Virus record (IMG/VR): IMGVR_UViG_3300014867_000001
Location: 1 to 51,047 of that record
Length of the DNA stretch: 51,047 nt
Source of the DNA: a virus
Taxonomy: Duplodnaviria; Caudoviricetes
Direction: 5' to 3' (one strand)
The notes beneath the pieces are model-generated. The model was not told the DNA's origin, ran no database searches, and saw only the letters and a list, made by a program, of their open reading frames with translations. Position 1 is the stretch's first letter. Each line of letters opens with the position of its first letter. Positions 1 to 51,047 of the stretch are shown here, in pieces. Made by a program: the position numbers and the translations under genes.

Positions 1-123
1 AGACGGGCGGCTTGCTTACTTCCTCCGCCTGACGAAGATCGAGTTGAAGGTCCTCACGGGTCCAGTGAAGAGGACGAGTGTAGAATCCGTAGACGTCGGA
101 TTCGTTCTCGCGGATGTGCGAAT
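1..123. repeat. Terminal direct repeat, copy 1 (circular assembly overlap)
   Basis: Identical to 50925-51047; lies inside the TerL reading frame. Confidence 0.95.
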
Positions 124-865
124 AGAGATCGTCGATACCCCATCTCGTCCCGATCAGGATGTCGATCGAGCTCTGCTCATCTACGAAGAGCGCTTCCGCG
201 GACTTGTAAAACGAGATAACCTTCTCGCGAACCGTAGGTTGTTCAAAGCTCTGCTTGTCTTCGAGGTCATCCTTGATTTGGATGGTGTAGTGACGAGAGA
301 CGATGTGCGAGTCAGCACCCGCCGCCTCGATCGTGTCTTCACCATACATTCCTTCGCGAGGGAAGAGTAGGTTCGAATTCGTCCAGGTCGTCCTCGTGAT
401 GTCAGGAATGATCTCGGGATAGACCCATGCGAGGACCTGATTCCGCTCGATCTGTTGACGGATGGACTGGATCTGTTTCTGAGCGTTCGTACTCGCGGAC
501 GAGCAAAGCAAGATGCGATGCTCAAGCCCGGGGATCCCCATCAAATCGTCCTGAATGAGATACCACAACGGAAGGGACTTACTCCCGATCGTGGATTTGT
601 AACAATCTCGCGGGACAAGCAAACACTTACGGAACGGGGCCAACGGAGGAGCGTTCGGCGTCTGGATGAAATTGCAAATCTCGAGGTGCGGATCGTCCTG
701 AAGCTTATCCCACTTGAGGATGGCCGTACTGAAGAAGTAAAGCGAGGCTTTCCCCATTCGACGGAGGTCGTCACGGAGTTTGTCTCCGTCACTCGACGTC
801 GGAGGAGTGATCCTCAACTGTTCGTTGAAGAACTTATTCTGCGCGTTCTTCGAGAGTATTTCCAC
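1..865 (-). CDS. terL: Terminase large subunit, N-terminal ATPase half (continues across the junction to 50086)
   Basis: Translated by hand in the frame continuous with ORF 50086..50919. Probable GTG start at 865. Motifs: LLVPRDCYKST (Walker A-like), IQIKDDLED (Walker B), LIGTRWGIDDLY. Missing from the ORF track because it runs off the window edge. Confidence 0.9.
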   Translation of the reverse strand, partial: MEILSKNAQNKFFNEQLRITPPTSSDGDKLRDDLRRMGKASLYFFSTAILKWDKLQDDPHLEICNFIQTPNAPPLAPFRKCLLVPRDCYKSTIGSKSLPLWYLIQDDLMGIPGLEHRILLCSSASTNAQKQIQSIRQQIERNQVLAWVYPEIIPDITRTTWTNSNLLFPREGMYGEDTIEAAGADSHIVSRHYTIQIKDDLEDKQSFEQPTVREKVISFYKSAEALFVDEQSSIDILIGTRWGIDDLYSHIRENESDVYGFYTRPLHWTREDLQLDLRQAEEVSKPPV

Positions 866-1427
866 TGACTAGTTTCGCTTCTTGTGCGCGACGCTGAAAC
901 ATCTCAAGATCCGACACTGCGATGTTGATGATCAGCGGCCGGCCTGAATCTCGGTGCCTCGGAGCGTGACCCGCACGATCGAGGAAGTCCTGCGCGATGC
1001 TCGCGGAGAGTTTCTCATCCCCCGTCATCTGCGCGATGTCGACGAGACGCTGCGCCATCTCCACTTCGTACTGCTGGAAGATGTCTTTGACACTGATCTC
1101 CGGTAACATGGAAGGAGGAAGGTTGTCCATCTCCTTCTTATTCAGCCAGTTGAAGTATCGCTGAAACCGAGCGTCGCGGAGCCAACAGAGGATCGTGTGA
1201 TACCCGTAACCGAGGGACTTTGCGAGGTCTCTCTTTGACGTCGAAGGTGCTCTCATCAGCAGCTCCGCCATCATTCTCCACTCGTGCCGTACCGGCTCCT
1301 GATATCCTTCAACTGTCGCCGTGACAAAGGAGAGCTCCGCCTTTGCGGAACGCAGCTCCTCCATCAGTTTCATACCGCCAGTATAGCCTACGTCCATTGG
1401 ATCCGCATACTGATGATTGAGTGCCAT
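834..1427 (-). CDS. terS: Terminase small subunit (HTH)
   Basis: Directly upstream of and overlapping TerL; HTH-like SKRDLAKSLGYGYHTILCWLRDARF; start placed at MALNHQ rather than 1652. Confidence 0.7.
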   Translation of the reverse strand: MALNHQYADPMDVGYTGGMKLMEELRSAKAELSFVTATVEGYQEPVRHEWRMMAELLMRAPSTSKRDLAKSLGYGYHTILCWLRDARFQRYFNWLNKKEMDNLPPSMLPEISVKDIFQQYEVEMAQRLVDIAQMTGDEKLSASIAQDFLDRAGHAPRHRDSGRPLIINIAVSDLEMFQRRAQEAKLVSGNTLEERAE

Positions 1428-1551
1428 GAGTGGAAAATGGGGTAATTTGAGAAAGGCCGACACTAAAGTTGGAACCTTTCTAAGTTTGGGGGTATGGGGG
1501 TGATGGTAGGAGATAATGGAAATTATTCTGTTATCGATGAAGGAGTGAGCT

Positions 1552-1827
1552 ATGCCGAGTGCGAAGCAGAGTGAGAAAGCGGTGCCTGTGAAGCTGACGG
1601 GGAATGAAACCATCGAGCAGGCGATTGCGTTGCTGACGAAGTCGTACGGCACGCAGAAGACGTTGCAGATGTTGAATCGGGGAGAGTACGATGTGCTCTA
1701 TCGCGATTCGAGGAACGAGGGAGCGTCCGAACGTCGTGCGTTCGAGAAGAAGCGGATCGACGCGCTGGAGAAGGAGTTCGTGAAGAGAGGTGGGAACCTC
1801 GCGGAGATCGAAGCGAAGTTGAAGTAG
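1552..1827 (+). CDS. Hypothetical early protein
   Basis: AAGGAG RBS; first gene of the + arm. Confidence 0.75.
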   Translation: MPSAKQSEKAVPVKLTGNETIEQAIALLTKSYGTQKTLQMLNRGEYDVLYRDSRNEGASERRAFEKKRIDALEKEFVKRGGNLAEIEAKLK

Positions 1828-1828
1828 A

Positions 1829-1874
1829 GCGGAATGGCCGAGGACGGACTGGATATCCGTTGTCGGCCTTCCGT
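1829..1874 (+). other. Long interrupted RNA hairpin (processing or stability element)
   Basis: GCGGAA-t-GGCCGA-gg-ACGGA...TCCGT-tg-TCGGCC-TTCCGT; no U tract. Confidence 0.55.
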
Positions 1875-1888
1875 GCTGAGGTGAAGCG

Positions 1889-2140
1889 ATGAAGTATCTC
1901 TTGTGTGTGAATTTCGATAGGAAAGCGGATGCGGATATGATCTCGAGGTGGATCGATCGACTCGATGTTCCTTTCGAGTGGATGGATCTGCCGAGCGTGA
2001 GCGACGTGAAGCTGCTCGTGATTCGTTGCGAGAGCGCTGAGGAGATTGAGGAGAGGATGAGAACGTTCGTCGATCGGAACATCATGACGGCGTTCGGGTT
2101 CTGGCAGCCAGAGAGAGTGGAGGTGTTTGATGGAGTTTGA
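1889..2140 (+). CDS. Hypothetical protein
   Basis: GAGGTG RBS; coupled to the next ORF. Confidence 0.7.
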   Translation: MKYLLCVNFDRKADADMISRWIDRLDVPFEWMDLPSVSDVKLLVIRCESAEEIEERMRTFVDRNIMTAFGFWQPERVEVFDGV

Positions 2141-2312
2141 TAAGATCGGGATGGTCATCACGCAGCTTGAAGACGGTCGTTGGAACATGATCGCGACTGG
2201 ATTCAAGAAGGTCGAAGAAGAGATGGAAGAACGACATGATCTCGGGAGCGTCACGTCGCGAGACAAGTCGACGTTGATCGATTGGTTCATCGAGAAGGTG
2301 GAGGAAGCGTGA
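2127..2312 (+). CDS. Hypothetical protein
   Basis: GGAGG upstream; overlaps both neighbours. Confidence 0.65.
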   Translation: MMEFDKIGMVITQLEDGRWNMIATGFKKVEEEMEERHDLGSVTSRDKSTLIDWFIEKVEEA

Positions 2313-2620
2313 GCTTCGAAGAACGACTCGCTGATCCGACGAAGTACATCGATCTTGCGAAGCATTTCGAGCAGGTTCGAGCCTACTGTGATTGGGAAGG
2401 TTTCGCAGATCATCAACAGTGCTTGGATCTGTTGAAGAAGGTTCTCAACGGACGAGACACAGAGAACGGCAACGATGAGATCGCGTTCACGTTGACGTTA
2501 CACTTCATCTATCAGAGGGCGGATTCGTACGCGCTTCCATCGGAAGATGAAGTTCAGGCGGTGTACGAAGCAATACTCGAATTACTCGGTGCAAGATGGT
2601 GGATGAAGGAGACTGCGTAG
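2309..2620 (+). CDS. Hypothetical protein
   Basis: GTGA overlap start with GGAGG RBS; followed by a terminator. Confidence 0.7.
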   Translation: MSFEERLADPTKYIDLAKHFEQVRAYCDWEGFADHQQCLDLLKKVLNGRDTENGNDEIAFTLTLHFIYQRADSYALPSEDEVQAVYEAILELLGARWWMKETA

Positions 2621-2629
2621 CGAACGTAC

Positions 2630-2670
2630 GCCGGAGAGAGCGATAGCTAGGCTCTCTCCGGCTTTCTTTT
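2630..2670 (+). terminator. Intrinsic terminator
   Basis: 12-bp perfect stem GCCGGAGAGAGC/GCTCTCTCCGGC followed by TTTCTTTT. Confidence 0.85.
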
Positions 2671-2938
2671 GCTCCGAAGCTCACTGTCGCGAATCGCGCT
2701 GAGTCTCTGAGTCTCGCTCCGCGATCCTCGACAAGTGACCGGGACTCCGTCCGACCAACCCGTTTTGGGGTTGAACACTCGCTCCGGAATTGGTTCCAAC
2801 TGAAGTGCGAACGCGACTTACCCGTGAGGAATGCTAGTATCTGGAATTCAAGCGTCAGTTCACAATGGCCAGTTCGTCAGTTGACGCGTTGAAAGCGCGC
2901 TGGATGGCAATCTTCACCCTGCCTAACCTGTTGAAAAC

Positions 2939-3020
2939 AAAGAAGATAGAGTATTATGTGTGTATATGATGTATGTATGTATGTATTGTATTGTATTTTG
3001 GATTCCAATATCTATTTTTA
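2939..3020. repeat. AT-rich short tandem repeats in the largest intergenic region (candidate origin unwinding element)
   Basis: (ATGT)x4 at 2969-2984, then (ATTGT)x2; no C on the + strand from 2939 to 3004. Confidence 0.5.
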
Positions 3021-3137
3021 GACGAGAACGCCAGAATCATGCGGCATCCGCACGGAAGGAGTTTAGAATGAAGGAGTTACGCATGCGTGAGTGAAGAGAA
3101 AATGACGTCTCGAGTCGCGTAACGACTGAATTGCATG

Positions 3138-3167
3138 TTGCTTTCCAGTGTGATAGGGTTGTATAAT
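3138..3167 (+). promoter_or_regulatory. Sigma70-like promoter
   Basis: TTGCTT-18 nt-TATAAT upstream of the RBS and ATG at 3191. Confidence 0.65.
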
Positions 3168-3190
3168 GAGTGTTGAAAGTGAGGAATGTT

Positions 3191-3820
3191 ATGCCGAGGG
3201 AGAAGAAACGAACCCTGCTCACGGTGACGGTTGACATCAACGATAGGATCTCCCTAACGTGGGGGAACCCCACCGGTACCCAGGACAGCGTCGACGGAGA
3301 GGCGAAGTGCGGACACTGTCTCGCGGTGGAGGATGTGAGCGATGCGAGGCTTCGCGATGATGGGAAAACGCTCATCGTGATCTACGGGGAAGGCAAGACT
3401 GGGAGACTCGTGAGTAGCTCGGGCTACACGCTCCGTGTGCTAGTGGAAGCGGGGATTAAGAAGATTCTCGTGCCGAAGTACTTTATCCGGTCTCGCAGTG
3501 GAGGACGTATCGCGGTCTTCGAAGACGGACTCGAAGCGAATGTGCTTTCCGTCCTCGGTGCAGCTCTCGGTATTGCGGATCCTTCCTGGAAGACGATGAA
3601 CTGCTGGGATGAAGACGTCAACCAGATCGTGTCTCGCACTGAACGTCCTATCGGCGGCTCCGTCGAATACTCCCGAGCGTACTACGCGAGGACAGCGGAG
3701 GTACGGCGGAAACAAGCCCGTACGAACTACCACACATCTCGCAACGCTCCTGCCATCGCTTCCACCGTCGACGAGCTCATCGCTCTTGCGAAGCAAGGCG
3801 GGGGCGGGGGGCCGCAATGA
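3191..3820 (+). CDS. Hypothetical protein with basic C-terminal helix
   Basis: GAGGA RBS; downstream of the promoter. Confidence 0.7.
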   Translation: MPREKKRTLLTVTVDINDRISLTWGNPTGTQDSVDGEAKCGHCLAVEDVSDARLRDDGKTLIVIYGEGKTGRLVSSSGYTLRVLVEAGIKKILVPKYFIRSRSGGRIAVFEDGLEANVLSVLGAALGIADPSWKTMNCWDEDVNQIVSRTERPIGGSVEYSRAYYARTAEVRRKQARTNYHTSRNAPAIASTVDELIALAKQGGGGGPQ

Positions 3821-3993
3821 CCGTTGCAATCCGGAAAGCCGCATTCGCGGAAGACCACGCTCCGGATGTCGACATTCTCATGATGGCGTTTCTCGCAGAG
3901 GACGATGACGACGTAGAAGAACGCCAACCGAAGCCGGGACGCTCGGACATCCGGTTTGTCCCCGTTGATTTTCCGAAGCGAAACGTTATATAA
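3817..3993 (+). CDS. Small hypothetical protein (58 aa)
   Basis: ATGA overlap; hand translation MTVAIRKAAFAEDHAPDVDILMMAFLAEDDDD... Confidence 0.5.
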   Translation: MTVAIRKAAFAEDHAPDVDILMMAFLAEDDDDVEERQPKPGRSDIRFVPVDFPKRNVI

Positions 3994-3994
3994 T
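3965..3994 (+). promoter_or_regulatory. Sigma70-like promoter
   Basis: TTGATT-18 nt-TATAAT; near copy at 7851-7880. Confidence 0.7.
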
Positions 3995-4003
3995 TAAGAT
4001 AAC

Positions 4004-4231
4004 ATGAAGTCCTACCTTCACATCACTCAAATCCTACCAAACACAGCGGTCGAGGACTTTCCGTTGCTCCTTGGTCGGTGGTTCCAAGGGAAGGAACATA
4101 CGTATGGTCTGTGCGCGGGATGTTTTAGGTTCATCCCCGCTCAGTGGTTGTATTTGTGTATACGGCCGTTCGGGAAAGGTGAGGAGTGGAAGTGCGACGA
4201 GTGTCCGGGTGTTAGGGTGAAGACGAATTAA
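4004..4231 (+). CDS. Small Cys-containing hypothetical protein
   Basis: CAGC...CDEC zinc-finger-like pairs; start immediately after the promoter. Confidence 0.5.
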   Translation: MKSYLHITQILPNTAVEDFPLLLGRWFQGKEHTYGLCAGCFRFIPAQWLYLCIRPFGKGEEWKCDECPGVRVKTN

Positions 4232-4258
4232 CCTCGATCTGTAAAAGGAGAACCAGGT

Positions 4259-5089
4259 GTGTCGAAACGCGTGATCATCGAAACAGACTTTCCAAACGAC
4301 CAGGAGGCGAAGGAGTACGTCCATCGTCTCAACGGTAAGGTGAAGTACGAAGGAACAGCTGCGTGGTTTGTGGAGCTTCCTCACTCGGAATGCTACGCTC
4401 TTCCGCTCCGTCCTCTCGACGTCGTCACCCTCGGGATGGCGTATTGTTCCTTCCTTAACAACCACTTCGAGGACGCGATCGGTCTCACCAATCCGAAGAG
4501 GATCGGGAACGAAGCGTTCAGGTCTCTCCACGAGGCCTACGGTCGAGAAGACATGGCAAAGCGAGGTTCGCAGGTGTACCATTACTGCGACATCCTCGTC
4601 GCGTGGTGTAAGGAGCGTGGGTTGATCATCGACAGTGGTGGACTAATGGCTTCCGATCCTCCGATCATCAATCTCCATCTCGACAACACCGAAATCGACA
4701 ACCGCGACACGGAAACAACTGAGCTTCACAGCCAAGGATATCGGATCGAGGTGTCAATGGACCTCGTTCGTGAAATTCTCCGGAATGCGAAGGAGAACGC
4801 CGAGGTCTCCGAGGTGAAGACGTACGTGATCGTCCACGACGAGTACATGGGCGTCTCTATGACAATGTACGAAGAAAAGAAAACGTGGCGTCAACTCCTT
4901 TTCGACCTGAACGGTGTCGAGCTCGATAATCTTGAAGAACCGATCGATGACGACGTTCCCGAGTTTAAGGGAAGGAAAGTCAAAGACCTTACTGACGAGG
5001 AACTTGAGAAGTTCTTCCACGAAGCCAACGGCAACGGGCAACCGTTCTACACCGTCTGGTGCGTCGAGGATCGGAAGCGTGTGCTGTGA
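4259..5089 (+). CDS. Hypothetical protein
   Basis: AAGGAG RBS; long ORF with phage-like codon use. Confidence 0.75.
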   Translation: MSKRVIIETDFPNDQEAKEYVHRLNGKVKYEGTAAWFVELPHSECYALPLRPLDVVTLGMAYCSFLNNHFEDAIGLTNPKRIGNEAFRSLHEAYGREDMAKRGSQVYHYCDILVAWCKERGLIIDSGGLMASDPPIINLHLDNTEIDNRDTETTELHSQGYRIEVSMDLVREILRNAKENAEVSEVKTYVIVHDEYMGVSMTMYEEKKTWRQLLFDLNGVELDNLEEPIDDDVPEFKGRKVKDLTDEELEKFFHEANGNGQPFYTVWCVEDRKRVL

Positions 5090-5286
5090 AGAAGATCCTC
5101 ATCTCCTACGAAATCTCCTTCTACAAAGTCATCGACGTCCAAGACGAAGCGTGGGAAACTCTCCTCGCAGACGAATCTGGCGACATCTGCAACGAACTCC
5201 TCGAACAGCATCCTCCTCCCGTCGATTACAAAGGCGGGTTCGAAACGGACATGCGTGAAGCATCCGCGCAAGAGGTGAAGGAATGA
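5086..5286 (+). CDS. Small acidic hypothetical protein
   Basis: GTGA overlap start. Confidence 0.6.
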   Translation: MKKILISYEISFYKVIDVQDEAWETLLADESGDICNELLEQHPPPVDYKGGFETDMREASAQEVKE

Positions 5287-5522
5287 GCCACAAACTCCTC
5301 CTCACCGTCGTCCTCGAACTCGACGTTCCCGTCGGAACGACTCCGAAGCAGATCTATTCCGTGTCCGAAGCGGCCCAACAAGGTGCTATCGGTGCAGCCG
5401 ACTCAATCTTCCCTGCCGAGCTCTACGCTAACTCCATCGAGTGTGACTGCGGCAACTGCGATATGGACGAAGACGTCGAAGCACAAACAGTCACCTGCTC
5501 CGAATGCGAGGTTTTCTCGTGA
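5283..5522 (+). CDS. Small Cys-rich hypothetical protein
   Basis: ATGA overlap; CDCGNC...CSEC. Confidence 0.6.
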   Translation: MSHKLLLTVVLELDVPVGTTPKQIYSVSEAAQQGAIGAADSIFPAELYANSIECDCGNCDMDEDVEAQTVTCSECEVFS

Positions 5523-5668
5523 GAAACTTCCTCCTCGGTCTCTTCAACGGATGCTGGTTCTTTCACATCTGGGTCTTCGATCGTGACGAAGACGGTCCCA
5601 TTCTCCGATGCAGCAGGTGTTGGTCGATTCACCGTCTTGACAACTTCATGAAGAAAGAGGCAGCATGA
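5519..5668 (+). CDS. Small hypothetical protein (49 aa)
   Basis: Fills the gap with 4-nt overlaps at both ends; C..FHIW...CSRC. Confidence 0.5.
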   Translation: MRNFLLGLFNGCWFFHIWVFDRDEDGPILRCSRCWSIHRLDNFMKKEAA

Positions 5669-5949
5669 GAAAACGAAAGCACGCGCCGACGAACGTTCAA
5701 CTCGAGCGGAGAATCCGTCGTTGTCTCCGGCGAAACGGGATGGAAGCAGGGAAGCGTCTTGCTTCCCGCCATGGTTACACCGTTTCGTCCTCCATGCTGA
5801 AGACCGCCGCACTCTGGTGGGAGCGTGCGAGACACCGTGCGAAGGAGAAGAAGGACTTCATCGACAACCACGGGCGTTTTGCGTGGCAGCTCCTCAGGCT
5901 CCGCATCCGCCAGGCTCAGGACGAGGAACGGTATGGCGTTCCGACGTAA
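5665..5949 (+). CDS. Basic hypothetical protein
   Basis: ATGA overlap; AGAGG RBS. Confidence 0.55.
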   Translation: MRKRKHAPTNVQLERRIRRCLRRNGMEAGKRLASRHGYTVSSSMLKTAALWWERARHRAKEKKDFIDNHGRFAWQLLRLRIRQAQDEERYGVPT

Positions 5950-6154
5950 GCATCCATTCTTCAATCGGGACGCGGACCTCCCAGCGGTAGAGGACTCTCG
6001 CATTTCCGAACCCGTTAAGGTAACGCGGTGTCAGTGCGAACACGTGAATTGTCACCCACGTGGGAACTGCCAACTTCCTGCGGATGGCATCGAAGAACAC
6101 TTCGGCATCAAACAGGCGTTGTGCCATCAGTGTGCTGGGAAGACTTGGCTATGA
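5933..6154 (+). CDS. Small Cys/His-rich hypothetical protein
   Basis: GAGGA RBS; CQCEH..CH...C...CHQC. Confidence 0.55.
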   Translation: MAFRRKHPFFNRDADLPAVEDSRISEPVKVTRCQCEHVNCHPRGNCQLPADGIEEHFGIKQALCHQCAGKTWL

Positions 6155-6531
6155 CAGACCTTCCTTTCGAGCCTATTGGCATCGACCACACTCGACTCGA
6201 CGGCGACGTCGAAATTCACGGGGACATCGTCTTCCGGGTCCCGGCATCACTACGAAATCCGGAACAGCTCGTGTACGACCACCTGATCTTCGGACGTTAT
6301 TGTCAGGAGCAAATCCTCCCCGCGATCAACGATTCCACTTGGCAGATGTTCCGTGCGTCGATCAAAGGCATCTCCACGCAGGAGAAGTTGAAAGCGTTGG
6401 AGGAGTATATCTGGGATAAGGCGATTCCGGTTGAGGATTCAATGTACAAGAAATGCCTCATCCCGAAGGTCGTTGCGGTGAGGGTTACGAACTACGTAAA
6501 CGCGTTGAAGAGGGGAGGTCAGTTGAAATGA
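6151..6531 (+). CDS. Hypothetical phage protein
   Basis: ATGA overlap; ends RVTNYVNALKRGGQLK. Confidence 0.7.
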   Translation: MTDLPFEPIGIDHTRLDGDVEIHGDIVFRVPASLRNPEQLVYDHLIFGRYCQEQILPAINDSTWQMFRASIKGISTQEKLKALEEYIWDKAIPVEDSMYKKCLIPKVVAVRVTNYVNALKRGGQLK

Positions 6532-6788
6532 CTGAATATGATGTGACTGAAGCGATGTTGAAGTACGGCGGCTCGTTCGTGCAGCAACTGGCGCGGTTGA
6601 TCCGCCTCGCGGACGCCGACAATAAGAGGCGACTCGTCGATGCGTTTCCCGAGTACCTCGCAGAATACCGAGTCTTGGCGGCGAGGACGGCGGCGTCCGA
6701 AGCTCGTAGCCTGCTGAAGCTCGATCCTGAAGCCCTCCTCGCCTCCCACGACAGGATCGCACGACAGCAGAACGAGGATGGCCAATGA
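6528..6788 (+). CDS. Hypothetical phage protein
   Basis: GGAGG RBS; YGGSFV..LA...AD..N motif common in small phage proteins. Confidence 0.7.
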   Translation: MTEYDVTEAMLKYGGSFVQQLARLIRLADADNKRRLVDAFPEYLAEYRVLAARTAASEARSLLKLDPEALLASHDRIARQQNEDGQ

Positions 6789-7066
6789 ACACCTGGCTCC
6801 AAATCCTCGCAGTCACCTTCCAACTCGCGGATGCAGGCAACACCTGCTACTCCGTGAAACACGGGATGCACGAAGCTAACCCCGTCATCGTCAAGCTCTT
6901 CGGTGCGAAGCCTTCCTGCACGCAGCTATTCGCGCTCAAGGGGGCGATCCTCGCACCGATGTTCATTCTCCCGAAAGGGAAGTTCAAAACCGCAATCACG
7001 ATCGGGAATATCGGTTCCGGCGGAATCGGATTCTCAGTCTCACTCTACAACAGGAGCAGGAAATGA
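6785..7066 (+). CDS. Small membrane protein (DUF5658-like)
   Basis: AD..NT...G.HEANP motif between hydrophobic segments. Confidence 0.55.
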   Translation: MNTWLQILAVTFQLADAGNTCYSVKHGMHEANPVIVKLFGAKPSCTQLFALKGAILAPMFILPKGKFKTAITIGNIGSGGIGFSVSLYNRSRK

Positions 7067-7269
7067 TCAGGAAAGCCATCTTCGTCATGGAACATCACTC
7101 GGGGCACGTTCACTCGAACCGATTCAACTGCTTGACGGTTACGACTGACAATCCGGAAACGGTCAGCGTTCCGGACGGCGTCAAGCTGGAGAAAGCCAAC
7201 TTCTACATCCCGAAACCCCTCGCGGACGGCGCGAAGAAGATCAAGGTGACGATCGAGGTGGTTGAGTGA
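7063..7269 (+). CDS. Hypothetical protein
   Basis: AGGAG RBS; ATGA overlap. Confidence 0.65.
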   Translation: MIRKAIFVMEHHSGHVHSNRFNCLTVTTDNPETVSVPDGVKLEKANFYIPKPLADGAKKIKVTIEVVE

Positions 7270-7592
7270 TCGGAACGCTCACTACGTCGGGGTCTTACGC
7301 TCTCGAGAAGGTATTCCGTTTACAGGGGGAACACTTTCTCGGGTGGCGACGAGATCCCGACGACACGGAACTCAAACTTTCCTCCGTGACGTTTTTCACG
7401 GACGATAGTTCCTTCCCAGAGGATGCTATTCGTTTTCCTGTCCTCATGTCGCCTCGAGCCCTCGCACAACTAATCGAGGATCACTGTAGTATCGTTCGTT
7501 ACGGTGCTACTGAGTTCCCTCAACTGTATACCGTGACACTTGATGGAAGTTCCATTAAGGGGATCACTCCTTCTTACAGGGAGATCAAATGA
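7266..7592 (+). CDS. Hypothetical protein
   Basis: Coupled overlaps at both ends. Confidence 0.6.
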   Translation: MIGTLTTSGSYALEKVFRLQGEHFLGWRRDPDDTELKLSSVTFFTDDSSFPEDAIRFPVLMSPRALAQLIEDHCSIVRYGATEFPQLYTVTLDGSSIKGITPSYREIK

Positions 7593-7843
7593 GCGTCCTC
7601 GGTCGTAGGGAAGAGATTGCCATCCTCAAGGCGGAGGCCGTAAAACGTCTCCGTAGCGAATTGGAAGCAGCGAAGGAGCAGATCGGTGACCTACTCGATC
7701 TTTCCAGCGAACAACTAATCCGGGACATCGGCGGCGTGCAATCCCGAATCACGGAAATCGCTTCTTGGGTTGCGGTCTTCCGGTCGTATGAAGCCGCCGA
7801 CCGGGCCGAGATCACGAGAGTGAATCCGCCTCTTGACGTTTGA
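7589..7843 (+). CDS. Hypothetical coiled-coil protein
   Basis: GGGAG RBS; ATGA overlap. Confidence 0.6.
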   Translation: MSVLGRREEIAILKAEAVKRLRSELEAAKEQIGDLLDLSSEQLIRDIGGVQSRITEIASWVAVFRSYEAADRAEITRVNPPLDV

Positions 7844-7850
7844 TTCCCAG

Positions 7851-7880
7851 TTGATTTTCGGAATCAATCTGTTATATAAT
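7851..7880 (+). promoter_or_regulatory. Sigma70-like promoter with overlapping inverted repeat
   Basis: TTGATT-18 nt-TATAAT; TTGATT-TTCGG-AATCAA palindrome. Confidence 0.7.
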
Positions 7881-7929
7881 GGTTGTAGAATGAAAGAAGG
7901 CACACACAACGCGGAACAAAACTTGCACG

Positions 7930-7959
7930 TTGCAATCAAGATTCGCGGTGTGTTATACT
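7930..7959 (+). promoter_or_regulatory. Sigma70-like promoter with extended -10
   Basis: TTGCAA-18 nt-TATACT, preceded by TGn. Confidence 0.65.
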
Positions 7960-8002
7960 TCTCTAGTCGTTAACAAAGTAAGTGTTTTCAGGAGACACAG
8001 TC

Positions 8003-8350
8003 ATGGACATGTCGAAGTTCGAAACCGAGATCAAGGCGATGAACCCCGATCAGGTTCGCGCGGAGCTCGCCAAGGCGAAGGCCGAAGCCGCCAAGCGGAT
8101 GGCGCACCAGAAGGAGTACAACGCGAAGCCGGAGAACCAGGCCAAGCGGAAGGAGTACTCCAAGACGTACAACTCCCGCCCGGAAGTGCAGGAGAAGCGT
8201 CTCGAGTACCGGAAGGCCTACATGGCCCGCCCGGAGGTCAAGGAGCGCCAGAAGGCGTACCGCACCGGCCGCACCGAGTACATCAAGGCGCTCGAGGCGA
8301 AGGCCCAGGAGCTCGGGATCGACCTCTCCACCATCCAACCGTCGGCGTAG
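8003..8350 (+). CDS. Basic helical repeat protein, probably highly expressed
   Basis: AGGAG RBS; tandem promoters; strongly G/C-ending codons; repeats YxxRPEVxxRxxxY. Confidence 0.8.
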   Translation: MDMSKFETEIKAMNPDQVRAELAKAKAEAAKRMAHQKEYNAKPENQAKRKEYSKTYNSRPEVQEKRLEYRKAYMARPEVKERQKAYRTGRTEYIKALEAKAQELGIDLSTIQPSA

Positions 8351-8363
8351 TCGACAAGCGAAC

Positions 8364-8394
8364 GGGAGAGCGTACGTTGCTCTCCCTTTCGTTT
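8364..8394 (+). terminator. Intrinsic terminator-like hairpin upstream of queC
   Basis: GGGAGAGC/GCTCTCCC stem followed by TTTCGTTT. Confidence 0.65.
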
Positions 8395-8413
8395 GCCGTA
8401 GGAGTTGCATACA

Positions 8414-9100
8414 ATGCTGATGAAAGAATTCCATAAGGTCCCTCACACAGGGATCGTCGTTTTGTTAAGTGGAGGGTTAGACTCCTCCACCCTCGTCTCT
8501 ACATGCGTCGAGGCTTTCGGAAGGCAGAACGTCCATCCGATCTCGTTTGACTACGGCCAGAAGCACAAGCGAGAACTGACCGCCGCAATGGCGATTGCCT
8601 CGTATTACCAGCTCCGGAATCACAAACTCATCGACATGTCCTTCTTCGCGAAGTTGGCACCGACGTCCTCGCAGACGAATCCGTTGATTGCAGTCCCGGA
8701 GGGCCACTACGCCGATGCGAGCATGAAGCTGACAGTCGTTCCCAATCGGAACTCCGTCATGCTCAACCTCGCAGTTGCGTACGCCATCGGACTCGATGTC
8801 CAGACTGTCGGCTACGCTGCTCACGCGGGAGACCACGCGATCTACCCCGACTGCCGATCGGAGTTCGTAGAAGCCGAAGCGAAGGTGTTCGAGCTGTGCG
8901 ATTACAAGCCAGTCCACCTCTTCACACCGTTCATGGGCATGTCCAAGCGTGCGATTGCGATGCTCGCGCGGGGCAACGGTACTCCAATCGAATTCACCTA
9001 CTCCTGCTACGTCGGCGAATACAACCATTGCGGGAAGTGTGGGACGTGTGTCGAGCGGAAAGAAGCGTTGGAAGGCTTTGATCCGACGAGGTATGAGTGA
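8414..9100 (+). CDS. queC: 7-cyano-7-deazaguanine synthase
   Basis: SGGLDS PP-loop, YGQKH..E, VPNRN, YPDCR, and Zn site SCY...CGKCGTC. Confidence 0.96.
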   Translation: MLMKEFHKVPHTGIVVLLSGGLDSSTLVSTCVEAFGRQNVHPISFDYGQKHKRELTAAMAIASYYQLRNHKLIDMSFFAKLAPTSSQTNPLIAVPEGHYADASMKLTVVPNRNSVMLNLAVAYAIGLDVQTVGYAAHAGDHAIYPDCRSEFVEAEAKVFELCDYKPVHLFTPFMGMSKRAIAMLARGNGTPIEFTYSCYVGEYNHCGKCGTCVERKEALEGFDPTRYE

Positions 9101-9252
9101 TGGCCCGTCCGACACCGAAATCAGGAATGAAAGTTACTTTTTCTGTCAGCATCAGCCTTGAGGAGGCTATTGCTTTGAAGGCTTTGGCTGACAAAAAGGA
9201 AACGTCGCCTCAGGAAATTGTTCGAGACCTCATTTCGAAGGCTACAAAGTGA
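9100..9252 (+). CDS. Ribbon-helix-helix (CopG/Arc-like) protein, 50 aa
   Basis: Hand translation ...KVTFSVSISLEEAIALKALADKKETSPQEIVRDLISK; beta-alpha-alpha pattern; overlaps the queC stop. Confidence 0.6.
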   Translation: MARPTPKSGMKVTFSVSISLEEAIALKALADKKETSPQEIVRDLISKATK

Positions 9253-10073
9253 TCTTCATCACCCACGTGGAATTCCTCCAGCTGGAAGACCACGTCTCCA
9301 CGCGTTCGCTTTGGAGTCCCGGCTCTCATCCCGGGACTTGGGTGCAATCCAAACGTATCGCTGACGGAGACTTTCCTCACTTCTTCCTCGCTACGGAACG
9401 CAAATCCGAAGACGTGTTCGAAGTCGCTGGAATGGGCATCGGCGAGACCTGGAGCGATGACGAAATCAAACGGCACCTCATCGACATCCTCCGTTCAGGC
9501 ACCGACTATGGCACACGTATCAACATCGAACGCTACCTCGAGAAACTCGGCGTCGTTGGATTCCGAGGTCATGCAGGCAATCTCCTTCGAGTTGTATATG
9601 GCGAGGTTGAGGTACCGGCTCTCCCGGAAGCGATCGACAGAACGTTCTTCTTCGCGGATCAACCCGGATGGATGCAACTCAAATGGCGCGGCGGAGAAAC
9701 CATCCAAGTAATCGTTTCCGTCTACGACTTCGAACACGACGGATATCTCATCGGAACCGGTAACATCCGGGGCTGCTACGGAGCTGACGCAGTTGTCCGC
9801 AATCACTCCCTTCCCGGCTCACCAATTGACTATCCCTACGGCTTCTTTCCAGACAGGAGAAAACGTGACGCATCAGTTCGTTCAACAGACATGGGAACAA
9901 GTCCTGGAGGAGGCAACTCGGCTCTCCCTAGCGTGGGTGGGGGAGATAGTCCTCAACCAGTCACGAATCCAGGTCTACCGGAATTGCCCACGGAAGTTCT
10001 ACTGGAAGTTCGTGGAGAACCTGGAGCCGGAGAGGATCGCGTTGAACCTGGAAGTGGGATCCGGAACGCATGA
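9249..10073 (+). CDS. Hypothetical protein (C-terminus overlaps the nuclease gene)
   Basis: GTGA overlap start; last ~70 codons overlap the next gene out of frame. Confidence 0.6.
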   Translation: MIFITHVEFLQLEDHVSTRSLWSPGSHPGTWVQSKRIADGDFPHFFLATERKSEDVFEVAGMGIGETWSDDEIKRHLIDILRSGTDYGTRINIERYLEKLGVVGFRGHAGNLLRVVYGEVEVPALPEAIDRTFFFADQPGWMQLKWRGGETIQVIVSVYDFEHDGYLIGTGNIRGCYGADAVVRNHSLPGSPIDYPYGFFPDRRKRDASVRSTDMGTSPGGGNSALPSVGGGDSPQPVTNPGLPELPTEVLLEVRGEPGAGEDRVEPGSGIRNA

Positions 10074-10839
10074 GGGTCTTGCTCAGCTCGGCGCTGGCGC
10101 GGATATTGACACTGCCGTCGGTGCCGCCCGTGAGCGGTTCCGTAAGAACCTTCCCAAGCGGATGCTCCCGGGAGATAAGGAGCTCTACCTCGAGTCCGAG
10201 GACCTCGTCGAGAAACTTCTCCGTCATTACGTTGAGTATTGGACGGATCAAGGCGAGATGTTTCGACCTCTCGGAAATGAGGTCGCCGGAACCGTTGAAG
10301 TGGGCACGGGGACGGGGATCTTTCAACGTTTCAAAACCGACAAGTTCGTCAACGCGTTCCACGGTCTGTGGATTGTTGACCACAAAACTGCGGCGAAGAT
10401 GGACCCGCGTGAGATGATGAAGTATCAGATGGACCTCCAGATGACTTCGTACATCTACGGCGGACGCAAGCTCCTCGGCGTGGAGATCGGTGGCGTAATC
10501 GTCGACTTCCTCGTCAAGACGAAGGTTCCGCAGTTCGCGAGGGAAGCATTCGAACGCACACACAAAGAACTCCGCGAGTTCGAGTTCAACTTCACGGGTT
10601 GGGCGGAGAAGATTCGTCACGACTACATCGAGATGGCTCACTTCGTCGAGATCCACGACCGTGAGATGTCCACCGGTCCATGGAACGCATTCCCGCGGAA
10701 CGAGAGCGAGTGCTTCCGCTACGGCACCTGCCCGTTCCGCACACTCTGTCTCGATCCCGGTAATATGGGGCTGCGGATGGAGTTCGTCAAGCGCGAGGAA
10801 GACTACGTCGATAACGCGGACCTCCTGAAGGAGAAGTGA
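9865..10839 (+). CDS. PD-(D/E)XK (Cas4/RecB-like) exonuclease
   Basis: SRIQVYRNCPRKF, GSGTHEGL, IVDHKT, QMTSY, C..CPFRTLC; AGGAGA RBS before GTG 9865. Confidence 0.88.
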   Translation: MTHQFVQQTWEQVLEEATRLSLAWVGEIVLNQSRIQVYRNCPRKFYWKFVENLEPERIALNLEVGSGTHEGLAQLGAGADIDTAVGAARERFRKNLPKRMLPGDKELYLESEDLVEKLLRHYVEYWTDQGEMFRPLGNEVAGTVEVGTGTGIFQRFKTDKFVNAFHGLWIVDHKTAAKMDPREMMKYQMDLQMTSYIYGGRKLLGVEIGGVIVDFLVKTKVPQFAREAFERTHKELREFEFNFTGWAEKIRHDYIEMAHFVEIHDREMSTGPWNAFPRNESECFRYGTCPFRTLCLDPGNMGLRMEFVKREEDYVDNADLLKEK

Positions 10840-11048
10840 TGAAGAACCTAGTTTGTGAAGGCGGGTGTAACAACGGCCTAGTCGAGTTATTCGACGAGCA
10901 CGTTCACTCCGTCAAAGGAGATCGGACAGCCATCGACCCGTCTTGGTTGGATCGGGCACGTCGATTCGTTCACACCCTACATACGTGGGTCTCCGTGAAC
11001 AGGTGGCGTTGTACTGCTTGCGGAACCGTACGGAAGTTCAACGACTAA
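10836..11048 (+). CDS. Small zinc-ribbon protein
   Basis: CEGGC...H...CTAC. Confidence 0.55.
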   Translation: MMKNLVCEGGCNNGLVELFDEHVHSVKGDRTAIDPSWLDRARRFVHTLHTWVSVNRWRCTACGTVRKFND

Positions 11049-11560
11049 TGGACGGCTCCACAATCATCACGCCCCTCTACGGCCATCTTCTCGTCTCAAG
11101 GGATCCGGATATTGGCACCATCCCGCTTGCCGAGAACAAGTTCGCTCCGGACAAGAAGTTCATCATCATGCCGGATGTCGAGAAGAAACGCACTCAGAGT
11201 GGCGTCGTCCACGCACACAACATGACCGGGGATTGGGAAGCCGACGAGGGAGATATCGGCGGGTGCCGCATTCTCTGGTCCAAATACGCAGAACGTGAGT
11301 TCACCATCAACAACCACACGTTCTGCATCGTCGATGAGCGAGATGTCCTCGCCATTTTCACAGGAGCGAAAGTCATGGAGAAGTCCGAATTCCTCGAGAA
11401 GGTCAACGAATTCCTCAACGAGATTCCCGGTGACGAGCTGACCGCCGAGAACCTCACGCAGATCCAGGACCAGGTCGAGGCGCTCGCCGAGACCGAGCAG
11501 GGCGTCGAGGACGGTGAGGAAGACGGCGACGAGCCGGCCGCGGAAGAGAAGAGCGAGTAG
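11048..11560 (+). CDS. groES: GroES/Cpn10-like co-chaperonin with acidic C-terminal extension
   Basis: ITPLYGHLLV, IIMPD..K....GVV.A, ILWSKYA..E, IVDERDVLAIF match the Cpn10 pattern. Confidence 0.75.
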   Translation: MDGSTIITPLYGHLLVSRDPDIGTIPLAENKFAPDKKFIIMPDVEKKRTQSGVVHAHNMTGDWEADEGDIGGCRILWSKYAEREFTINNHTFCIVDERDVLAIFTGAKVMEKSEFLEKVNEFLNEIPGDELTAENLTQIQDQVEALAETEQGVEDGEEDGDEPAAEEKSE

Positions 11561-11808
11561 TGCCCAAACCCGAAATCGTGGTGCTCGGAACAATTCGAGC
11601 ACCACGACTCGGCGTTCTGACGGTGGTTCAAAACACCTCCGCAGACGCATGGCAGATTCAGCTACGACAGGAATCGGGGAAGGAAGGTGCGTTGATGTCT
11701 ATCGCCCTCGATCCAGTCACCGGACGCGTGATCCACACGAAGCATGATGAGTTCGAAAACCAGCAGGCTTCGACGATCATTCTAGGAGGGCCAATTGGCA
11801 ATTCCTGA
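11560..11808 (+). CDS. Hypothetical protein
   Basis: Coupled ORF in the operon. Confidence 0.55.
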   Translation: MPKPEIVVLGTIRAPRLGVLTVVQNTSADAWQIQLRQESGKEGALMSIALDPVTGRVIHTKHDEFENQQASTIILGGPIGNS

Positions 11809-12649
11809 ACTTCGACGAACGAATCAACTCAGGGAGGCATACGCAACGATCCTTGCAGCGGCCCCTCCCCGGTGGGGTAAGACTCGTCTCATCCGCACCG
11901 CAACGAAACCACTCGTCCTCGCGTGCGAGATGGGTTCTAAAAAGGGTCTTGGGACGTTGCAGGATCTTGAAGTTCCTTTCTTCCCGTGCGATACGATGGA
12001 AGAGCTTCTCGATGTCGCACGTGAGCTCCGGAGGGACAGAGAGAAGTGCTCCTACAAGGGCGAGTACTTCGATCACGTCTTCCTAGACTCCGCGTCCGTC
12101 GCCGGTGAACTCGGCCTGGAAGGTGCGAAGAAGACCTTCGGCTTCGGCGAATTCATGTGGGACTCCGTTAAGGGCTCGGGAAAAGATCCGCGCAAGGCCT
12201 ATCCCTACATGAACGAGAAAGTCCGCCAACTGATGAAAATCCTCTTCGACATCAAGGCGCACTTCATCGCAATCTCCCGCGAGGCCGTTGTCGAGATCGA
12301 AGACGAACAAGGTAACAAAACAATGTGGTCAGTCCCGGAGTTTCCTGGAACGAAACTTCCCAACGAACTCCCTGGTTGGCCTGATGCCGTTCTCCGCGGT
12401 GAATTCGTGAATGGCCGTCGCTTGTTCAGGACAAAGTCCCTCGCGAGGAAGGTTGCGGGAATTCGTGTCCCCGACAACGTCCCCGGATCAACGAGCATAG
12501 CGACGGCCATTCCTGATTTCATCATCCCGAACACAACCCTCATCTGCCGTTGGATGCAGACGTGGGATCCCGCTCTTCTCAAACAGCTCACTCCTGTGAA
12601 AGAAGAAAAACCAAAGGCGGCGCCCGTTGCCTCGCCTGTTGGTCGTTAG
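11795..12649 (+). CDS. AAA_24-type (Sak4-like) ATPase/recombinase
   Basis: APPRWGKT Walker A, VFLDS Walker B; context between exonuclease and SSB. Confidence 0.8.
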   Translation: MAIPELRRTNQLREAYATILAAAPPRWGKTRLIRTATKPLVLACEMGSKKGLGTLQDLEVPFFPCDTMEELLDVARELRRDREKCSYKGEYFDHVFLDSASVAGELGLEGAKKTFGFGEFMWDSVKGSGKDPRKAYPYMNEKVRQLMKILFDIKAHFIAISREAVVEIEDEQGNKTMWSVPEFPGTKLPNELPGWPDAVLRGEFVNGRRLFRTKSLARKVAGIRVPDNVPGSTSIATAIPDFIIPNTTLICRWMQTWDPALLKQLTPVKEEKPKAAPVASPVGR

Positions 12650-12751
12650 TCTCGCTTTGTTTTGGTTTGTAACACTCTGTATCAACCCGTTAGCCGCGGT
12701 AGGAATCGCTTTTACCGCATTTCTCGTAACCCGTAAGAAAGGTAGCTAGCT

Positions 12752-13165
12752 ATGTCACTTCCGAAAACGCAGGTCAAGGACGCCAAGGGCGGAGAGCCCG
12801 TCCCTGCCGGCACGTATCGCCTCGAGCTCCGCAAGATCACGGCCGTCGACAAGCCGGGGAAAGAGCCCCGCCTCGACGTGCAGCTTGTGATCACCGACGA
12901 CGGCGAGTACCTCGGTCGTTACGTCTTCGCAATGCTCTTCCTCGCACCCGGCAAGAACTTCATGCTGAAGAAGCTCTGCGACGCTCTCCAGCTCGACCCG
13001 GAAGCGGAGATCATCAACGACGCTGGCGAGTTCGTCGGTCAGGAACTCTTCATCGGCACCTCGGTCAACGGCGTCGTTGAAGTCGAGGACGCGCACACCG
13101 GTGACGACGGCGTCGAGTACGAGGCCCGCAACAAGGTCAAGCAGTTCATCTCGGTGTTCGGCTAG
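12752..13165 (+). CDS. DUF669-like single-stranded DNA-binding protein
   Basis: PVPAGTY...GEYLGRYVF...RNKVKQF pattern; strong codon bias; follows the AAA_24 ATPase. Confidence 0.75.
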   Translation: MSLPKTQVKDAKGGEPVPAGTYRLELRKITAVDKPGKEPRLDVQLVITDDGEYLGRYVFAMLFLAPGKNFMLKKLCDALQLDPEAEIINDAGEFVGQELFIGTSVNGVVEVEDAHTGDDGVEYEARNKVKQFISVFG

Positions 13166-13252
13166 GGATCTCCTGCTGAGGTCAACTCCTTCCTCAGCCT
13201 CCTAGCCTTCGGGTGCCGGAGAGGTTTGGCCGCCTCTCCGGTATTCGTATTT
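13160..13252 (+). terminator. Two tandem hairpins, the second terminator-like
   Basis: GGCTAGG/CCTAGCC enclosing GCTGAGG/CCTCAGC, then GCCGGAGAGG/CCTCTCCGGT followed by ATTCGTATTT. Confidence 0.6.
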
Positions 13253-13272
13253 CCTCACGGCCGGTATGAAAC

Positions 13273-13614
13273 ATGGCAAAGAAGACAGGTTACACGTCGA
13301 AGAGCGGAGCGAAGAGGTCGGAGAAGCTCCCGAACACGAATCGCGTTCCGCTCGGCTTCATCCAGATGATCGCGACGCGTGGTGACGAGGGTGAGGAGAA
13401 GTACACTCGCTTCAACTACCGGAAGGGTCTCAGGGATCCGGAGTTCGTCGAAGAGTTCTTCGGGCACGCAATCGCTCACATCCAGAACCTCGCGAACGAG
13501 TACCACAACACGGGAACGTTCCCCGAGCAGACCGACGACGATCTCGCAGGAGCAGCCTGGGGACTCATGGCTCTCTGGGAAGCGCGTGAAGCGCAGCGGA
13601 AGGCTTCGAAGTGA
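13273..13614 (+). CDS. DUF5664-like (dATP/dGTP diphosphohydrolase N-terminal domain) protein
   Basis: SGAKR...VP....GEEKY..FNYRKG...HA.AH...DDLAGAAWGL pattern. Confidence 0.75.
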   Translation: MAKKTGYTSKSGAKRSEKLPNTNRVPLGFIQMIATRGDEGEEKYTRFNYRKGLRDPEFVEEFFGHAIAHIQNLANEYHNTGTFPEQTDDDLAGAAWGLMALWEAREAQRKASK

Positions 13615-13799
13615 AATACGAGCTTGCGGTTGAAGCGGGTGGAGAACGTTTCACCCTAACGCTTCAGACGAGGGATCTCGAAGCACACTCGAAGTTGCAG
13701 ACGGAAACGGAAGCAGTGGAGATGATCATGAAGGATGCTCAGTTCAACCTGATCACCCTGCTCTCCTCCATTCATTCCAACAAGGAGGCTGGAGCATGA
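13611..13799 (+). CDS. Hypothetical protein
   Basis: Coupled overlaps. Confidence 0.55.
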   Translation: MKYELAVEAGGERFTLTLQTRDLEAHSKLQTETEAVEMIMKDAQFNLITLLSSIHSNKEAGA

Positions 13800-14236
13800 T
13801 TGTTACTCGCTCGATCGAGTTCCCGATGGGGCACCGGCTCCAAGCACACGGAGGCCTCTGTCGGTACGTGCATGGCCATAACTACAAAGTCGCCGTTACC
13901 ATCGAAGCGGAGCGGCTTGACGTCCAAGGCATGGTCATCGACTTCTCCGATTTGAAGGTGGAGATGGATGCCTTGTTCAAGAAGTATGATCATGCCCTCA
14001 TTCTTCAAGAGTTCGATCCGCTCTACTCCTTTGCGAGGAACAGTCTCGAATCGAACGCCTTCGGGCTTGGACGGATCATTCCGATGACTGCACCTCCGAC
14101 CGCAGAGAATCTTGCTCGTCTTTGGTTCCAGCAGCTTGACACGATGATCGGAGACGCAGCAAGGGGCGTTTTCGTCAAGAGCGTTACCGTTCACGAATCC
14201 GCTAACACGTCCGCGACGTATTGGTTGGAGCGTTAA
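13796..14236 (+). CDS. queD: 6-carboxy-5,6,7,8-tetrahydropterin synthase
   Basis: GHRL....C..VHGHNY, GMVIDF..LK, DHA, PTAENLA, terminal E. Confidence 0.95.
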   Translation: MIVTRSIEFPMGHRLQAHGGLCRYVHGHNYKVAVTIEAERLDVQGMVIDFSDLKVEMDALFKKYDHALILQEFDPLYSFARNSLESNAFGLGRIIPMTAPPTAENLARLWFQQLDTMIGDAARGVFVKSVTVHESANTSATYWLER

Positions 14237-14895
14237 TGCAACCCTCCTTCCAAGTCGCTGAACGCTTCATCTCCGAACAAGGTGAAGGCATCTACACTGG
14301 CACGCTGATGGGATTCATCCGCTTCACTGGATGCTCGGTCAGCAAGAAAGTCTGCCACCACTGCGATACCGACTTCGACCATATGGATCCGTGGAAGGGT
14401 GGCGGTCCGCTGCGACAGAGCGACCTCATCGAGTGGGCTGTCAAAGCTGATCTCCGCCACATCGCACTTACCGGCGGAGAGCCTTTCGACCAGCCTAACC
14501 TCCAAGAACTTGTCGAAGGTTTCACAACGGCAGACGGGATGGGTCCGTTCCAAGTCCACATCGAAACCTCCGGCACGATCAAGCTCCCTGACTGGGCTTC
14601 CGCCGACAACGTTTGGGTCACCATGTCCCCGAAACCCGGTTGGCTTCGTGAGAACATCACTCCTACAAAAGAGATCAAAGTCATCGTAGGCGGACTCGGC
14701 AATGGTCCGGGCTGGCCAACAATCGACGATGCCCTCTTCTTCGCGAACGAATGCGGTAAGCCGACGTTCCTCCAGCCGAGGAATAAGAAGTTCGACGTCG
14801 ACTACGAGAATCTCCGGATCGTTCAGGACCTCATTCGGCAGCATCCTGAACTCCGGCTGTCAATCCAACTCCACAAAATCCTCAAGGTGCGCTGA
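14236..14895 (+). CDS. queE: 7-carboxy-7-deazaguanine synthase (radical SAM)
   Basis: SEQGEG..TG..FIRFTGC...C..CDT, TGGEP, IETSGT, SPK, LQP, LSIQLHK. Confidence 0.95.
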   Translation: MQPSFQVAERFISEQGEGIYTGTLMGFIRFTGCSVSKKVCHHCDTDFDHMDPWKGGGPLRQSDLIEWAVKADLRHIALTGGEPFDQPNLQELVEGFTTADGMGPFQVHIETSGTIKLPDWASADNVWVTMSPKPGWLRENITPTKEIKVIVGGLGNGPGWPTIDDALFFANECGKPTFLQPRNKKFDVDYENLRIVQDLIRQHPELRLSIQLHKILKVR

Positions 14896-15005
14896 TGTCC
14901 ATTCAGGTAGACAACGCTCTCGCTGATCTCCTCGTCGAGATCAAGAAACTCGTCATCGTTCTCCGTGAACTCGCAGAAATTGCGAAGAAGGAAGATCAGA
15001 AGTGA
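14895..15005 (+). CDS. Small helical peptide (36 aa)
   Basis: Fills the gap with overlaps at both ends; MSIQVDNALADLLVEIKKLVIVLRELAEIAKKEDQK. Confidence 0.5.
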   Translation: MSIQVDNALADLLVEIKKLVIVLRELAEIAKKEDQK

Positions 15006-15310
15006 AAACCAACACCATCCCTTCCGGGCGTGAGCGCCGCACGTTTGAGACCCCGGAAACGCTCAAGGAATGCACCGAGATCACTGCCGAGTACTTCGCC
15101 GGCAAGAGTGCGGACATCCCTCTCTACTACCTCTTCGGCGCGATCCAGTTCCTCGCGGTCACCATCAGCCATCTCCGGGAGGAGATCGATGTCCTCAAGA
15201 AGAACGCGCACGTCCCTGTCGACATCGATGCGACGGTCAACAAACTCATCTACAAGCGCGAAGCCGAGCTCGCGAAGCAGAAAGCCGCGCCCGTTGCCCC
15301 GACGACGTAA
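15002..15310 (+). CDS. Hypothetical protein
   Basis: GTGA overlap; codon use like its neighbours. Confidence 0.65.
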   Translation: MKTNTIPSGRERRTFETPETLKECTEITAEYFAGKSADIPLYYLFGAIQFLAVTISHLREEIDVLKKNAHVPVDIDATVNKLIYKREAELAKQKAAPVAPTT

Positions 15311-15860
15311 GTCTTCCCGCTTCAACACACCCCAAATGGAGCAGGGCATTTCCCTGCTCCTGAAGGGACTAGGTATCGATGCCGCTTCCGAAAACTACCG
15401 TGAAACACCTGCGCGGGTCACGAGGTTATTCCAGGAATTACTCTCCCCCAAGCAGTCCAACTGGAAGTCGTTTTCTTCCAGGTACCGCGGAATGGTTCTT
15501 CTTCGAAACCATGAAGTCTACGGACTCTGTCCTCACCATCTCCAAGTCGTGCGGATGCGTGTTTACATTGGATACATCCCGCAAGACCGTGCAGTGGGAT
15601 TATCTAAACTTGCCCGTGCAGTTGAAGAGCATCTCTCAATGCCGGTCTTGCAGGAAGACCTCACCGATAACGTTGCTAACTCCATCGAAGAACGGCTTAA
15701 ACCTGTGGGTTGTGCCGTCGTCATCGTTGGTAAGCACGGTTGTATGCGACATCGCGGGATCCGATCCAAAGGCGACGTCATCACGTCGTCGCTCAGGGGA
15801 GCGCTCTTCAACGTCCCGGCGGCGCGCGAAGAATTCATGATGATGATAGGGGGATTGTGA
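15294..15860 (+). CDS. folE: GTP cyclohydrolase I
   Basis: ETPARV, LCPHHL, GYIP, GLSKLAR, LQEDLT, HGCM..RG; start is TTG 15294 or ATG 15336. Confidence 0.95.
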   Translation: MPRRRKSSRFNTPQMEQGISLLLKGLGIDAASENYRETPARVTRLFQELLSPKQSNWKSFSSRYRGMVLLRNHEVYGLCPHHLQVVRMRVYIGYIPQDRAVGLSKLARAVEEHLSMPVLQEDLTDNVANSIEERLKPVGCAVVIVGKHGCMRHRGIRSKGDVITSSLRGALFNVPAAREEFMMMIGGL

Positions 15861-16024
15861 TGCCGAAGACTTACATTGGTGACGGCGTCTACTGTGAGGT
15901 GATGAACGGAGAAATCATTCTCACAACGGAAGATGGGGTCCGTAAGACGAATACGATCTTCCTAGAGCCATACATGATCGAATTCATCCTAACCTTCCTT
16001 CGCAATCAAGGCGTGATTAAGTGA
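15860..16024 (+). CDS. Small hypothetical phage protein
   Basis: TYIGDGVY...IILTT...IFLEP; overlaps the folE stop and the pol start. Confidence 0.65.
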   Translation: MPKTYIGDGVYCEVMNGEIILTTEDGVRKTNTIFLEPYMIEFILTFLRNQGVIK

Positions 16025-18435
16025 GCGATGATCCCGCACAGAACGTTCCTCCTCCTGACCCTCCAGCAGAGGATCCGCTCGCAGCTCTCCACGCCGGCAA
16101 GCTCTCCTTCTGCCGTTCCTGTCCCCTCTACGACGCCCCCGGACCCGTCTTCGGCCACGGCCCCGCGCAAACCCGACTTATGGCTGTCGGTGAGGCACCG
16201 GGGGAAGAAGAAGCCCACCTTGGTCGTCCTTTCATCGGTGGAAGTGGCCGCCTTCTTACAGTTCTACTCGCGAAGGCTGGGATTAGTCGTGAGAGCGTAT
16301 ACCTCACGAACGCCGTTAAGTGCCGTCCTCCAGGGAACCGGAAACCCACGGGAGAAGAAATTACCTGCTGTTCGGTTATTCTCGAACAGGAAGTGAAGGA
16401 TGTCGATCCGAACTGCATCGTTGCTCTTGGTGATACTCCTCTCAACGCGCTTACGTATCGGACCGGCATCACGAGGTGGCGGGGAATTCCGATCGCCGGG
16501 ATGGGAGGTAAGAAGGTTATCGGGACCTTTCATCCAGCCTATGTCGCCCGAGCACCTTCGAACTTCGCTTATCCCATTTTTGATCTACAGCGGGCTGATG
16601 GGGAATCCGCGTTTCCCGAATTGCGAAGAGTGGAAACTTCGTATATTAGAGACGGCTCTCTCGAAGACCTCGAAACTGCGCACCAAGTGGCGCTTGATGT
16701 AGGATTCATCGGATACGACATCGAAACTGCGATGACTCTGCACCCCGAAGACGGAGCTCCCATCTGTTGCGGCTTCGGCTCCGTCCCCGGCAAGATCGGG
16801 TGCTACCGCTGGACACCTCACCTCGTCAACAAAATGAAGGAGATTTTCTCCGATGAGAGGATCGAGAAGGTCGGTCAGAACAACGAAGGATTCGATCTTC
16901 CCTATGTTGAATGGCACGGTTGCCATCATAAGGGGAAGGTGGCCGATACGCTGCTCATGTTTCACTTGGTCTCTCCTGACATGCAGAAGGACCTCGAAAC
17001 GATCAACTCCTTCTATTCTGATATTGAACCCTGGAAGCATGAGAAGAAAGGCGACCTCTTCATCTACAACTGCAAGGACGTAGATGCGACGATCCGAGCG
17101 TATATCAACCTGAAGAAGGAGATTGCGTCGATTGGGCTGACAGACTTCTACTACAACCACGTCGCACCTGTCCAGCCTGTCATCCGGAAGATGACTGCGA
17201 GAGGGATGAAGAAGGACGTTGACAAAGCCATTATGTGGTCGTACGTTCTCACCAAGCGTGCGAACGAGTTAGAGAAAGTTCTCCAAGAAGGCATCGGCGA
17301 TATGTCCTTCAACGTGAACTCCGCTCCGCAGTTGAAGACGCTCCTCTACGATACAATGGGGCTCAAGACTCAGTACAAGAAGAACAAGAACGGAGGGTTC
17401 TCTCCTACTACCGACTCCGAGGCCTTAGAGAAGCTCGCTCTCCTCTACCCCAACAACGAAATCTTCAAAATGGTCATGGAGATTCGTGAATGCCGAAAGA
17501 TGGAATCCACCTTCGTCTCCGTTGCGACCGACGAGGCAGGGTTCATTCATCCGAGATTCTCCACTGCGAAGGCCGCGACCGGCCGATTCAACTCCTTCGA
17601 ACCTAACGCGCAGAACATCCCGAAGGAAGTTCGTGAGATCTACATTCCTGACACTCCCGACCACGTTATCTGGTCGTGTGATTGGAGTCAGATCGAAGGC
17701 CGCCTCAAAACCATCCTCTCAGGGGATAAAATCGGACTCGACCTTCTCACCTCGGGTGCTGACATGCATCGAGGCACTGCATCGGAGACTCTCGGGAAGA
17801 GAATCGAAGACATCGACGATACCGAGCGCGATACCGCGAAGTTCATCGTCTACGGCCTTGACTACGGTCGCGGCGTTGCTTCCCTCTACGCGGAGGCACG
17901 TCTCAACCCAATCTACAAGGATTGGTCCGACGCCAAGCTCTACCAATTCTTCGAGATGTTTGTCGGACGCTACTCCAAGAAGTTCGAGACCTACTGGAAA
18001 TGGCGTGAGCGGAACGTTCGCTTCGTTGAGAAGAACGGCTTCTACGCGAACCCGTTCGGACGTCGTCGTTATTGGTTCTCGCGGCAGATCACCGAAGTCT
18101 ACAATATGCCTCAGCAAAGCACCGCTGCGGATATGATGTACGACGTGATCGTAGCGATCGACAACGACCTCCCGGCAGGCAGCACTATTCGCCTTACCGT
18201 CCACGACGAACTTGTTGGCAACACCCCCAAAGACCTCGCGAAGCTCACGAAAGAATGCGTTGAAGACCACATGAACCGTAAGTGGCCGAACATCGTCGAG
18301 GCTTCCGCCAACCCTGATCTCGTACGCCTCTACTACCCGAACGGTTGGCATTGTCCAGCTGACCTCGTCTTCGGGAACAATTGGAAAGAATCCAAGAAGG
18401 GTAACAAAGCCCTCATGAAGGAGCTAGTCGGATGA
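16021..18435 (+). CDS. polA: Family A DNA polymerase with N-terminal family-4 uracil-DNA glycosylase domain and 3'-5' exonuclease
   Basis: UDG: CRSCPL, VGEAPG..E, PFIG.SG, TNAVKCRPPGNR, FHPAY. Exo: YDIET, FDL, YNCKDV. Pol: ATGR, DWSQIE, RDTAKFIVYGLDYG, VHDEL. Confidence 0.95.
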   Translation: MSDDPAQNVPPPDPPAEDPLAALHAGKLSFCRSCPLYDAPGPVFGHGPAQTRLMAVGEAPGEEEAHLGRPFIGGSGRLLTVLLAKAGISRESVYLTNAVKCRPPGNRKPTGEEITCCSVILEQEVKDVDPNCIVALGDTPLNALTYRTGITRWRGIPIAGMGGKKVIGTFHPAYVARAPSNFAYPIFDLQRADGESAFPELRRVETSYIRDGSLEDLETAHQVALDVGFIGYDIETAMTLHPEDGAPICCGFGSVPGKIGCYRWTPHLVNKMKEIFSDERIEKVGQNNEGFDLPYVEWHGCHHKGKVADTLLMFHLVSPDMQKDLETINSFYSDIEPWKHEKKGDLFIYNCKDVDATIRAYINLKKEIASIGLTDFYYNHVAPVQPVIRKMTARGMKKDVDKAIMWSYVLTKRANELEKVLQEGIGDMSFNVNSAPQLKTLLYDTMGLKTQYKKNKNGGFSPTTDSEALEKLALLYPNNEIFKMVMEIRECRKMESTFVSVATDEAGFIHPRFSTAKAATGRFNSFEPNAQNIPKEVREIYIPDTPDHVIWSCDWSQIEGRLKTILSGDKIGLDLLTSGADMHRGTASETLGKRIEDIDDTERDTAKFIVYGLDYGRGVASLYAEARLNPIYKDWSDAKLYQFFEMFVGRYSKKFETYWKWRERNVRFVEKNGFYANPFGRRRYWFSRQITEVYNMPQQSTAADMMYDVIVAIDNDLPAGSTIRLTVHDELVGNTPKDLAKLTKECVEDHMNRKWPNIVEASANPDLVRLYYPNGWHCPADLVFGNNWKESKKGNKALMKELVG

Positions 18436-19154
18436 AACTCAGCATGGAAATCCCTACAGCCCATCTCGCAGACCTCTCTCCACTCGTCGACATCGATTTC
18501 CTCATCCCGCATAAGCTCGAGGACAAGCGGTATCGCGACTTCTATGCGAATCGCCTAAACGTCGAATGCATCATGGACAACGGTTTCCACGAACTCGGTG
18601 AGCCGCTTACGATCGAGAAGCTGATACACTACTGCAATATGATGCAGCCGGACTTCCTGATCTCACCGGACAAGCTCGATGACGTCTCCTGGACTATGGA
18701 GATGGCCGAGGTCATGGTGAAGAAGGTCCCTAGCTACAAGCTCGCAGGGAACGTCTTCGGCGAGACTCGCGAAGAACGGATCAAGATGATCTCCCACTAC
18801 AGAAGCCTCCGCTTCGGTATGGTGTGCTTTCCATATCGCAAACGTCAACCCGAGTGGTTCACTCATTCCCTAAACGAACTCACGAGCATTGTCAACACGT
18901 TCGCACGAGTGCACTTCCTCGGTGCGATCAACGAACTCGAGACGAAGTTCCTCGCGAAGACGTTCCCTCATGCCTCCATCGACACCGCGAAGCCGATCAA
19001 GTGGGGGCTGCAGAAGCGTCGTCTCGACACAGTCGATCCTTGGTCCGGCGGATGGGTCGAATACGACTCCTTCTCCGAGGCTCGAATCGGAGGACCGGTC
19101 TCCGCGCAGAACATCTTCTACAACATCGCGTACCTCCGAAAGCTTCTCGCGTAA
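18432..19154 (+). CDS. Compact TGT-like (DpdA-like) base-exchange enzyme, putative DNA 7-deazaguanine transglycosylase
   Basis: IMDNGFHE, SPD, VHFLG and SIDT in the order of TGT-fold motifs (DSG / D / HLLG / S.D); same operon as folE-queD-queE. Confidence 0.65.
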   Translation: MKLSMEIPTAHLADLSPLVDIDFLIPHKLEDKRYRDFYANRLNVECIMDNGFHELGEPLTIEKLIHYCNMMQPDFLISPDKLDDVSWTMEMAEVMVKKVPSYKLAGNVFGETREERIKMISHYRSLRFGMVCFPYRKRQPEWFTHSLNELTSIVNTFARVHFLGAINELETKFLAKTFPHASIDTAKPIKWGLQKRRLDTVDPWSGGWVEYDSFSEARIGGPVSAQNIFYNIAYLRKLLA

Positions 19155-20542
19155 TGGCAACTCACCTCGAGCTCTCGGCTTCCATCGGAAAGCTGATGGA
19201 GGTCCTGGAGACTGTCAACGAGGTATCGGACGAGTTCAAGGAAAAGGCTATCGCTTGGGTGAAGGATATCCCTCCGACGTACAGGCCGGAGGAACTCTAC
19301 CAAGCGCTCTCGCGGGTGTTCGGGGTCACGGTCGAAGACATCAAACGAATGGTCGACCCTGCTCACAAGAGGCCATCGGACTTTGACGACCTCGTTCCCC
19401 GTTCAGGGTGGTTGACAGACTATATCCACTACACAATCAACACCGAACCCCCGACGGTGTTTCACTTCTTCGCGGCGTTGATAGCGGTCAGCACTGCGTT
19501 GAGTCGGAACCTCTTCTTCGACATGGGAGCTTACAAGCTCTATCCAAACCTCGCAGTTGCCATCATCGCCCCAAGCGGACGTTGTAAGAAGACTTCCGCT
19601 TGCCAAGTCGCAGTCAACATGATCAGTGCCATCGGAGGTAACGTCCTTGCCGACAAGCTCACGCCTGAAGTCCTCGTCGAAGCTCTCAAGGATAAGAACC
19701 CTGCAACCGGACTCGTTTACGCCCCCGAACTCGCAGCCTTCCTCGGTAAGCAAAAGTACCAAGAAGGAATGGTGCCGCTACTTACAAGGCTCATGGATTG
19801 CCCAGATAAGTGGAAATCCTCCACCATCATGCGCGGTGATGCGGAGCTTCAAAACGTGGCCCTTACGTTTCTTGGGGCTTCCACGCTCGACTGGGTACAA
19901 ACTGAAATCCCTAAGTCCGCATTCGGTGGAGGTTTCATTTCTCGTATCTTGTTCGTCGTGCAGGAGGACACACCCCGTTCATTTCCGCTGCCACCTGAAA
20001 TGAACAAGGAGTTCAGGATGAAGCTGCTCGAACGGCTTCGTCTCATGACTCAAGTCCGTGGGCAAGTCAAAATGTCCGACGAGTGCCGGACTTGGTACAT
20101 CGACTGGTACAGGAGGAACCAGCGGAAGTCCTACGACAATAAACAGTTCGCGGGGTACTACGAACGTAAACCAGACCACTCACTCCGTCTCGCAATGCTC
20201 CTGAACGTTGCGGAGGAGAAAGGCAAAGGCGAGCATCTCCTCCTCGGCAAAGAACACGTCCAACACGCGATCAAAGTTCTCGACTGGATCGAAGCATGGC
20301 TTCCAGGCACTTTCGACTCGCTCCAGGAATCTACTTCCGGTGCTCAACTCATGGGGATTATCCGCCAACTGAAATCCAAGAACGGGAATCTCCAACACAG
20401 CGCGTTGCTCCGTCTGAATTCCCGGAAGATGAACGCGTTCCAGTTCAAACAAACAATCGACACTGGCGTACAAGCTGGGTGGATAATGAAGGATAACAAG
20501 ACGGGTCATTATGTGTTGACCCCGGAAGGCTGGAAAGCATGA
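19154..20542 (+). CDS. DUF3987-like P-loop helicase/replication protein
   Basis: EPP..FHFF, YPNLAVAIIAPSGRCKKTS, TPE, GGGFISR. Confidence 0.75.
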   Translation: MATHLELSASIGKLMEVLETVNEVSDEFKEKAIAWVKDIPPTYRPEELYQALSRVFGVTVEDIKRMVDPAHKRPSDFDDLVPRSGWLTDYIHYTINTEPPTVFHFFAALIAVSTALSRNLFFDMGAYKLYPNLAVAIIAPSGRCKKTSACQVAVNMISAIGGNVLADKLTPEVLVEALKDKNPATGLVYAPELAAFLGKQKYQEGMVPLLTRLMDCPDKWKSSTIMRGDAELQNVALTFLGASTLDWVQTEIPKSAFGGGFISRILFVVQEDTPRSFPLPPEMNKEFRMKLLERLRLMTQVRGQVKMSDECRTWYIDWYRRNQRKSYDNKQFAGYYERKPDHSLRLAMLLNVAEEKGKGEHLLLGKEHVQHAIKVLDWIEAWLPGTFDSLQESTSGAQLMGIIRQLKSKNGNLQHSALLRLNSRKMNAFQFKQTIDTGVQAGWIMKDNKTGHYVLTPEGWKA

Positions 20543-20976
20543 TCAACTGGGAGAAACTAGCAAGGGAGAGGGGTTACGTTACAATCTCGGCGCAGCCACC
20601 TGATAACGAGCCCGTCGAGACTGGCGATCCTGCAGCGATGCTCGTCGCCCTCTACAAAGAACACAACTCCATCGACGGCATCGCTGAAGCACTCACTCTC
20701 TCGCGCCACACCGTCCGCGTCGCATTCGAACGGTTCGACGTCCCCGTCAAAACACAAGGAGGTCCGCAGCGACGAAAGTTCACCGTCACCGAAGACATCC
20801 TGACCGAATGTGAGGAGAGAGGAATCGCAGCCGTGGCGAAAGACCGCGAGCTCGACTACACCACCGTCTACAAGGCTACTCGTGAGCCTCTGCGAAAGCG
20901 CAAACTGCTTCGTGCAGAATCCGAGCTATCCTCATCTGAACTCCTGGACGAGAAAGGAACTCAGAATCATGAGTAG
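20539..20976 (+). CDS. HTH DNA-binding protein (possible late regulator)
   Basis: SIDGIAEALTLSRHTVR plus a second HTH-like segment GIAAVAKDRELDYTTVYK; last gene of the + arm. Confidence 0.6.
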   Translation: MINWEKLARERGYVTISAQPPDNEPVETGDPAAMLVALYKEHNSIDGIAEALTLSRHTVRVAFERFDVPVKTQGGPQRRKFTVTEDILTECEERGIAAVAKDRELDYTTVYKATREPLRKRKLLRAESELSSSELLDEKGTQNHE

Positions 20977-21445
20977 AGTCGATGAAGCCGACTTCAACAA
21001 GGATGGCGGGACAAGAGGTGTGCTTGAGTACGTAAAGCTTGTCGGACTGTCTGACCCCGCGCCAGGGGTAATGGGTGAAAGCTTCGCGGAAACCCTTATG
21101 AATGCACTCCGCGATGGCGATCGACTTTTTGTTCTCTGGAAACACCCAAACTTCCGCGCCGGTAGCCTCGGGCTTCCCTGGCGAATCGTCGTCGGGATCC
21201 GCGTTCAGATGGACGGAAACGAACAGCTCGCTGTCATGAGCCTCCGAGATGCGGACTCGCTCGGGGAGCAACACATCCGTATCGACCTCTCGCGTGAGAG
21301 CGATGTTGAATACGTGGCGAACGTCGGCTTTCATCAGTTCCTGGAGCTTAAGTACGATCGAAAGCGCGATCTCTTTCTCCCGGTAGGACTTATAGACAGC
21401 CCCGGGATCTTTCCCGCCGTGTCCAGCGTCAAGTGTGATGTTCAT
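20876..21445 (-). CDS. N-acetylmuramoyl-L-alanine amidase (Amidase_3), endolysin
   Basis: LDAGHGGKDPGA, EK, FVSVHLNA, PAILVEVGFI. Confidence 0.93.
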   Translation of the reverse strand: MNITLDAGHGGKDPGAVYKSYREKEIALSIVLKLQELMKADVRHVFNIALTREVDTDVLLPERVRISEAHDSELFVSVHLNADPDDDSPGKPEATGAEVWVFPENKKSIAIAECIHKGFREAFTHYPWRGVRQSDKLYVLKHTSCPAILVEVGFIDSTHDSEFLSRPGVQMRIARILHEAVCAFAEAHE

Positions 21446-24400
21446 TAGGGTCTCACATCCGGAAGGCCGAAGAGCATCTTCAGTGATTCACCGTAATCAC
21501 CTTGACCGAATGCTTCGGCAGATTTGAGGGCGTGCGATGATGCAACAGTCGGAAATGGTAAGAACTGCTTCCATGCTGAAGTCCTTAGCCGTGCAGCTTG
21601 AATACGGGATACCGCATCCTCGTCTCCTGATGCTGCGGCCGACAACGCTGAACCGGCTTGCATCCCGACTTGAGCGAGTGGCCCGCCTGTGTAGACAAGA
21701 GGCGCGAAGAAACTCCACCGCCCGAAGTCAACTCCAAACACTTCAGACATCCCGTAGAAGAAAGCCGCGTTCACCCCGGCCCACCTCGCTGCAAACTGGA
21801 CACGAGACTTCGTAGACCCCCGACGAAGCATATGATTACCGAACCATTCCGTATACCAAGCTGGCCAGGTGCCATACTGACCAAACAAGCGGCCAGCCGT
21901 GCTCTGCATGACGTAGGGAACGTTCCCTCGCGAGTACAAAAACTGCGACGCCTTTGCGAAGTCGAGTGCGAGAAGGTGCGACGCAAGCTCATTGTTCCCA
22001 CTACCCAACGCCTGCTTCACCTGGACGATGAGCTCCCCAGCGTCAACGTCTCGGAACTCCGCTTTACTCTCGACAAGATACTCAGCCCACGATATTTTAC
22101 GATCAAGGAACTGCTTACCAGCCCGCTCTGCCGCGTTGAACTGGGAATAATACGCCACGACGCGGTTGAAGTCATCTGCCGACTGGTAGAACTGCACCCC
22201 CTTATTCATGAAGTCTACGACTTTGCCTGCGCCTTCCGCATAGCCTGCAAGGCGGGGGGATTCGAGGAGTGCTTGCTGGATATTGGACAACGGCTCGAGC
22301 ATCGCGTTGGTGTTGACGATGTCGCGCTTCTCCATTGCTGCACGTATGTTGGGATCTTTCCTCCACCGGAGACCCATACGGATTCCGAAAGCAGTATCCG
22401 TCCCACCCATTACGGGAAACACCGTCTGGAGAGTCTGTAGGTAGTTCCTCGCAGTCATCCCCATGTTAAACGCCATGTTCGCGAAGTAATTCGCACCCGT
22501 CAACGTACCAACAACGTCAACAGCCTCATCATGTGCTAACTCCACTCCGAGAACGCGTTTCGTGATATTTCGAATGCCCATTGCCATGCCGTAACCCAGA
22601 CGGTCCTGGGCATGCACAGCCTCCGCACGGTGCCGGTTGAAGAAGTCAATCATCACCTTAACGCCGTGGTCCGACTCTACGCCAGCGAGTTGCGTAAGGC
22701 TCTTATCGATGTCTGTCCATTCCTGTGCGAGGTACTTTTCGTGAGCCAGTGCTCGCCCGTACCTCTTCATAGTTACGGCGAAGTCGTACTCACGTTCATC
22801 GAGCCCGAGGTTCTCCCCGAACGACCGAGATTTCCGGGTTATGGGATTTGGCGGTCGCGTGCTGTCATAGGGACGGAGCTCGACGGAGTCCATGTTCATC
22901 CGCCTGAAGTGCGGGAGTTCCTTCAACTCCTTCTCCGGATCCATGTCAAGGTCTGTAATGAACTTCCGAAGGACAGAGTCAAGCAACCCCTCAGCCTTCT
23001 TCACCGTATCGGGAGCCTGCCCTTGGACTCGCTGATATGCCGCGTTGTCCAAGTATCGAAGCTCGAACAGCTTCCCGACCTGAATGCGTTCATCCCGTGG
23101 CAGGAGGCGCGCCATTGCGTGGACTTGATTAAAGAGCGGATGCGTGGCCCGAATCACTTGCGTCCGTCCGTGGTCGATGGATTGCCACCAACGATAGAAT
23201 GGGATGCCCGTCGCTTGCTGGTACTCCTTGAACAACTCCATCGGGACACGGAAGAAGTCCGTCATACGGAAGGTCCGGGATGAAGAAAGATACTCCTCCT
23301 CTGCCGCGCCTGTCAACTCCACTACTGGAGGACGGAGATCACCTCCACCAGCACCTATCGGAGCTAGCGAGTCGAATGGCGTCCGAGGACCGGACCCTCC
23401 TTCATCTGGCGCTGACGCAAGGACGTCTCGTATCCCTCTTGGGGCTCCAACGGGCCCGCCGATACCTGCTTTGGCGAGACGCTTTTCAAGAGCAGGGTCG
23501 TAGATGGGGTTGGGCGGGTTCTCACTCAACGCCGCAATTATCTCTTTCCGATTGGTCTCGGTATACGTTCGGAATGGACCGTGGGAGTCATACTGGAGAC
23601 TACCACGTCGGAATAACTCGGGTTGATTCCACTGACGTAGCTGCGCATACAGAAGTGCGTCACTGGGGTTACGGTTTCCGAAAAGAAAGTGCAACCCCGT
23701 CCCATGTCCGAACTGATTCAGCTGACTCATCACAGCTTCCTCGCCCTGACTCGGGTCAATCCCCATCTTCCGGAGAGTCTCCTGATGAGCGTTGATCCTC
23801 GCCCGCACCGCCCCTTTCTCGTAAACAACGAACTGCTTGAGGTCATGGGCTTTATCGGAGAAGACCCCATCTATCGGCATCGCGTTAAAGGAACCCCCTA
23901 CGTTTGCCTTCTTCGCGAGCGCCTGGACCGTTCCGTTCAACATCCGACCGTGTTTACTCTGGACAATGGTGGCAGCAGAACCTCCGCCTACTACTTCCGT
24001 AATGGAACTTTCCTGAAGCGACGTCTCTCGGAACCTCACCCCGTCTACCACAGCATCTGTCGAACGTTCAGGACCGTCTACTGCCCATGCCTGCAGGAGC
24101 TTCTTTTCGATGACGGGACCATACTTCTTGCCGCGTGGTACACGGAGGAGGAATTCCAGAGCCTCCTGCCCCGTGGGGAAGCGGTACTGGCCGCCTTGAC
24201 CACCGACGATATAGCCTTCAGCATCCGGGGCAATTCGGAACCCACGCTCCCTAGCTGCTTGCGTTAGGGAGTCATAGCTCGCATCCCCGAACTTCAGCTT
24301 GGAGAGTTCGTCGAGCGTCCATTCGAACGAGCCGTCGACGGCGTCAAATTGCGCGCCGGAGACCGTTATACGAACGGGAGTAGTCGGATCGGCGCCTTGA

Positions 24401-27400
24401 GTAAGAAGTACCTGAGCAGCGCGCCGAGCCGTGACCATCTCGAGACTCTTCTCCGCTCCATCCTTCGTAAGTGCGAACGAAGCTGGTCGAATGCTTTCTT
24501 CTCCGAACTCCGTAGCTCTCTGTTCCAGGACTCGAGGGATGGAGTCTTCACTGTACTCTCCTGCGTGACCAGGCTTGGCAGCCTTGCGGGGAACGTATCC
24601 CGCAGGCATATGCCGTCTGGTAACCGACGTATCAGGCTTCCCAGCGAAGACTTCCCAGAAATCCGCCTCGCTTCTCGGCTTGGTCTTCCACTGTTGACGG
24701 TCCGGATCGAAAAATCGTACAGGCGTAGCCGACTGTCGAATGACGTTTCGCTCTCCCGGATCCGTCGGGTGCTGATTCCCCTTGACTCGAGGTAGGTTAG
24801 GATTGTAGTCACCTCTACCGCGCTGCAACCCTTGAATCGTATCCCGTGGGCCCACATCTTCGACAGCCCCTCCAATCTTCGGATAACGAATTCCCGACCT
24901 CCACTCTCCTGTCATCGAGTCGAAGTTCGCCGTGTTCGGGATGGAGAGCGTGATCCCTTGGCCATGCATGAAGACTCGCGGCATGTGCCCAACGAGATAG
25001 TCTTCTTCGTCAATAGCAGTCGCCTCAGGGCTTCTCCAATACTCCGAAGGGCGGTCAAAGTCTTCGGTGATAACTTTTCTACTCTGCAGATCGACAATGC
25101 CGTGACGCGTTTCGCCATTGGAGTGAGGCCTCAGCCCGAGAGGGCGTGCAACGTAACCTGGAGACTGGATCTCAGCGAGCGGGAAGAGCTTATCAAGCGA
25201 TTGCGTTGAAACAACTCCTCGATCATCGCGGACCTTCACAGTCCACTTATTCGCTTCGAACCCCGGCATTCCTGCAGGGATCGGCAACGCTTCCCTCTCA
25301 CTCACTTGCTTGGCCAGGAGCTGATCCTCTTCAGCCAAGACGTCAGCGGTGGAAGCAATACGAGCGTGATCCTCGTTACGTAGATCGTTCCAAGTGCTAC
25401 GTACTCTTCGAGCCTGATCACGAACGCCTTGCCTTATCTGTCGAGACTTACCTCGACTGGTTTTCACCTGTCGCATAAGGTCGACGAGCTGATTCGAACC
25501 CTCTCTCCTCTGATACCCCGCGACGCCCCAGTCGTTGGTTCGAGCTCCTCTCGCCTGAGCTTCGATCCCTTCCTCGTCGATGCTCTCTATCGGAGGCTGA
25601 ACACCTTTCGGGTCCGGTCGGACGCGCTTCAAATTACGCGTCTCCATCTCGTTCGTTACACGTGCTCGCACTGCCGCGTAGCCGTTGACGGACTTATCCG
25701 CTTCGACGAGCATCTTATCCAACGCTAGGAGACCGCCATCACTCTGTTGCTCGATTTGGTCGAGGTTCTTCTGATAGTGGACAACGCGGCGATTGATCTC
25801 CTTCACTCCGGCAGTCGCGATATCTTCCTCATGCGACGTTCGTGCCAGAGCGACAGCAGAACTGATTTCGTCTCCAGGAGCACTCCGCAGCACCGCTCGA
25901 GCTTCCGGATAGGAGTCGAAATCATCCCAAGGCTGTTCACTTCCCAGGACTTCGACATTCTTCCCCGAGACCGCATCGCGATAACGCTTTCCCGCGACAG
26001 GCCTCTCAGCCCGTGCGGCGAGCGTTCCTTCCGGAGCTGACTTCAGCGGGAGATCTCCATCGGCCCCACGAAAGATGTTATTGAACCTCGTCCAAGCACC
26101 GATCCCACCGACCCGTGCTTCGTCGAGCTTCACCTCGAAACCGCGACGCCTGAACTCAAGAGCAGTGTCCCGGAGTTGCCGAGTCTCCACCGCGAACTTC
26201 GTCTGCGAGACCTGTCCCGGTTGAGCAGGCCGATCTGCAGGATTGGATTTCACATGAAACGGGAGATACTGCGTTTCACCGTTCACCGGATTCTTCAGCT
26301 CGAGACGGCCGTGCACACCGAAGTTCGCATCCTGCGTGAAGAAGAGGGGATCGATCTCGAGCTTCGTTGCGAGCACGTCTGCATACCAGTCACCGGCGGC
26401 CCGGTCAGCGTTCAGCTTGAGGATCGTATTGGCAGCAGTATCGTTCTTCGCAAGCTCCCGACTCAGAGCTTGGGCAATTGCGATATCCGATCCAACATTC
26501 CCCGACCGAAGCCGATCAATATGCGTCGCGACTGTCTCCGCAGAAAACCCGGTCTCCGCAGCAATCTTCCCTACCGCTTCATCCGCGACCTTCTGCCCGA
26601 TCTCCTCCCGCCATGCCTTCCGCATGAGGGGGATGCCGATAATCTCGAACGCGCCACCGATCGCAGCGTCTCTCGCCATCCGAGCGAAGCGAGACTCGCC
26701 GTTATCGAGATGAGCGAACGCAGAGATCGAGGCCGCCGAAGCCCCTGCCGCAACGGTCGAGCGTGCAACCTTTCCCGTCATCGTCGCCGCAGTTGCTACT
26801 CCCGTCGCTCCTCTGAACGCTCCGTAAGTGGCGACATTGATAGGCAGCCCACCAATAAGCTCACCAACGATTTCGGGCGCCAGGACGACCTTATCACGGA
26901 CGTGGCCATCGATACTTCCTCGGGAGTCAAGCTCCTGAAGAAGGTCGCGACGAGCGCGATCTCCTGCTCGTTGCATGAGCTTCCAGTCGTTGGAGAAGAA
27001 GCTCGAGACCGGGTAGAAGAACCCCCGTGAGATCCCGTTCTGCATCGCTGCGACGGAGCTCCTCCAGAGCCTTCCGGTTTCCGGAGTCGTGACCGAAGCC
27101 GATGAAGGAATCTCCTTTGTCTGTTTCGAGTGGCCACCTTTGATCACCTCGGCGTTGAAGATATTCCCATCATCATCGGTTAACGCGGCGAGGTGACGGC
27201 CGTACTTATCCTGTGTATCCCCCGCTTGTAGCGAGACGGTGACGTTCTTCCCGGTTCCCAGCTTCTTCAGGAAGGCTGACGCCTCTGGTCCGCCAGACTG
27301 GACCTTCTTAGTAGGATGAACTGTTTCAGGGGTGTCCAACCCAGCAAGCCTGACTCTTCCGAATCCTTCCAGGTCGAGTGTGTCACCGTCTATGACGTTC

Positions 27401-27558
27401 GTCACCCGGAAGCGCTTCCCAGGTTTGTCGAACTTCTTTTCGAGGGCAGCGTCGATCTCGTCCAGGATCGTAATCGGACGTCCTGCCGGTTGTTGGGACA
27501 GTGGCTTATTCACACCTGACTGTCCCAACGATGCGTTGATATCGTCGAAGATACTCAC
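21445..27558 (-). CDS. Large internal virion/ejection protein with N-terminal thermonuclease (SNase) domain
   Basis: 2037 aa in the P22 gp16-equivalent position; VIDGDT, VRLAGLDTPE, DKYGR at aa ~49-146. Confidence 0.8.
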   Translation of the reverse strand: MSIFDDINASLGQSGVNKPLSQQPAGRPITILDEIDAALEKKFDKPGKRFRVTNVIDGDTLDLEGFGRVRLAGLDTPETVHPTKKVQSGGPEASAFLKKLGTGKNVTVSLQAGDTQDKYGRHLAALTDDDGNIFNAEVIKGGHSKQTKEIPSSASVTTPETGRLWRSSVAAMQNGISRGFFYPVSSFFSNDWKLMQRAGDRARRDLLQELDSRGSIDGHVRDKVVLAPEIVGELIGGLPINVATYGAFRGATGVATAATMTGKVARSTVAAGASAASISAFAHLDNGESRFARMARDAAIGGAFEIIGIPLMRKAWREEIGQKVADEAVGKIAAETGFSAETVATHIDRLRSGNVGSDIAIAQALSRELAKNDTAANTILKLNADRAAGDWYADVLATKLEIDPLFFTQDANFGVHGRLELKNPVNGETQYLPFHVKSNPADRPAQPGQVSQTKFAVETRQLRDTALEFRRRGFEVKLDEARVGGIGAWTRFNNIFRGADGDLPLKSAPEGTLAARAERPVAGKRYRDAVSGKNVEVLGSEQPWDDFDSYPEARAVLRSAPGDEISSAVALARTSHEEDIATAGVKEINRRVVHYQKNLDQIEQQSDGGLLALDKMLVEADKSVNGYAAVRARVTNEMETRNLKRVRPDPKGVQPPIESIDEEGIEAQARGARTNDWGVAGYQRREGSNQLVDLMRQVKTSRGKSRQIRQGVRDQARRVRSTWNDLRNEDHARIASTADVLAEEDQLLAKQVSEREALPIPAGMPGFEANKWTVKVRDDRGVVSTQSLDKLFPLAEIQSPGYVARPLGLRPHSNGETRHGIVDLQSRKVITEDFDRPSEYWRSPEATAIDEEDYLVGHMPRVFMHGQGITLSIPNTANFDSMTGEWRSGIRYPKIGGAVEDVGPRDTIQGLQRGRGDYNPNLPRVKGNQHPTDPGERNVIRQSATPVRFFDPDRQQWKTKPRSEADFWEVFAGKPDTSVTRRHMPAGYVPRKAAKPGHAGEYSEDSIPRVLEQRATEFGEESIRPASFALTKDGAEKSLEMVTARRAAQVLLTQGADPTTPVRITVSGAQFDAVDGSFEWTLDELSKLKFGDASYDSLTQAARERGFRIAPDAEGYIVGGQGGQYRFPTGQEALEFLLRVPRGKKYGPVIEKKLLQAWAVDGPERSTDAVVDGVRFRETSLQESSITEVVGGGSAATIVQSKHGRMLNGTVQALAKKANVGGSFNAMPIDGVFSDKAHDLKQFVVYEKGAVRARINAHQETLRKMGIDPSQGEEAVMSQLNQFGHGTGLHFLFGNRNPSDALLYAQLRQWNQPELFRRGSLQYDSHGPFRTYTETNRKEIIAALSENPPNPIYDPALEKRLAKAGIGGPVGAPRGIRDVLASAPDEGGSGPRTPFDSLAPIGAGGGDLRPPVVELTGAAEEEYLSSSRTFRMTDFFRVPMELFKEYQQATGIPFYRWWQSIDHGRTQVIRATHPLFNQVHAMARLLPRDERIQVGKLFELRYLDNAAYQRVQGQAPDTVKKAEGLLDSVLRKFITDLDMDPEKELKELPHFRRMNMDSVELRPYDSTRPPNPITRKSRSFGENLGLDEREYDFAVTMKRYGRALAHEKYLAQEWTDIDKSLTQLAGVESDHGVKVMIDFFNRHRAEAVHAQDRLGYGMAMGIRNITKRVLGVELAHDEAVDVVGTLTGANYFANMAFNMGMTARNYLQTLQTVFPVMGGTDTAFGIRMGLRWRKDPNIRAAMEKRDIVNTNAMLEPLSNIQQALLESPRLAGYAEGAGKVVDFMNKGVQFYQSADDFNRVVAYYSQFNAAERAGKQFLDRKISWAEYLVESKAEFRDVDAGELIVQVKQALGSGNNELASHLLALDFAKASQFLYSRGNVPYVMQSTAGRLFGQYGTWPAWYTEWFGNHMLRRGSTKSRVQFAARWAGVNAAFFYGMSEVFGVDFGRWSFFAPLVYTGGPLAQVGMQAGSALSAAASGDEDAVSRIQAARLRTSAWKQFLPFPTVASSHALKSAEAFGQGDYGESLKMLFGLPDVRP

Positions 27559-29318
27559 TTGCGAATCCCTTCAAGGATCTTCTTGATTTCGAGGAGCCTC
27601 TCGTCGATGGCCGTGATCACTTCCGGGTTGGTCGCTCTCTCCTTCGTTTGGATAAGCTTCCTCGCCCCGTCCTCGAGGTGACGATGCATGAGGATGCGCA
27701 CGCCGGGGGTGGTCAGCAACTTCTCATTCAACCACTTCCCGATCTGCGTACCATCCCAGTCCTTCTGCATTCCGAGTAACTCCATCGCTTGTTCCTGAGT
27801 GACGTTCCCACCCAGGTTTTGCATAAGCGGACCGGCTGCGTTAACAGGGTTACCTGGCGAAGCCCACACCTCACCGAGGAAACCCATAACGGAGGGACCG
27901 ACGGCATCTGCGAAGACGCGCCCTCCGAGCGAGGTATCGTCGCTGATCTTGTCTCCAACGGCCTGCCCAGCGAGACTACCTGTACCGAACATCGTCTTCA
28001 CCCCGGACATGATCGCGTCTCTCCACACAGGCTGCTTCGCGGCCATAGGGTCGAGGCCCATATCCTTCGCGACGATTTCGACAATCTTATCCGAGAGGAG
28101 TTCGATCTGATTCCCGAGTTGCTTCTTATTCCCGACGCCTGCTTTCCTCTCGTCGAGCAGCGTCTGAATCGTCTCTCGCCATCCCTTAATGCTCTCCCGA
28201 ACGTTCTGACTCCTCTTCATCAAAACATCCGTGAACAAGGCTTCCGCCTCATTCCCCATCTTCGTCTGGGCCATCTCGATGAAGCCCTTGTACTGCGTCT
28301 CAGCACCCTCCGACAACTTCGTGCCGTACATAACGTGCCCGGCAAGCTGTCCCGCGGTGTCCGAGTTCAGCGTATACCCGCTCTGCTGCATGAGCGAGTT
28401 CACAATCTGCATCTTGAAGTGGGCTTCCGACTGAATCCTCCCCTTCACGCCTTCTTGGTAGGTTGCCCAGCCCAGCTGCAGTTGCTGGGCTGCTGTGGTC
28501 TTCATCTTCTGATCCAACCCGTTGAGGAGATCGTACTTCCCCTCATACTGAGCCTGGACAACTGCCGCCGCATACTTCTTCGCAGCGCCGGCATCCCCGA
28601 AGAGCTGCATCCCTTCCTGCGTCGCACGGACCATCGCGGCGTTCCTCGCTTGCGGTCCGATGTCAAACTTCTGCTGCATGACCCTCTCGGTCATGTCAGG
28701 ATACTGCTTGGACAAATCCTCCAGGATAAACTGGTCGACGGGTTTGTCCCAGCCGAGGGAACGTTCAAACGGACTATCCGACTTCCGCAATGCATCCCGA
28801 AGTTCGGTATCCGACTTCCTCGTCTCGAAGTCAAACGCTCCGATCTTCAGGTTCTGTCTCATCGCCTCCAGCTGGACCTTCCCGGTCTCAACAGCCTGGT
28901 CGGCGAGGTCAACGGCCGTAGCGATAGTCGCCTTGTCCCGTTCCTTCTGAGCGAGTTCCTCCGACGTCCATTTGCGGATCGCGTCAGGACGAAGCCGGAA
29001 CTTCGGCTCCTTCTTCCCGCCTCCATCCTGCGGCCGCTCAGCCTGAGGGATTTCCTCCATCAAGCCGAGGTACGTCAATACGTCCGGAGTCTGCGACTTC
29101 GTGAACAACGTCTGCGCGTCAGGCGTGAGCGAGTTATACTTCATCCTCGCATCGAGCTTCGCGTGAACGAGATTAGCGTCGTTCGACTTCTTCTGCTGCG
29201 AGAGCTGCATCCCAGCCTGCAACGTCCCCATGAACGACTGGACGAAGGAGGCGACCTTATCTCCTGCCCCATCTTCGTAATACTGCCGTCCTTGTTTATC
29301 CGTCTTAAGCCTGGGCAT
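27555..29318 (-). CDS. Internal virion/ejection protein
   Basis: Helical, Q/A/K-rich; middle of three ejection-type genes. Confidence 0.65.
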   Translation of the reverse strand: MPRLKTDKQGRQYYEDGAGDKVASFVQSFMGTLQAGMQLSQQKKSNDANLVHAKLDARMKYNSLTPDAQTLFTKSQTPDVLTYLGLMEEIPQAERPQDGGGKKEPKFRLRPDAIRKWTSEELAQKERDKATIATAVDLADQAVETGKVQLEAMRQNLKIGAFDFETRKSDTELRDALRKSDSPFERSLGWDKPVDQFILEDLSKQYPDMTERVMQQKFDIGPQARNAAMVRATQEGMQLFGDAGAAKKYAAAVVQAQYEGKYDLLNGLDQKMKTTAAQQLQLGWATYQEGVKGRIQSEAHFKMQIVNSLMQQSGYTLNSDTAGQLAGHVMYGTKLSEGAETQYKGFIEMAQTKMGNEAEALFTDVLMKRSQNVRESIKGWRETIQTLLDERKAGVGNKKQLGNQIELLSDKIVEIVAKDMGLDPMAAKQPVWRDAIMSGVKTMFGTGSLAGQAVGDKISDDTSLGGRVFADAVGPSVMGFLGEVWASPGNPVNAAGPLMQNLGGNVTQEQAMELLGMQKDWDGTQIGKWLNEKLLTTPGVRILMHRHLEDGARKLIQTKERATNPEVITAIDERLLEIKKILEGIRK

Positions 29319-31188
29319 GAGCCAACTCCTTCATGCTCTGCATCAACACACCCATCACGTCGATGAGGTGAATCGTTCTTCCATCACCCACACCGAACTT
29401 CTCCTGGAAGTCCTGTGCCATCGGTCCGATATGGCGCACCGGATCTCCCTTATACCGCCACGTGGAGATAGGCAAGTCCTTCACCATCTCCAGGACGTTA
29501 CCTTCGACGGGCTCGATAGCCTCCTTCGCGTTTCGATCGGACAGCATCGGAGCCCAGTAGGGCATACTCGCCATGAGGCCTCCGCCTATCGCACCGATCG
29601 CCGAGGGCCACCCACTCGACCCCTGCTGATATGGTTGTTGTACAGGCGGGAAGTTCGTTGCGTAGCCCATCGCATTCTGGAGCATCGGCGGGCCTTGTGC
29701 CTGACGAAGAACCTCGTTATACCACCGCGAGAGGTTTGCCTCCTGCATCCTCGAGGACTCCTGCGCGTAAGCACCGAGGCCAGGAGTAAGCGAAGCCGCG
29801 GCACTCGCGAGGCCTGCTCCTCCTTGCATGTATTGACCAGCGCCGCCCATTAGATTGCCGAGATGCTGTCCCTGCAGACCTGCGTTGCCAAGCTGGAGAT
29901 TCCCGTACGTTCCCATTGCGGAGTTCGCGAGCCCGCCTGCATTCGCAGTAGCGCTCATACTCCGATCAGCACCCTGACCCCACAAACTCATCAGGGACGA
30001 GAGCGAATCCTGAATCCCAGAACCCGCCTGTATCGCTTGGCCGCTGGATCCGAGGTTAAGCTGCCCAACCGAGGATAGGAGTTGCGAGAGAGCACTCTGC
30101 TCCGTACCGCCCGCAGAAAGCCTACGATTCTGCGCCTGCGTATCCAACCCCGCCGCCAGTTCTGACTGTTGTTTGATGATGTCTGCAATACCGCGACTGG
30201 CACCACGACCAAGGGCATCTGAAATATCAGAACCAGCACCCAGACCCATCGCTCCGTATTGCTCACGGATCTGGGCAAGGGTATCTTCCAACGTCTGCAT
30301 GCCCGACGTCTTAATCGCATCCAGCTGCGGATTGATGTCATTGCGACCACCTGTGAGAGCGAGCTGACGGAGGGTATCCATCCCCATCCCGCCCTGAGCC
30401 CCAGCGAGGAGAGGATTGTTAACCGCGGACGGGTTCATGGACGCAGCATTCAACGCCTGCATTCCTTGTCCACCCATCATCTGATTAGCGTAGCCTTGAT
30501 TCCAACCACCTCCCTGCGCTAGGCCCATCAACTGCGACATCGCGTTCTGCGATCCGTTGACATACGGCGACAGCATGGAGTAGTCAGCCTGAGGAGCTTG
30601 AGCCCTCATCAACTGATCCATATACCCAAGGCCTCGATTCGTCGCACCCTGCGAGGCGTTGAGGGAGTTGTACATCGTGTTGTTGAAGGTGCCCCACGAT
30701 GGATCCATCGACAACGTGAGGTCTTCACGTCCGAAGATAGGATCGTAGCGACCCCCCGGATTCTTCAACGCGTCGAGCATATACCCTTGCAGGTATTGCC
30801 GGAGAGGTCCTAGGTCAGGAGGGATGTTCCCAGATTGGTAATTCGGCGAAGTATTACGTACTCCTCCGTTAGTATAACCTCCGCCGTCTGGAGGAACATA
30901 CCCTGGAGGAATAGGCCTACCATCTTCCGAGTACTCTTGATCCTGATCTCTTGGAACTGCCACACCTGACGAACTCGCTTGTCTCGCAGACACCCCATTC
31001 AACGCGGTCCCCTGAAACATGTTCGCCCAGCCTGCGGGCATGTTCGCGGCGACGGAAGGCTGTTGATCGCCTTGTAACTTCTGCCGTGCTATCCGCATGT
31101 CATGCACGGGTTGCATCCGTGCAGCCATCGGATTCGCCGACATCATTCCTACACCAAAGAAGTCTTCGGTCTTGGGAGCAGCGAACAT
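29305..31188 (-). CDS. Gly/Gln-rich pilot/ejection protein with C-terminal Peptidase_S74 intramolecular chaperone domain
   Basis: G/A/Q/M-rich body; SDRNAKEAI...WRYK...HIGPMAQDF at 29541-29305. Confidence 0.75.
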   Translation of the reverse strand: MFAAPKTEDFFGVGMMSANPMAARMQPVHDMRIARQKLQGDQQPSVAANMPAGWANMFQGTALNGVSARQASSSGVAVPRDQDQEYSEDGRPIPPGYVPPDGGGYTNGGVRNTSPNYQSGNIPPDLGPLRQYLQGYMLDALKNPGGRYDPIFGREDLTLSMDPSWGTFNNTMYNSLNASQGATNRGLGYMDQLMRAQAPQADYSMLSPYVNGSQNAMSQLMGLAQGGGWNQGYANQMMGGQGMQALNAASMNPSAVNNPLLAGAQGGMGMDTLRQLALTGGRNDINPQLDAIKTSGMQTLEDTLAQIREQYGAMGLGAGSDISDALGRGASRGIADIIKQQSELAAGLDTQAQNRRLSAGGTEQSALSQLLSSVGQLNLGSSGQAIQAGSGIQDSLSSLMSLWGQGADRSMSATANAGGLANSAMGTYGNLQLGNAGLQGQHLGNLMGGAGQYMQGGAGLASAAASLTPGLGAYAQESSRMQEANLSRWYNEVLRQAQGPPMLQNAMGYATNFPPVQQPYQQGSSGWPSAIGAIGGGLMASMPYWAPMLSDRNAKEAIEPVEGNVLEMVKDLPISTWRYKGDPVRHIGPMAQDFQEKFGVGDGRTIHLIDVMGVLMQSMKELAHAQA

Positions 31189-31652
31189 TCTAATTCCTCA
31201 CGGAGCATGCCGAGGACCCAGAGATCGGTCGGCGGTTGAGAAGGCCACATTCTCCGTAACGTGCCTTCCATGACGAACCCGATGTCTCGATAGAACGACT
31301 TCAACGGGACATTACTCACCGGGACGGAAACGCTGATCTTCATCAGCTCGAACTTCTCAAACGCCTCCGCCATGATCATCTTCACGACTTCCTTACGATT
31401 CCGGTGAAGCTTCTGATCCCAGAATACTACGTCGAGGTAACCGTAATATCCCGGAATAATCCCTGAGAGGTAGACTAGGCCAACCTCCCCCGTCTGCACG
31501 AACCACGCGTTCTTCGCGATGAGCGTCGCTGCGAAGGCCTCCACCGATGTTCTCGGCAGCTTCAACTTCGCATACTGCTCCACCAACTGCATCGCGTGTT
31601 CCGGCGTCTCAAGCACCAACGGCTTGAGGTCATCCGGCCGTAGCTGTGTCAC
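31149..31652 (-). CDS. GNAT-fold virion assembly protein (P22 gp14-like position)
   Basis: AFEKFEL.KI...VPVSN......IGFVMEGTLR; GTGA overlap start at 31652. Confidence 0.75.
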   Translation of the reverse strand: MTQLRPDDLKPLVLETPEHAMQLVEQYAKLKLPRTSVEAFAATLIAKNAWFVQTGEVGLVYLSGIIPGYYGYLDVVFWDQKLHRNRKEVVKMIMAEAFEKFELMKISVSVPVSNVPLKSFYRDIGFVMEGTLRRMWPSQPPTDLWVLGMLREELECSLLPRPKTSLV

Positions 31653-32041
31653 GCCGTCACGGGTGGAGCTAAGACGAATATCTTTAACGATTGTGCGTTC
31701 GTGCTGACCGTGATGTAGATTGTTGACGTTGTCCATGCTGTTGCACCTTTGTTAACGACGCCCGTTACCGGTGGGATCATCAGAATAAACCCTACCGGTA
31801 CCACTCCTAACGTATGACTAACCGCTGTCTCCGTTCCTCCAACTGCGTGGGAGGTGAACTCAATCCACTGGCCCGATATATTGTCGGTGTCGGTGCCATT
31901 TCCAAACGTGATCTGGCCGTTGAGCCACTGAGCCCAGGTGTCCAATAACTTGCCAACGTCGGCCGTGACACGGGTCGCCCATTGCTGCCATGATGGAAAC
32001 TTCTCAGGAGAAAACGGATTGAACGATACATTAAACTTCAC
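31649..32041 (-). CDS. Tail-associated structural protein
   Basis: VSHTLGVVP.GF motif; sits between the tail hub and the GNAT gene. Confidence 0.6.
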   Translation of the reverse strand: MKFNVSFNPFSPEKFPSWQQWATRVTADVGKLLDTWAQWLNGQITFGNGTDTDNISGQWIEFTSHAVGGTETAVSHTLGVVPVGFILMIPPVTGVVNKGATAWTTSTIYITVSTNAQSLKIFVLAPPVTA

Positions 32042-33645
32042 GTCTGGATCGGCTCCCGCAACTCCAACACGGGATTGAACTCGATGATCTGAAAAGACTC
32101 ATCGGAAGTATTATTCACGAACTTGAAACGAACACGATCCCCTGTCACCTGGTAGTCGTCAAAGATGGCATCGATATTGCCTCCTGGAGTACCAGTCGTA
32201 TTCAGCGAGAGCGAGTACGGCCCAACCCATGAGCCTCCACCGTTAGTGGAGAAGTAAAGCTGCACAGTGCAGTTAGCACCGGTATCCTTATATTTTATCC
32301 CGAGAGACTTCAGCGTAATCCTACTCGGAGGAACTTCCGTCGTTATATCATCGGACTCCAAGTCACGCGAAGTCCAATAACAGTTAATCGCAGCTCCATT
32401 ATCCCCAGAGTACTGCTGTCCCCAACGATAAACCTTCCCATCCGTATGCCCGGTAATCAGCATCGGGTACGCGGACGCTAGGAGTCTTGAATCATACTCC
32501 CAATTCTGAGCGTCGATCGTCCCGACAAGATCGTCGATAGTCGTAGTGTCATCATTCCTACAAAGCGTGGCGCAAGTCGGGCCAGAAATGGACCATGGAT
32601 ACCAGATGTCCCTTCCGTAGTTATACACCCACACTGCATTCGGGGTTGTCGCACCTCCCTGACATGCGAAAAGAAGATACTCCTTCGTGTCGCTCATCAC
32701 CTCAGAGAAATTCGCCCGGATCGCTGACGGCGTCACCTGATTGAAAATGTAATCCCGGATGGGCAACGCGACACCCCTCTCCTGAACGCCATTCCAATTA
32801 TAGATATCATCATTCCCCATGAAGATATGGCCGGTGCTACCCGGCAACGGCTTCAAGGTTCTTTCGGCATAAAGCCCAACACCCTCCGTCTTGACCCGAA
32901 GTGTATACGGAGCAAGGACCTGCCCTGTTCTCTCGGCCATGTGAATCGACCGCTCCGTATACGCGATCATCCCTTCCCCAAGCTTCCTGATCCCCCGTAG
33001 TTGATACGGGTACTCAGTCTGATCGGAGAACCCCGATCCCGCCCCCGTCCAATCGGTGTGGTCACTAGCGACTGGTCTACGGATGCGGAAGGGCTTAGTA
33101 ACACCAGTCTCAACGGTGTACGCGGCGAATAATCGGTCTGCGAAACGAGTGAGATATCGGGTGATAGGGGCATTGGCATTCAGGACTGCGTAAGTCGTTG
33201 CCACCGTAGAGATATCATGCCGTAGAATCTTATCCACGCCTTGACAGAAGACGATGGAGTTCTGAGAGGTCTCGAACGTAAACCACTGCGTATCTCCCCC
33301 AGCCATCGCAGGACCAGTCAGCGCAGCCCAGAGGTTCAACGCGAAGTCGTACTTCGACACTCCCGCAGCCGTACACGCGATCAGATGAGTGTTATACTCA
33401 TCATCCTGCGTGGCGTAGATTCCCATGATTTGCCCGCCGAGAGAAGACATCCCTGTCGGGAAGACGGAGTACCCTGGTCGCTTACAGAGTCTTCCCTCGT
33501 AAACGAAACAGTTCAGCATATCCGGAGAAGAGTTAGGTGGAAACTCTCCCTCCTCCGTATAACGCCACATACCTCCGGTAGGTTGTATCGGCACAGCTCT
33601 TGTCTGCGGATACATCACCTGACGACTGCGGCGTTTGGTGTCCAT
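32038..33645 (-). CDS. Tail hub/stabilisation protein (P22 gp10-like beta-propeller)
   Basis: N...GRLCKRPG start, beta-rich 535 aa, synteny. Confidence 0.75.
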   Translation of the reverse strand: MDTKRRSRQVMYPQTRAVPIQPTGGMWRYTEEGEFPPNSSPDMLNCFVYEGRLCKRPGYSVFPTGMSSLGGQIMGIYATQDDEYNTHLIACTAAGVSKYDFALNLWAALTGPAMAGGDTQWFTFETSQNSIVFCQGVDKILRHDISTVATTYAVLNANAPITRYLTRFADRLFAAYTVETGVTKPFRIRRPVASDHTDWTGAGSGFSDQTEYPYQLRGIRKLGEGMIAYTERSIHMAERTGQVLAPYTLRVKTEGVGLYAERTLKPLPGSTGHIFMGNDDIYNWNGVQERGVALPIRDYIFNQVTPSAIRANFSEVMSDTKEYLLFACQGGATTPNAVWVYNYGRDIWYPWSISGPTCATLCRNDDTTTIDDLVGTIDAQNWEYDSRLLASAYPMLITGHTDGKVYRWGQQYSGDNGAAINCYWTSRDLESDDITTEVPPSRITLKSLGIKYKDTGANCTVQLYFSTNGGGSWVGPYSLSLNTTGTPGGNIDAIFDDYQVTGDRVRFKFVNNTSDESFQIIEFNPVLELREPIQT

Positions 33646-33932
33646 TATGGCTGAGCGATGACAGTTTTGAGGATGGCGTAGAGCACCGCGAGAATGATTG
33701 GTCCACCGATAAAGACAATCACAGAACGGATCTCTTTAATCCGTTCCGTGATATACTCCATCTGCACTCCCGTAGCCATCTCCCGCTTGATCTCCGCTAC
33801 GTCGTCTTTCATATACCTATACTCCAGCTCGACGAGATTCAGGCGGTTCGAGAGCGTCCCAATATCTCCAGAGATATCGTGCAGACGCTTTCGAATCGCG
33901 CTGATCCCTTCCGAGTTAGAATCTTCCACCAT
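33645..33932 (-). CDS. Coiled-coil protein with C-terminal transmembrane helix
   Basis: GAGGAG RBS; VIVFIGGPIILAVLYAIL. Confidence 0.65.
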   Translation of the reverse strand: MVEDSNSEGISAIRKRLHDISGDIGTLSNRLNLVELEYRYMKDDVAEIKREMATGVQMEYITERIKEIRSVIVFIGGPIILAVLYAILKTVIAQP

Positions 33933-33957
33933 CATCCACTCCTCAGGGGGGAAGTAC

Positions 33958-34332
33958 TTACGCCACTTCTTCCGTTGACGCCCCGTCAAGGGCATCGTAC
34001 AGGTCGGCAACGTCGTCGCATCCCGACGTTAACCATTCGACGCAGTCGACGTATGTCGTCAGCATCTTGTACTCGTCCGCGGTGAGAACGAGCTTCGCGG
34101 ATTCGCCCTTGAGCTTCCTCGGCGGCTCCTTCGGATCCTTCTCTCGCGCTTCCTTGTTGTCGTCGCTGATCTCGTGCAGCTTCGCCTTGATCCGACGCTC
34201 AGTCCGGGCCACCGAACCGGGCGAACCAAGATCCTTCTTCTTGTTTCCTGCCGCGTTGCCGCCACCGATGAACGCCGCGTACAGGTTGTTGAAAACGTCC
34301 ACCTTCGGAATTGTGATGACTTTCGTGACCAT
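33958..34332 (-). CDS. Hypothetical protein (possible fibre chaperone)
   Basis: AGGAG RBS before MVTKV; alternative start 34368. Confidence 0.6.
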   Translation of the reverse strand: MVTKVITIPKVDVFNNLYAAFIGGGNAAGNKKKDLGSPGSVARTERRIKAKLHEISDDNKEAREKDPKEPPRKLKGESAKLVLTADEYKMLTTYVDCVEWLTSGCDDVADLYDALDGASTEEVA

Positions 34333-34372
34333 GTTTTTGATACTCCTGAACTGCGTGACTGAGCTCATAGCA

Positions 34373-35134
34373 CTACCCCGTGAAGTTCATTTCGACCGCG
34401 CCTGGTCCACCTACGCTTCCTGTCCCACCGTTAGGTCCAGGAGAGTTACTACTCCAACCGCCTCCGCCGCCCCAACCTGCTGCGATGCCAGCACACGAGA
34501 CGCTAGCACCATCACCGCCCTGGTCACCTTGACCGGGAGTCGCTCCGTGGTCAGCGGTGCCGTTAGTCATGCCGCCACCATTACCCCCGCCACCGAGTTC
34601 GATAGAGCCAGCGGCACCGCCTCCGCCACCTCCACCGGTACCTCCGTTTGTAGTACCCGGCTGGCCTCCAGGCGCAATAGATTCTCCTACACCCCCTATA
34701 CCGCCATCTCCGCCAGCCCTGCCCGTACCTGTCCCGACTGCACCACCGGACGAACCAGAAGCGCCGTTCATCTCGATGATTTTTGCGCCTCCTTGAATTC
34801 CGATAAAGGCAGAAAGGGCTGACCCAGGAGCAGGAACGCGTATCTCGTAAGTAACGTTCGGAATGAAGGTATACGAGGCAGTGCCGTCTGCACCACCACC
34901 ACCGCCGACTGCTCCATCAGGAGAAACGAAGTTCACGTGTGACCCGTTTTGACCCTGATATCCTGCACCGACTGCTTCAAGATCAAATGCGCACGTCCGG
35001 TTCACCGTGAACGTATACGTCCCGACCGTCGCGAAAGGCACGTTCGGACTCGACAACAACGCTTGCGAGCCAGACGTCGTACCCGTCCACGTGATAATCG
35101 GAGCAGGCAAGCCTGTAGGTTTCATCCCCAGCAT
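34373..35134 (-). CDS. Glycine-rich tail fibre-associated protein
   Basis: VGAG, GGGGG repeats, terminal GGPGAV. Confidence 0.7.
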   Translation of the reverse strand: MLGMKPTGLPAPIITWTGTTSGSQALLSSPNVPFATVGTYTFTVNRTCAFDLEAVGAGYQGQNGSHVNFVSPDGAVGGGGGADGTASYTFIPNVTYEIRVPAPGSALSAFIGIQGGAKIIEMNGASGSSGGAVGTGTGRAGGDGGIGGVGESIAPGGQPGTTNGGTGGGGGGGAAGSIELGGGGNGGGMTNGTADHGATPGQGDQGGDGASVSCAGIAAGWGGGGGWSSNSPGPNGGTGSVGGPGAVEMNFTG

Positions 35135-36351
35135 TACGGGGTCCAGTTCTGTCCGACAGTCGACCCGAACCAGGTCGTCCCGCCGTTAACCGTGTGGAAG
35201 TAGAAGACGTCCAACCTACCACTTGTCGTCGTACGAGTAGGAGCAGTACCTCCCGCCCACTTCACCGTATTCGCGAACCAGTCCCAAGTCTGCGCTGAAC
35301 CATTCGCCAACACACGAAGCACAAATGACGCGAACTTCCCACTCGCAGGGATGTTCGAAATCGTCATCGTCGTGATAGTATTGTCCAACGTAAACGTGAA
35401 CGACGACCCTAGAGCCATGTTCACGGTAAGCGTCGCACCTGAGATCGAGATGGCAGTGTCTTCTTCGTCGTATCCTACGAAAGACTGAGTCGACGTCCAG
35501 GCGTTCGCAGAACCGAGTAGACCAACCCCCGTAAGACTCACTCCCGAGAGGTTCGCGAAGTACGTCGACGAGATCGCAGTGATCTTTCCGGTAGAATCGA
35601 CGAGACTGACATTCCCCGACCCGATCGTCAACCCGCCTGCAATATCAACAGCACCATTCAACGCGGACGTCCCGGCGACCGTAAGATTCCCGGAGAGCGT
35701 CATATCGGTAGTAGTGATACCACCGGACACCGACGCATTGAACGTAACTGCCCCATTAAACGTCGACGCTCCCGTAACAGTGAACGTTCCACCGACCGCA
35801 ACGTTCCCCGTCGTGGTCATCGTCGCGATTTGGAGATCAACGAAGTACCCTGTTGCCCACCGCGCAGCTCCGCTTCCGAAGTTCCGTGCGTTATCCGTTG
35901 TCGGGACAACATTCCCCGCAAAGGTGGTGGCACCGAACGCACCAGTGACCGCGGTCAGCAGACCTGCCTTGGTCAAGGAACCCTTGGAAGAGGCTCCCAC
36001 CTGGAAGTCGAACAGCTTAGACGTTGCGTCAGACGCGGTGTCCGTGATGTTCACCTTAATTGCGGTCGGTGCTCCCGTCGTATTCCACGTCTGTGCGAGG
36101 TCGAACATATTCGAAGCGTTCGATCCCGTCAGGCTATTCGCCGCGGAGATGGAGATCAGTGATGTGTTATCCGCTGCCCGGAAAGGGAGTGTCATCGGAT
36201 AACCGTCGTACGTCTGATCATCGTTCCACTTGAAGCAGACGGACATCCTCTCGTCGACATCCAGCTTCATCGTTCGCATGTGGTTATCAATCGACGAAGC
36301 GAACTCCGAGCCGAGAGGCGTCGAATTGTTCCAGGCGTTTGTATGCGCCAT
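35134..36351 (-). CDS. Tail fibre/spike protein
   Basis: T/G/S-rich beta repeats; C-terminal VKWAGGTAPT..T..D.F.F..GGTTWFG module. Confidence 0.75.
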   Translation of the reverse strand: MAHTNAWNNSTPLGSEFASSIDNHMRTMKLDVDERMSVCFKWNDDQTYDGYPMTLPFRAADNTSLISISAANSLTGSNASNMFDLAQTWNTTGAPTAIKVNITDTASDATSKLFDFQVGASSKGSLTKAGLLTAVTGAFGATTFAGNVVPTTDNARNFGSGAARWATGYFVDLQIATMTTTGNVAVGGTFTVTGASTFNGAVTFNASVSGGITTTDMTLSGNLTVAGTSALNGAVDIAGGLTIGSGNVSLVDSTGKITAISSTYFANLSGVSLTGVGLLGSANAWTSTQSFVGYDEEDTAISISGATLTVNMALGSSFTFTLDNTITTMTISNIPASGKFASFVLRVLANGSAQTWDWFANTVKWAGGTAPTRTTTSGRLDVFYFHTVNGGTTWFGSTVGQNWTP

Positions 36352-36599
36352 TACTTGAATTCCTTCTTCACGTCGAAACCGATGACGTAACCGAACTTAT
36401 CCACCGGTACGAGAGGCTTGTCTTCCCAATAAGCCTTCGCGTAAGCACTAACCCCCCAGAGATTCTTCGCGGTACGATCGTACGAAATCCCGCCTTCAGC
36501 CCGGACGCCATCACCCTCCTTAACGAGAGTAGCCCCCACTCTAAACGAGTGAGGAACCACCATCGCCTTGGCTTGTTCTGAGAGCGTCTTGTCGCTCAT
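36351..36599 (-). CDS. Hypothetical beta-strand protein
   Basis: Coupled overlaps. Confidence 0.6.
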   Translation of the reverse strand: MSDKTLSEQAKAMVVPHSFRVGATLVKEGDGVRAEGGISYDRTAKNLWGVSAYAKAYWEDKPLVPVDKFGYVIGFDVKKEFK

Positions 36600-36943
36600 A
36601 GAGTCGGCGCCTTGAACGTACCGGAGCTAGTATCCGTGACCATCGCGGCGATCTTCGCGTCGGCCTTCTGTTCAGCCCTTATCTCCACCTTGGCCTTCTC
36701 TTCTTCGACGCGCTCACCAGCCCGTTTCTTGGTCATCATACCGGTGCCGGTAATGGCGGTCACGATGCCGACCACACCCATCTGCATGGCGGCCAACTTC
36801 GCAGAGTCCCAGTGAACCCATTCAAGGATGACGAGCATCGGCAGTATCGAACCAATGACAGCACCGACTGTGACGACATGGGAGGCCGTCCAGCGCGCGA
36901 AGGCGCTGGAGACATCGATAATGGTCTTCGCGGATTCGGTCAT
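36596..36943 (-). CDS. Holin-like membrane protein
   Basis: Two hydrophobic helices and a charged C-terminus; start MTESAK. Confidence 0.55.
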   Translation of the reverse strand: MTESAKTIIDVSSAFARWTASHVVTVGAVIGSILPMLVILEWVHWDSAKLAAMQMGVVGIVTAITGTGMMTKKRAGERVEEEKAKVEIRAEQKADAKIAAMVTDTSSGTFKAPTL

Positions 36944-37134
36944 CAGCCGATACTCTGCGGACGACCCGCGAAGACGTACCAGACCGCGACGGCCGCACAC
37001 GCCACGAGGATCAACGTGTCCCACGCGCCACTCAGCGGCAGTTCGAGGATCGACGCGAACGCGGGAATCGCCAGCCGCAAGCCAACGAAGAGCAACGCCG
37101 CGAGAATGAGTCGGACGAAGACAGCGGGGATCAT
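36943..37134 (-). CDS. Small two-TM membrane protein (holin/antiholin-like)
   Basis: Almost entirely hydrophobic, 63 aa. Confidence 0.55.
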   Translation of the reverse strand: MIPAVFVRLILAALLFVGLRLAIPAFASILELPLSGAWDTLILVACAAVAVWYVFAGRPQSIG

Positions 37135-37173
37135 GGTGTTCTCTTTTCTATTCAACCGGAATGCCGAGCGCGG

Positions 37174-37863
37174 TCACCTAGATGGCGCCATCGGCGTCCA
37201 TCGTGCCGCTTCAAATGTGAGGAACTCGCCATCTTGAAGTTCGATTAGTTCGCCTGCAACTGCAACGCGCAGTAACCCACCATGATTAAAGAACTTGTTG
37301 CCAAGAGCCATCTTGAAGCGCGTGACGGTCGCCGGATCGTCAGGCTTCCATTCCATATGCACGCGAAGCGGATACGGCCCTGTGATTTTCTTTAGCTCGT
37401 TGATTTCGCGCTGTAGTTCATCGACTTTCTGAATGAGTGATTGAATCGGCTCTGATCGCGTCGGCGCTATCCGAGGCTGCTGTAATTGGACGAGATGACC
37501 GTTATAGCGCGTGCTCAGACCATCCGCGTTATAGCAAGCGCCTTGCTCGCTACACAGCTTGCCGGACTCAACGAGCTGACCGCCCTTGCTGATTGCGTCG
37601 TAGTCGCGGGCCGTCTGCCGCTCACCGTAGCCAGTAATCGGTATGGCCGCGAGAGCGATGCCACCACACCATTTTGAGTCACCACTGCAACGGCAACGCT
37701 CATCCTGTTCACCGCCAGCCAGCAACCGCGAATGCAGGCACTCGTCTGCGACGATAGCCGCAACGTAGACATAGTCGCTGCTGGGCTCTTTGGTTGCCTG
37801 TCCGGCAAATACGGTGACGGTGACGACACCAGCCAACAGCGTGCCGATAGTAATTGGTCTCAT
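37174..37863 (-). CDS. Exported Cys-containing protein with coiled coil
   Basis: AGGAG RBS; signal-like MRPITIGTLLAGVVTVTVFA; LIQKVDELQREINELKK. Confidence 0.6.
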   Translation of the reverse strand: MRPITIGTLLAGVVTVTVFAGQATKEPSSDYVYVAAIVADECLHSRLLAGGEQDERCRCSGDSKWCGGIALAAIPITGYGERQTARDYDAISKGGQLVESGKLCSEQGACYNADGLSTRYNGHLVQLQQPRIAPTRSEPIQSLIQKVDELQREINELKKITGPYPLRVHMEWKPDDPATVTRFKMALGNKFFNHGGLLRVAVAGELIELQDGEFLTFEAARWTPMAPSR

Positions 37864-38603
37864 TCGTGTTCTCCTGTTACGGTCACTACCGGAATACCGA
37901 GCGACTCGCACCATTCGGCTCGATGTTTCGCGATCGACTCCTCGACGGTCTTGCAGTTGCCGACGAGGAAGTCGTAGGTAACGCGTTGCTGCCAAACTCC
38001 TGAGTCGTCGTCGAGGCCGTTCCGCTTAGCACGTCGATAGTCCGCCGCGAGTTGACGTGAGATCTTGCGGCCACCTTCATCCCCGCCGAGGGCTTCATAA
38101 CTCGGAAACACCGGCCCCGGCCCTTCGCCGTTACCACGTCCGTTGTCGGGGTGAGGCAGTACCACCACATCATCCGTCAACGGAGGATTGTTATTCCTCC
38201 ACAAGTGATCCGGAACTGCCTCCCACGCCGGCGACGCGATGATCTGAGGCCCGTCATCCGGACTGAATGACCAATTCGGCTCGCCCCTTCGACGGTAAAT
38301 CGGCCGGTCGTGCTCGTTCGCCGATCCGATCGTATCGTACTGCTTTCCGTCGCACCAGATGGCGTCGTGTGACACACCTGAGCAAGGGTACTCCTTGCCG
38401 TCGAGCCCGGTCACAGTACGTTGTGCGAACTCCGGCGGGACGTACTGTCCTTCACCAGGACTCTTGCACATCAGGTGTGCGTCGTATCCTAGGTGCCGGA
38501 GCTTCTCGACGAGGAGCACCGTATGCCGGTAGCACGTGTGGCCGAGGTTTGTCGGCAACAGCTCTGGATGCTCCTCACTTACTTTCCGAACTATGCTAAG
38601 CAT
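37860..38603 (-). CDS. Hypothetical enzyme-like protein (possible Cys-His-Asp hydrolase)
   Basis: TCYRHT...SHDAIW...YDTIGSA, Pro-rich linker, then a small C-terminal domain. Confidence 0.55.
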   Translation of the reverse strand: MLSIVRKVSEEHPELLPTNLGHTCYRHTVLLVEKLRHLGYDAHLMCKSPGEGQYVPPEFAQRTVTGLDGKEYPCSGVSHDAIWCDGKQYDTIGSANEHDRPIYRRRGEPNWSFSPDDGPQIIASPAWEAVPDHLWRNNNPPLTDDVVVLPHPDNGRGNGEGPGPVFPSYEALGGDEGGRKISRQLAADYRRAKRNGLDDDSGVWQQRVTYDFLVGNCKTVEESIAKHRAEWCESLGIPVVTVTGEHE

Positions 38604-39232
38604 TACCTTCTCCTTCTATCATCGGCCACGAAGCCGTTGAGATAATCATTCATTCTCGCCTTCGCCGTCGGGAGATGCATATCCGCGGCGTAAGCCTTTG
38701 CCTCACGTGCGGAGAGTTCCGCTTTGTCGTACTCCCTGAGGAAGTTCAACGCATTCTCCGTGGAGTAGAGTTCGAGGATGACGTCGTAAATCTTATTGAG
38801 CTCCGACGACGCTGACGACCACTCCGAAGGCTGCCTCTTATACCACAATCGAATAGTCAAATTCGTCGCTGGCTTCGTGTCGAAGTAGAACTTATTCCCC
38901 CACCAATAACACCTCGCAGGAGTCCCCGTCGACTTGGTGAGAACGTTCTCGATACGCTCCTTATCACCAGGACGGATGATCCTGCCCGTCGTCGCATCCT
39001 TCACGAGTTCCGGCCACCAGATGTCAGTATTCACCGTAGGCGTAAAAGTATCCGTCGTCGCGAGCAGGGTCTCATCCCCAATTTTCTGCAACTCCGGATG
39101 TTCATACTCATTCGCACAACGGAGAAGGGCGTCGTTAATCCACTGTCCCCTCAACGTCGCGGTCACGTCACCACGATTCCCAACCCGCAGGAGCAGGTTC
39201 GCGTCGATATCCGTAAACGTCCTTCTCGCCAC
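38603..39232 (-). CDS. Head-tail adaptor (gp4/tail tubular A-like)
   Basis: WINDA, GTPARCY, FDTKP...IRLWYK pattern; ~210 aa. Confidence 0.7.
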   Translation of the reverse strand: MARRTFTDIDANLLLRVGNRGDVTATLRGQWINDALLRCANEYEHPELQKIGDETLLATTDTFTPTVNTDIWWPELVKDATTGRIIRPGDKERIENVLTKSTGTPARCYWWGNKFYFDTKPATNLTIRLWYKRQPSEWSSASSELNKIYDVILELYSTENALNFLREYDKAELSAREAKAYAADMHLPTAKARMNDYLNGFVADDRRRR

Positions 39233-39468
39233 TACAGATCCTCGTCTATGTTAGGAAGGGGCTCAGGATTCCGTTCGTAATTCACTTCCAGGTCCCGACG
39301 ATACGCGTCAGCGCCAGGTTCTTCCCAGCACTTCTTCGTTCCAGACCCCAAACAACGAACTCTCCCATTCTGCATCATCACCTTCGAGCGAGGATAATGC
39401 GTGCCACACATATCGCATGTGTACCACTCCTCACCCACCCGGCGGTTCGCAGACTGGGAATCGCTCAC
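39232..39468 (-). CDS. Small zinc-finger protein
   Basis: CDMCG.HYP...G.VRC...CWE; family often found before adaptor genes. Confidence 0.65.
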   Translation of the reverse strand: MSDSQSANRRVGEEWYTCDMCGTHYPRSKVMMQNGRVRCLGSGTKKCWEEPGADAYRRDLEVNYERNPEPLPNIDEDL

Positions 39469-39752
39469 TTGAACCCAATGAGAAGATACGGCGATCCTGC
39501 GGCCGGTGCTGTCGTCCAGACGATCCCGTCAACCCACTTCGGCTCCATCCCCCGAAGCACGTCGATCACCTGAGTCGCAGCTTCGACGACCCCTTCACCG
39601 ATGATATTTCCATCGGTGTCGCTGACCTTGTACGCTTGACCGATCGTTCCGGCTGCCACGACAAGATCCATCTTCGTAAGCAAGAACCTCCCCGTAATAG
39701 CGTCGGCTCCGGCCGTCATTCTGATATGACGGGAATCTCTCGTAACTGCCAT
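39465..39752 (-). CDS. Small virion-associated protein
   Basis: GGAGA RBS; beta-rich. Confidence 0.6.
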   Translation of the reverse strand: MAVTRDSRHIRMTAGADAITGRFLLTKMDLVVAAGTIGQAYKVSDTDGNIIGEGVVEAATQVIDVLRGMEPKWVDGIVWTTAPAAGSPYLLIGFK

Positions 39753-39938
39753 CTAATTCTCCGGTGAGACACTCGGTCCCTGAATGGGTAAGCGAATCGG
39801 GTTGAATGGTGGTGGCGAAGGGGGCGTAAGCAACGAACGCTCAGGCATCTCCTCGTACACCATCAACACAACTTCACGATTCTTCAACACCTCAAAACGG
39901 CACATCTGACCTTCAACGTATGCAATCGTGGTCAACAT
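39753..39938 (-). CDS. Hypothetical protein
   Basis: GGGGAG RBS. Confidence 0.45.
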   Translation of the reverse strand: MLTTIAYVEGQMCRFEVLKNREVVLMVYEEMPERSLLTPPSPPPFNPIRLPIQGPSVSPEN

Positions 39939-40053
39939 ATCACTCCCCTAACTAAGGTGGAAAGGCGAGGTGGACTGTCTCGCCTCTCCATCCCTTCCGC
40001 CAGGAGTTAGACGAATTCCCTCCTGACATGCGGCCGCTACGGTGCGAACCGCA

Positions 40054-40761
40054 CTACGGAATGATGCCGAAGAGTTCGATGAGGAACTTTCCTCCGGTGT
40101 ATGTGCCAGGAACGCCGGCAGCGCCGCCGACGATGTAGAGGTAGTCGTTTGCCGGAGGAACGCCAGTCAAGCCCTTGACCATCCCGTTCGTCCACGCTGC
40201 GGCTGCAGTGACAAGAGCGGTCTCTACCAAGGCAGCGATGCCTCCATCCTGCGCACCGGTACTGACCGTTGCGGAATAGAGATCGATATCCGTCACCGCA
40301 GCCGCAGGCAGTTCGAGGCAAGTCATCTGCCCACCGAAGATCACGCCATTGATCGCGGAGGTAATCTGCCCGAAATGCGCGCTTGTCGCACCGGCTGGAT
40401 TGCCGATGATATCGAGGTCAGTCGTCGAAGCGGCCAGACCGGTCAAATCCACGACGATACGCGTGATCGCGAGGTTTCCTTCCCGCGATACCTTCGCGTT
40501 GTACGTCTCGGCGGCTGAAACTCCCGCACCCGCCGTCAACGAAGCGGCTTGATTGACTACGGAGCCTCCCGTATTGAAGTTGAAACCCGCCGCTTCAACA
40601 GTGGCCGCCTCCGCGATACGGAGTTGACCATTCGTATCGGTCCAGGCGTACCAATGGTACCCTGCCGAATCCTGGAAGAAGTGCATACTCGGTCGAGCAA
40701 GGCCTCTTTCACCAGCCCATCCTGTCGCACCAGACAACGGTCGAGTCGTTCTGCTTGACAT
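40054..40761 (-). CDS. Capsid decoration-like protein, N-terminus paralogous to 44270..45112
   Basis: Shared SGxTGWxGE...W.DT.G.LR.A..AT.E.AGFNFNTGGS. Confidence 0.7.
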   Translation of the reverse strand: MSSRTTRPLSGATGWAGERGLARPSMHFFQDSAGYHWYAWTDTNGQLRIAEAATVEAAGFNFNTGGSVVNQAASLTAGAGVSAAETYNAKVSREGNLAITRIVVDLTGLAASTTDLDIIGNPAGATSAHFGQITSAINGVIFGGQMTCLELPAAAVTDIDLYSATVSTGAQDGGIAALVETALVTAAAAWTNGMVKGLTGVPPANDYLYIVGGAAGVPGTYTGGKFLIELFGIIP

Positions 40762-40806
40762 GTGTACTCCGTATATACTACGTCGCTGCGTAGTGTCTTA
40801 TCCGCG

Positions 40807-40995
40807 TCAGGATATCAGCCAGCGAGCTCCTGAAACAACGATAATCCAACCAAACCTACGTCGATAAACTCTTGCACCGTGACGCTTATTCCGGAGAAAC
40901 GCTGGCCGTTCCCCTCCACCAACGGGAGGATCTGATCCTTCACCGAAGTAACGATTTCCGTAATGCCTCTTTCCGAAGTAGCGTCCCCCGAACAT
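40807..40995 (-). CDS. Small basic protein with YFG repeats
   Basis: MFGGRYFGKRHYGNRYFG; overlaps the upstream stop. Confidence 0.5.
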   Translation of the reverse strand: MFGGRYFGKRHYGNRYFGEGSDPPVGGGERPAFLRNKRHGARVYRRRFGWIIVVSGARWLIS

Positions 40996-41894
40996 TACGG
41001 CGTCCGTGTGATTGCGGAACGATTGCCCTCGGCCGAGCCAGTCGCGGTGAGAACATTCGCGCTGTCTGCAAGGTTCCGAACGACAATCGAACCCGTATCA
41101 AGCCCCGACATCACTCCGAGAAGTACCGCAGACATCATCTTCGTGAGTTCGTCGAAGGTATGCGATCCATACGCAGCGGAGAACGCACGTGCGAAAATCG
41201 CATCACGTATGACGTTCGTCTGTGCGGCCGTGAGAACAACGCCTGTCGACGTGAGAAGAGTAGAAATATCGCTAAGTTCGTTATCGACGAAGTTATCAAC
41301 CGCGTTGATCAAAGCGGCAAGATCGCCAGCAGTTTGGAGTGTTCCTCCTACCCGAAGCGTATCCGCTTTGATATTCCCGTCAGCGGTGAGCGCGGCAGGC
41401 AACCGCGTTTGGATGTCGTTAGTATCCGCAATAACATCACCCGCAGTCTGGACTGTCCCAGACACGTGTGACGTATTCACTTCCGGACGTCCCCCAGCGA
41501 ACGCTCCATTACTCCCACCGAATTGTGCAACGTTAACGGGGGCGTTTGCGATGTATCCAAGAGCTGACGCTCCAAACAAGGCGTCATACACCGCTTCTTC
41601 CAAAACCACATAAGACCCGAACACTTGAAGAGCACCGGCAACCTTCACCGAATACTTCAACTCCCCAACTGTCGCAGAGTCAGTAGCATCCCACGTCACG
41701 GCATACATACCGTTAACGTCGTGAGTACCCCCACCGGAGTTCTTGCTAGCACTGGCGGCGCCATTCTTCGACACCTTAATGTCGGTATTGGCGACAGTCA
41801 GCGCAGTCTCCGCGGTCTTGAAATCCGTATCATCAACAAACGGGCCAATCCATCGTACCTGCCCCGCAGTTGACTGTTTAAGAAAACCGTCCAT
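40995..41894 (-). CDS. Virion structural protein (fibre-like)
   Basis: T/A/G/D-rich; internal repeat GTVQTAGD/GTLQTAGD. Confidence 0.65.
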   Translation of the reverse strand: MDGFLKQSTAGQVRWIGPFVDDTDFKTAETALTVANTDIKVSKNGAASASKNSGGGTHDVNGMYAVTWDATDSATVGELKYSVKVAGALQVFGSYVVLEEAVYDALFGASALGYIANAPVNVAQFGGSNGAFAGGRPEVNTSHVSGTVQTAGDVIADTNDIQTRLPAALTADGNIKADTLRVGGTLQTAGDLAALINAVDNFVDNELSDISTLLTSTGVVLTAAQTNVIRDAIFARAFSAAYGSHTFDELTKMMSAVLLGVMSGLDTGSIVVRNLADSANVLTATGSAEGNRSAITRTP

Positions 41895-42908
41895 TTACCT
41901 TCTCATCATCTGGTAGTAGTGGTGAGGAAAAGCTGAAGCACCACCCGCTGCAAAGTTGAACGGGCCAACTTCCCATGTTCCGGTACGAGTAGCCCCTGCA
42001 ATATCCACAGTAAACGTACCTGACAAATCCGTGCCTATGTTGATCAACTCAGATGAAGCCCCGATCGTGAAGTCCTCCGAACCAGCAGTGATGTTTGTGA
42101 AGTACCCGCCCGCACTCGTCGAGTAGGCGCACGTTGTTTGGCTGTCGGACCCATCTTCATTACGGCAAGTCGTGTACGAACCAGAAGCGCTGTTCCGCGA
42201 GAAGTCCGCCGTCGTAGTACCGCCTGCGTAGCAATTGGTCGCGTTCAAGACGTTCGACGACGATCCACTACGGAACCCATAAGTACCGCCAGCCGCGAGG
42301 CAGTTGTGGAAGGTCCCGTTCGCCGCTCCGCCACCAGCGAAGGTTAGGATGAAATTCGGCCCGCCTGCACCGTAGGCGAGGCAGTTGCGATACGTGACGA
42401 TACTACCCCACTGCTGGACACAGACGCGATTGGAGGCGGTTCCAGAGTGCGTAGCGATGACACGGTCGAACAGGCATCCGTCGCTGCCATCCGAGGCCAC
42501 TCCGGTGTTGACAAGAATGGTATTGTCAGTGTTCGCGTGCGTGTTTTTGACTTGCAAGCCGGTGAGGCGCGTGTAAGCCTCGTTAATCGTGAGCACTGTA
42601 CCGAAGTTTACGGCGACTTGAAGATGATACTTCCCGGTGGTGTAGAGACCTGCATGCCGGTAGGCAGCGTCCACTTCGACATGGATGTAATCGCTGCTCG
42701 TCGTTGTCCACCCGGTGAGCGTAACCGCCGTGGCATCGACTTTGGTGGCCCCATTCGCCTTGCAGGTGACGGTATGTACACCTGTGCCTGTGAGGTCGGC
42801 CTGCGATGCCGCCTCCCACGCATTCAGAGATACAAAGGCACGATTCGCTCCTGAGAGCGCATCTGTTGTGCCATCACCACCGGCCGACGAATTGGGGTCA
42901 ACAAACAT
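41895..42908 (-). CDS. Pectin-lyase-like beta-helix virion protein
   Basis: FVDP...GGDGT, repeated NCLA/NCYA, DF.I...S.LINIG...DI.G..R...WEVG. Confidence 0.65.
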   Translation of the reverse strand: MFVDPNSSAGGDGTTDALSGANRAFVSLNAWEAASQADLTGTGVHTVTCKANGATKVDATAVTLTGWTTTSSDYIHVEVDAAYRHAGLYTTGKYHLQVAVNFGTVLTINEAYTRLTGLQVKNTHANTDNTILVNTGVASDGSDGCLFDRVIATHSGTASNRVCVQQWGSIVTYRNCLAYGAGGPNFILTFAGGGAANGTFHNCLAAGGTYGFRSGSSSNVLNATNCYAGGTTTADFSRNSASGSYTTCRNEDGSDSQTTCAYSTSAGGYFTNITAGSEDFTIGASSELINIGTDLSGTFTVDIAGATRTGTWEVGPFNFAAGGASAFPHHYYQMMRR

Positions 42909-42911
42909 GAT

Positions 42912-43331
42912 TTATGGAGTCGTGCCTTCGGTCGCGCCCGTCTCTTTGTTGCGAAGAAAGTTCCGCACCTGTGCCCACGTCACCGACACGTAGCGGTTGT
43001 CACGAATCTGATTGCGGATCGAGTTGGGGAGTGTTGCTGCATCGACTTCTAACAGATGCCGTCGCCGCCGGACGAGTCGAGAACGGATCGCACCATCGAG
43101 ATCAAAGAAATCCTCCACCTGAGGAGATATTAATCTATCAAGCTGAGCCTTGGTGACGTCGGTCACGCGGACCAGAATGAACGGTGGCATGATCGGGTTC
43201 CGCACGAGATCACCATCGTGCTTGACGTCGTCGAATACCTCGACAACGTCACCACGCTTGTAACACCCCCGCAGGTCCTTTTCCAGGTCGGCGTGAGTGT
43301 TGTTACGTCCCATAATCAAGAGCAGAGCCAT
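42912..43331 (-). CDS. Hypothetical virion-associated protein
   Basis: YKRGDVVEV motif; adjacent to the beta-helix gene. Confidence 0.6.
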   Translation of the reverse strand: MALLLIMGRNNTHADLEKDLRGCYKRGDVVEVFDDVKHDGDLVRNPIMPPFILVRVTDVTKAQLDRLISPQVEDFFDLDGAIRSRLVRRRRHLLEVDAATLPNSIRNQIRDNRYVSVTWAQVRNFLRNKETGATEGTTP

Positions 43332-43338
43332 CGCGGCC

Positions 43339-43983
43339 TTAGTCCTCAGGAGATACAGGGGGTACGCCGACGATGCGAAGATTGACAGGCGTGCCGGGCA
43401 CTGCGCTCATCGTGAACGTAAGCAGCGAGGACCACAGACCCTCAACCCGGCTTCCTGTCGTGAGCACGTTCACCATACGCACCCGCGCCGTATGCTGCGT
43501 CGGCGTGATAGCTGGGATCGGAGAACGGCACGTGAAAGGGCTCGCAGCACCAGTGCAACTATGCGCAAGAGCCGCAGCCTGTAACGTCGCATCCAACTCC
43601 AGCTCATGTCGATACCCCTGAGCGGTGGCGAGGTCAGGCGCGGGTACTTGATACTCGAAATTGTCGGTCGGGGCCACCTGAGGCTGTTCCTCGAAGTCCG
43701 GCGAGACGACAAACATGTCAGACGTATGCGGATCGGGTGGGACGTAGTAACCGATCCCAGTCGCGGCGAACTCGTAAACGCCATCAGGCAGACCGGCGAC
43801 TCTCTCACGCACATCCACCGAGCAATCAGCCCAGCGCGCTACGCGCGGATTGACTTCGCGATCGGCTTGAAGCGAAGCAACGGTCACGGGTAAACCGCAC
43901 GAGGCCGGCGTCACGTACATCGGCTCGATGTAACCAGCACTGCCCGAGAGAAGAACGAACCACAAGATCATCATCATTTCCAT
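43339..43983 (-). CDS. Ig/Fn3-like protein with hydrophobic N-terminus
   Basis: GVYEFAAT, HTARVR...EGLWS, PGTPVNLRIV. Confidence 0.55.
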   Translation of the reverse strand: MEMMMILWFVLLSGSAGYIEPMYVTPASCGLPVTVASLQADREVNPRVARWADCSVDVRERVAGLPDGVYEFAATGIGYYVPPDPHTSDMFVVSPDFEEQPQVAPTDNFEYQVPAPDLATAQGYRHELELDATLQAAALAHSCTGAASPFTCRSPIPAITPTQHTARVRMVNVLTTGSRVEGLWSSLLTFTMSAVPGTPVNLRIVGVPPVSPED

Positions 43984-44012
43984 TGACCTAGTCTCCTGAA
44001 GTGAAAAAGGCT

Positions 44013-44273
44013 CTACTTATCCAACACAGCCTCAATGAGGAAGTTGATCTTCCGATCCGGGAGAAGAGGAAACTCCTTCTTGAGAAGATCGAACGCACGT
44101 CGCCTTCGAAAGTTGCCTCTGTACTGCCCGTAAAGCACGTCCATCTCTTTCACGATGGCGCTCGCCCTGACAAAACTGATATCGACAGCAGGAGGAAGAT
44201 CGGGCTGCGGAACGGCTGGCGGATCGAGCTTATCCGCGAGGCGTCGAAACCACTGTGCCAATTGCTGTTTCAT
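44013..44273 (-). CDS. Hypothetical protein
   Basis: ATGA overlap. Confidence 0.55.
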   Translation of the reverse strand: MKQQLAQWFRRLADKLDPPAVPQPDLPPAVDISFVRASAIVKEMDVLYGQYRGNFRRRRAFDLLKKEFPLLPDRKINFLIEAVLDK

Positions 44274-45112
44274 GAAATGGCCGTCACAATCCCGTTGACG
44301 ACAGTGATCGAAGCAACCGCGGCAGGCCCAAACGAAACACCCGCTGCACCGCTCACGCTGTACCCCAACGCGTCGACCGTCGCATACGCGGACTGCGCAC
44401 GAGTACGAACCTTCAAAATCGCGTCCGTAGCAAAGTCAAACCCCGCACCAGCAGTACCCGCTGTGTTCGTCAAGTTCAACTGCCCATCTGCAGGAGAGGA
44501 CATTACCGAGCGTCCCGTCCAATTATGGACAGATGAAGCTCCAGCAGATACAGACCCTGTAAACGTAGCCCCCGCGGCGAGGACATCCGCAAATGCGGAG
44601 TCGTTGCCTAGCCGGAACTGGAACGTCGCAGAGGCACGTTTAATCAGGACTTCTGAGGAAGTGATCCCCCCAAACGCGAGCGTATCACCGGAAGCCAGCA
44701 GCAATACGTTAGCACCACCGCGCCCAAGCGAAACGTCATCCCCGAATTGAAGGTTGTATCCTGTGGACAGCTTAATCCGCGTGGTGTCATAATCCCAACG
44801 AAGAGTTCCTCCGGCAGAAAACCCTTCATTATTCGCACCGGCACGGAAAGCACCCGTATCCGTATCAAGCAGGTACGTCCTCGAGGGGTATGCAGCAGTA
44901 CCGTCAGGACCTTCCCTGAACGCTAACGCGCTCCCACCTGTATTGAAATTAAACCCTGCAACTTCCGTCGTTGCAAACGCGGCCGTCCGAAGAAAGCCAC
45001 TCGTATCGAACCAAATCGTCCAATCAACGGCAGCCGTATCCGCAAGCGCATGCCTTCCTGGCATACGGCCCGGCTCACCCTTCCATCCCGTTGATCCGCT
45101 TCCTGGTCTCAT
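44270..45112 (-). CDS. Head fibre/decoration protein
   Basis: Immediately after the MCP; DGTAAYPS...DTDTG fibre motif; ends ITVVNGIVTAIS. Confidence 0.7.
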   Translation of the reverse strand: MRPGSGSTGWKGEPGRMPGRHALADTAAVDWTIWFDTSGFLRTAAFATTEVAGFNFNTGGSALAFREGPDGTAAYPSRTYLLDTDTGAFRAGANNEGFSAGGTLRWDYDTTRIKLSTGYNLQFGDDVSLGRGGANVLLLASGDTLAFGGITSSEVLIKRASATFQFRLGNDSAFADVLAAGATFTGSVSAGASSVHNWTGRSVMSSPADGQLNLTNTAGTAGAGFDFATDAILKVRTRAQSAYATVDALGYSVSGAAGVSFGPAAVASITVVNGIVTAIS

Positions 45113-45125
45113 TACGACTCCCTAC

Positions 45126-45160
45126 AGAAAGGTGAGTGGAGGGCTCATCACCCTCCACCC
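45126..45160 (-). terminator. Terminator after the major capsid gene
   Basis: GGGTGGAGGG/CCCTCCACTC stem followed by ACCTTTCT. Confidence 0.6.
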
Positions 45161-45168
45161 AAACCCGA

Positions 45169-46071
45169 CTAGCCGCCTGAGCTGCCGTACACGCCGCGCC
45201 ACTCGGTGAAGCCCTTGCCATAGCGTGCGTAGATCTTGAAGAGCGCATCGCCCGTCAAGAAGTCGTCGGCCTCACCCGTCTCCGGCTTCACGCGCCAGAA
45301 GAAGTTGAGGTCGTGCTTGTTGGAGAGAACGAACCACGAGTCCGCGTCGGTGAGATACCGCACGAGCATGTAGTCCATCGTACCGTCGCTGCGAAGAACG
45401 TTGATCTCGTTGTTCGCGGTGTACGGCTTGTACTCGCTCATCAGGATTTCCTTCGCTGCCCACTCGAAGGAAGGATCGATGATGAGAAGTGACGGGGTCA
45501 TCACGATCGGACGACCGCGATCGTCGAACATCGTCTTGAAATGATCGAGCGCGGCCTGATACGCCGATGCACTGAAGTCCACGTCAGTGGTCGGACGATT
45601 CCCAGCCGTTGCTCCGCCGTCAAGACGGGTGTGCGCGGTGTGACAGAGAGCGAGCGCATCCGACCCCACGAAGCTTGAACTGAACGCGTTGTTCAGAATG
45701 CTCCAGGCATCCACCTCGATCTTGTAAGACGCGGCGCGTCCGAGCTCTGCCGCCATCTTGTCCATGATCTGGTAGAGGTCGTCATCCCACATCTCACGCG
45801 TGATCCGGAAGCCGAGGCCGTACGATGCCGGCGTATACCGAACGCCTGCGCCCATGATGGGCACGTCGAACGAAATCGGATCGCCTTCCGGCTTGCTGAC
45901 CATCGAACCGAGGCCGGCGACTTTCGTGTCGTCCTCGTACGCACGCTTCGTCTCGTGCCTGTGAAACACACCCTGCCACTGATTCGGCTGCTCGTCGATT
46001 TCGTTGAACAGCACGCGCCAGAGGCCAGGAGCGAGGAGTGCGGAGAATCCGCCTGTCGATACTCTTGACAT
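45169..46071 (-). CDS. Major capsid protein (HK97 fold, Mu gpT-like family)
   Basis: KPEG..I.FD, YGLGFRITREMWDDDLY, LCHTAH, YLTDADSWF, WRGVYGS; strong codon bias. Confidence 0.88.
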   Translation of the reverse strand: MSRVSTGGFSALLAPGLWRVLFNEIDEQPNQWQGVFHRHETKRAYEDDTKVAGLGSMVSKPEGDPISFDVPIMGAGVRYTPASYGLGFRITREMWDDDLYQIMDKMAAELGRAASYKIEVDAWSILNNAFSSSFVGSDALALCHTAHTRLDGGATAGNRPTTDVDFSASAYQAALDHFKTMFDDRGRPIVMTPSLLIIDPSFEWAAKEILMSEYKPYTANNEINVLRSDGTMDYMLVRYLTDADSWFVLSNKHDLNFFWRVKPETGEADDFLTGDALFKIYARYGKGFTEWRGVYGSSGG

Positions 46072-46583
46072 TAGGTCACCGCCGTCCAGTTGCAGTAAGG
46101 CGCCGCGATCGTGAAGAGTACCGGAGGCATGACGTCAGCCACGGCAGGAGCGATGCCGTCGACGACTTGATCCCAGAAGTCCCAGATCGTAACGCGCTTG
46201 TTGCTTGTTTCCGTTTTGTCGACGTACCACTTACCGGTCGCCGCATTCTTCGCGACTCCATACGAGAGCCCGCGGTCAGTTGCGGCGTTCGTGCCTGCAC
46301 CTTCCGAAGCGCTCGTATCGAGATACCCTTTGAACAGGGTTGAGGGATGCGCCAGAATGAAATTCTGACGGTACAAGCCCGCGGTTCCGTTCCGGCCATC
46401 GCGAGTCGCAAGACCCGTGATCAGCGCTGGATCGGCACCACACTCCGCGACGTATCCCGAGGCAAACACGCAAAGCGCTCCAGCCTTGAAGGTCTGGGAC
46501 GCTCCCTCGGGTAATTCCATCGACGGGGTGGTAGTGCCGGTCATGGAACGAACCGCAGACATTGCGATCCTACCGTGAGTCAC
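46071..46583 (-). CDS. Capsid cement/minor head protein
   Basis: ASQTFKAGALC motif; directly before the MCP. Confidence 0.65.
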   Translation of the reverse strand: MTHGRIAMSAVRSMTGTTTPSMELPEGASQTFKAGALCVFASGYVAECGADPALITGLATRDGRNGTAGLYRQNFILAHPSTLFKGYLDTSASEGAGTNAATDRGLSYGVAKNAATGKWYVDKTETSNKRVTIWDFWDQVVDGIAPAVADVMPPVLFTIAAPYCNWTAVT

Positions 46584-47044
46584 TATCTACCTCGTTGTTC
46601 GTTGATGTTGCCGTCGTCCGAATCGAGGAACACGTGGCTGGTCCTGATCGATGAGGGCTTGTACCCTCGATCTTTCAAGGCCTTCTTCGTGTTCTCGTTG
46701 GCCTGTTGCACCATCGTATCGAGAGAAGTTCCCTGCCTTTCGGCCATTGCACGCCTGGGTTTTTCGACCCTTTCTTCGTACGTGTCCTTCTGGATGCGCA
46801 TCAAGATGACATCTCCCCGGGTAACGGTTGTTCCCCCTCCCGGATTTGCGGTTTCCTGACCGATCGCTTTCGCGACTTCGATCGGAATCTCTGCTGGCTG
46901 CGTGCGATCGACTTCCCAACCGACGTGGAGCTTCTCCATCATCACGCGATCGCGGCTGTTCGCCCAGCGGTAGACGTAGTTCGGGTCCTTGTTGGCGACG
47001 TGGAACCGATCGTACGGTTGATACGGCTTACGTTCATCGGTCAT
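46583..47044 (-). CDS. Conserved head-module protein
   Basis: PNYVYRW...GWE...GDVILMRI. Confidence 0.7.
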   Translation of the reverse strand: MTDERKPYQPYDRFHVANKDPNYVYRWANSRDRVMMEKLHVGWEVDRTQPAEIPIEVAKAIGQETANPGGGTTVTRGDVILMRIQKDTYEERVEKPRRAMAERQGTSLDTMVQQANENTKKALKDRGYKPSSIRTSHVFLDSDDGNINEQRGR

Positions 47045-47834
47045 AAACTGATTTCCTCGCTTGGGCGGCCGTTGACTGGGACTGAGTAACCGAAAGCTTG
47101 TTGATCTCATCCTGAGTCGTGCCGCGATCTTCCAACATGATGAGATAGTCGTCGTGCTTCATGCTCCACCGTTCGGCGAGGGCAAGAGTCTTGTGCGAGC
47201 CCTTGAGAACGGGAACACGCGCTCCAGGAGCCGTCGGAGCAGCACGAGGAGTCGGAGGTGCGACTGGCGCAGGAGCAGCTCTCGGTGCGATTGGAGGAGG
47301 TGCTGCTGGAGGAGCCGCAGGCGGTGCAACTGGAGGCGCGGCAGGATCAGGAGGAACATCCGGAGCTGGCGCTGGTGGCGCCGTCGCGAAGATATGCTTC
47401 TGAATCTCCGGGTCCTGCGCTTTCAGGTTCATATACACAAATCGATGAAACCCCGCCTGAGCACGTTGCGCGGCAGGCATGTTCTTCTTCACCGCGGCGA
47501 TCTTCTGCCTCCAGGTCGGCTCATCCGGCTTGAGGACAGTATCGTAATCCGTCACAGTCGCTGCAAACGCAGTCTCGTCATCCGCTTCGAACCTCGAGAG
47601 CGTGAACTGCTCCATCGGGGTCAAGCGAGCATTCGCCGCAGCAGCCAAAGTATCAGCCGGACTCGCAGGCGGAGCATTCGGTGCCGCAGCCGGAGCAGTA
47701 GGTTTCGGCGCTTCTGTCCCAGCCGCAACAGACGTCGCTGCAAATTCCACGACCTCCGCAAGTTTCAAGCCCGCGAACGGACCTTCTGTTATGATGCCGT
47801 TCGCATCAGTAGCCGGTAGTGTTGCTCCTGCCAT
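47034..47834 (-). CDS. Scaffolding protein (Pro/Ala-rich)
   Basis: GGGAG RBS; position between portal and capsid. Confidence 0.65.
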   Translation of the reverse strand: MAGATLPATDANGIITEGPFAGLKLAEVVEFAATSVAAGTEAPKPTAPAAAPNAPPASPADTLAAAANARLTPMEQFTLSRFEADDETAFAATVTDYDTVLKPDEPTWRQKIAAVKKNMPAAQRAQAGFHRFVYMNLKAQDPEIQKHIFATAPPAPAPDVPPDPAAPPVAPPAAPPAAPPPIAPRAAPAPVAPPTPRAAPTAPGARVPVLKGSHKTLALAERWSMKHDDYLIMLEDRGTTQDEINKLSVTQSQSTAAQARKSVYDR

Positions 47835-48066
47835 GGGAATCTCCCTCTTTCGTTGATGACTGTGAAGAAGCCGTTTCAGCTTCTGTGTACTCTCTCAACC
47901 AACCGTAGATGTATTTCGCTCGTCCTTGCGCACGGAGAAGTTCTTCATACACCGTCTCAGTACGCAGGATTTGGTGACATCGCTCCAGTTCCTCCTGGAG
48001 GACCTTGCGGAGCTCCGATCGGGCCTGGGACGGGTGGAGCCTGTTCAGTCGCTGGCTGTCCGCCAT
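47806..48066 (-). CDS. Small post-portal protein (Bbp19-like position)
   Basis: Helical with RAQG motif; overlaps the portal 3' end. Confidence 0.55.
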   Translation of the reverse strand: MADSQRLNRLHPSQARSELRKVLQEELERCHQILRTETVYEELLRAQGRAKYIYGWLREYTEAETASSQSSTKEGDSHGRSNTTGY

Positions 48067-49852
48067 TTGGATTCTGTGCTTTCTGGAGAACCGTTAAGAG
48101 GTTGGGGACGATAGTGTCCACGTTCTCCACGGAGAAGCGCTCGACAAAGCGTTTCACGATGTCATGAGCGGATTGCATGACTGCGATTGCTGCCGCCTTC
48201 TGTTCAGGCGGGAATTGTGGGTTGAAGATCATTGCGGACGCGTTGAGGACACGAGCGTAGTACTCGTTAAGCACGGCCATGAGGACTTGGAGGTTCTGCA
48301 ACTCCACATCCTTGTTCAAGGCTTCCGACGCCATGTTGAGGGTCAGACCGAGAGACGTACGTACATCCCCTTGCGGGAACTTGATCACCCGGTCATCCGC
48401 GATCTTCACGCCTTCCGGCTGCATCTGCTGGACAAGTTGGATCGTGAGGTACAGAACGTCGACAAGGGCATCCCGCATGTCGTCGATTGACACCCAGAAT
48501 CGTTGGTTCCCCTCGTTAATGAGGGCTGTTGTACCGGTGGCTGTCGCCTGTGACCCCACGATCGCTGATTCCATTCCGAGGTTGTACGCGGAGACACCAG
48601 TGCTCGTCTCCGTCATGCGGATGACCTGCGGAAGCATGTTCTGAAGTGTGATACTCGCTTCCGCAAGATGCAGAATCCTCACCTTATCCGGATTCGGATC
48701 GACAATCACCTTACCAGGATACACCCTCTCCTGGTTAGCGATGTTCGACTCAGGACTAACAATCGTAATACCACCGTTCGCAGCAGTCGCCGCGTCGATG
48801 ATTTGATTGTGAATCGTGCTCGCCTCGATCTGACCCGACAACGATTGCTCTGCCGCACCCATCCCATGCACTTCATGCGCCTGCACGAGGTACGGAATAC
48901 GACGAAGGAATCGTGCCCTCCCGAAGAAGGGGTTGTAGATCCGTTTGACGAACTTCCTCGCCTCCATGCAGTAGGTGAGGATCACTTCACAATACTTCTT
49001 CCCGTAGGCCGGATCCTCTCCTTCCGCTCCTGAATCCGTGACGTAGGGAATCTCGAAATACCCCCAAATCTCGAAGAGCGTGATTGGCCAGTCTACGTTC
49101 GATTCGGCGGCAGTAACATCCGAAGTCGACTTAACCGTCTTGTATCGAGCGTCTTCGCGTGCCTTAGCAAACGCACGAAGTTCTTCAACCTTCTCGTACT
49201 CCATCTCCTCCGCGATTTGGAGAAGTTGACCGTATGTATACCGAAGACGTTGTGCAACCCATGGACGTTCGTCCCACTCATCAAAGCCTGAGGGTCCGAC
49301 AACATCTGCAGGAGCAGGCGAGAGCCAGACTGGACCTTCATAGTCAACAATCTCCTTCTCCTGGACGACGCCTGCCTCATCGTAGAAATGATGCGCACGA
49401 GTCTTCCTCGTCCACATCGGCTTGACGACGGCTTCGCCATTCAGCGCGAGGTCGAAGAAGATCGAACGCAGCCGATCTCTCGACCCGGAAGTCCTGAAGA
49501 AGTGTTCGCACCAATCCCGAACGTCCTTCTCCTTCATCTCGAACGCCGGCGACTTGATCTCGACTTCAAACTGCGTCTTCGCCGCGAAAACAGACTTCAT
49601 CAATCGCGCGACAATCGCGTCGACTACAATCTGCACTAGAGGCACTACCACATTACTCGCACCAGGCCAAGGATACGACTTCTCCTTAGTCTCTGGCTCC
49701 TTCTTATACCTTGCGAGCAACTCCGCGAGCTTTTCCTCTCGCGCCTTGTGCGCCTCTAGCGCGTGCGTAAGTGCGACATGGATCTGCTGAGCTAACGCAG
49801 TTTCCTGCGTCTCATTCAGCTCAATCCTTGTTGTTTGAAGCCGTCCGGGCAT
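47957..49852 (-). CDS. Portal protein (P22-like)
   Basis: 631 aa after TerL; PWPGASN, HGMG, ETSTGVS, TATG motifs. Confidence 0.88.
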   Translation of the reverse strand: MPGRLQTTRIELNETQETALAQQIHVALTHALEAHKAREEKLAELLARYKKEPETKEKSYPWPGASNVVVPLVQIVVDAIVARLMKSVFAAKTQFEVEIKSPAFEMKEKDVRDWCEHFFRTSGSRDRLRSIFFDLALNGEAVVKPMWTRKTRAHHFYDEAGVVQEKEIVDYEGPVWLSPAPADVVGPSGFDEWDERPWVAQRLRYTYGQLLQIAEEMEYEKVEELRAFAKAREDARYKTVKSTSDVTAAESNVDWPITLFEIWGYFEIPYVTDSGAEGEDPAYGKKYCEVILTYCMEARKFVKRIYNPFFGRARFLRRIPYLVQAHEVHGMGAAEQSLSGQIEASTIHNQIIDAATAANGGITIVSPESNIANQERVYPGKVIVDPNPDKVRILHLAEASITLQNMLPQVIRMTETSTGVSAYNLGMESAIVGSQATATGTTALINEGNQRFWVSIDDMRDALVDVLYLTIQLVQQMQPEGVKIADDRVIKFPQGDVRTSLGLTLNMASEALNKDVELQNLQVLMAVLNEYYARVLNASAMIFNPQFPPEQKAAAIAVMQSAHDIVKRFVERFSVENVDTIVPNLLTVLQKAQNPNGGQPATEQAPPVPGPIGAPQGPPGGTGAMSPNPAY

Positions 49853-50084
49853 GTTCGAATCTACTATTCCGTTTCGGATCTTTTCGGTTCCAGGGAGCGT
49901 TCTTCTCCCATGGACGTTCCTTGCCGACGCCCTTGTTCACGATCCCGTCGACACTCAACGGGCGCTTACCGGTCTCCGGCTTGGCAACACGTTCCGCCTT
50001 ACGCGGAGCTACTTTCTTCGCTTTTTTCTTCGGTTCTTTCTGGTCGGCATTTTCTTCCTCTTCCTCGTCCTGTTTCTTCTTCAC
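49821..50084 (-). CDS. Small charged hypothetical protein
   Basis: Lies between TerL and portal; K/E-rich. Confidence 0.45.
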   Translation of the reverse strand: MKKKQDEEEEENADQKEPKKKAKKVAPRKAERVAKPETGKRPLSVDGIVNKGVGKERPWEKNAPWNRKDPKRNSRFEHARTASNNKD

Positions 50085-50085
50085 A

Positions 50086-51047
50086 TCAGTACCCCGTGAC
50101 CTTTGACCGAGTTGCGAGATGATCGCGTTCTACCGCCTGGAGATGGCGACGCTGCCGATTGGCGTTAGGATCCTGTTTAGCTGCTCCAGCCTTAGCGATA
50201 AGGGCAAGACAAGCTGCTGCACCGTCGACCAAGTCCTTGGTTGGGAAAACAGGAAATCCTCTAATCTCCTCAACAAAGTCGATGAGCCCTCTCCGAATGA
50301 AAAGGCTGTGAGTTTCGGTGTAAGGAATGAGAGTCCGAATTCTCGCATCCTTCTCTCCGATGGGCGGCTGCCCTTCTACGGGGAAGTGGTAGTTCATCTC
50401 CTTCTGACGCTGATAAAGCGGGAAGGTGAGAATGCGTTGGAAGCCTGCGTCCTCAACAGCGGCTTTGCCTACACGCCATTGCTGGTGCAGCCCGATGAAC
50501 TTGGAGAATAAGAATGCCGCGTTCTGATAAACGGCGTAGGCGTCCAGGATGAACAAGCGATCCCTGTTATCCCTCGCCATGACGATCATCGCATTGCGAG
50601 ACCGCTTCTTCTGCTCCTTCGCGGAGAGCGCCGGATCCCAGAACATCACGCGAACGAGAGAATCGAACTGCACGATTTCAAACTTCGCCTCGTCCGTGTT
50701 CTCGATGATGAGGTTACCTTCCTTATCCATCGAGAAGTAGCGAAGATCCGCCTCACGAAACTCGGCAAGAGCCGGATCGCGTGGGTTGTTCAAGTACAGC
50801 ATCGAATACATGAACGACCCCTGCTTCCGCCTCACGCGTTCGCACGACTCAGGAGGGAAGAGCTCCGGGAAGAAGTAGTACGTTTTCCCACTCTCCGGAG
50901 CGTACTTCTCCGGATCCATCTCGTAGACGGGCGGCTTGCTTACTTCCTCCGCCTGACGAAGATCGAGTTGAAGGTCCTCACGGGTCCAGTGAAGAGGACG
51001 AGTGTAGAATCCGTAGACGTCGGATTCGTTCTCGCGGATGTGCGAAT
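50086..51047 (-). CDS. terL: Terminase large subunit, C-terminal nuclease half
   Basis: LYLNNP, MFWDPA, AVEDAGFQ, KDARI, FPVFPTKDLVDG motifs of the RNase H-like terminase nuclease; lies upstream of the portal. Confidence 0.92.
   Translation of the reverse strand, partial: SHIRENESDVYGFYTRPLHWTREDLQLDLRQAEEVSKPPVYEMDPEKYAPESGKTYYFFPELFPPESCERVRRKQGSFMYSMLYLNNPRDPALAEFREADLRYFSMDKEGNLIIENTDEAKFEIVQFDSLVRVMFWDPALSAKEQKKRSRNAMIVMARDNRDRLFILDAYAVYQNAAFLFSKFIGLHQQWRVGKAAVEDAGFQRILTFPLYQRQKEMNYHFPVEGQPPIGEKDARIRTLIPYTETHSLFIRRGLIDFVEEIRGFPVFPTKDLVDGAAACLALIAKAGAAKQDPNANRQRRHLQAVERDHLATRSKVTGY
50925..51047. repeat. Terminal direct repeat, copy 2 (circular assembly overlap)
   Basis: Identical to 1-123. 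Confidence 0.95.

Follow-up and report, generated by a model that had tools for sequence, protein, structure and literature searches.

A predicted staphylococcal-nuclease-type head on a candidate giant ejection protein of an uncultured phage

The window analyzed here, that is, the whole stretch of 51,047 nucleotides, is a complete phage (a 51-kb record) with direct terminal repeats. The final gene of its structural operon is a giant gene, the product of which (P0001) is the subject of this study; its segments and the neighboring genes are listed in Table 1. The giant gene is translationally coupled to its neighbors: its GTG start overlaps with the stop codon (TGA) of the 587-aa gene upstream, and its own stop with the ATG of the endolysin. 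The order terminase, portal, capsid, fibers, 587-aa gene, giant gene and endolysin is conserved across related loci. The portal is weakly N4 gp59-like (~23% identity). Thirteen homologs of P0001 were found, at 27-45% identity. The 587-aa gene, which is possibly a second ejection protein, diverges fast, with 27-29% identity where the giant protein has 45%. No cultured relative is known to us; tblastn of P0001, its C-terminal part, P0013 and P0054 against 50,697 phage records gave no match outside the SNase region, the sole exception being one at E 0.05.

Table 1. Features of the window that are discussed in the text
Feature	Position	Strand	Remarks
QueC	8405..9100	+	part of preQ0 synthesis set
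QueD	13796-14236		part of preQ0 synthesis set
QueE	14221-14895		part of preQ0 synthesis set
FolE	15030-15860		part of preQ0 synthesis set
Amidase_3 endolysin, 189 aa	20876..21445	-	Pfam, PHROG; directly downstream of giant gene
Giant gene, 2037 aa (P0001)	21445..27558	-	GTG start
All-helical C-terminal module, aa 1418-2037	21448..23307	-	conserved family signature, includes GRLFGQYGTWP
Gly/Pro-rich linker, aa 1365-1417	23308..23466	-	low confidence, pLDDT below 50
Small alpha/beta domains, aa 1040-1350	23509..24441	-	confident model; no named fold
Gly/Ala-rich hydrophobic stretch, aa 224-312	26623..26889	-	Kyte-Doolittle
Junction motif GFFYPVSSFFSN, aa 179-190	26989..27024	-	start of shared body
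SNase (thermonuclease) core, aa 49-146	27121..27414	-	DGDT, RLAGLDTPE, DKYGR
N-terminal leader, aa 1-48	27415..27558	-	conserved acidic helix R-P-x-T-x-L-D-E
587-aa gene	27555..29318	-	matches no family (Pfam, PHROG, further searches)
627-aa tail fiber/spike	29305..31188	-	C-terminal Peptidase_S74 intramolecular-chaperone domain, E 1.3e-11
195-aa acetyltransferase-like gene	31149..31736	-	clade-conserved; Pfam, PHROG, synteny

Judged by its sequence, the head of the giant protein is a genuine staphylococcal-nuclease (SNase) domain, and it occupies exactly the segment in which an earlier note on this DNA had recognized one. Pfam PF00565 matches P0001 with E 4.4e-11 and 43.6 bits against a gathering cut-off of 21, and P0002, P0004 and P0005 likewise pass this threshold; the PHROG endonuclease family phrog_452 matches P0001 with E 1.7e-14; and a phmmer search of the PDB returned 283 SNase sequences, with 4qf4_A at the top (E 8.6e-14; aa 52-145 align to chain positions 14-110). 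The motif DGDT lies at aa 57-60 (nt 27379-27390), RLAGLDTPE at aa 70-78 (nt 27325-27351) and DKYGR at aa 117-121 (nt 27196-27210). In the alignment to 4qf4_A, residues D59, R70, D75, T76, E78, K118, Y119 and R121 stand at SNase sites, which we take to be D21, R35, D40, T41, E43, K84, Y85 and R87, respectively. The presumed SNase roles are Ca2+ ligands for D21, D40 and T41 and catalysis for R35, E43 (the general base) and R87, to which K84 and Y85 are added. The three motifs with their Ca-site acids and both arginines are therefore as the note had described them.

These residues are invariant among P0001, P0002, P0004 and P0005. Moreover, the equivalents of D19, D21, R35, E43 and R87 are invariant in all 11 SNase heads, the carriers of which are only ~30% identical, while the D40 equivalent is D in six heads, N in four and H in one. 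The description of the domain as intact holds for the catalytic residues and is qualified by the last third of the Pfam profile: the alignment covers profile positions 1-78 of 107 only, leaving positions 79-107 unaligned and the Y113/Y115 region and the last helix unmatched. An AF2 model of aa 1-240 is poor (pLDDT 47.9), and its best Foldseek matches are SNase at E 4e-3. With staphylococcal nuclease the head shares the OB-fold core, the Ca-site acids, both arginines, the general base and the K-Y-G-R motif, whereas it is fused to a 1900-aa body rather than secreted as a free enzyme. We predict that it is a catalytically competent SNase-type, sugar-non-specific nuclease, which is probably Ca2+-dependent.

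The head is preceded by a leader in which R27, T30 and D33 are invariant (n=4 sequences) and which is possibly a packaging signal or an inhibitory segment. Behind the head, the junction motif is found at aa 165-189 in database proteins that have SNase and at aa 66-96 in those that lack it, from which it follows that the nuclease is an insert of ~100 aa. In a Kyte-Doolittle profile, the protein peaks nowhere but in the Gly/Ala-rich stretch further downstream (maximum 1.51 over 19 aa), which is a possible site of membrane insertion. At the N-terminal slot, relatives bear a cell-wall-cutting enzyme or nothing. For example, L011, L012 and L013 have Phage_lysozyme PF00959 in the same slot (aa 44-162, E 1.2e-17), and the lysozyme-headed ortholog of L013 (2511 aa) is syntenic. 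In a FastTree tree of the C-terminal module (54 rows, seven labeled SNase), six of the seven SNase-labeled rows fall within one 10-row clade with local support 95, and no full-length protein of that clade lacks SNase; at least two changes on the tree are required to explain the labels of head state. By tree and alignments, the nuclease head has been passed down within a single subclade, where its catalytic residues are retained.

The earlier note had found no recognizable domain in the remaining ~1900 aa. This is right for Pfam, but a large conserved family module is present there. The C-terminal module (~620 aa) is common to 813 protein clusters at 50% identity, which we encountered solely among uncultured sequences. 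The structure prediction which the note had proposed for this part gave a confident AF2 model of aa 1040-2037 (pLDDT 84.5, pTM 0.72), the last ~620 aa of which are all helical. In BFVD the model has 58 matches at E <= 0.001, with TM-scores of just 0.13-0.39. Among them are proteins with the label 'Large polyvalent protein associated domain', the internal virion protein of LKA1, the internal core protein of Ab05, a structural protein of KPP25 and giant proteins labeled ART, methylase, LT_GEWL or Matrixin; for the internal virion proteins, E ranges from 8.5e-5 to 6e-4. Among 48,161 PDB chains, the top VIA-align match is 8vb2_A of the PhiM1 pre-infection ejectosome (199 residues, 14% identity, rmsd 4.4 A), at Z 5.9, which by the tool's own guidance is in the range where a match may reflect merely a common helical arrangement. 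Foldseek of the same model against the PDB gave no match at E <= 0.001.

Profile comparison points, likewise weakly, in the same direction as these resemblances to internal virion and ejectosome proteins. With hhalign, the family profile matches a profile of nine gp16-type proteins with a probability of 34.6% (E 4e-4), and the trimmed modules give a collinear 510-column alignment with a probability of 47% and a score of 45.3, the best profile-profile value; the 11 controls scored 24.2 (reversed) and 21.6-28.8 (10 block shuffles). Against single sequences hhalign is weak (T7 gp16, probability 0.14%; LKA1 gp48, 7.2%), and the internal-virion families of PHROG and Pfam do not match P0001. We regard aa 1418-2037 as a candidate distant homolog of the C-terminal part of the gp16-type internal virion protein D. 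The protein is like the gp16 type in its large size, its mostly helical make-up and the place of its gene in the structural operon, and some family members have a muralytic head; an ejection-protein role is probable for the family of 813 clusters.

The giant gene had previously been read as the last and largest of a P22-like ejection trio. It is indeed the last gene of the structural operon, but the trio is not supported: the Peptidase_S74 domain at the C-terminus of the first, 627-aa member (E 1.3e-11) marks that protein as a tail fiber or spike, not an ejection protein. None of the three genes matched the ejection-protein families of Pfam or PHROG, and no family, profile or fold result linked any of them to P22 gp7, gp20 or gp16. 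What the two have in common is no more than a succession of large genes that comes late in the operon for structural proteins.

A closer model is T7 gp16, or internal virion protein D, of the Autographiviridae (also LKA1 gp48 and PhiM1 8VB2). This too is the largest gene of its internal-protein block, with an enzymatic head at the N-terminus and a long helical body behind it. A lysozyme head is present in a member of the present clade, the C-terminal regions align collinearly though weakly, and the PDB chain that matches best is from the PhiM1 ejectosome. The differences are that the giant protein is ~700-1000 aa longer, has a nuclease instead of a muralytic enzyme as its head, comes after the tail fiber rather than before it, has no sequence-level match to the gp16 type, and includes additional alpha/beta domains as well as a variable central region of ~700 aa. 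Homologs of internal virion protein D with cytoplasm-destined cargo have been described, namely the virion RNA polymerase N4 gp50 and the methylase H66 gp60 (Hardies et al. 2016, PMC4819975). Compared by description only, these likewise fuse a scaffold of the internal virion protein D type to an enzyme that does not act on the cell wall; in P0001, by contrast, there is no polymerase or methylase domain, and the cargo is N-terminal and small.

The phage polyvalent proteins (Iyer et al. 2017, PMC5512222) are also giant, multidomain and encoded beside virion genes, and are predicted by those authors to be packaged and injected, together with the enzymatic cargo that they carry. The late, virion-gene setting of the giant gene agrees with this class, the BFVD neighbors of P0001 are annotated as LPD-containing or polyvalent, and among Atlas neighbors LPD39 occurs in 28% and LPD38 in 63% of members. 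While at least two effector or LPD domains mark a polyvalent protein, P0001 has only the SNase domain as a significant match (Pfam, E <= 0.1), with no LPD, MPTase, ART or methylase at Pfam significance. The main text of PMC5512222 discusses ParB-like DNases as the DNase of polyvalent proteins, and 'SNase', 'staphylococcal nuclease', 'thermonuclease' and 'micrococcal' each occur there 0 times.

On balance, we favor, if only somewhat, the reading that the 2037-aa protein is a large internal-virion (ejection) protein of an uncultured podovirus-like (short-tailed type) phage, with a swappable N-terminal head that is here an SNase-type nuclease. The role proposed for the conserved helical module at the C-terminus is to assemble and anchor the ejection complex, and the N-terminus would be the exchangeable enzymatic head, in a slot that holds a cell-wall hydrolase in T7 gp16 and in the syntenic relative. 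The capsid would contain a few copies of the giant protein, which would leave through the tail at infection, ahead of the phage DNA, and would cut nucleic acid at or just inside the cell envelope. For T7 gp16, the LTase domain degrades peptidoglycan at entry (PhiM1 paper, PMC11440229). The earlier proposal that a nuclease is packaged and injected with the genome thus gains support from operon context, from the ortholog with lysozyme in the same slot and from the resemblance of the module, which is support of context and remote homology.

Canonical SNase requires millimolar Ca2+, which argues against a cytoplasmic site of action. More tentatively, and we think it rather doubtful, the lineage may have replaced the cell-wall-cutting head of the gp16 type with a Ca2+-gated non-specific nuclease, silent beside the genome, that is shot into the envelope or periplasm as the very first act of infection and destroys the DNA of competing phages, other foreign DNA on its way in or nucleic acids of the host before phage gene expression, as a vertically inherited 'first strike' with its catalytic site intact. 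A non-specific nuclease stored beside the packaged genome would need a silencing mechanism, and this counts against the explanation that we consider best. To our knowledge, no phage weapons other than ejected virion proteins act before the start of transcription, and the ejected cargo known to us so far comprises cell-wall hydrolases, RNA polymerase, ADP-ribosyltransferases and methylases. In a literature search, no report of an SNase domain was found for any ejection or internal virion protein of a phage. As ejected cargo, a conserved nuclease raises the questions of how it is stored next to the genome without damage and what is cut in the first seconds of infection. The analysis also gives a very large family of uncultured sequences a probable role and a confident model of its signature module.

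Instead of attacking foreign nucleic acid, the head might serve the phage genome itself, whose leading end it would grip or process inside the capsid or channel, or it might be a largely non-catalytic OB-fold binder of nucleic acid. The unmatched C-terminal third of the SNase profile with its Y113/Y115 region, the N or H in place of D40 in five of 11 heads, and the grooves of the PhiM1 ejectosome that hold genomic DNA coils (PMC11440229) would suit such a function. We consider it unlikely, since the invariance of both arginines, the general base and D21 in all 11 heads over deep divergence is expected from selection for catalysis, not for binding. It is further opposed by the best 80 IMG/VR SNase loci, 79 of which are stand-alone ORFs of 132-430 aa (76 at 132-177 aa) with the same core; in view of their dominance, the short form is a normal phage nuclease format.

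Alternatively, the giant protein may not be packaged in the capsid at all, being either an external part of the tail tip that clears extracellular DNA as the virion approaches the cell surface or a late protein that is not part of the virion and breaks down host DNA ahead of lysis. Enzymes of the SNase type usually act outside cells, and the giant gene adjoins tail-fiber genes directly upstream of the endolysin. Its helical module, however, resembles internal virion and ejectosome proteins, not fibers; the lysozyme-headed ortholog mirrors the architecture of T7 gp16; and the Gly-rich hydrophobic segment that follows the head would be suited to entering a membrane. These features make a place outside the capsid quite unlikely.

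The phage encodes a preQ0 synthesis set (FolE, QueD, QueE and QueC). The earlier note had paired the nuclease with a deazaguanine-modified genome as a possible modify-self, cut-non-self system; in such a model, dPreQ0-type bases would shield the phage genome while unmodified host or competitor DNA is cut. DpdA is the signature of DNA deazaguanine modification (PMC10516641). PF01702 and PF20314, used for DpdA, TGT and DUF6610, gave no match in the window at E <= 1, and PF01702 matched 0 of 21 related records; divergent DpdA subfamilies could escape such models, DpdA3 and DpdA4 having originally been detected only via HHpred (PMC10516641). The 274-aa ORF beside queC matched nothing in family searches. 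As regards the co-occurrence of SNase heads with DNA-modification genes, which the note had suggested surveying, QueC is present in 12 of the 21 records and in six of the seven that are at least 90% complete; five of these six hold an assessable giant protein, in no case with an SNase head. Co-occurrence was scored without L002 and L017, the two closest SNase-bearing contigs, which lack the stretch where queC is expected. Six distinct QueC-positive lineages are without an SNase head (L005, L008, L009, the lysozyme-bearing L013, L014 and L019), while L018 combines QueC with an SNase-like head that lies below Pfam detection at E 0.01 and was found by a custom HMM. The preQ0 genes occur throughout the clade, whether or not the nuclease is present.

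SNase touches its substrate mainly at the backbone and favors sites that are A/T-rich or single-stranded, so a change at guanine position 7 is no obvious shield. Although a packaged non-specific nuclease needs some self-protection and L018 does pair the two, the modify-self link is very improbable given the failure to find DpdA and the spread of QueC through lineages without the nuclease.

T7 internal virion protein A has been assigned to an acetyltransferase family (Hardies et al., PMC4819975), and the clade-conserved 195-aa gene next to the tail fiber is acetyltransferase-like.

The giant protein of the window (P0001) carries a real and conserved nuclease head at its N-terminus, with an activity that is predicted, and the carrier of this head is a probable gp16-type or polyvalent ejection protein. 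Literature searches for a staphylococcal nuclease (SNase) or thermonuclease on an ejection or virion protein found nothing relevant, and the terms "SNase", "staphylococcal nuclease", "thermonuclease" and "micrococcal" each have 0 occurrences in the main text of Iyer et al. (PMC5512222). The features discussed are collected in the table.

Positions of the features discussed; the last two rows refer to related IMG/VR loci
Feature	Position	Strand	Remarks
Large terminase	2-865 and 50086-51045	-	runs over record ends; T7-type by NCBIfam, below cut-off
Portal	47957-49852	-	nearest cultured matches are N4 gp59-like portals, ~23% identity
Major head protein	45169-46071	-	
Tail fibre	35134-36351	-	
Virion structural protein, 535 aa	32038-33645	-	phrog_3287
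Acetyltransferase-like protein, 195 aa	after 535-aa structural gene	-	Pfam, PHROG
Fibre or spike, 627 aa	after acetyltransferase-like gene	-	C-terminal Peptidase_S74 chaperone domain
587-aa gene	between 627-aa fibre/spike gene and giant gene	-	
Giant gene (P0001)	21445..27558	-	ORF, 2037 aa
SNase domain	27121-27414	-	aa 49-146 of P0001
Amidase_3 endolysin	directly after giant gene	-	Pfam
UDG-PolA fusion, 804 aa	16021-18435	+	UDG-superfamily domain (aa 44-182), family A DNA polymerase (aa 409-754)
FolE	15030-15860		
QueE	14221-14895		
QueD	13796-14236		
QueC	8405-9100	+	
Split giant gene (L014/L015)	6323-13115		N-terminal part and module ORF
Split giant gene (L018)	1529-9879		N-terminal part and module ORF

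The SNase assignment is judged well beyond chance because alignment to known structures, profile scores and the register of residues all agree. The Pfam family PF00565 (SNase) scores 43.6 bits against a cut-off of 21 (E 4.4e-11), with P0001 aa 68-148 on profile positions 1-78 of 107, and the PHROG endonuclease family phrog_452 matches at E 1.7e-14. In a phmmer search of the PDB, P0001 matched 283 staphylococcal-nuclease sequences, the top one being 4qf4_A (E 8.6e-14; aa 52-145 on chain residues 14-110). The motifs DGDT (aa 57-60), RLAGLDTPE (aa 70-78) and DKYGR (aa 117-121) are present, and in the alignment to 4qf4_A the residues D59, R70, D75, T76, E78, K118, Y119 and R121 correspond, in this order, to SNase D21, R35, D40, T41, E43, K84, Y85 and R87. 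The domain had been called intact in the earlier note; the family match and the key residues are there, but the last third of the profile, including the Y113/Y115 region and the final helix, has no alignment in P0001, and an AF2 model of aa 1-240 built from a 4-row alignment was poor (pLDDT 47.9). The best Foldseek matches of this low-confidence model are SNase structures (E 4e-3, 41% identity over 93 columns).

The same head recurs in the family. An HMM built from four SNase heads found it in 9 of 159 proteins (P0001, P0002, P0004, P0005, P0029, P0035, P0090, P0120 and P0156), always at about aa 43-175, and also matched the related loci L002, L017 and, more weakly, L018, for which Pfam gave no SNase report at E 0.01. 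A junction motif, G-L-x-x-P-V-S-x-F, lies at aa 165-189 in database proteins with the SNase and at aa 66-96 in those without it (somewhat further in for the ORFs of the loci, because these are read from stop to stop). These positions indicate that a nuclease of about 100 aa has been inserted, with a short leader on one side and a common body on the other. Another enzyme was found at the N-terminus of L011 (2511 aa; identical to L012 and L013), in which Pfam reports a Phage_lysozyme domain at aa 44-162 (E 1.2e-17); the other 8 of the 9 further giant ORFs scanned had no Pfam match for an N-terminal domain. Separately, P0013, a distant member of 1655 aa, begins with a different conserved-looking head with an 'NNPLNIK'-type motif, which Pfam did not recognize and which may be another head type in the same slot.

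All 11 aligned SNase heads have the same residues at the positions corresponding to D19, D21, R35, E43 and R87; at the D40 position, 6 heads have D, 4 have N and 1 has H. A FastTree phylogeny of the C-terminal module was computed with 54 rows, after leaving out, from 93 rows, 39 that covered fewer than 560 HMM positions, and identical duplicates (L010 stands for L011, L012 and L013); head state is unknown for 28 rows because these are fragments. One clade with local support of 95 comprises six SNase-bearing proteins and four fragments and holds no full-length SNase-less member; L018 is placed elsewhere, and the known head states require at least two changes. Together, the invariant residues and the single supported clade argue for an old, vertically inherited head kept under selection, not a recent accident.

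Stand-alone phage SNase genes are very common in IMG/VR, with at least 540 confirmed stretches (L025-L103 among them). Of the best 80 among these stretches, 79 are free-standing ORFs with lengths of 132-430 aa (132-177 aa in 76 cases), and the sole giant protein lies on the same contig as L002. Fusion of an SNase to a giant protein is thus unusual among phage SNases.

As to the carrier, a word-indexed search returned 13 relatives of P0001 with 27-45% identity, and an exhaustive search with aa 838-2037 returned 813 clusters at E ≤ 0.001, 326 at E ≤ 1e-10 and 45 at E ≤ 1e-30. The last 300-450 aa are the part most widely common to the family, and aa 1040-2037 are common to closer relatives. When P0001, its C-terminal part, P0013 and P0054 were used as tblastn queries, cultured phages gave SNase-only matches, one match at E 0.05, or none, so that the C-terminal helical module was found in no cultured phage. 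In INPHARED, BK063670.1 (Caudoviricetes sp. vir526; host label Methanomicrobiales) alone matches the portal (E 3e-10, 89% coverage) as well as, weakly, the C-terminal module (E 0.05).

With an 11-row alignment as the query, 21 IMG/VR loci were found to encode relatives; P0001 as a single query found none. Where the contig reaches, these loci share the order structural protein, acetyltransferase-like gene, fibre, variable gene of about 580 aa and giant gene, followed by an endolysin in some loci and then by a convergent primase-helicase and a UDG-PolA fusion. In L014, L015 and L018 the giant gene is split and the helical module forms a separate ORF of about 740-820 aa (about 700-820 aa over all lineages with a split gene), which recalls the case of F116 and H66 in Hardies et al.; many module-only database proteins of about 680-800 aa occur among P0021-P0053.

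The record in the window (51,047 bp, 55.7% G+C) is complete and bears direct terminal repeats; its start must be an assembly cut and not a physical genome end, since the large terminase gene spans the record ends. Every gene from terminase through endolysin is carried by the minus strand. The giant gene overlaps its neighbours on both sides, its GTG start with the TGA stop of the 587-aa gene and its stop with the endolysin ATG; the 587-aa product had no family match in searches including Pfam and PHROG. The earlier note had read the 627-aa, 587-aa and giant genes as a P22-like ejection trio. This reading fails because the first gene encodes a fibre or spike, as the Peptidase_S74 chaperone domain at its end indicates; moreover, no search result tied any of the three to P22 proteins.

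In an AF2 model of aa 1040-2037 from an 88-row alignment (pLDDT 84.5, pTM 0.72), aa 1040-1350 fold into small alpha/beta domains, which a disordered Gly/Pro linker joins to a module of about 620 aa made up of helices throughout. Foldseek against the PDB gave nothing at E ≤ 0.001 for this model, and the top rows above that limit were unrelated helical membrane proteins with TM <0.1. Against BFVD there were 58 matches at E ≤ 0.001, with low TM-scores (0.13-0.39), under labels such as "Large polyvalent protein associated domain", "putative internal virion protein" (LKA1), "internal (core) protein" (Ab05), "structural protein" (KPP25) and "internal virion protein C" (Aeromonas phage), together with giant proteins labelled ART, methylase, LT_GEWL or Matrixin. 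VIA-align ranked 8vb2_A, of the PhiM1 pre-infection ejectosome, first of 48,161 PDB chains (Z 5.9, rmsd 4.4 A, 199 residues, model residues 394-616), a Z that may reflect a generic helical match.

Profile comparison with hhalign gave no similarity of the family to T7 gp16 alone (prob 0.14%) and a prob of 7.2% to LKA1 gp48 alone, the signature GRLFGQYGTWP standing opposite "GQILGQFRS". With nine gp16-type proteins the prob was 34.6% (E 4e-4) for model region 492-572, which falls within the VIA-align stretch. The trimmed helical modules were collinear over 510 columns (prob 47%) with a score of 45.3, compared with 24.2 for the reversed template and 21.6-28.8 for ten block shuffles. The helical module is probably a distant homologue of the C-terminal part of gp16-type internal virion protein D. 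This agrees with a passage in Iyer et al. (PMC5512222) in which phage polyvalent proteins encoded beside virion genes are predicted to be packaged and injected.

For the middle region, aa 190-1040 (window 24441-26989), an Atlas feature search returned polymorphic-toxin REase-fold clusters (MafB, Tox-REase-3/5/7) with scores of 0.76-0.80, which is chance level. An N4-like virion RNA polymerase is not supported by Pfam or PHROG, neither of which gave a polymerase family match anywhere in P0001.

If P0001 is a gp16-type ejection protein, its C-terminal module would serve to pack a few copies into the capsid core, and at infection these would be expelled through the tail. A Gly/Ala-rich stretch at aa 224-312, which holds the sole hydrophobic peaks of the protein, may then insert into a membrane, and the N-terminal nuclease head would be exposed. 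The LTase domain of T7 gp16 acts on peptidoglycan, according to a passage in the PhiM1 ejectosome paper (PMC11440229). The head slot is occupied by an LTase in T7 gp16 and by a lysozyme in the syntenic relative L011, whereas in P0001 it is occupied by a nuclease. Canonical SNase requires millimolar Ca2+. Because of this requirement and the wall-hydrolase slot in relatives, we favour the envelope, periplasm or channel mouth over the deep cytoplasm as the putative site of action. Candidate substrates are DNA of competitors or entering DNA, host DNA or RNA, and nucleic acids of defence systems.

The earlier note had also proposed that the nuclease is paired with a deazaguanine-modified genome, cutting non-self DNA. 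The full preQ0 gene set is indeed present, but no match to TGT/DpdA (PF01702) or DUF6610 (PF20314, DpdA4-like) was found in the window at E ≤ 1, and PF01702, which scored in every control genome, matched none of the 21 related records. PMC10516641 names DpdA as the signature of this kind of DNA modification and describes its divergent subfamilies as detected only with HHpred; modification of this genome is therefore a plausible hypothesis. Either a divergent new DNA transglycosylase is encoded among the unassigned ORFs, for example the 274-aa ORF adjoining queC (9249-10073), which had no match in searches including PHROGs, NCBIfam and PDB phmmer, or the preQ0 pathway serves another purpose.

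Of the 21 related records, 12 encode QueC, among them 6 of the 7 with a completeness of 90% or more; co-occurrence was scored without the two closest SNase-bearing contigs, which stop short of the expected queC region. Because QueC is this widespread, including six distinct lineages without an SNase head (L005, L008, L009, L013 with its lysozyme, L014 and L019), the preQ0 genes are a clade trait independent of the nuclease, which is neutral on a permissive role. The UDG-PolA fusion is kept across the clade, as an ORF of about 800-890 aa. The replication module also holds a 205-aa ORF (10943-11560, plus strand) with a Cpn10 (GroES-like co-chaperonin) domain (E 7.4e-6).
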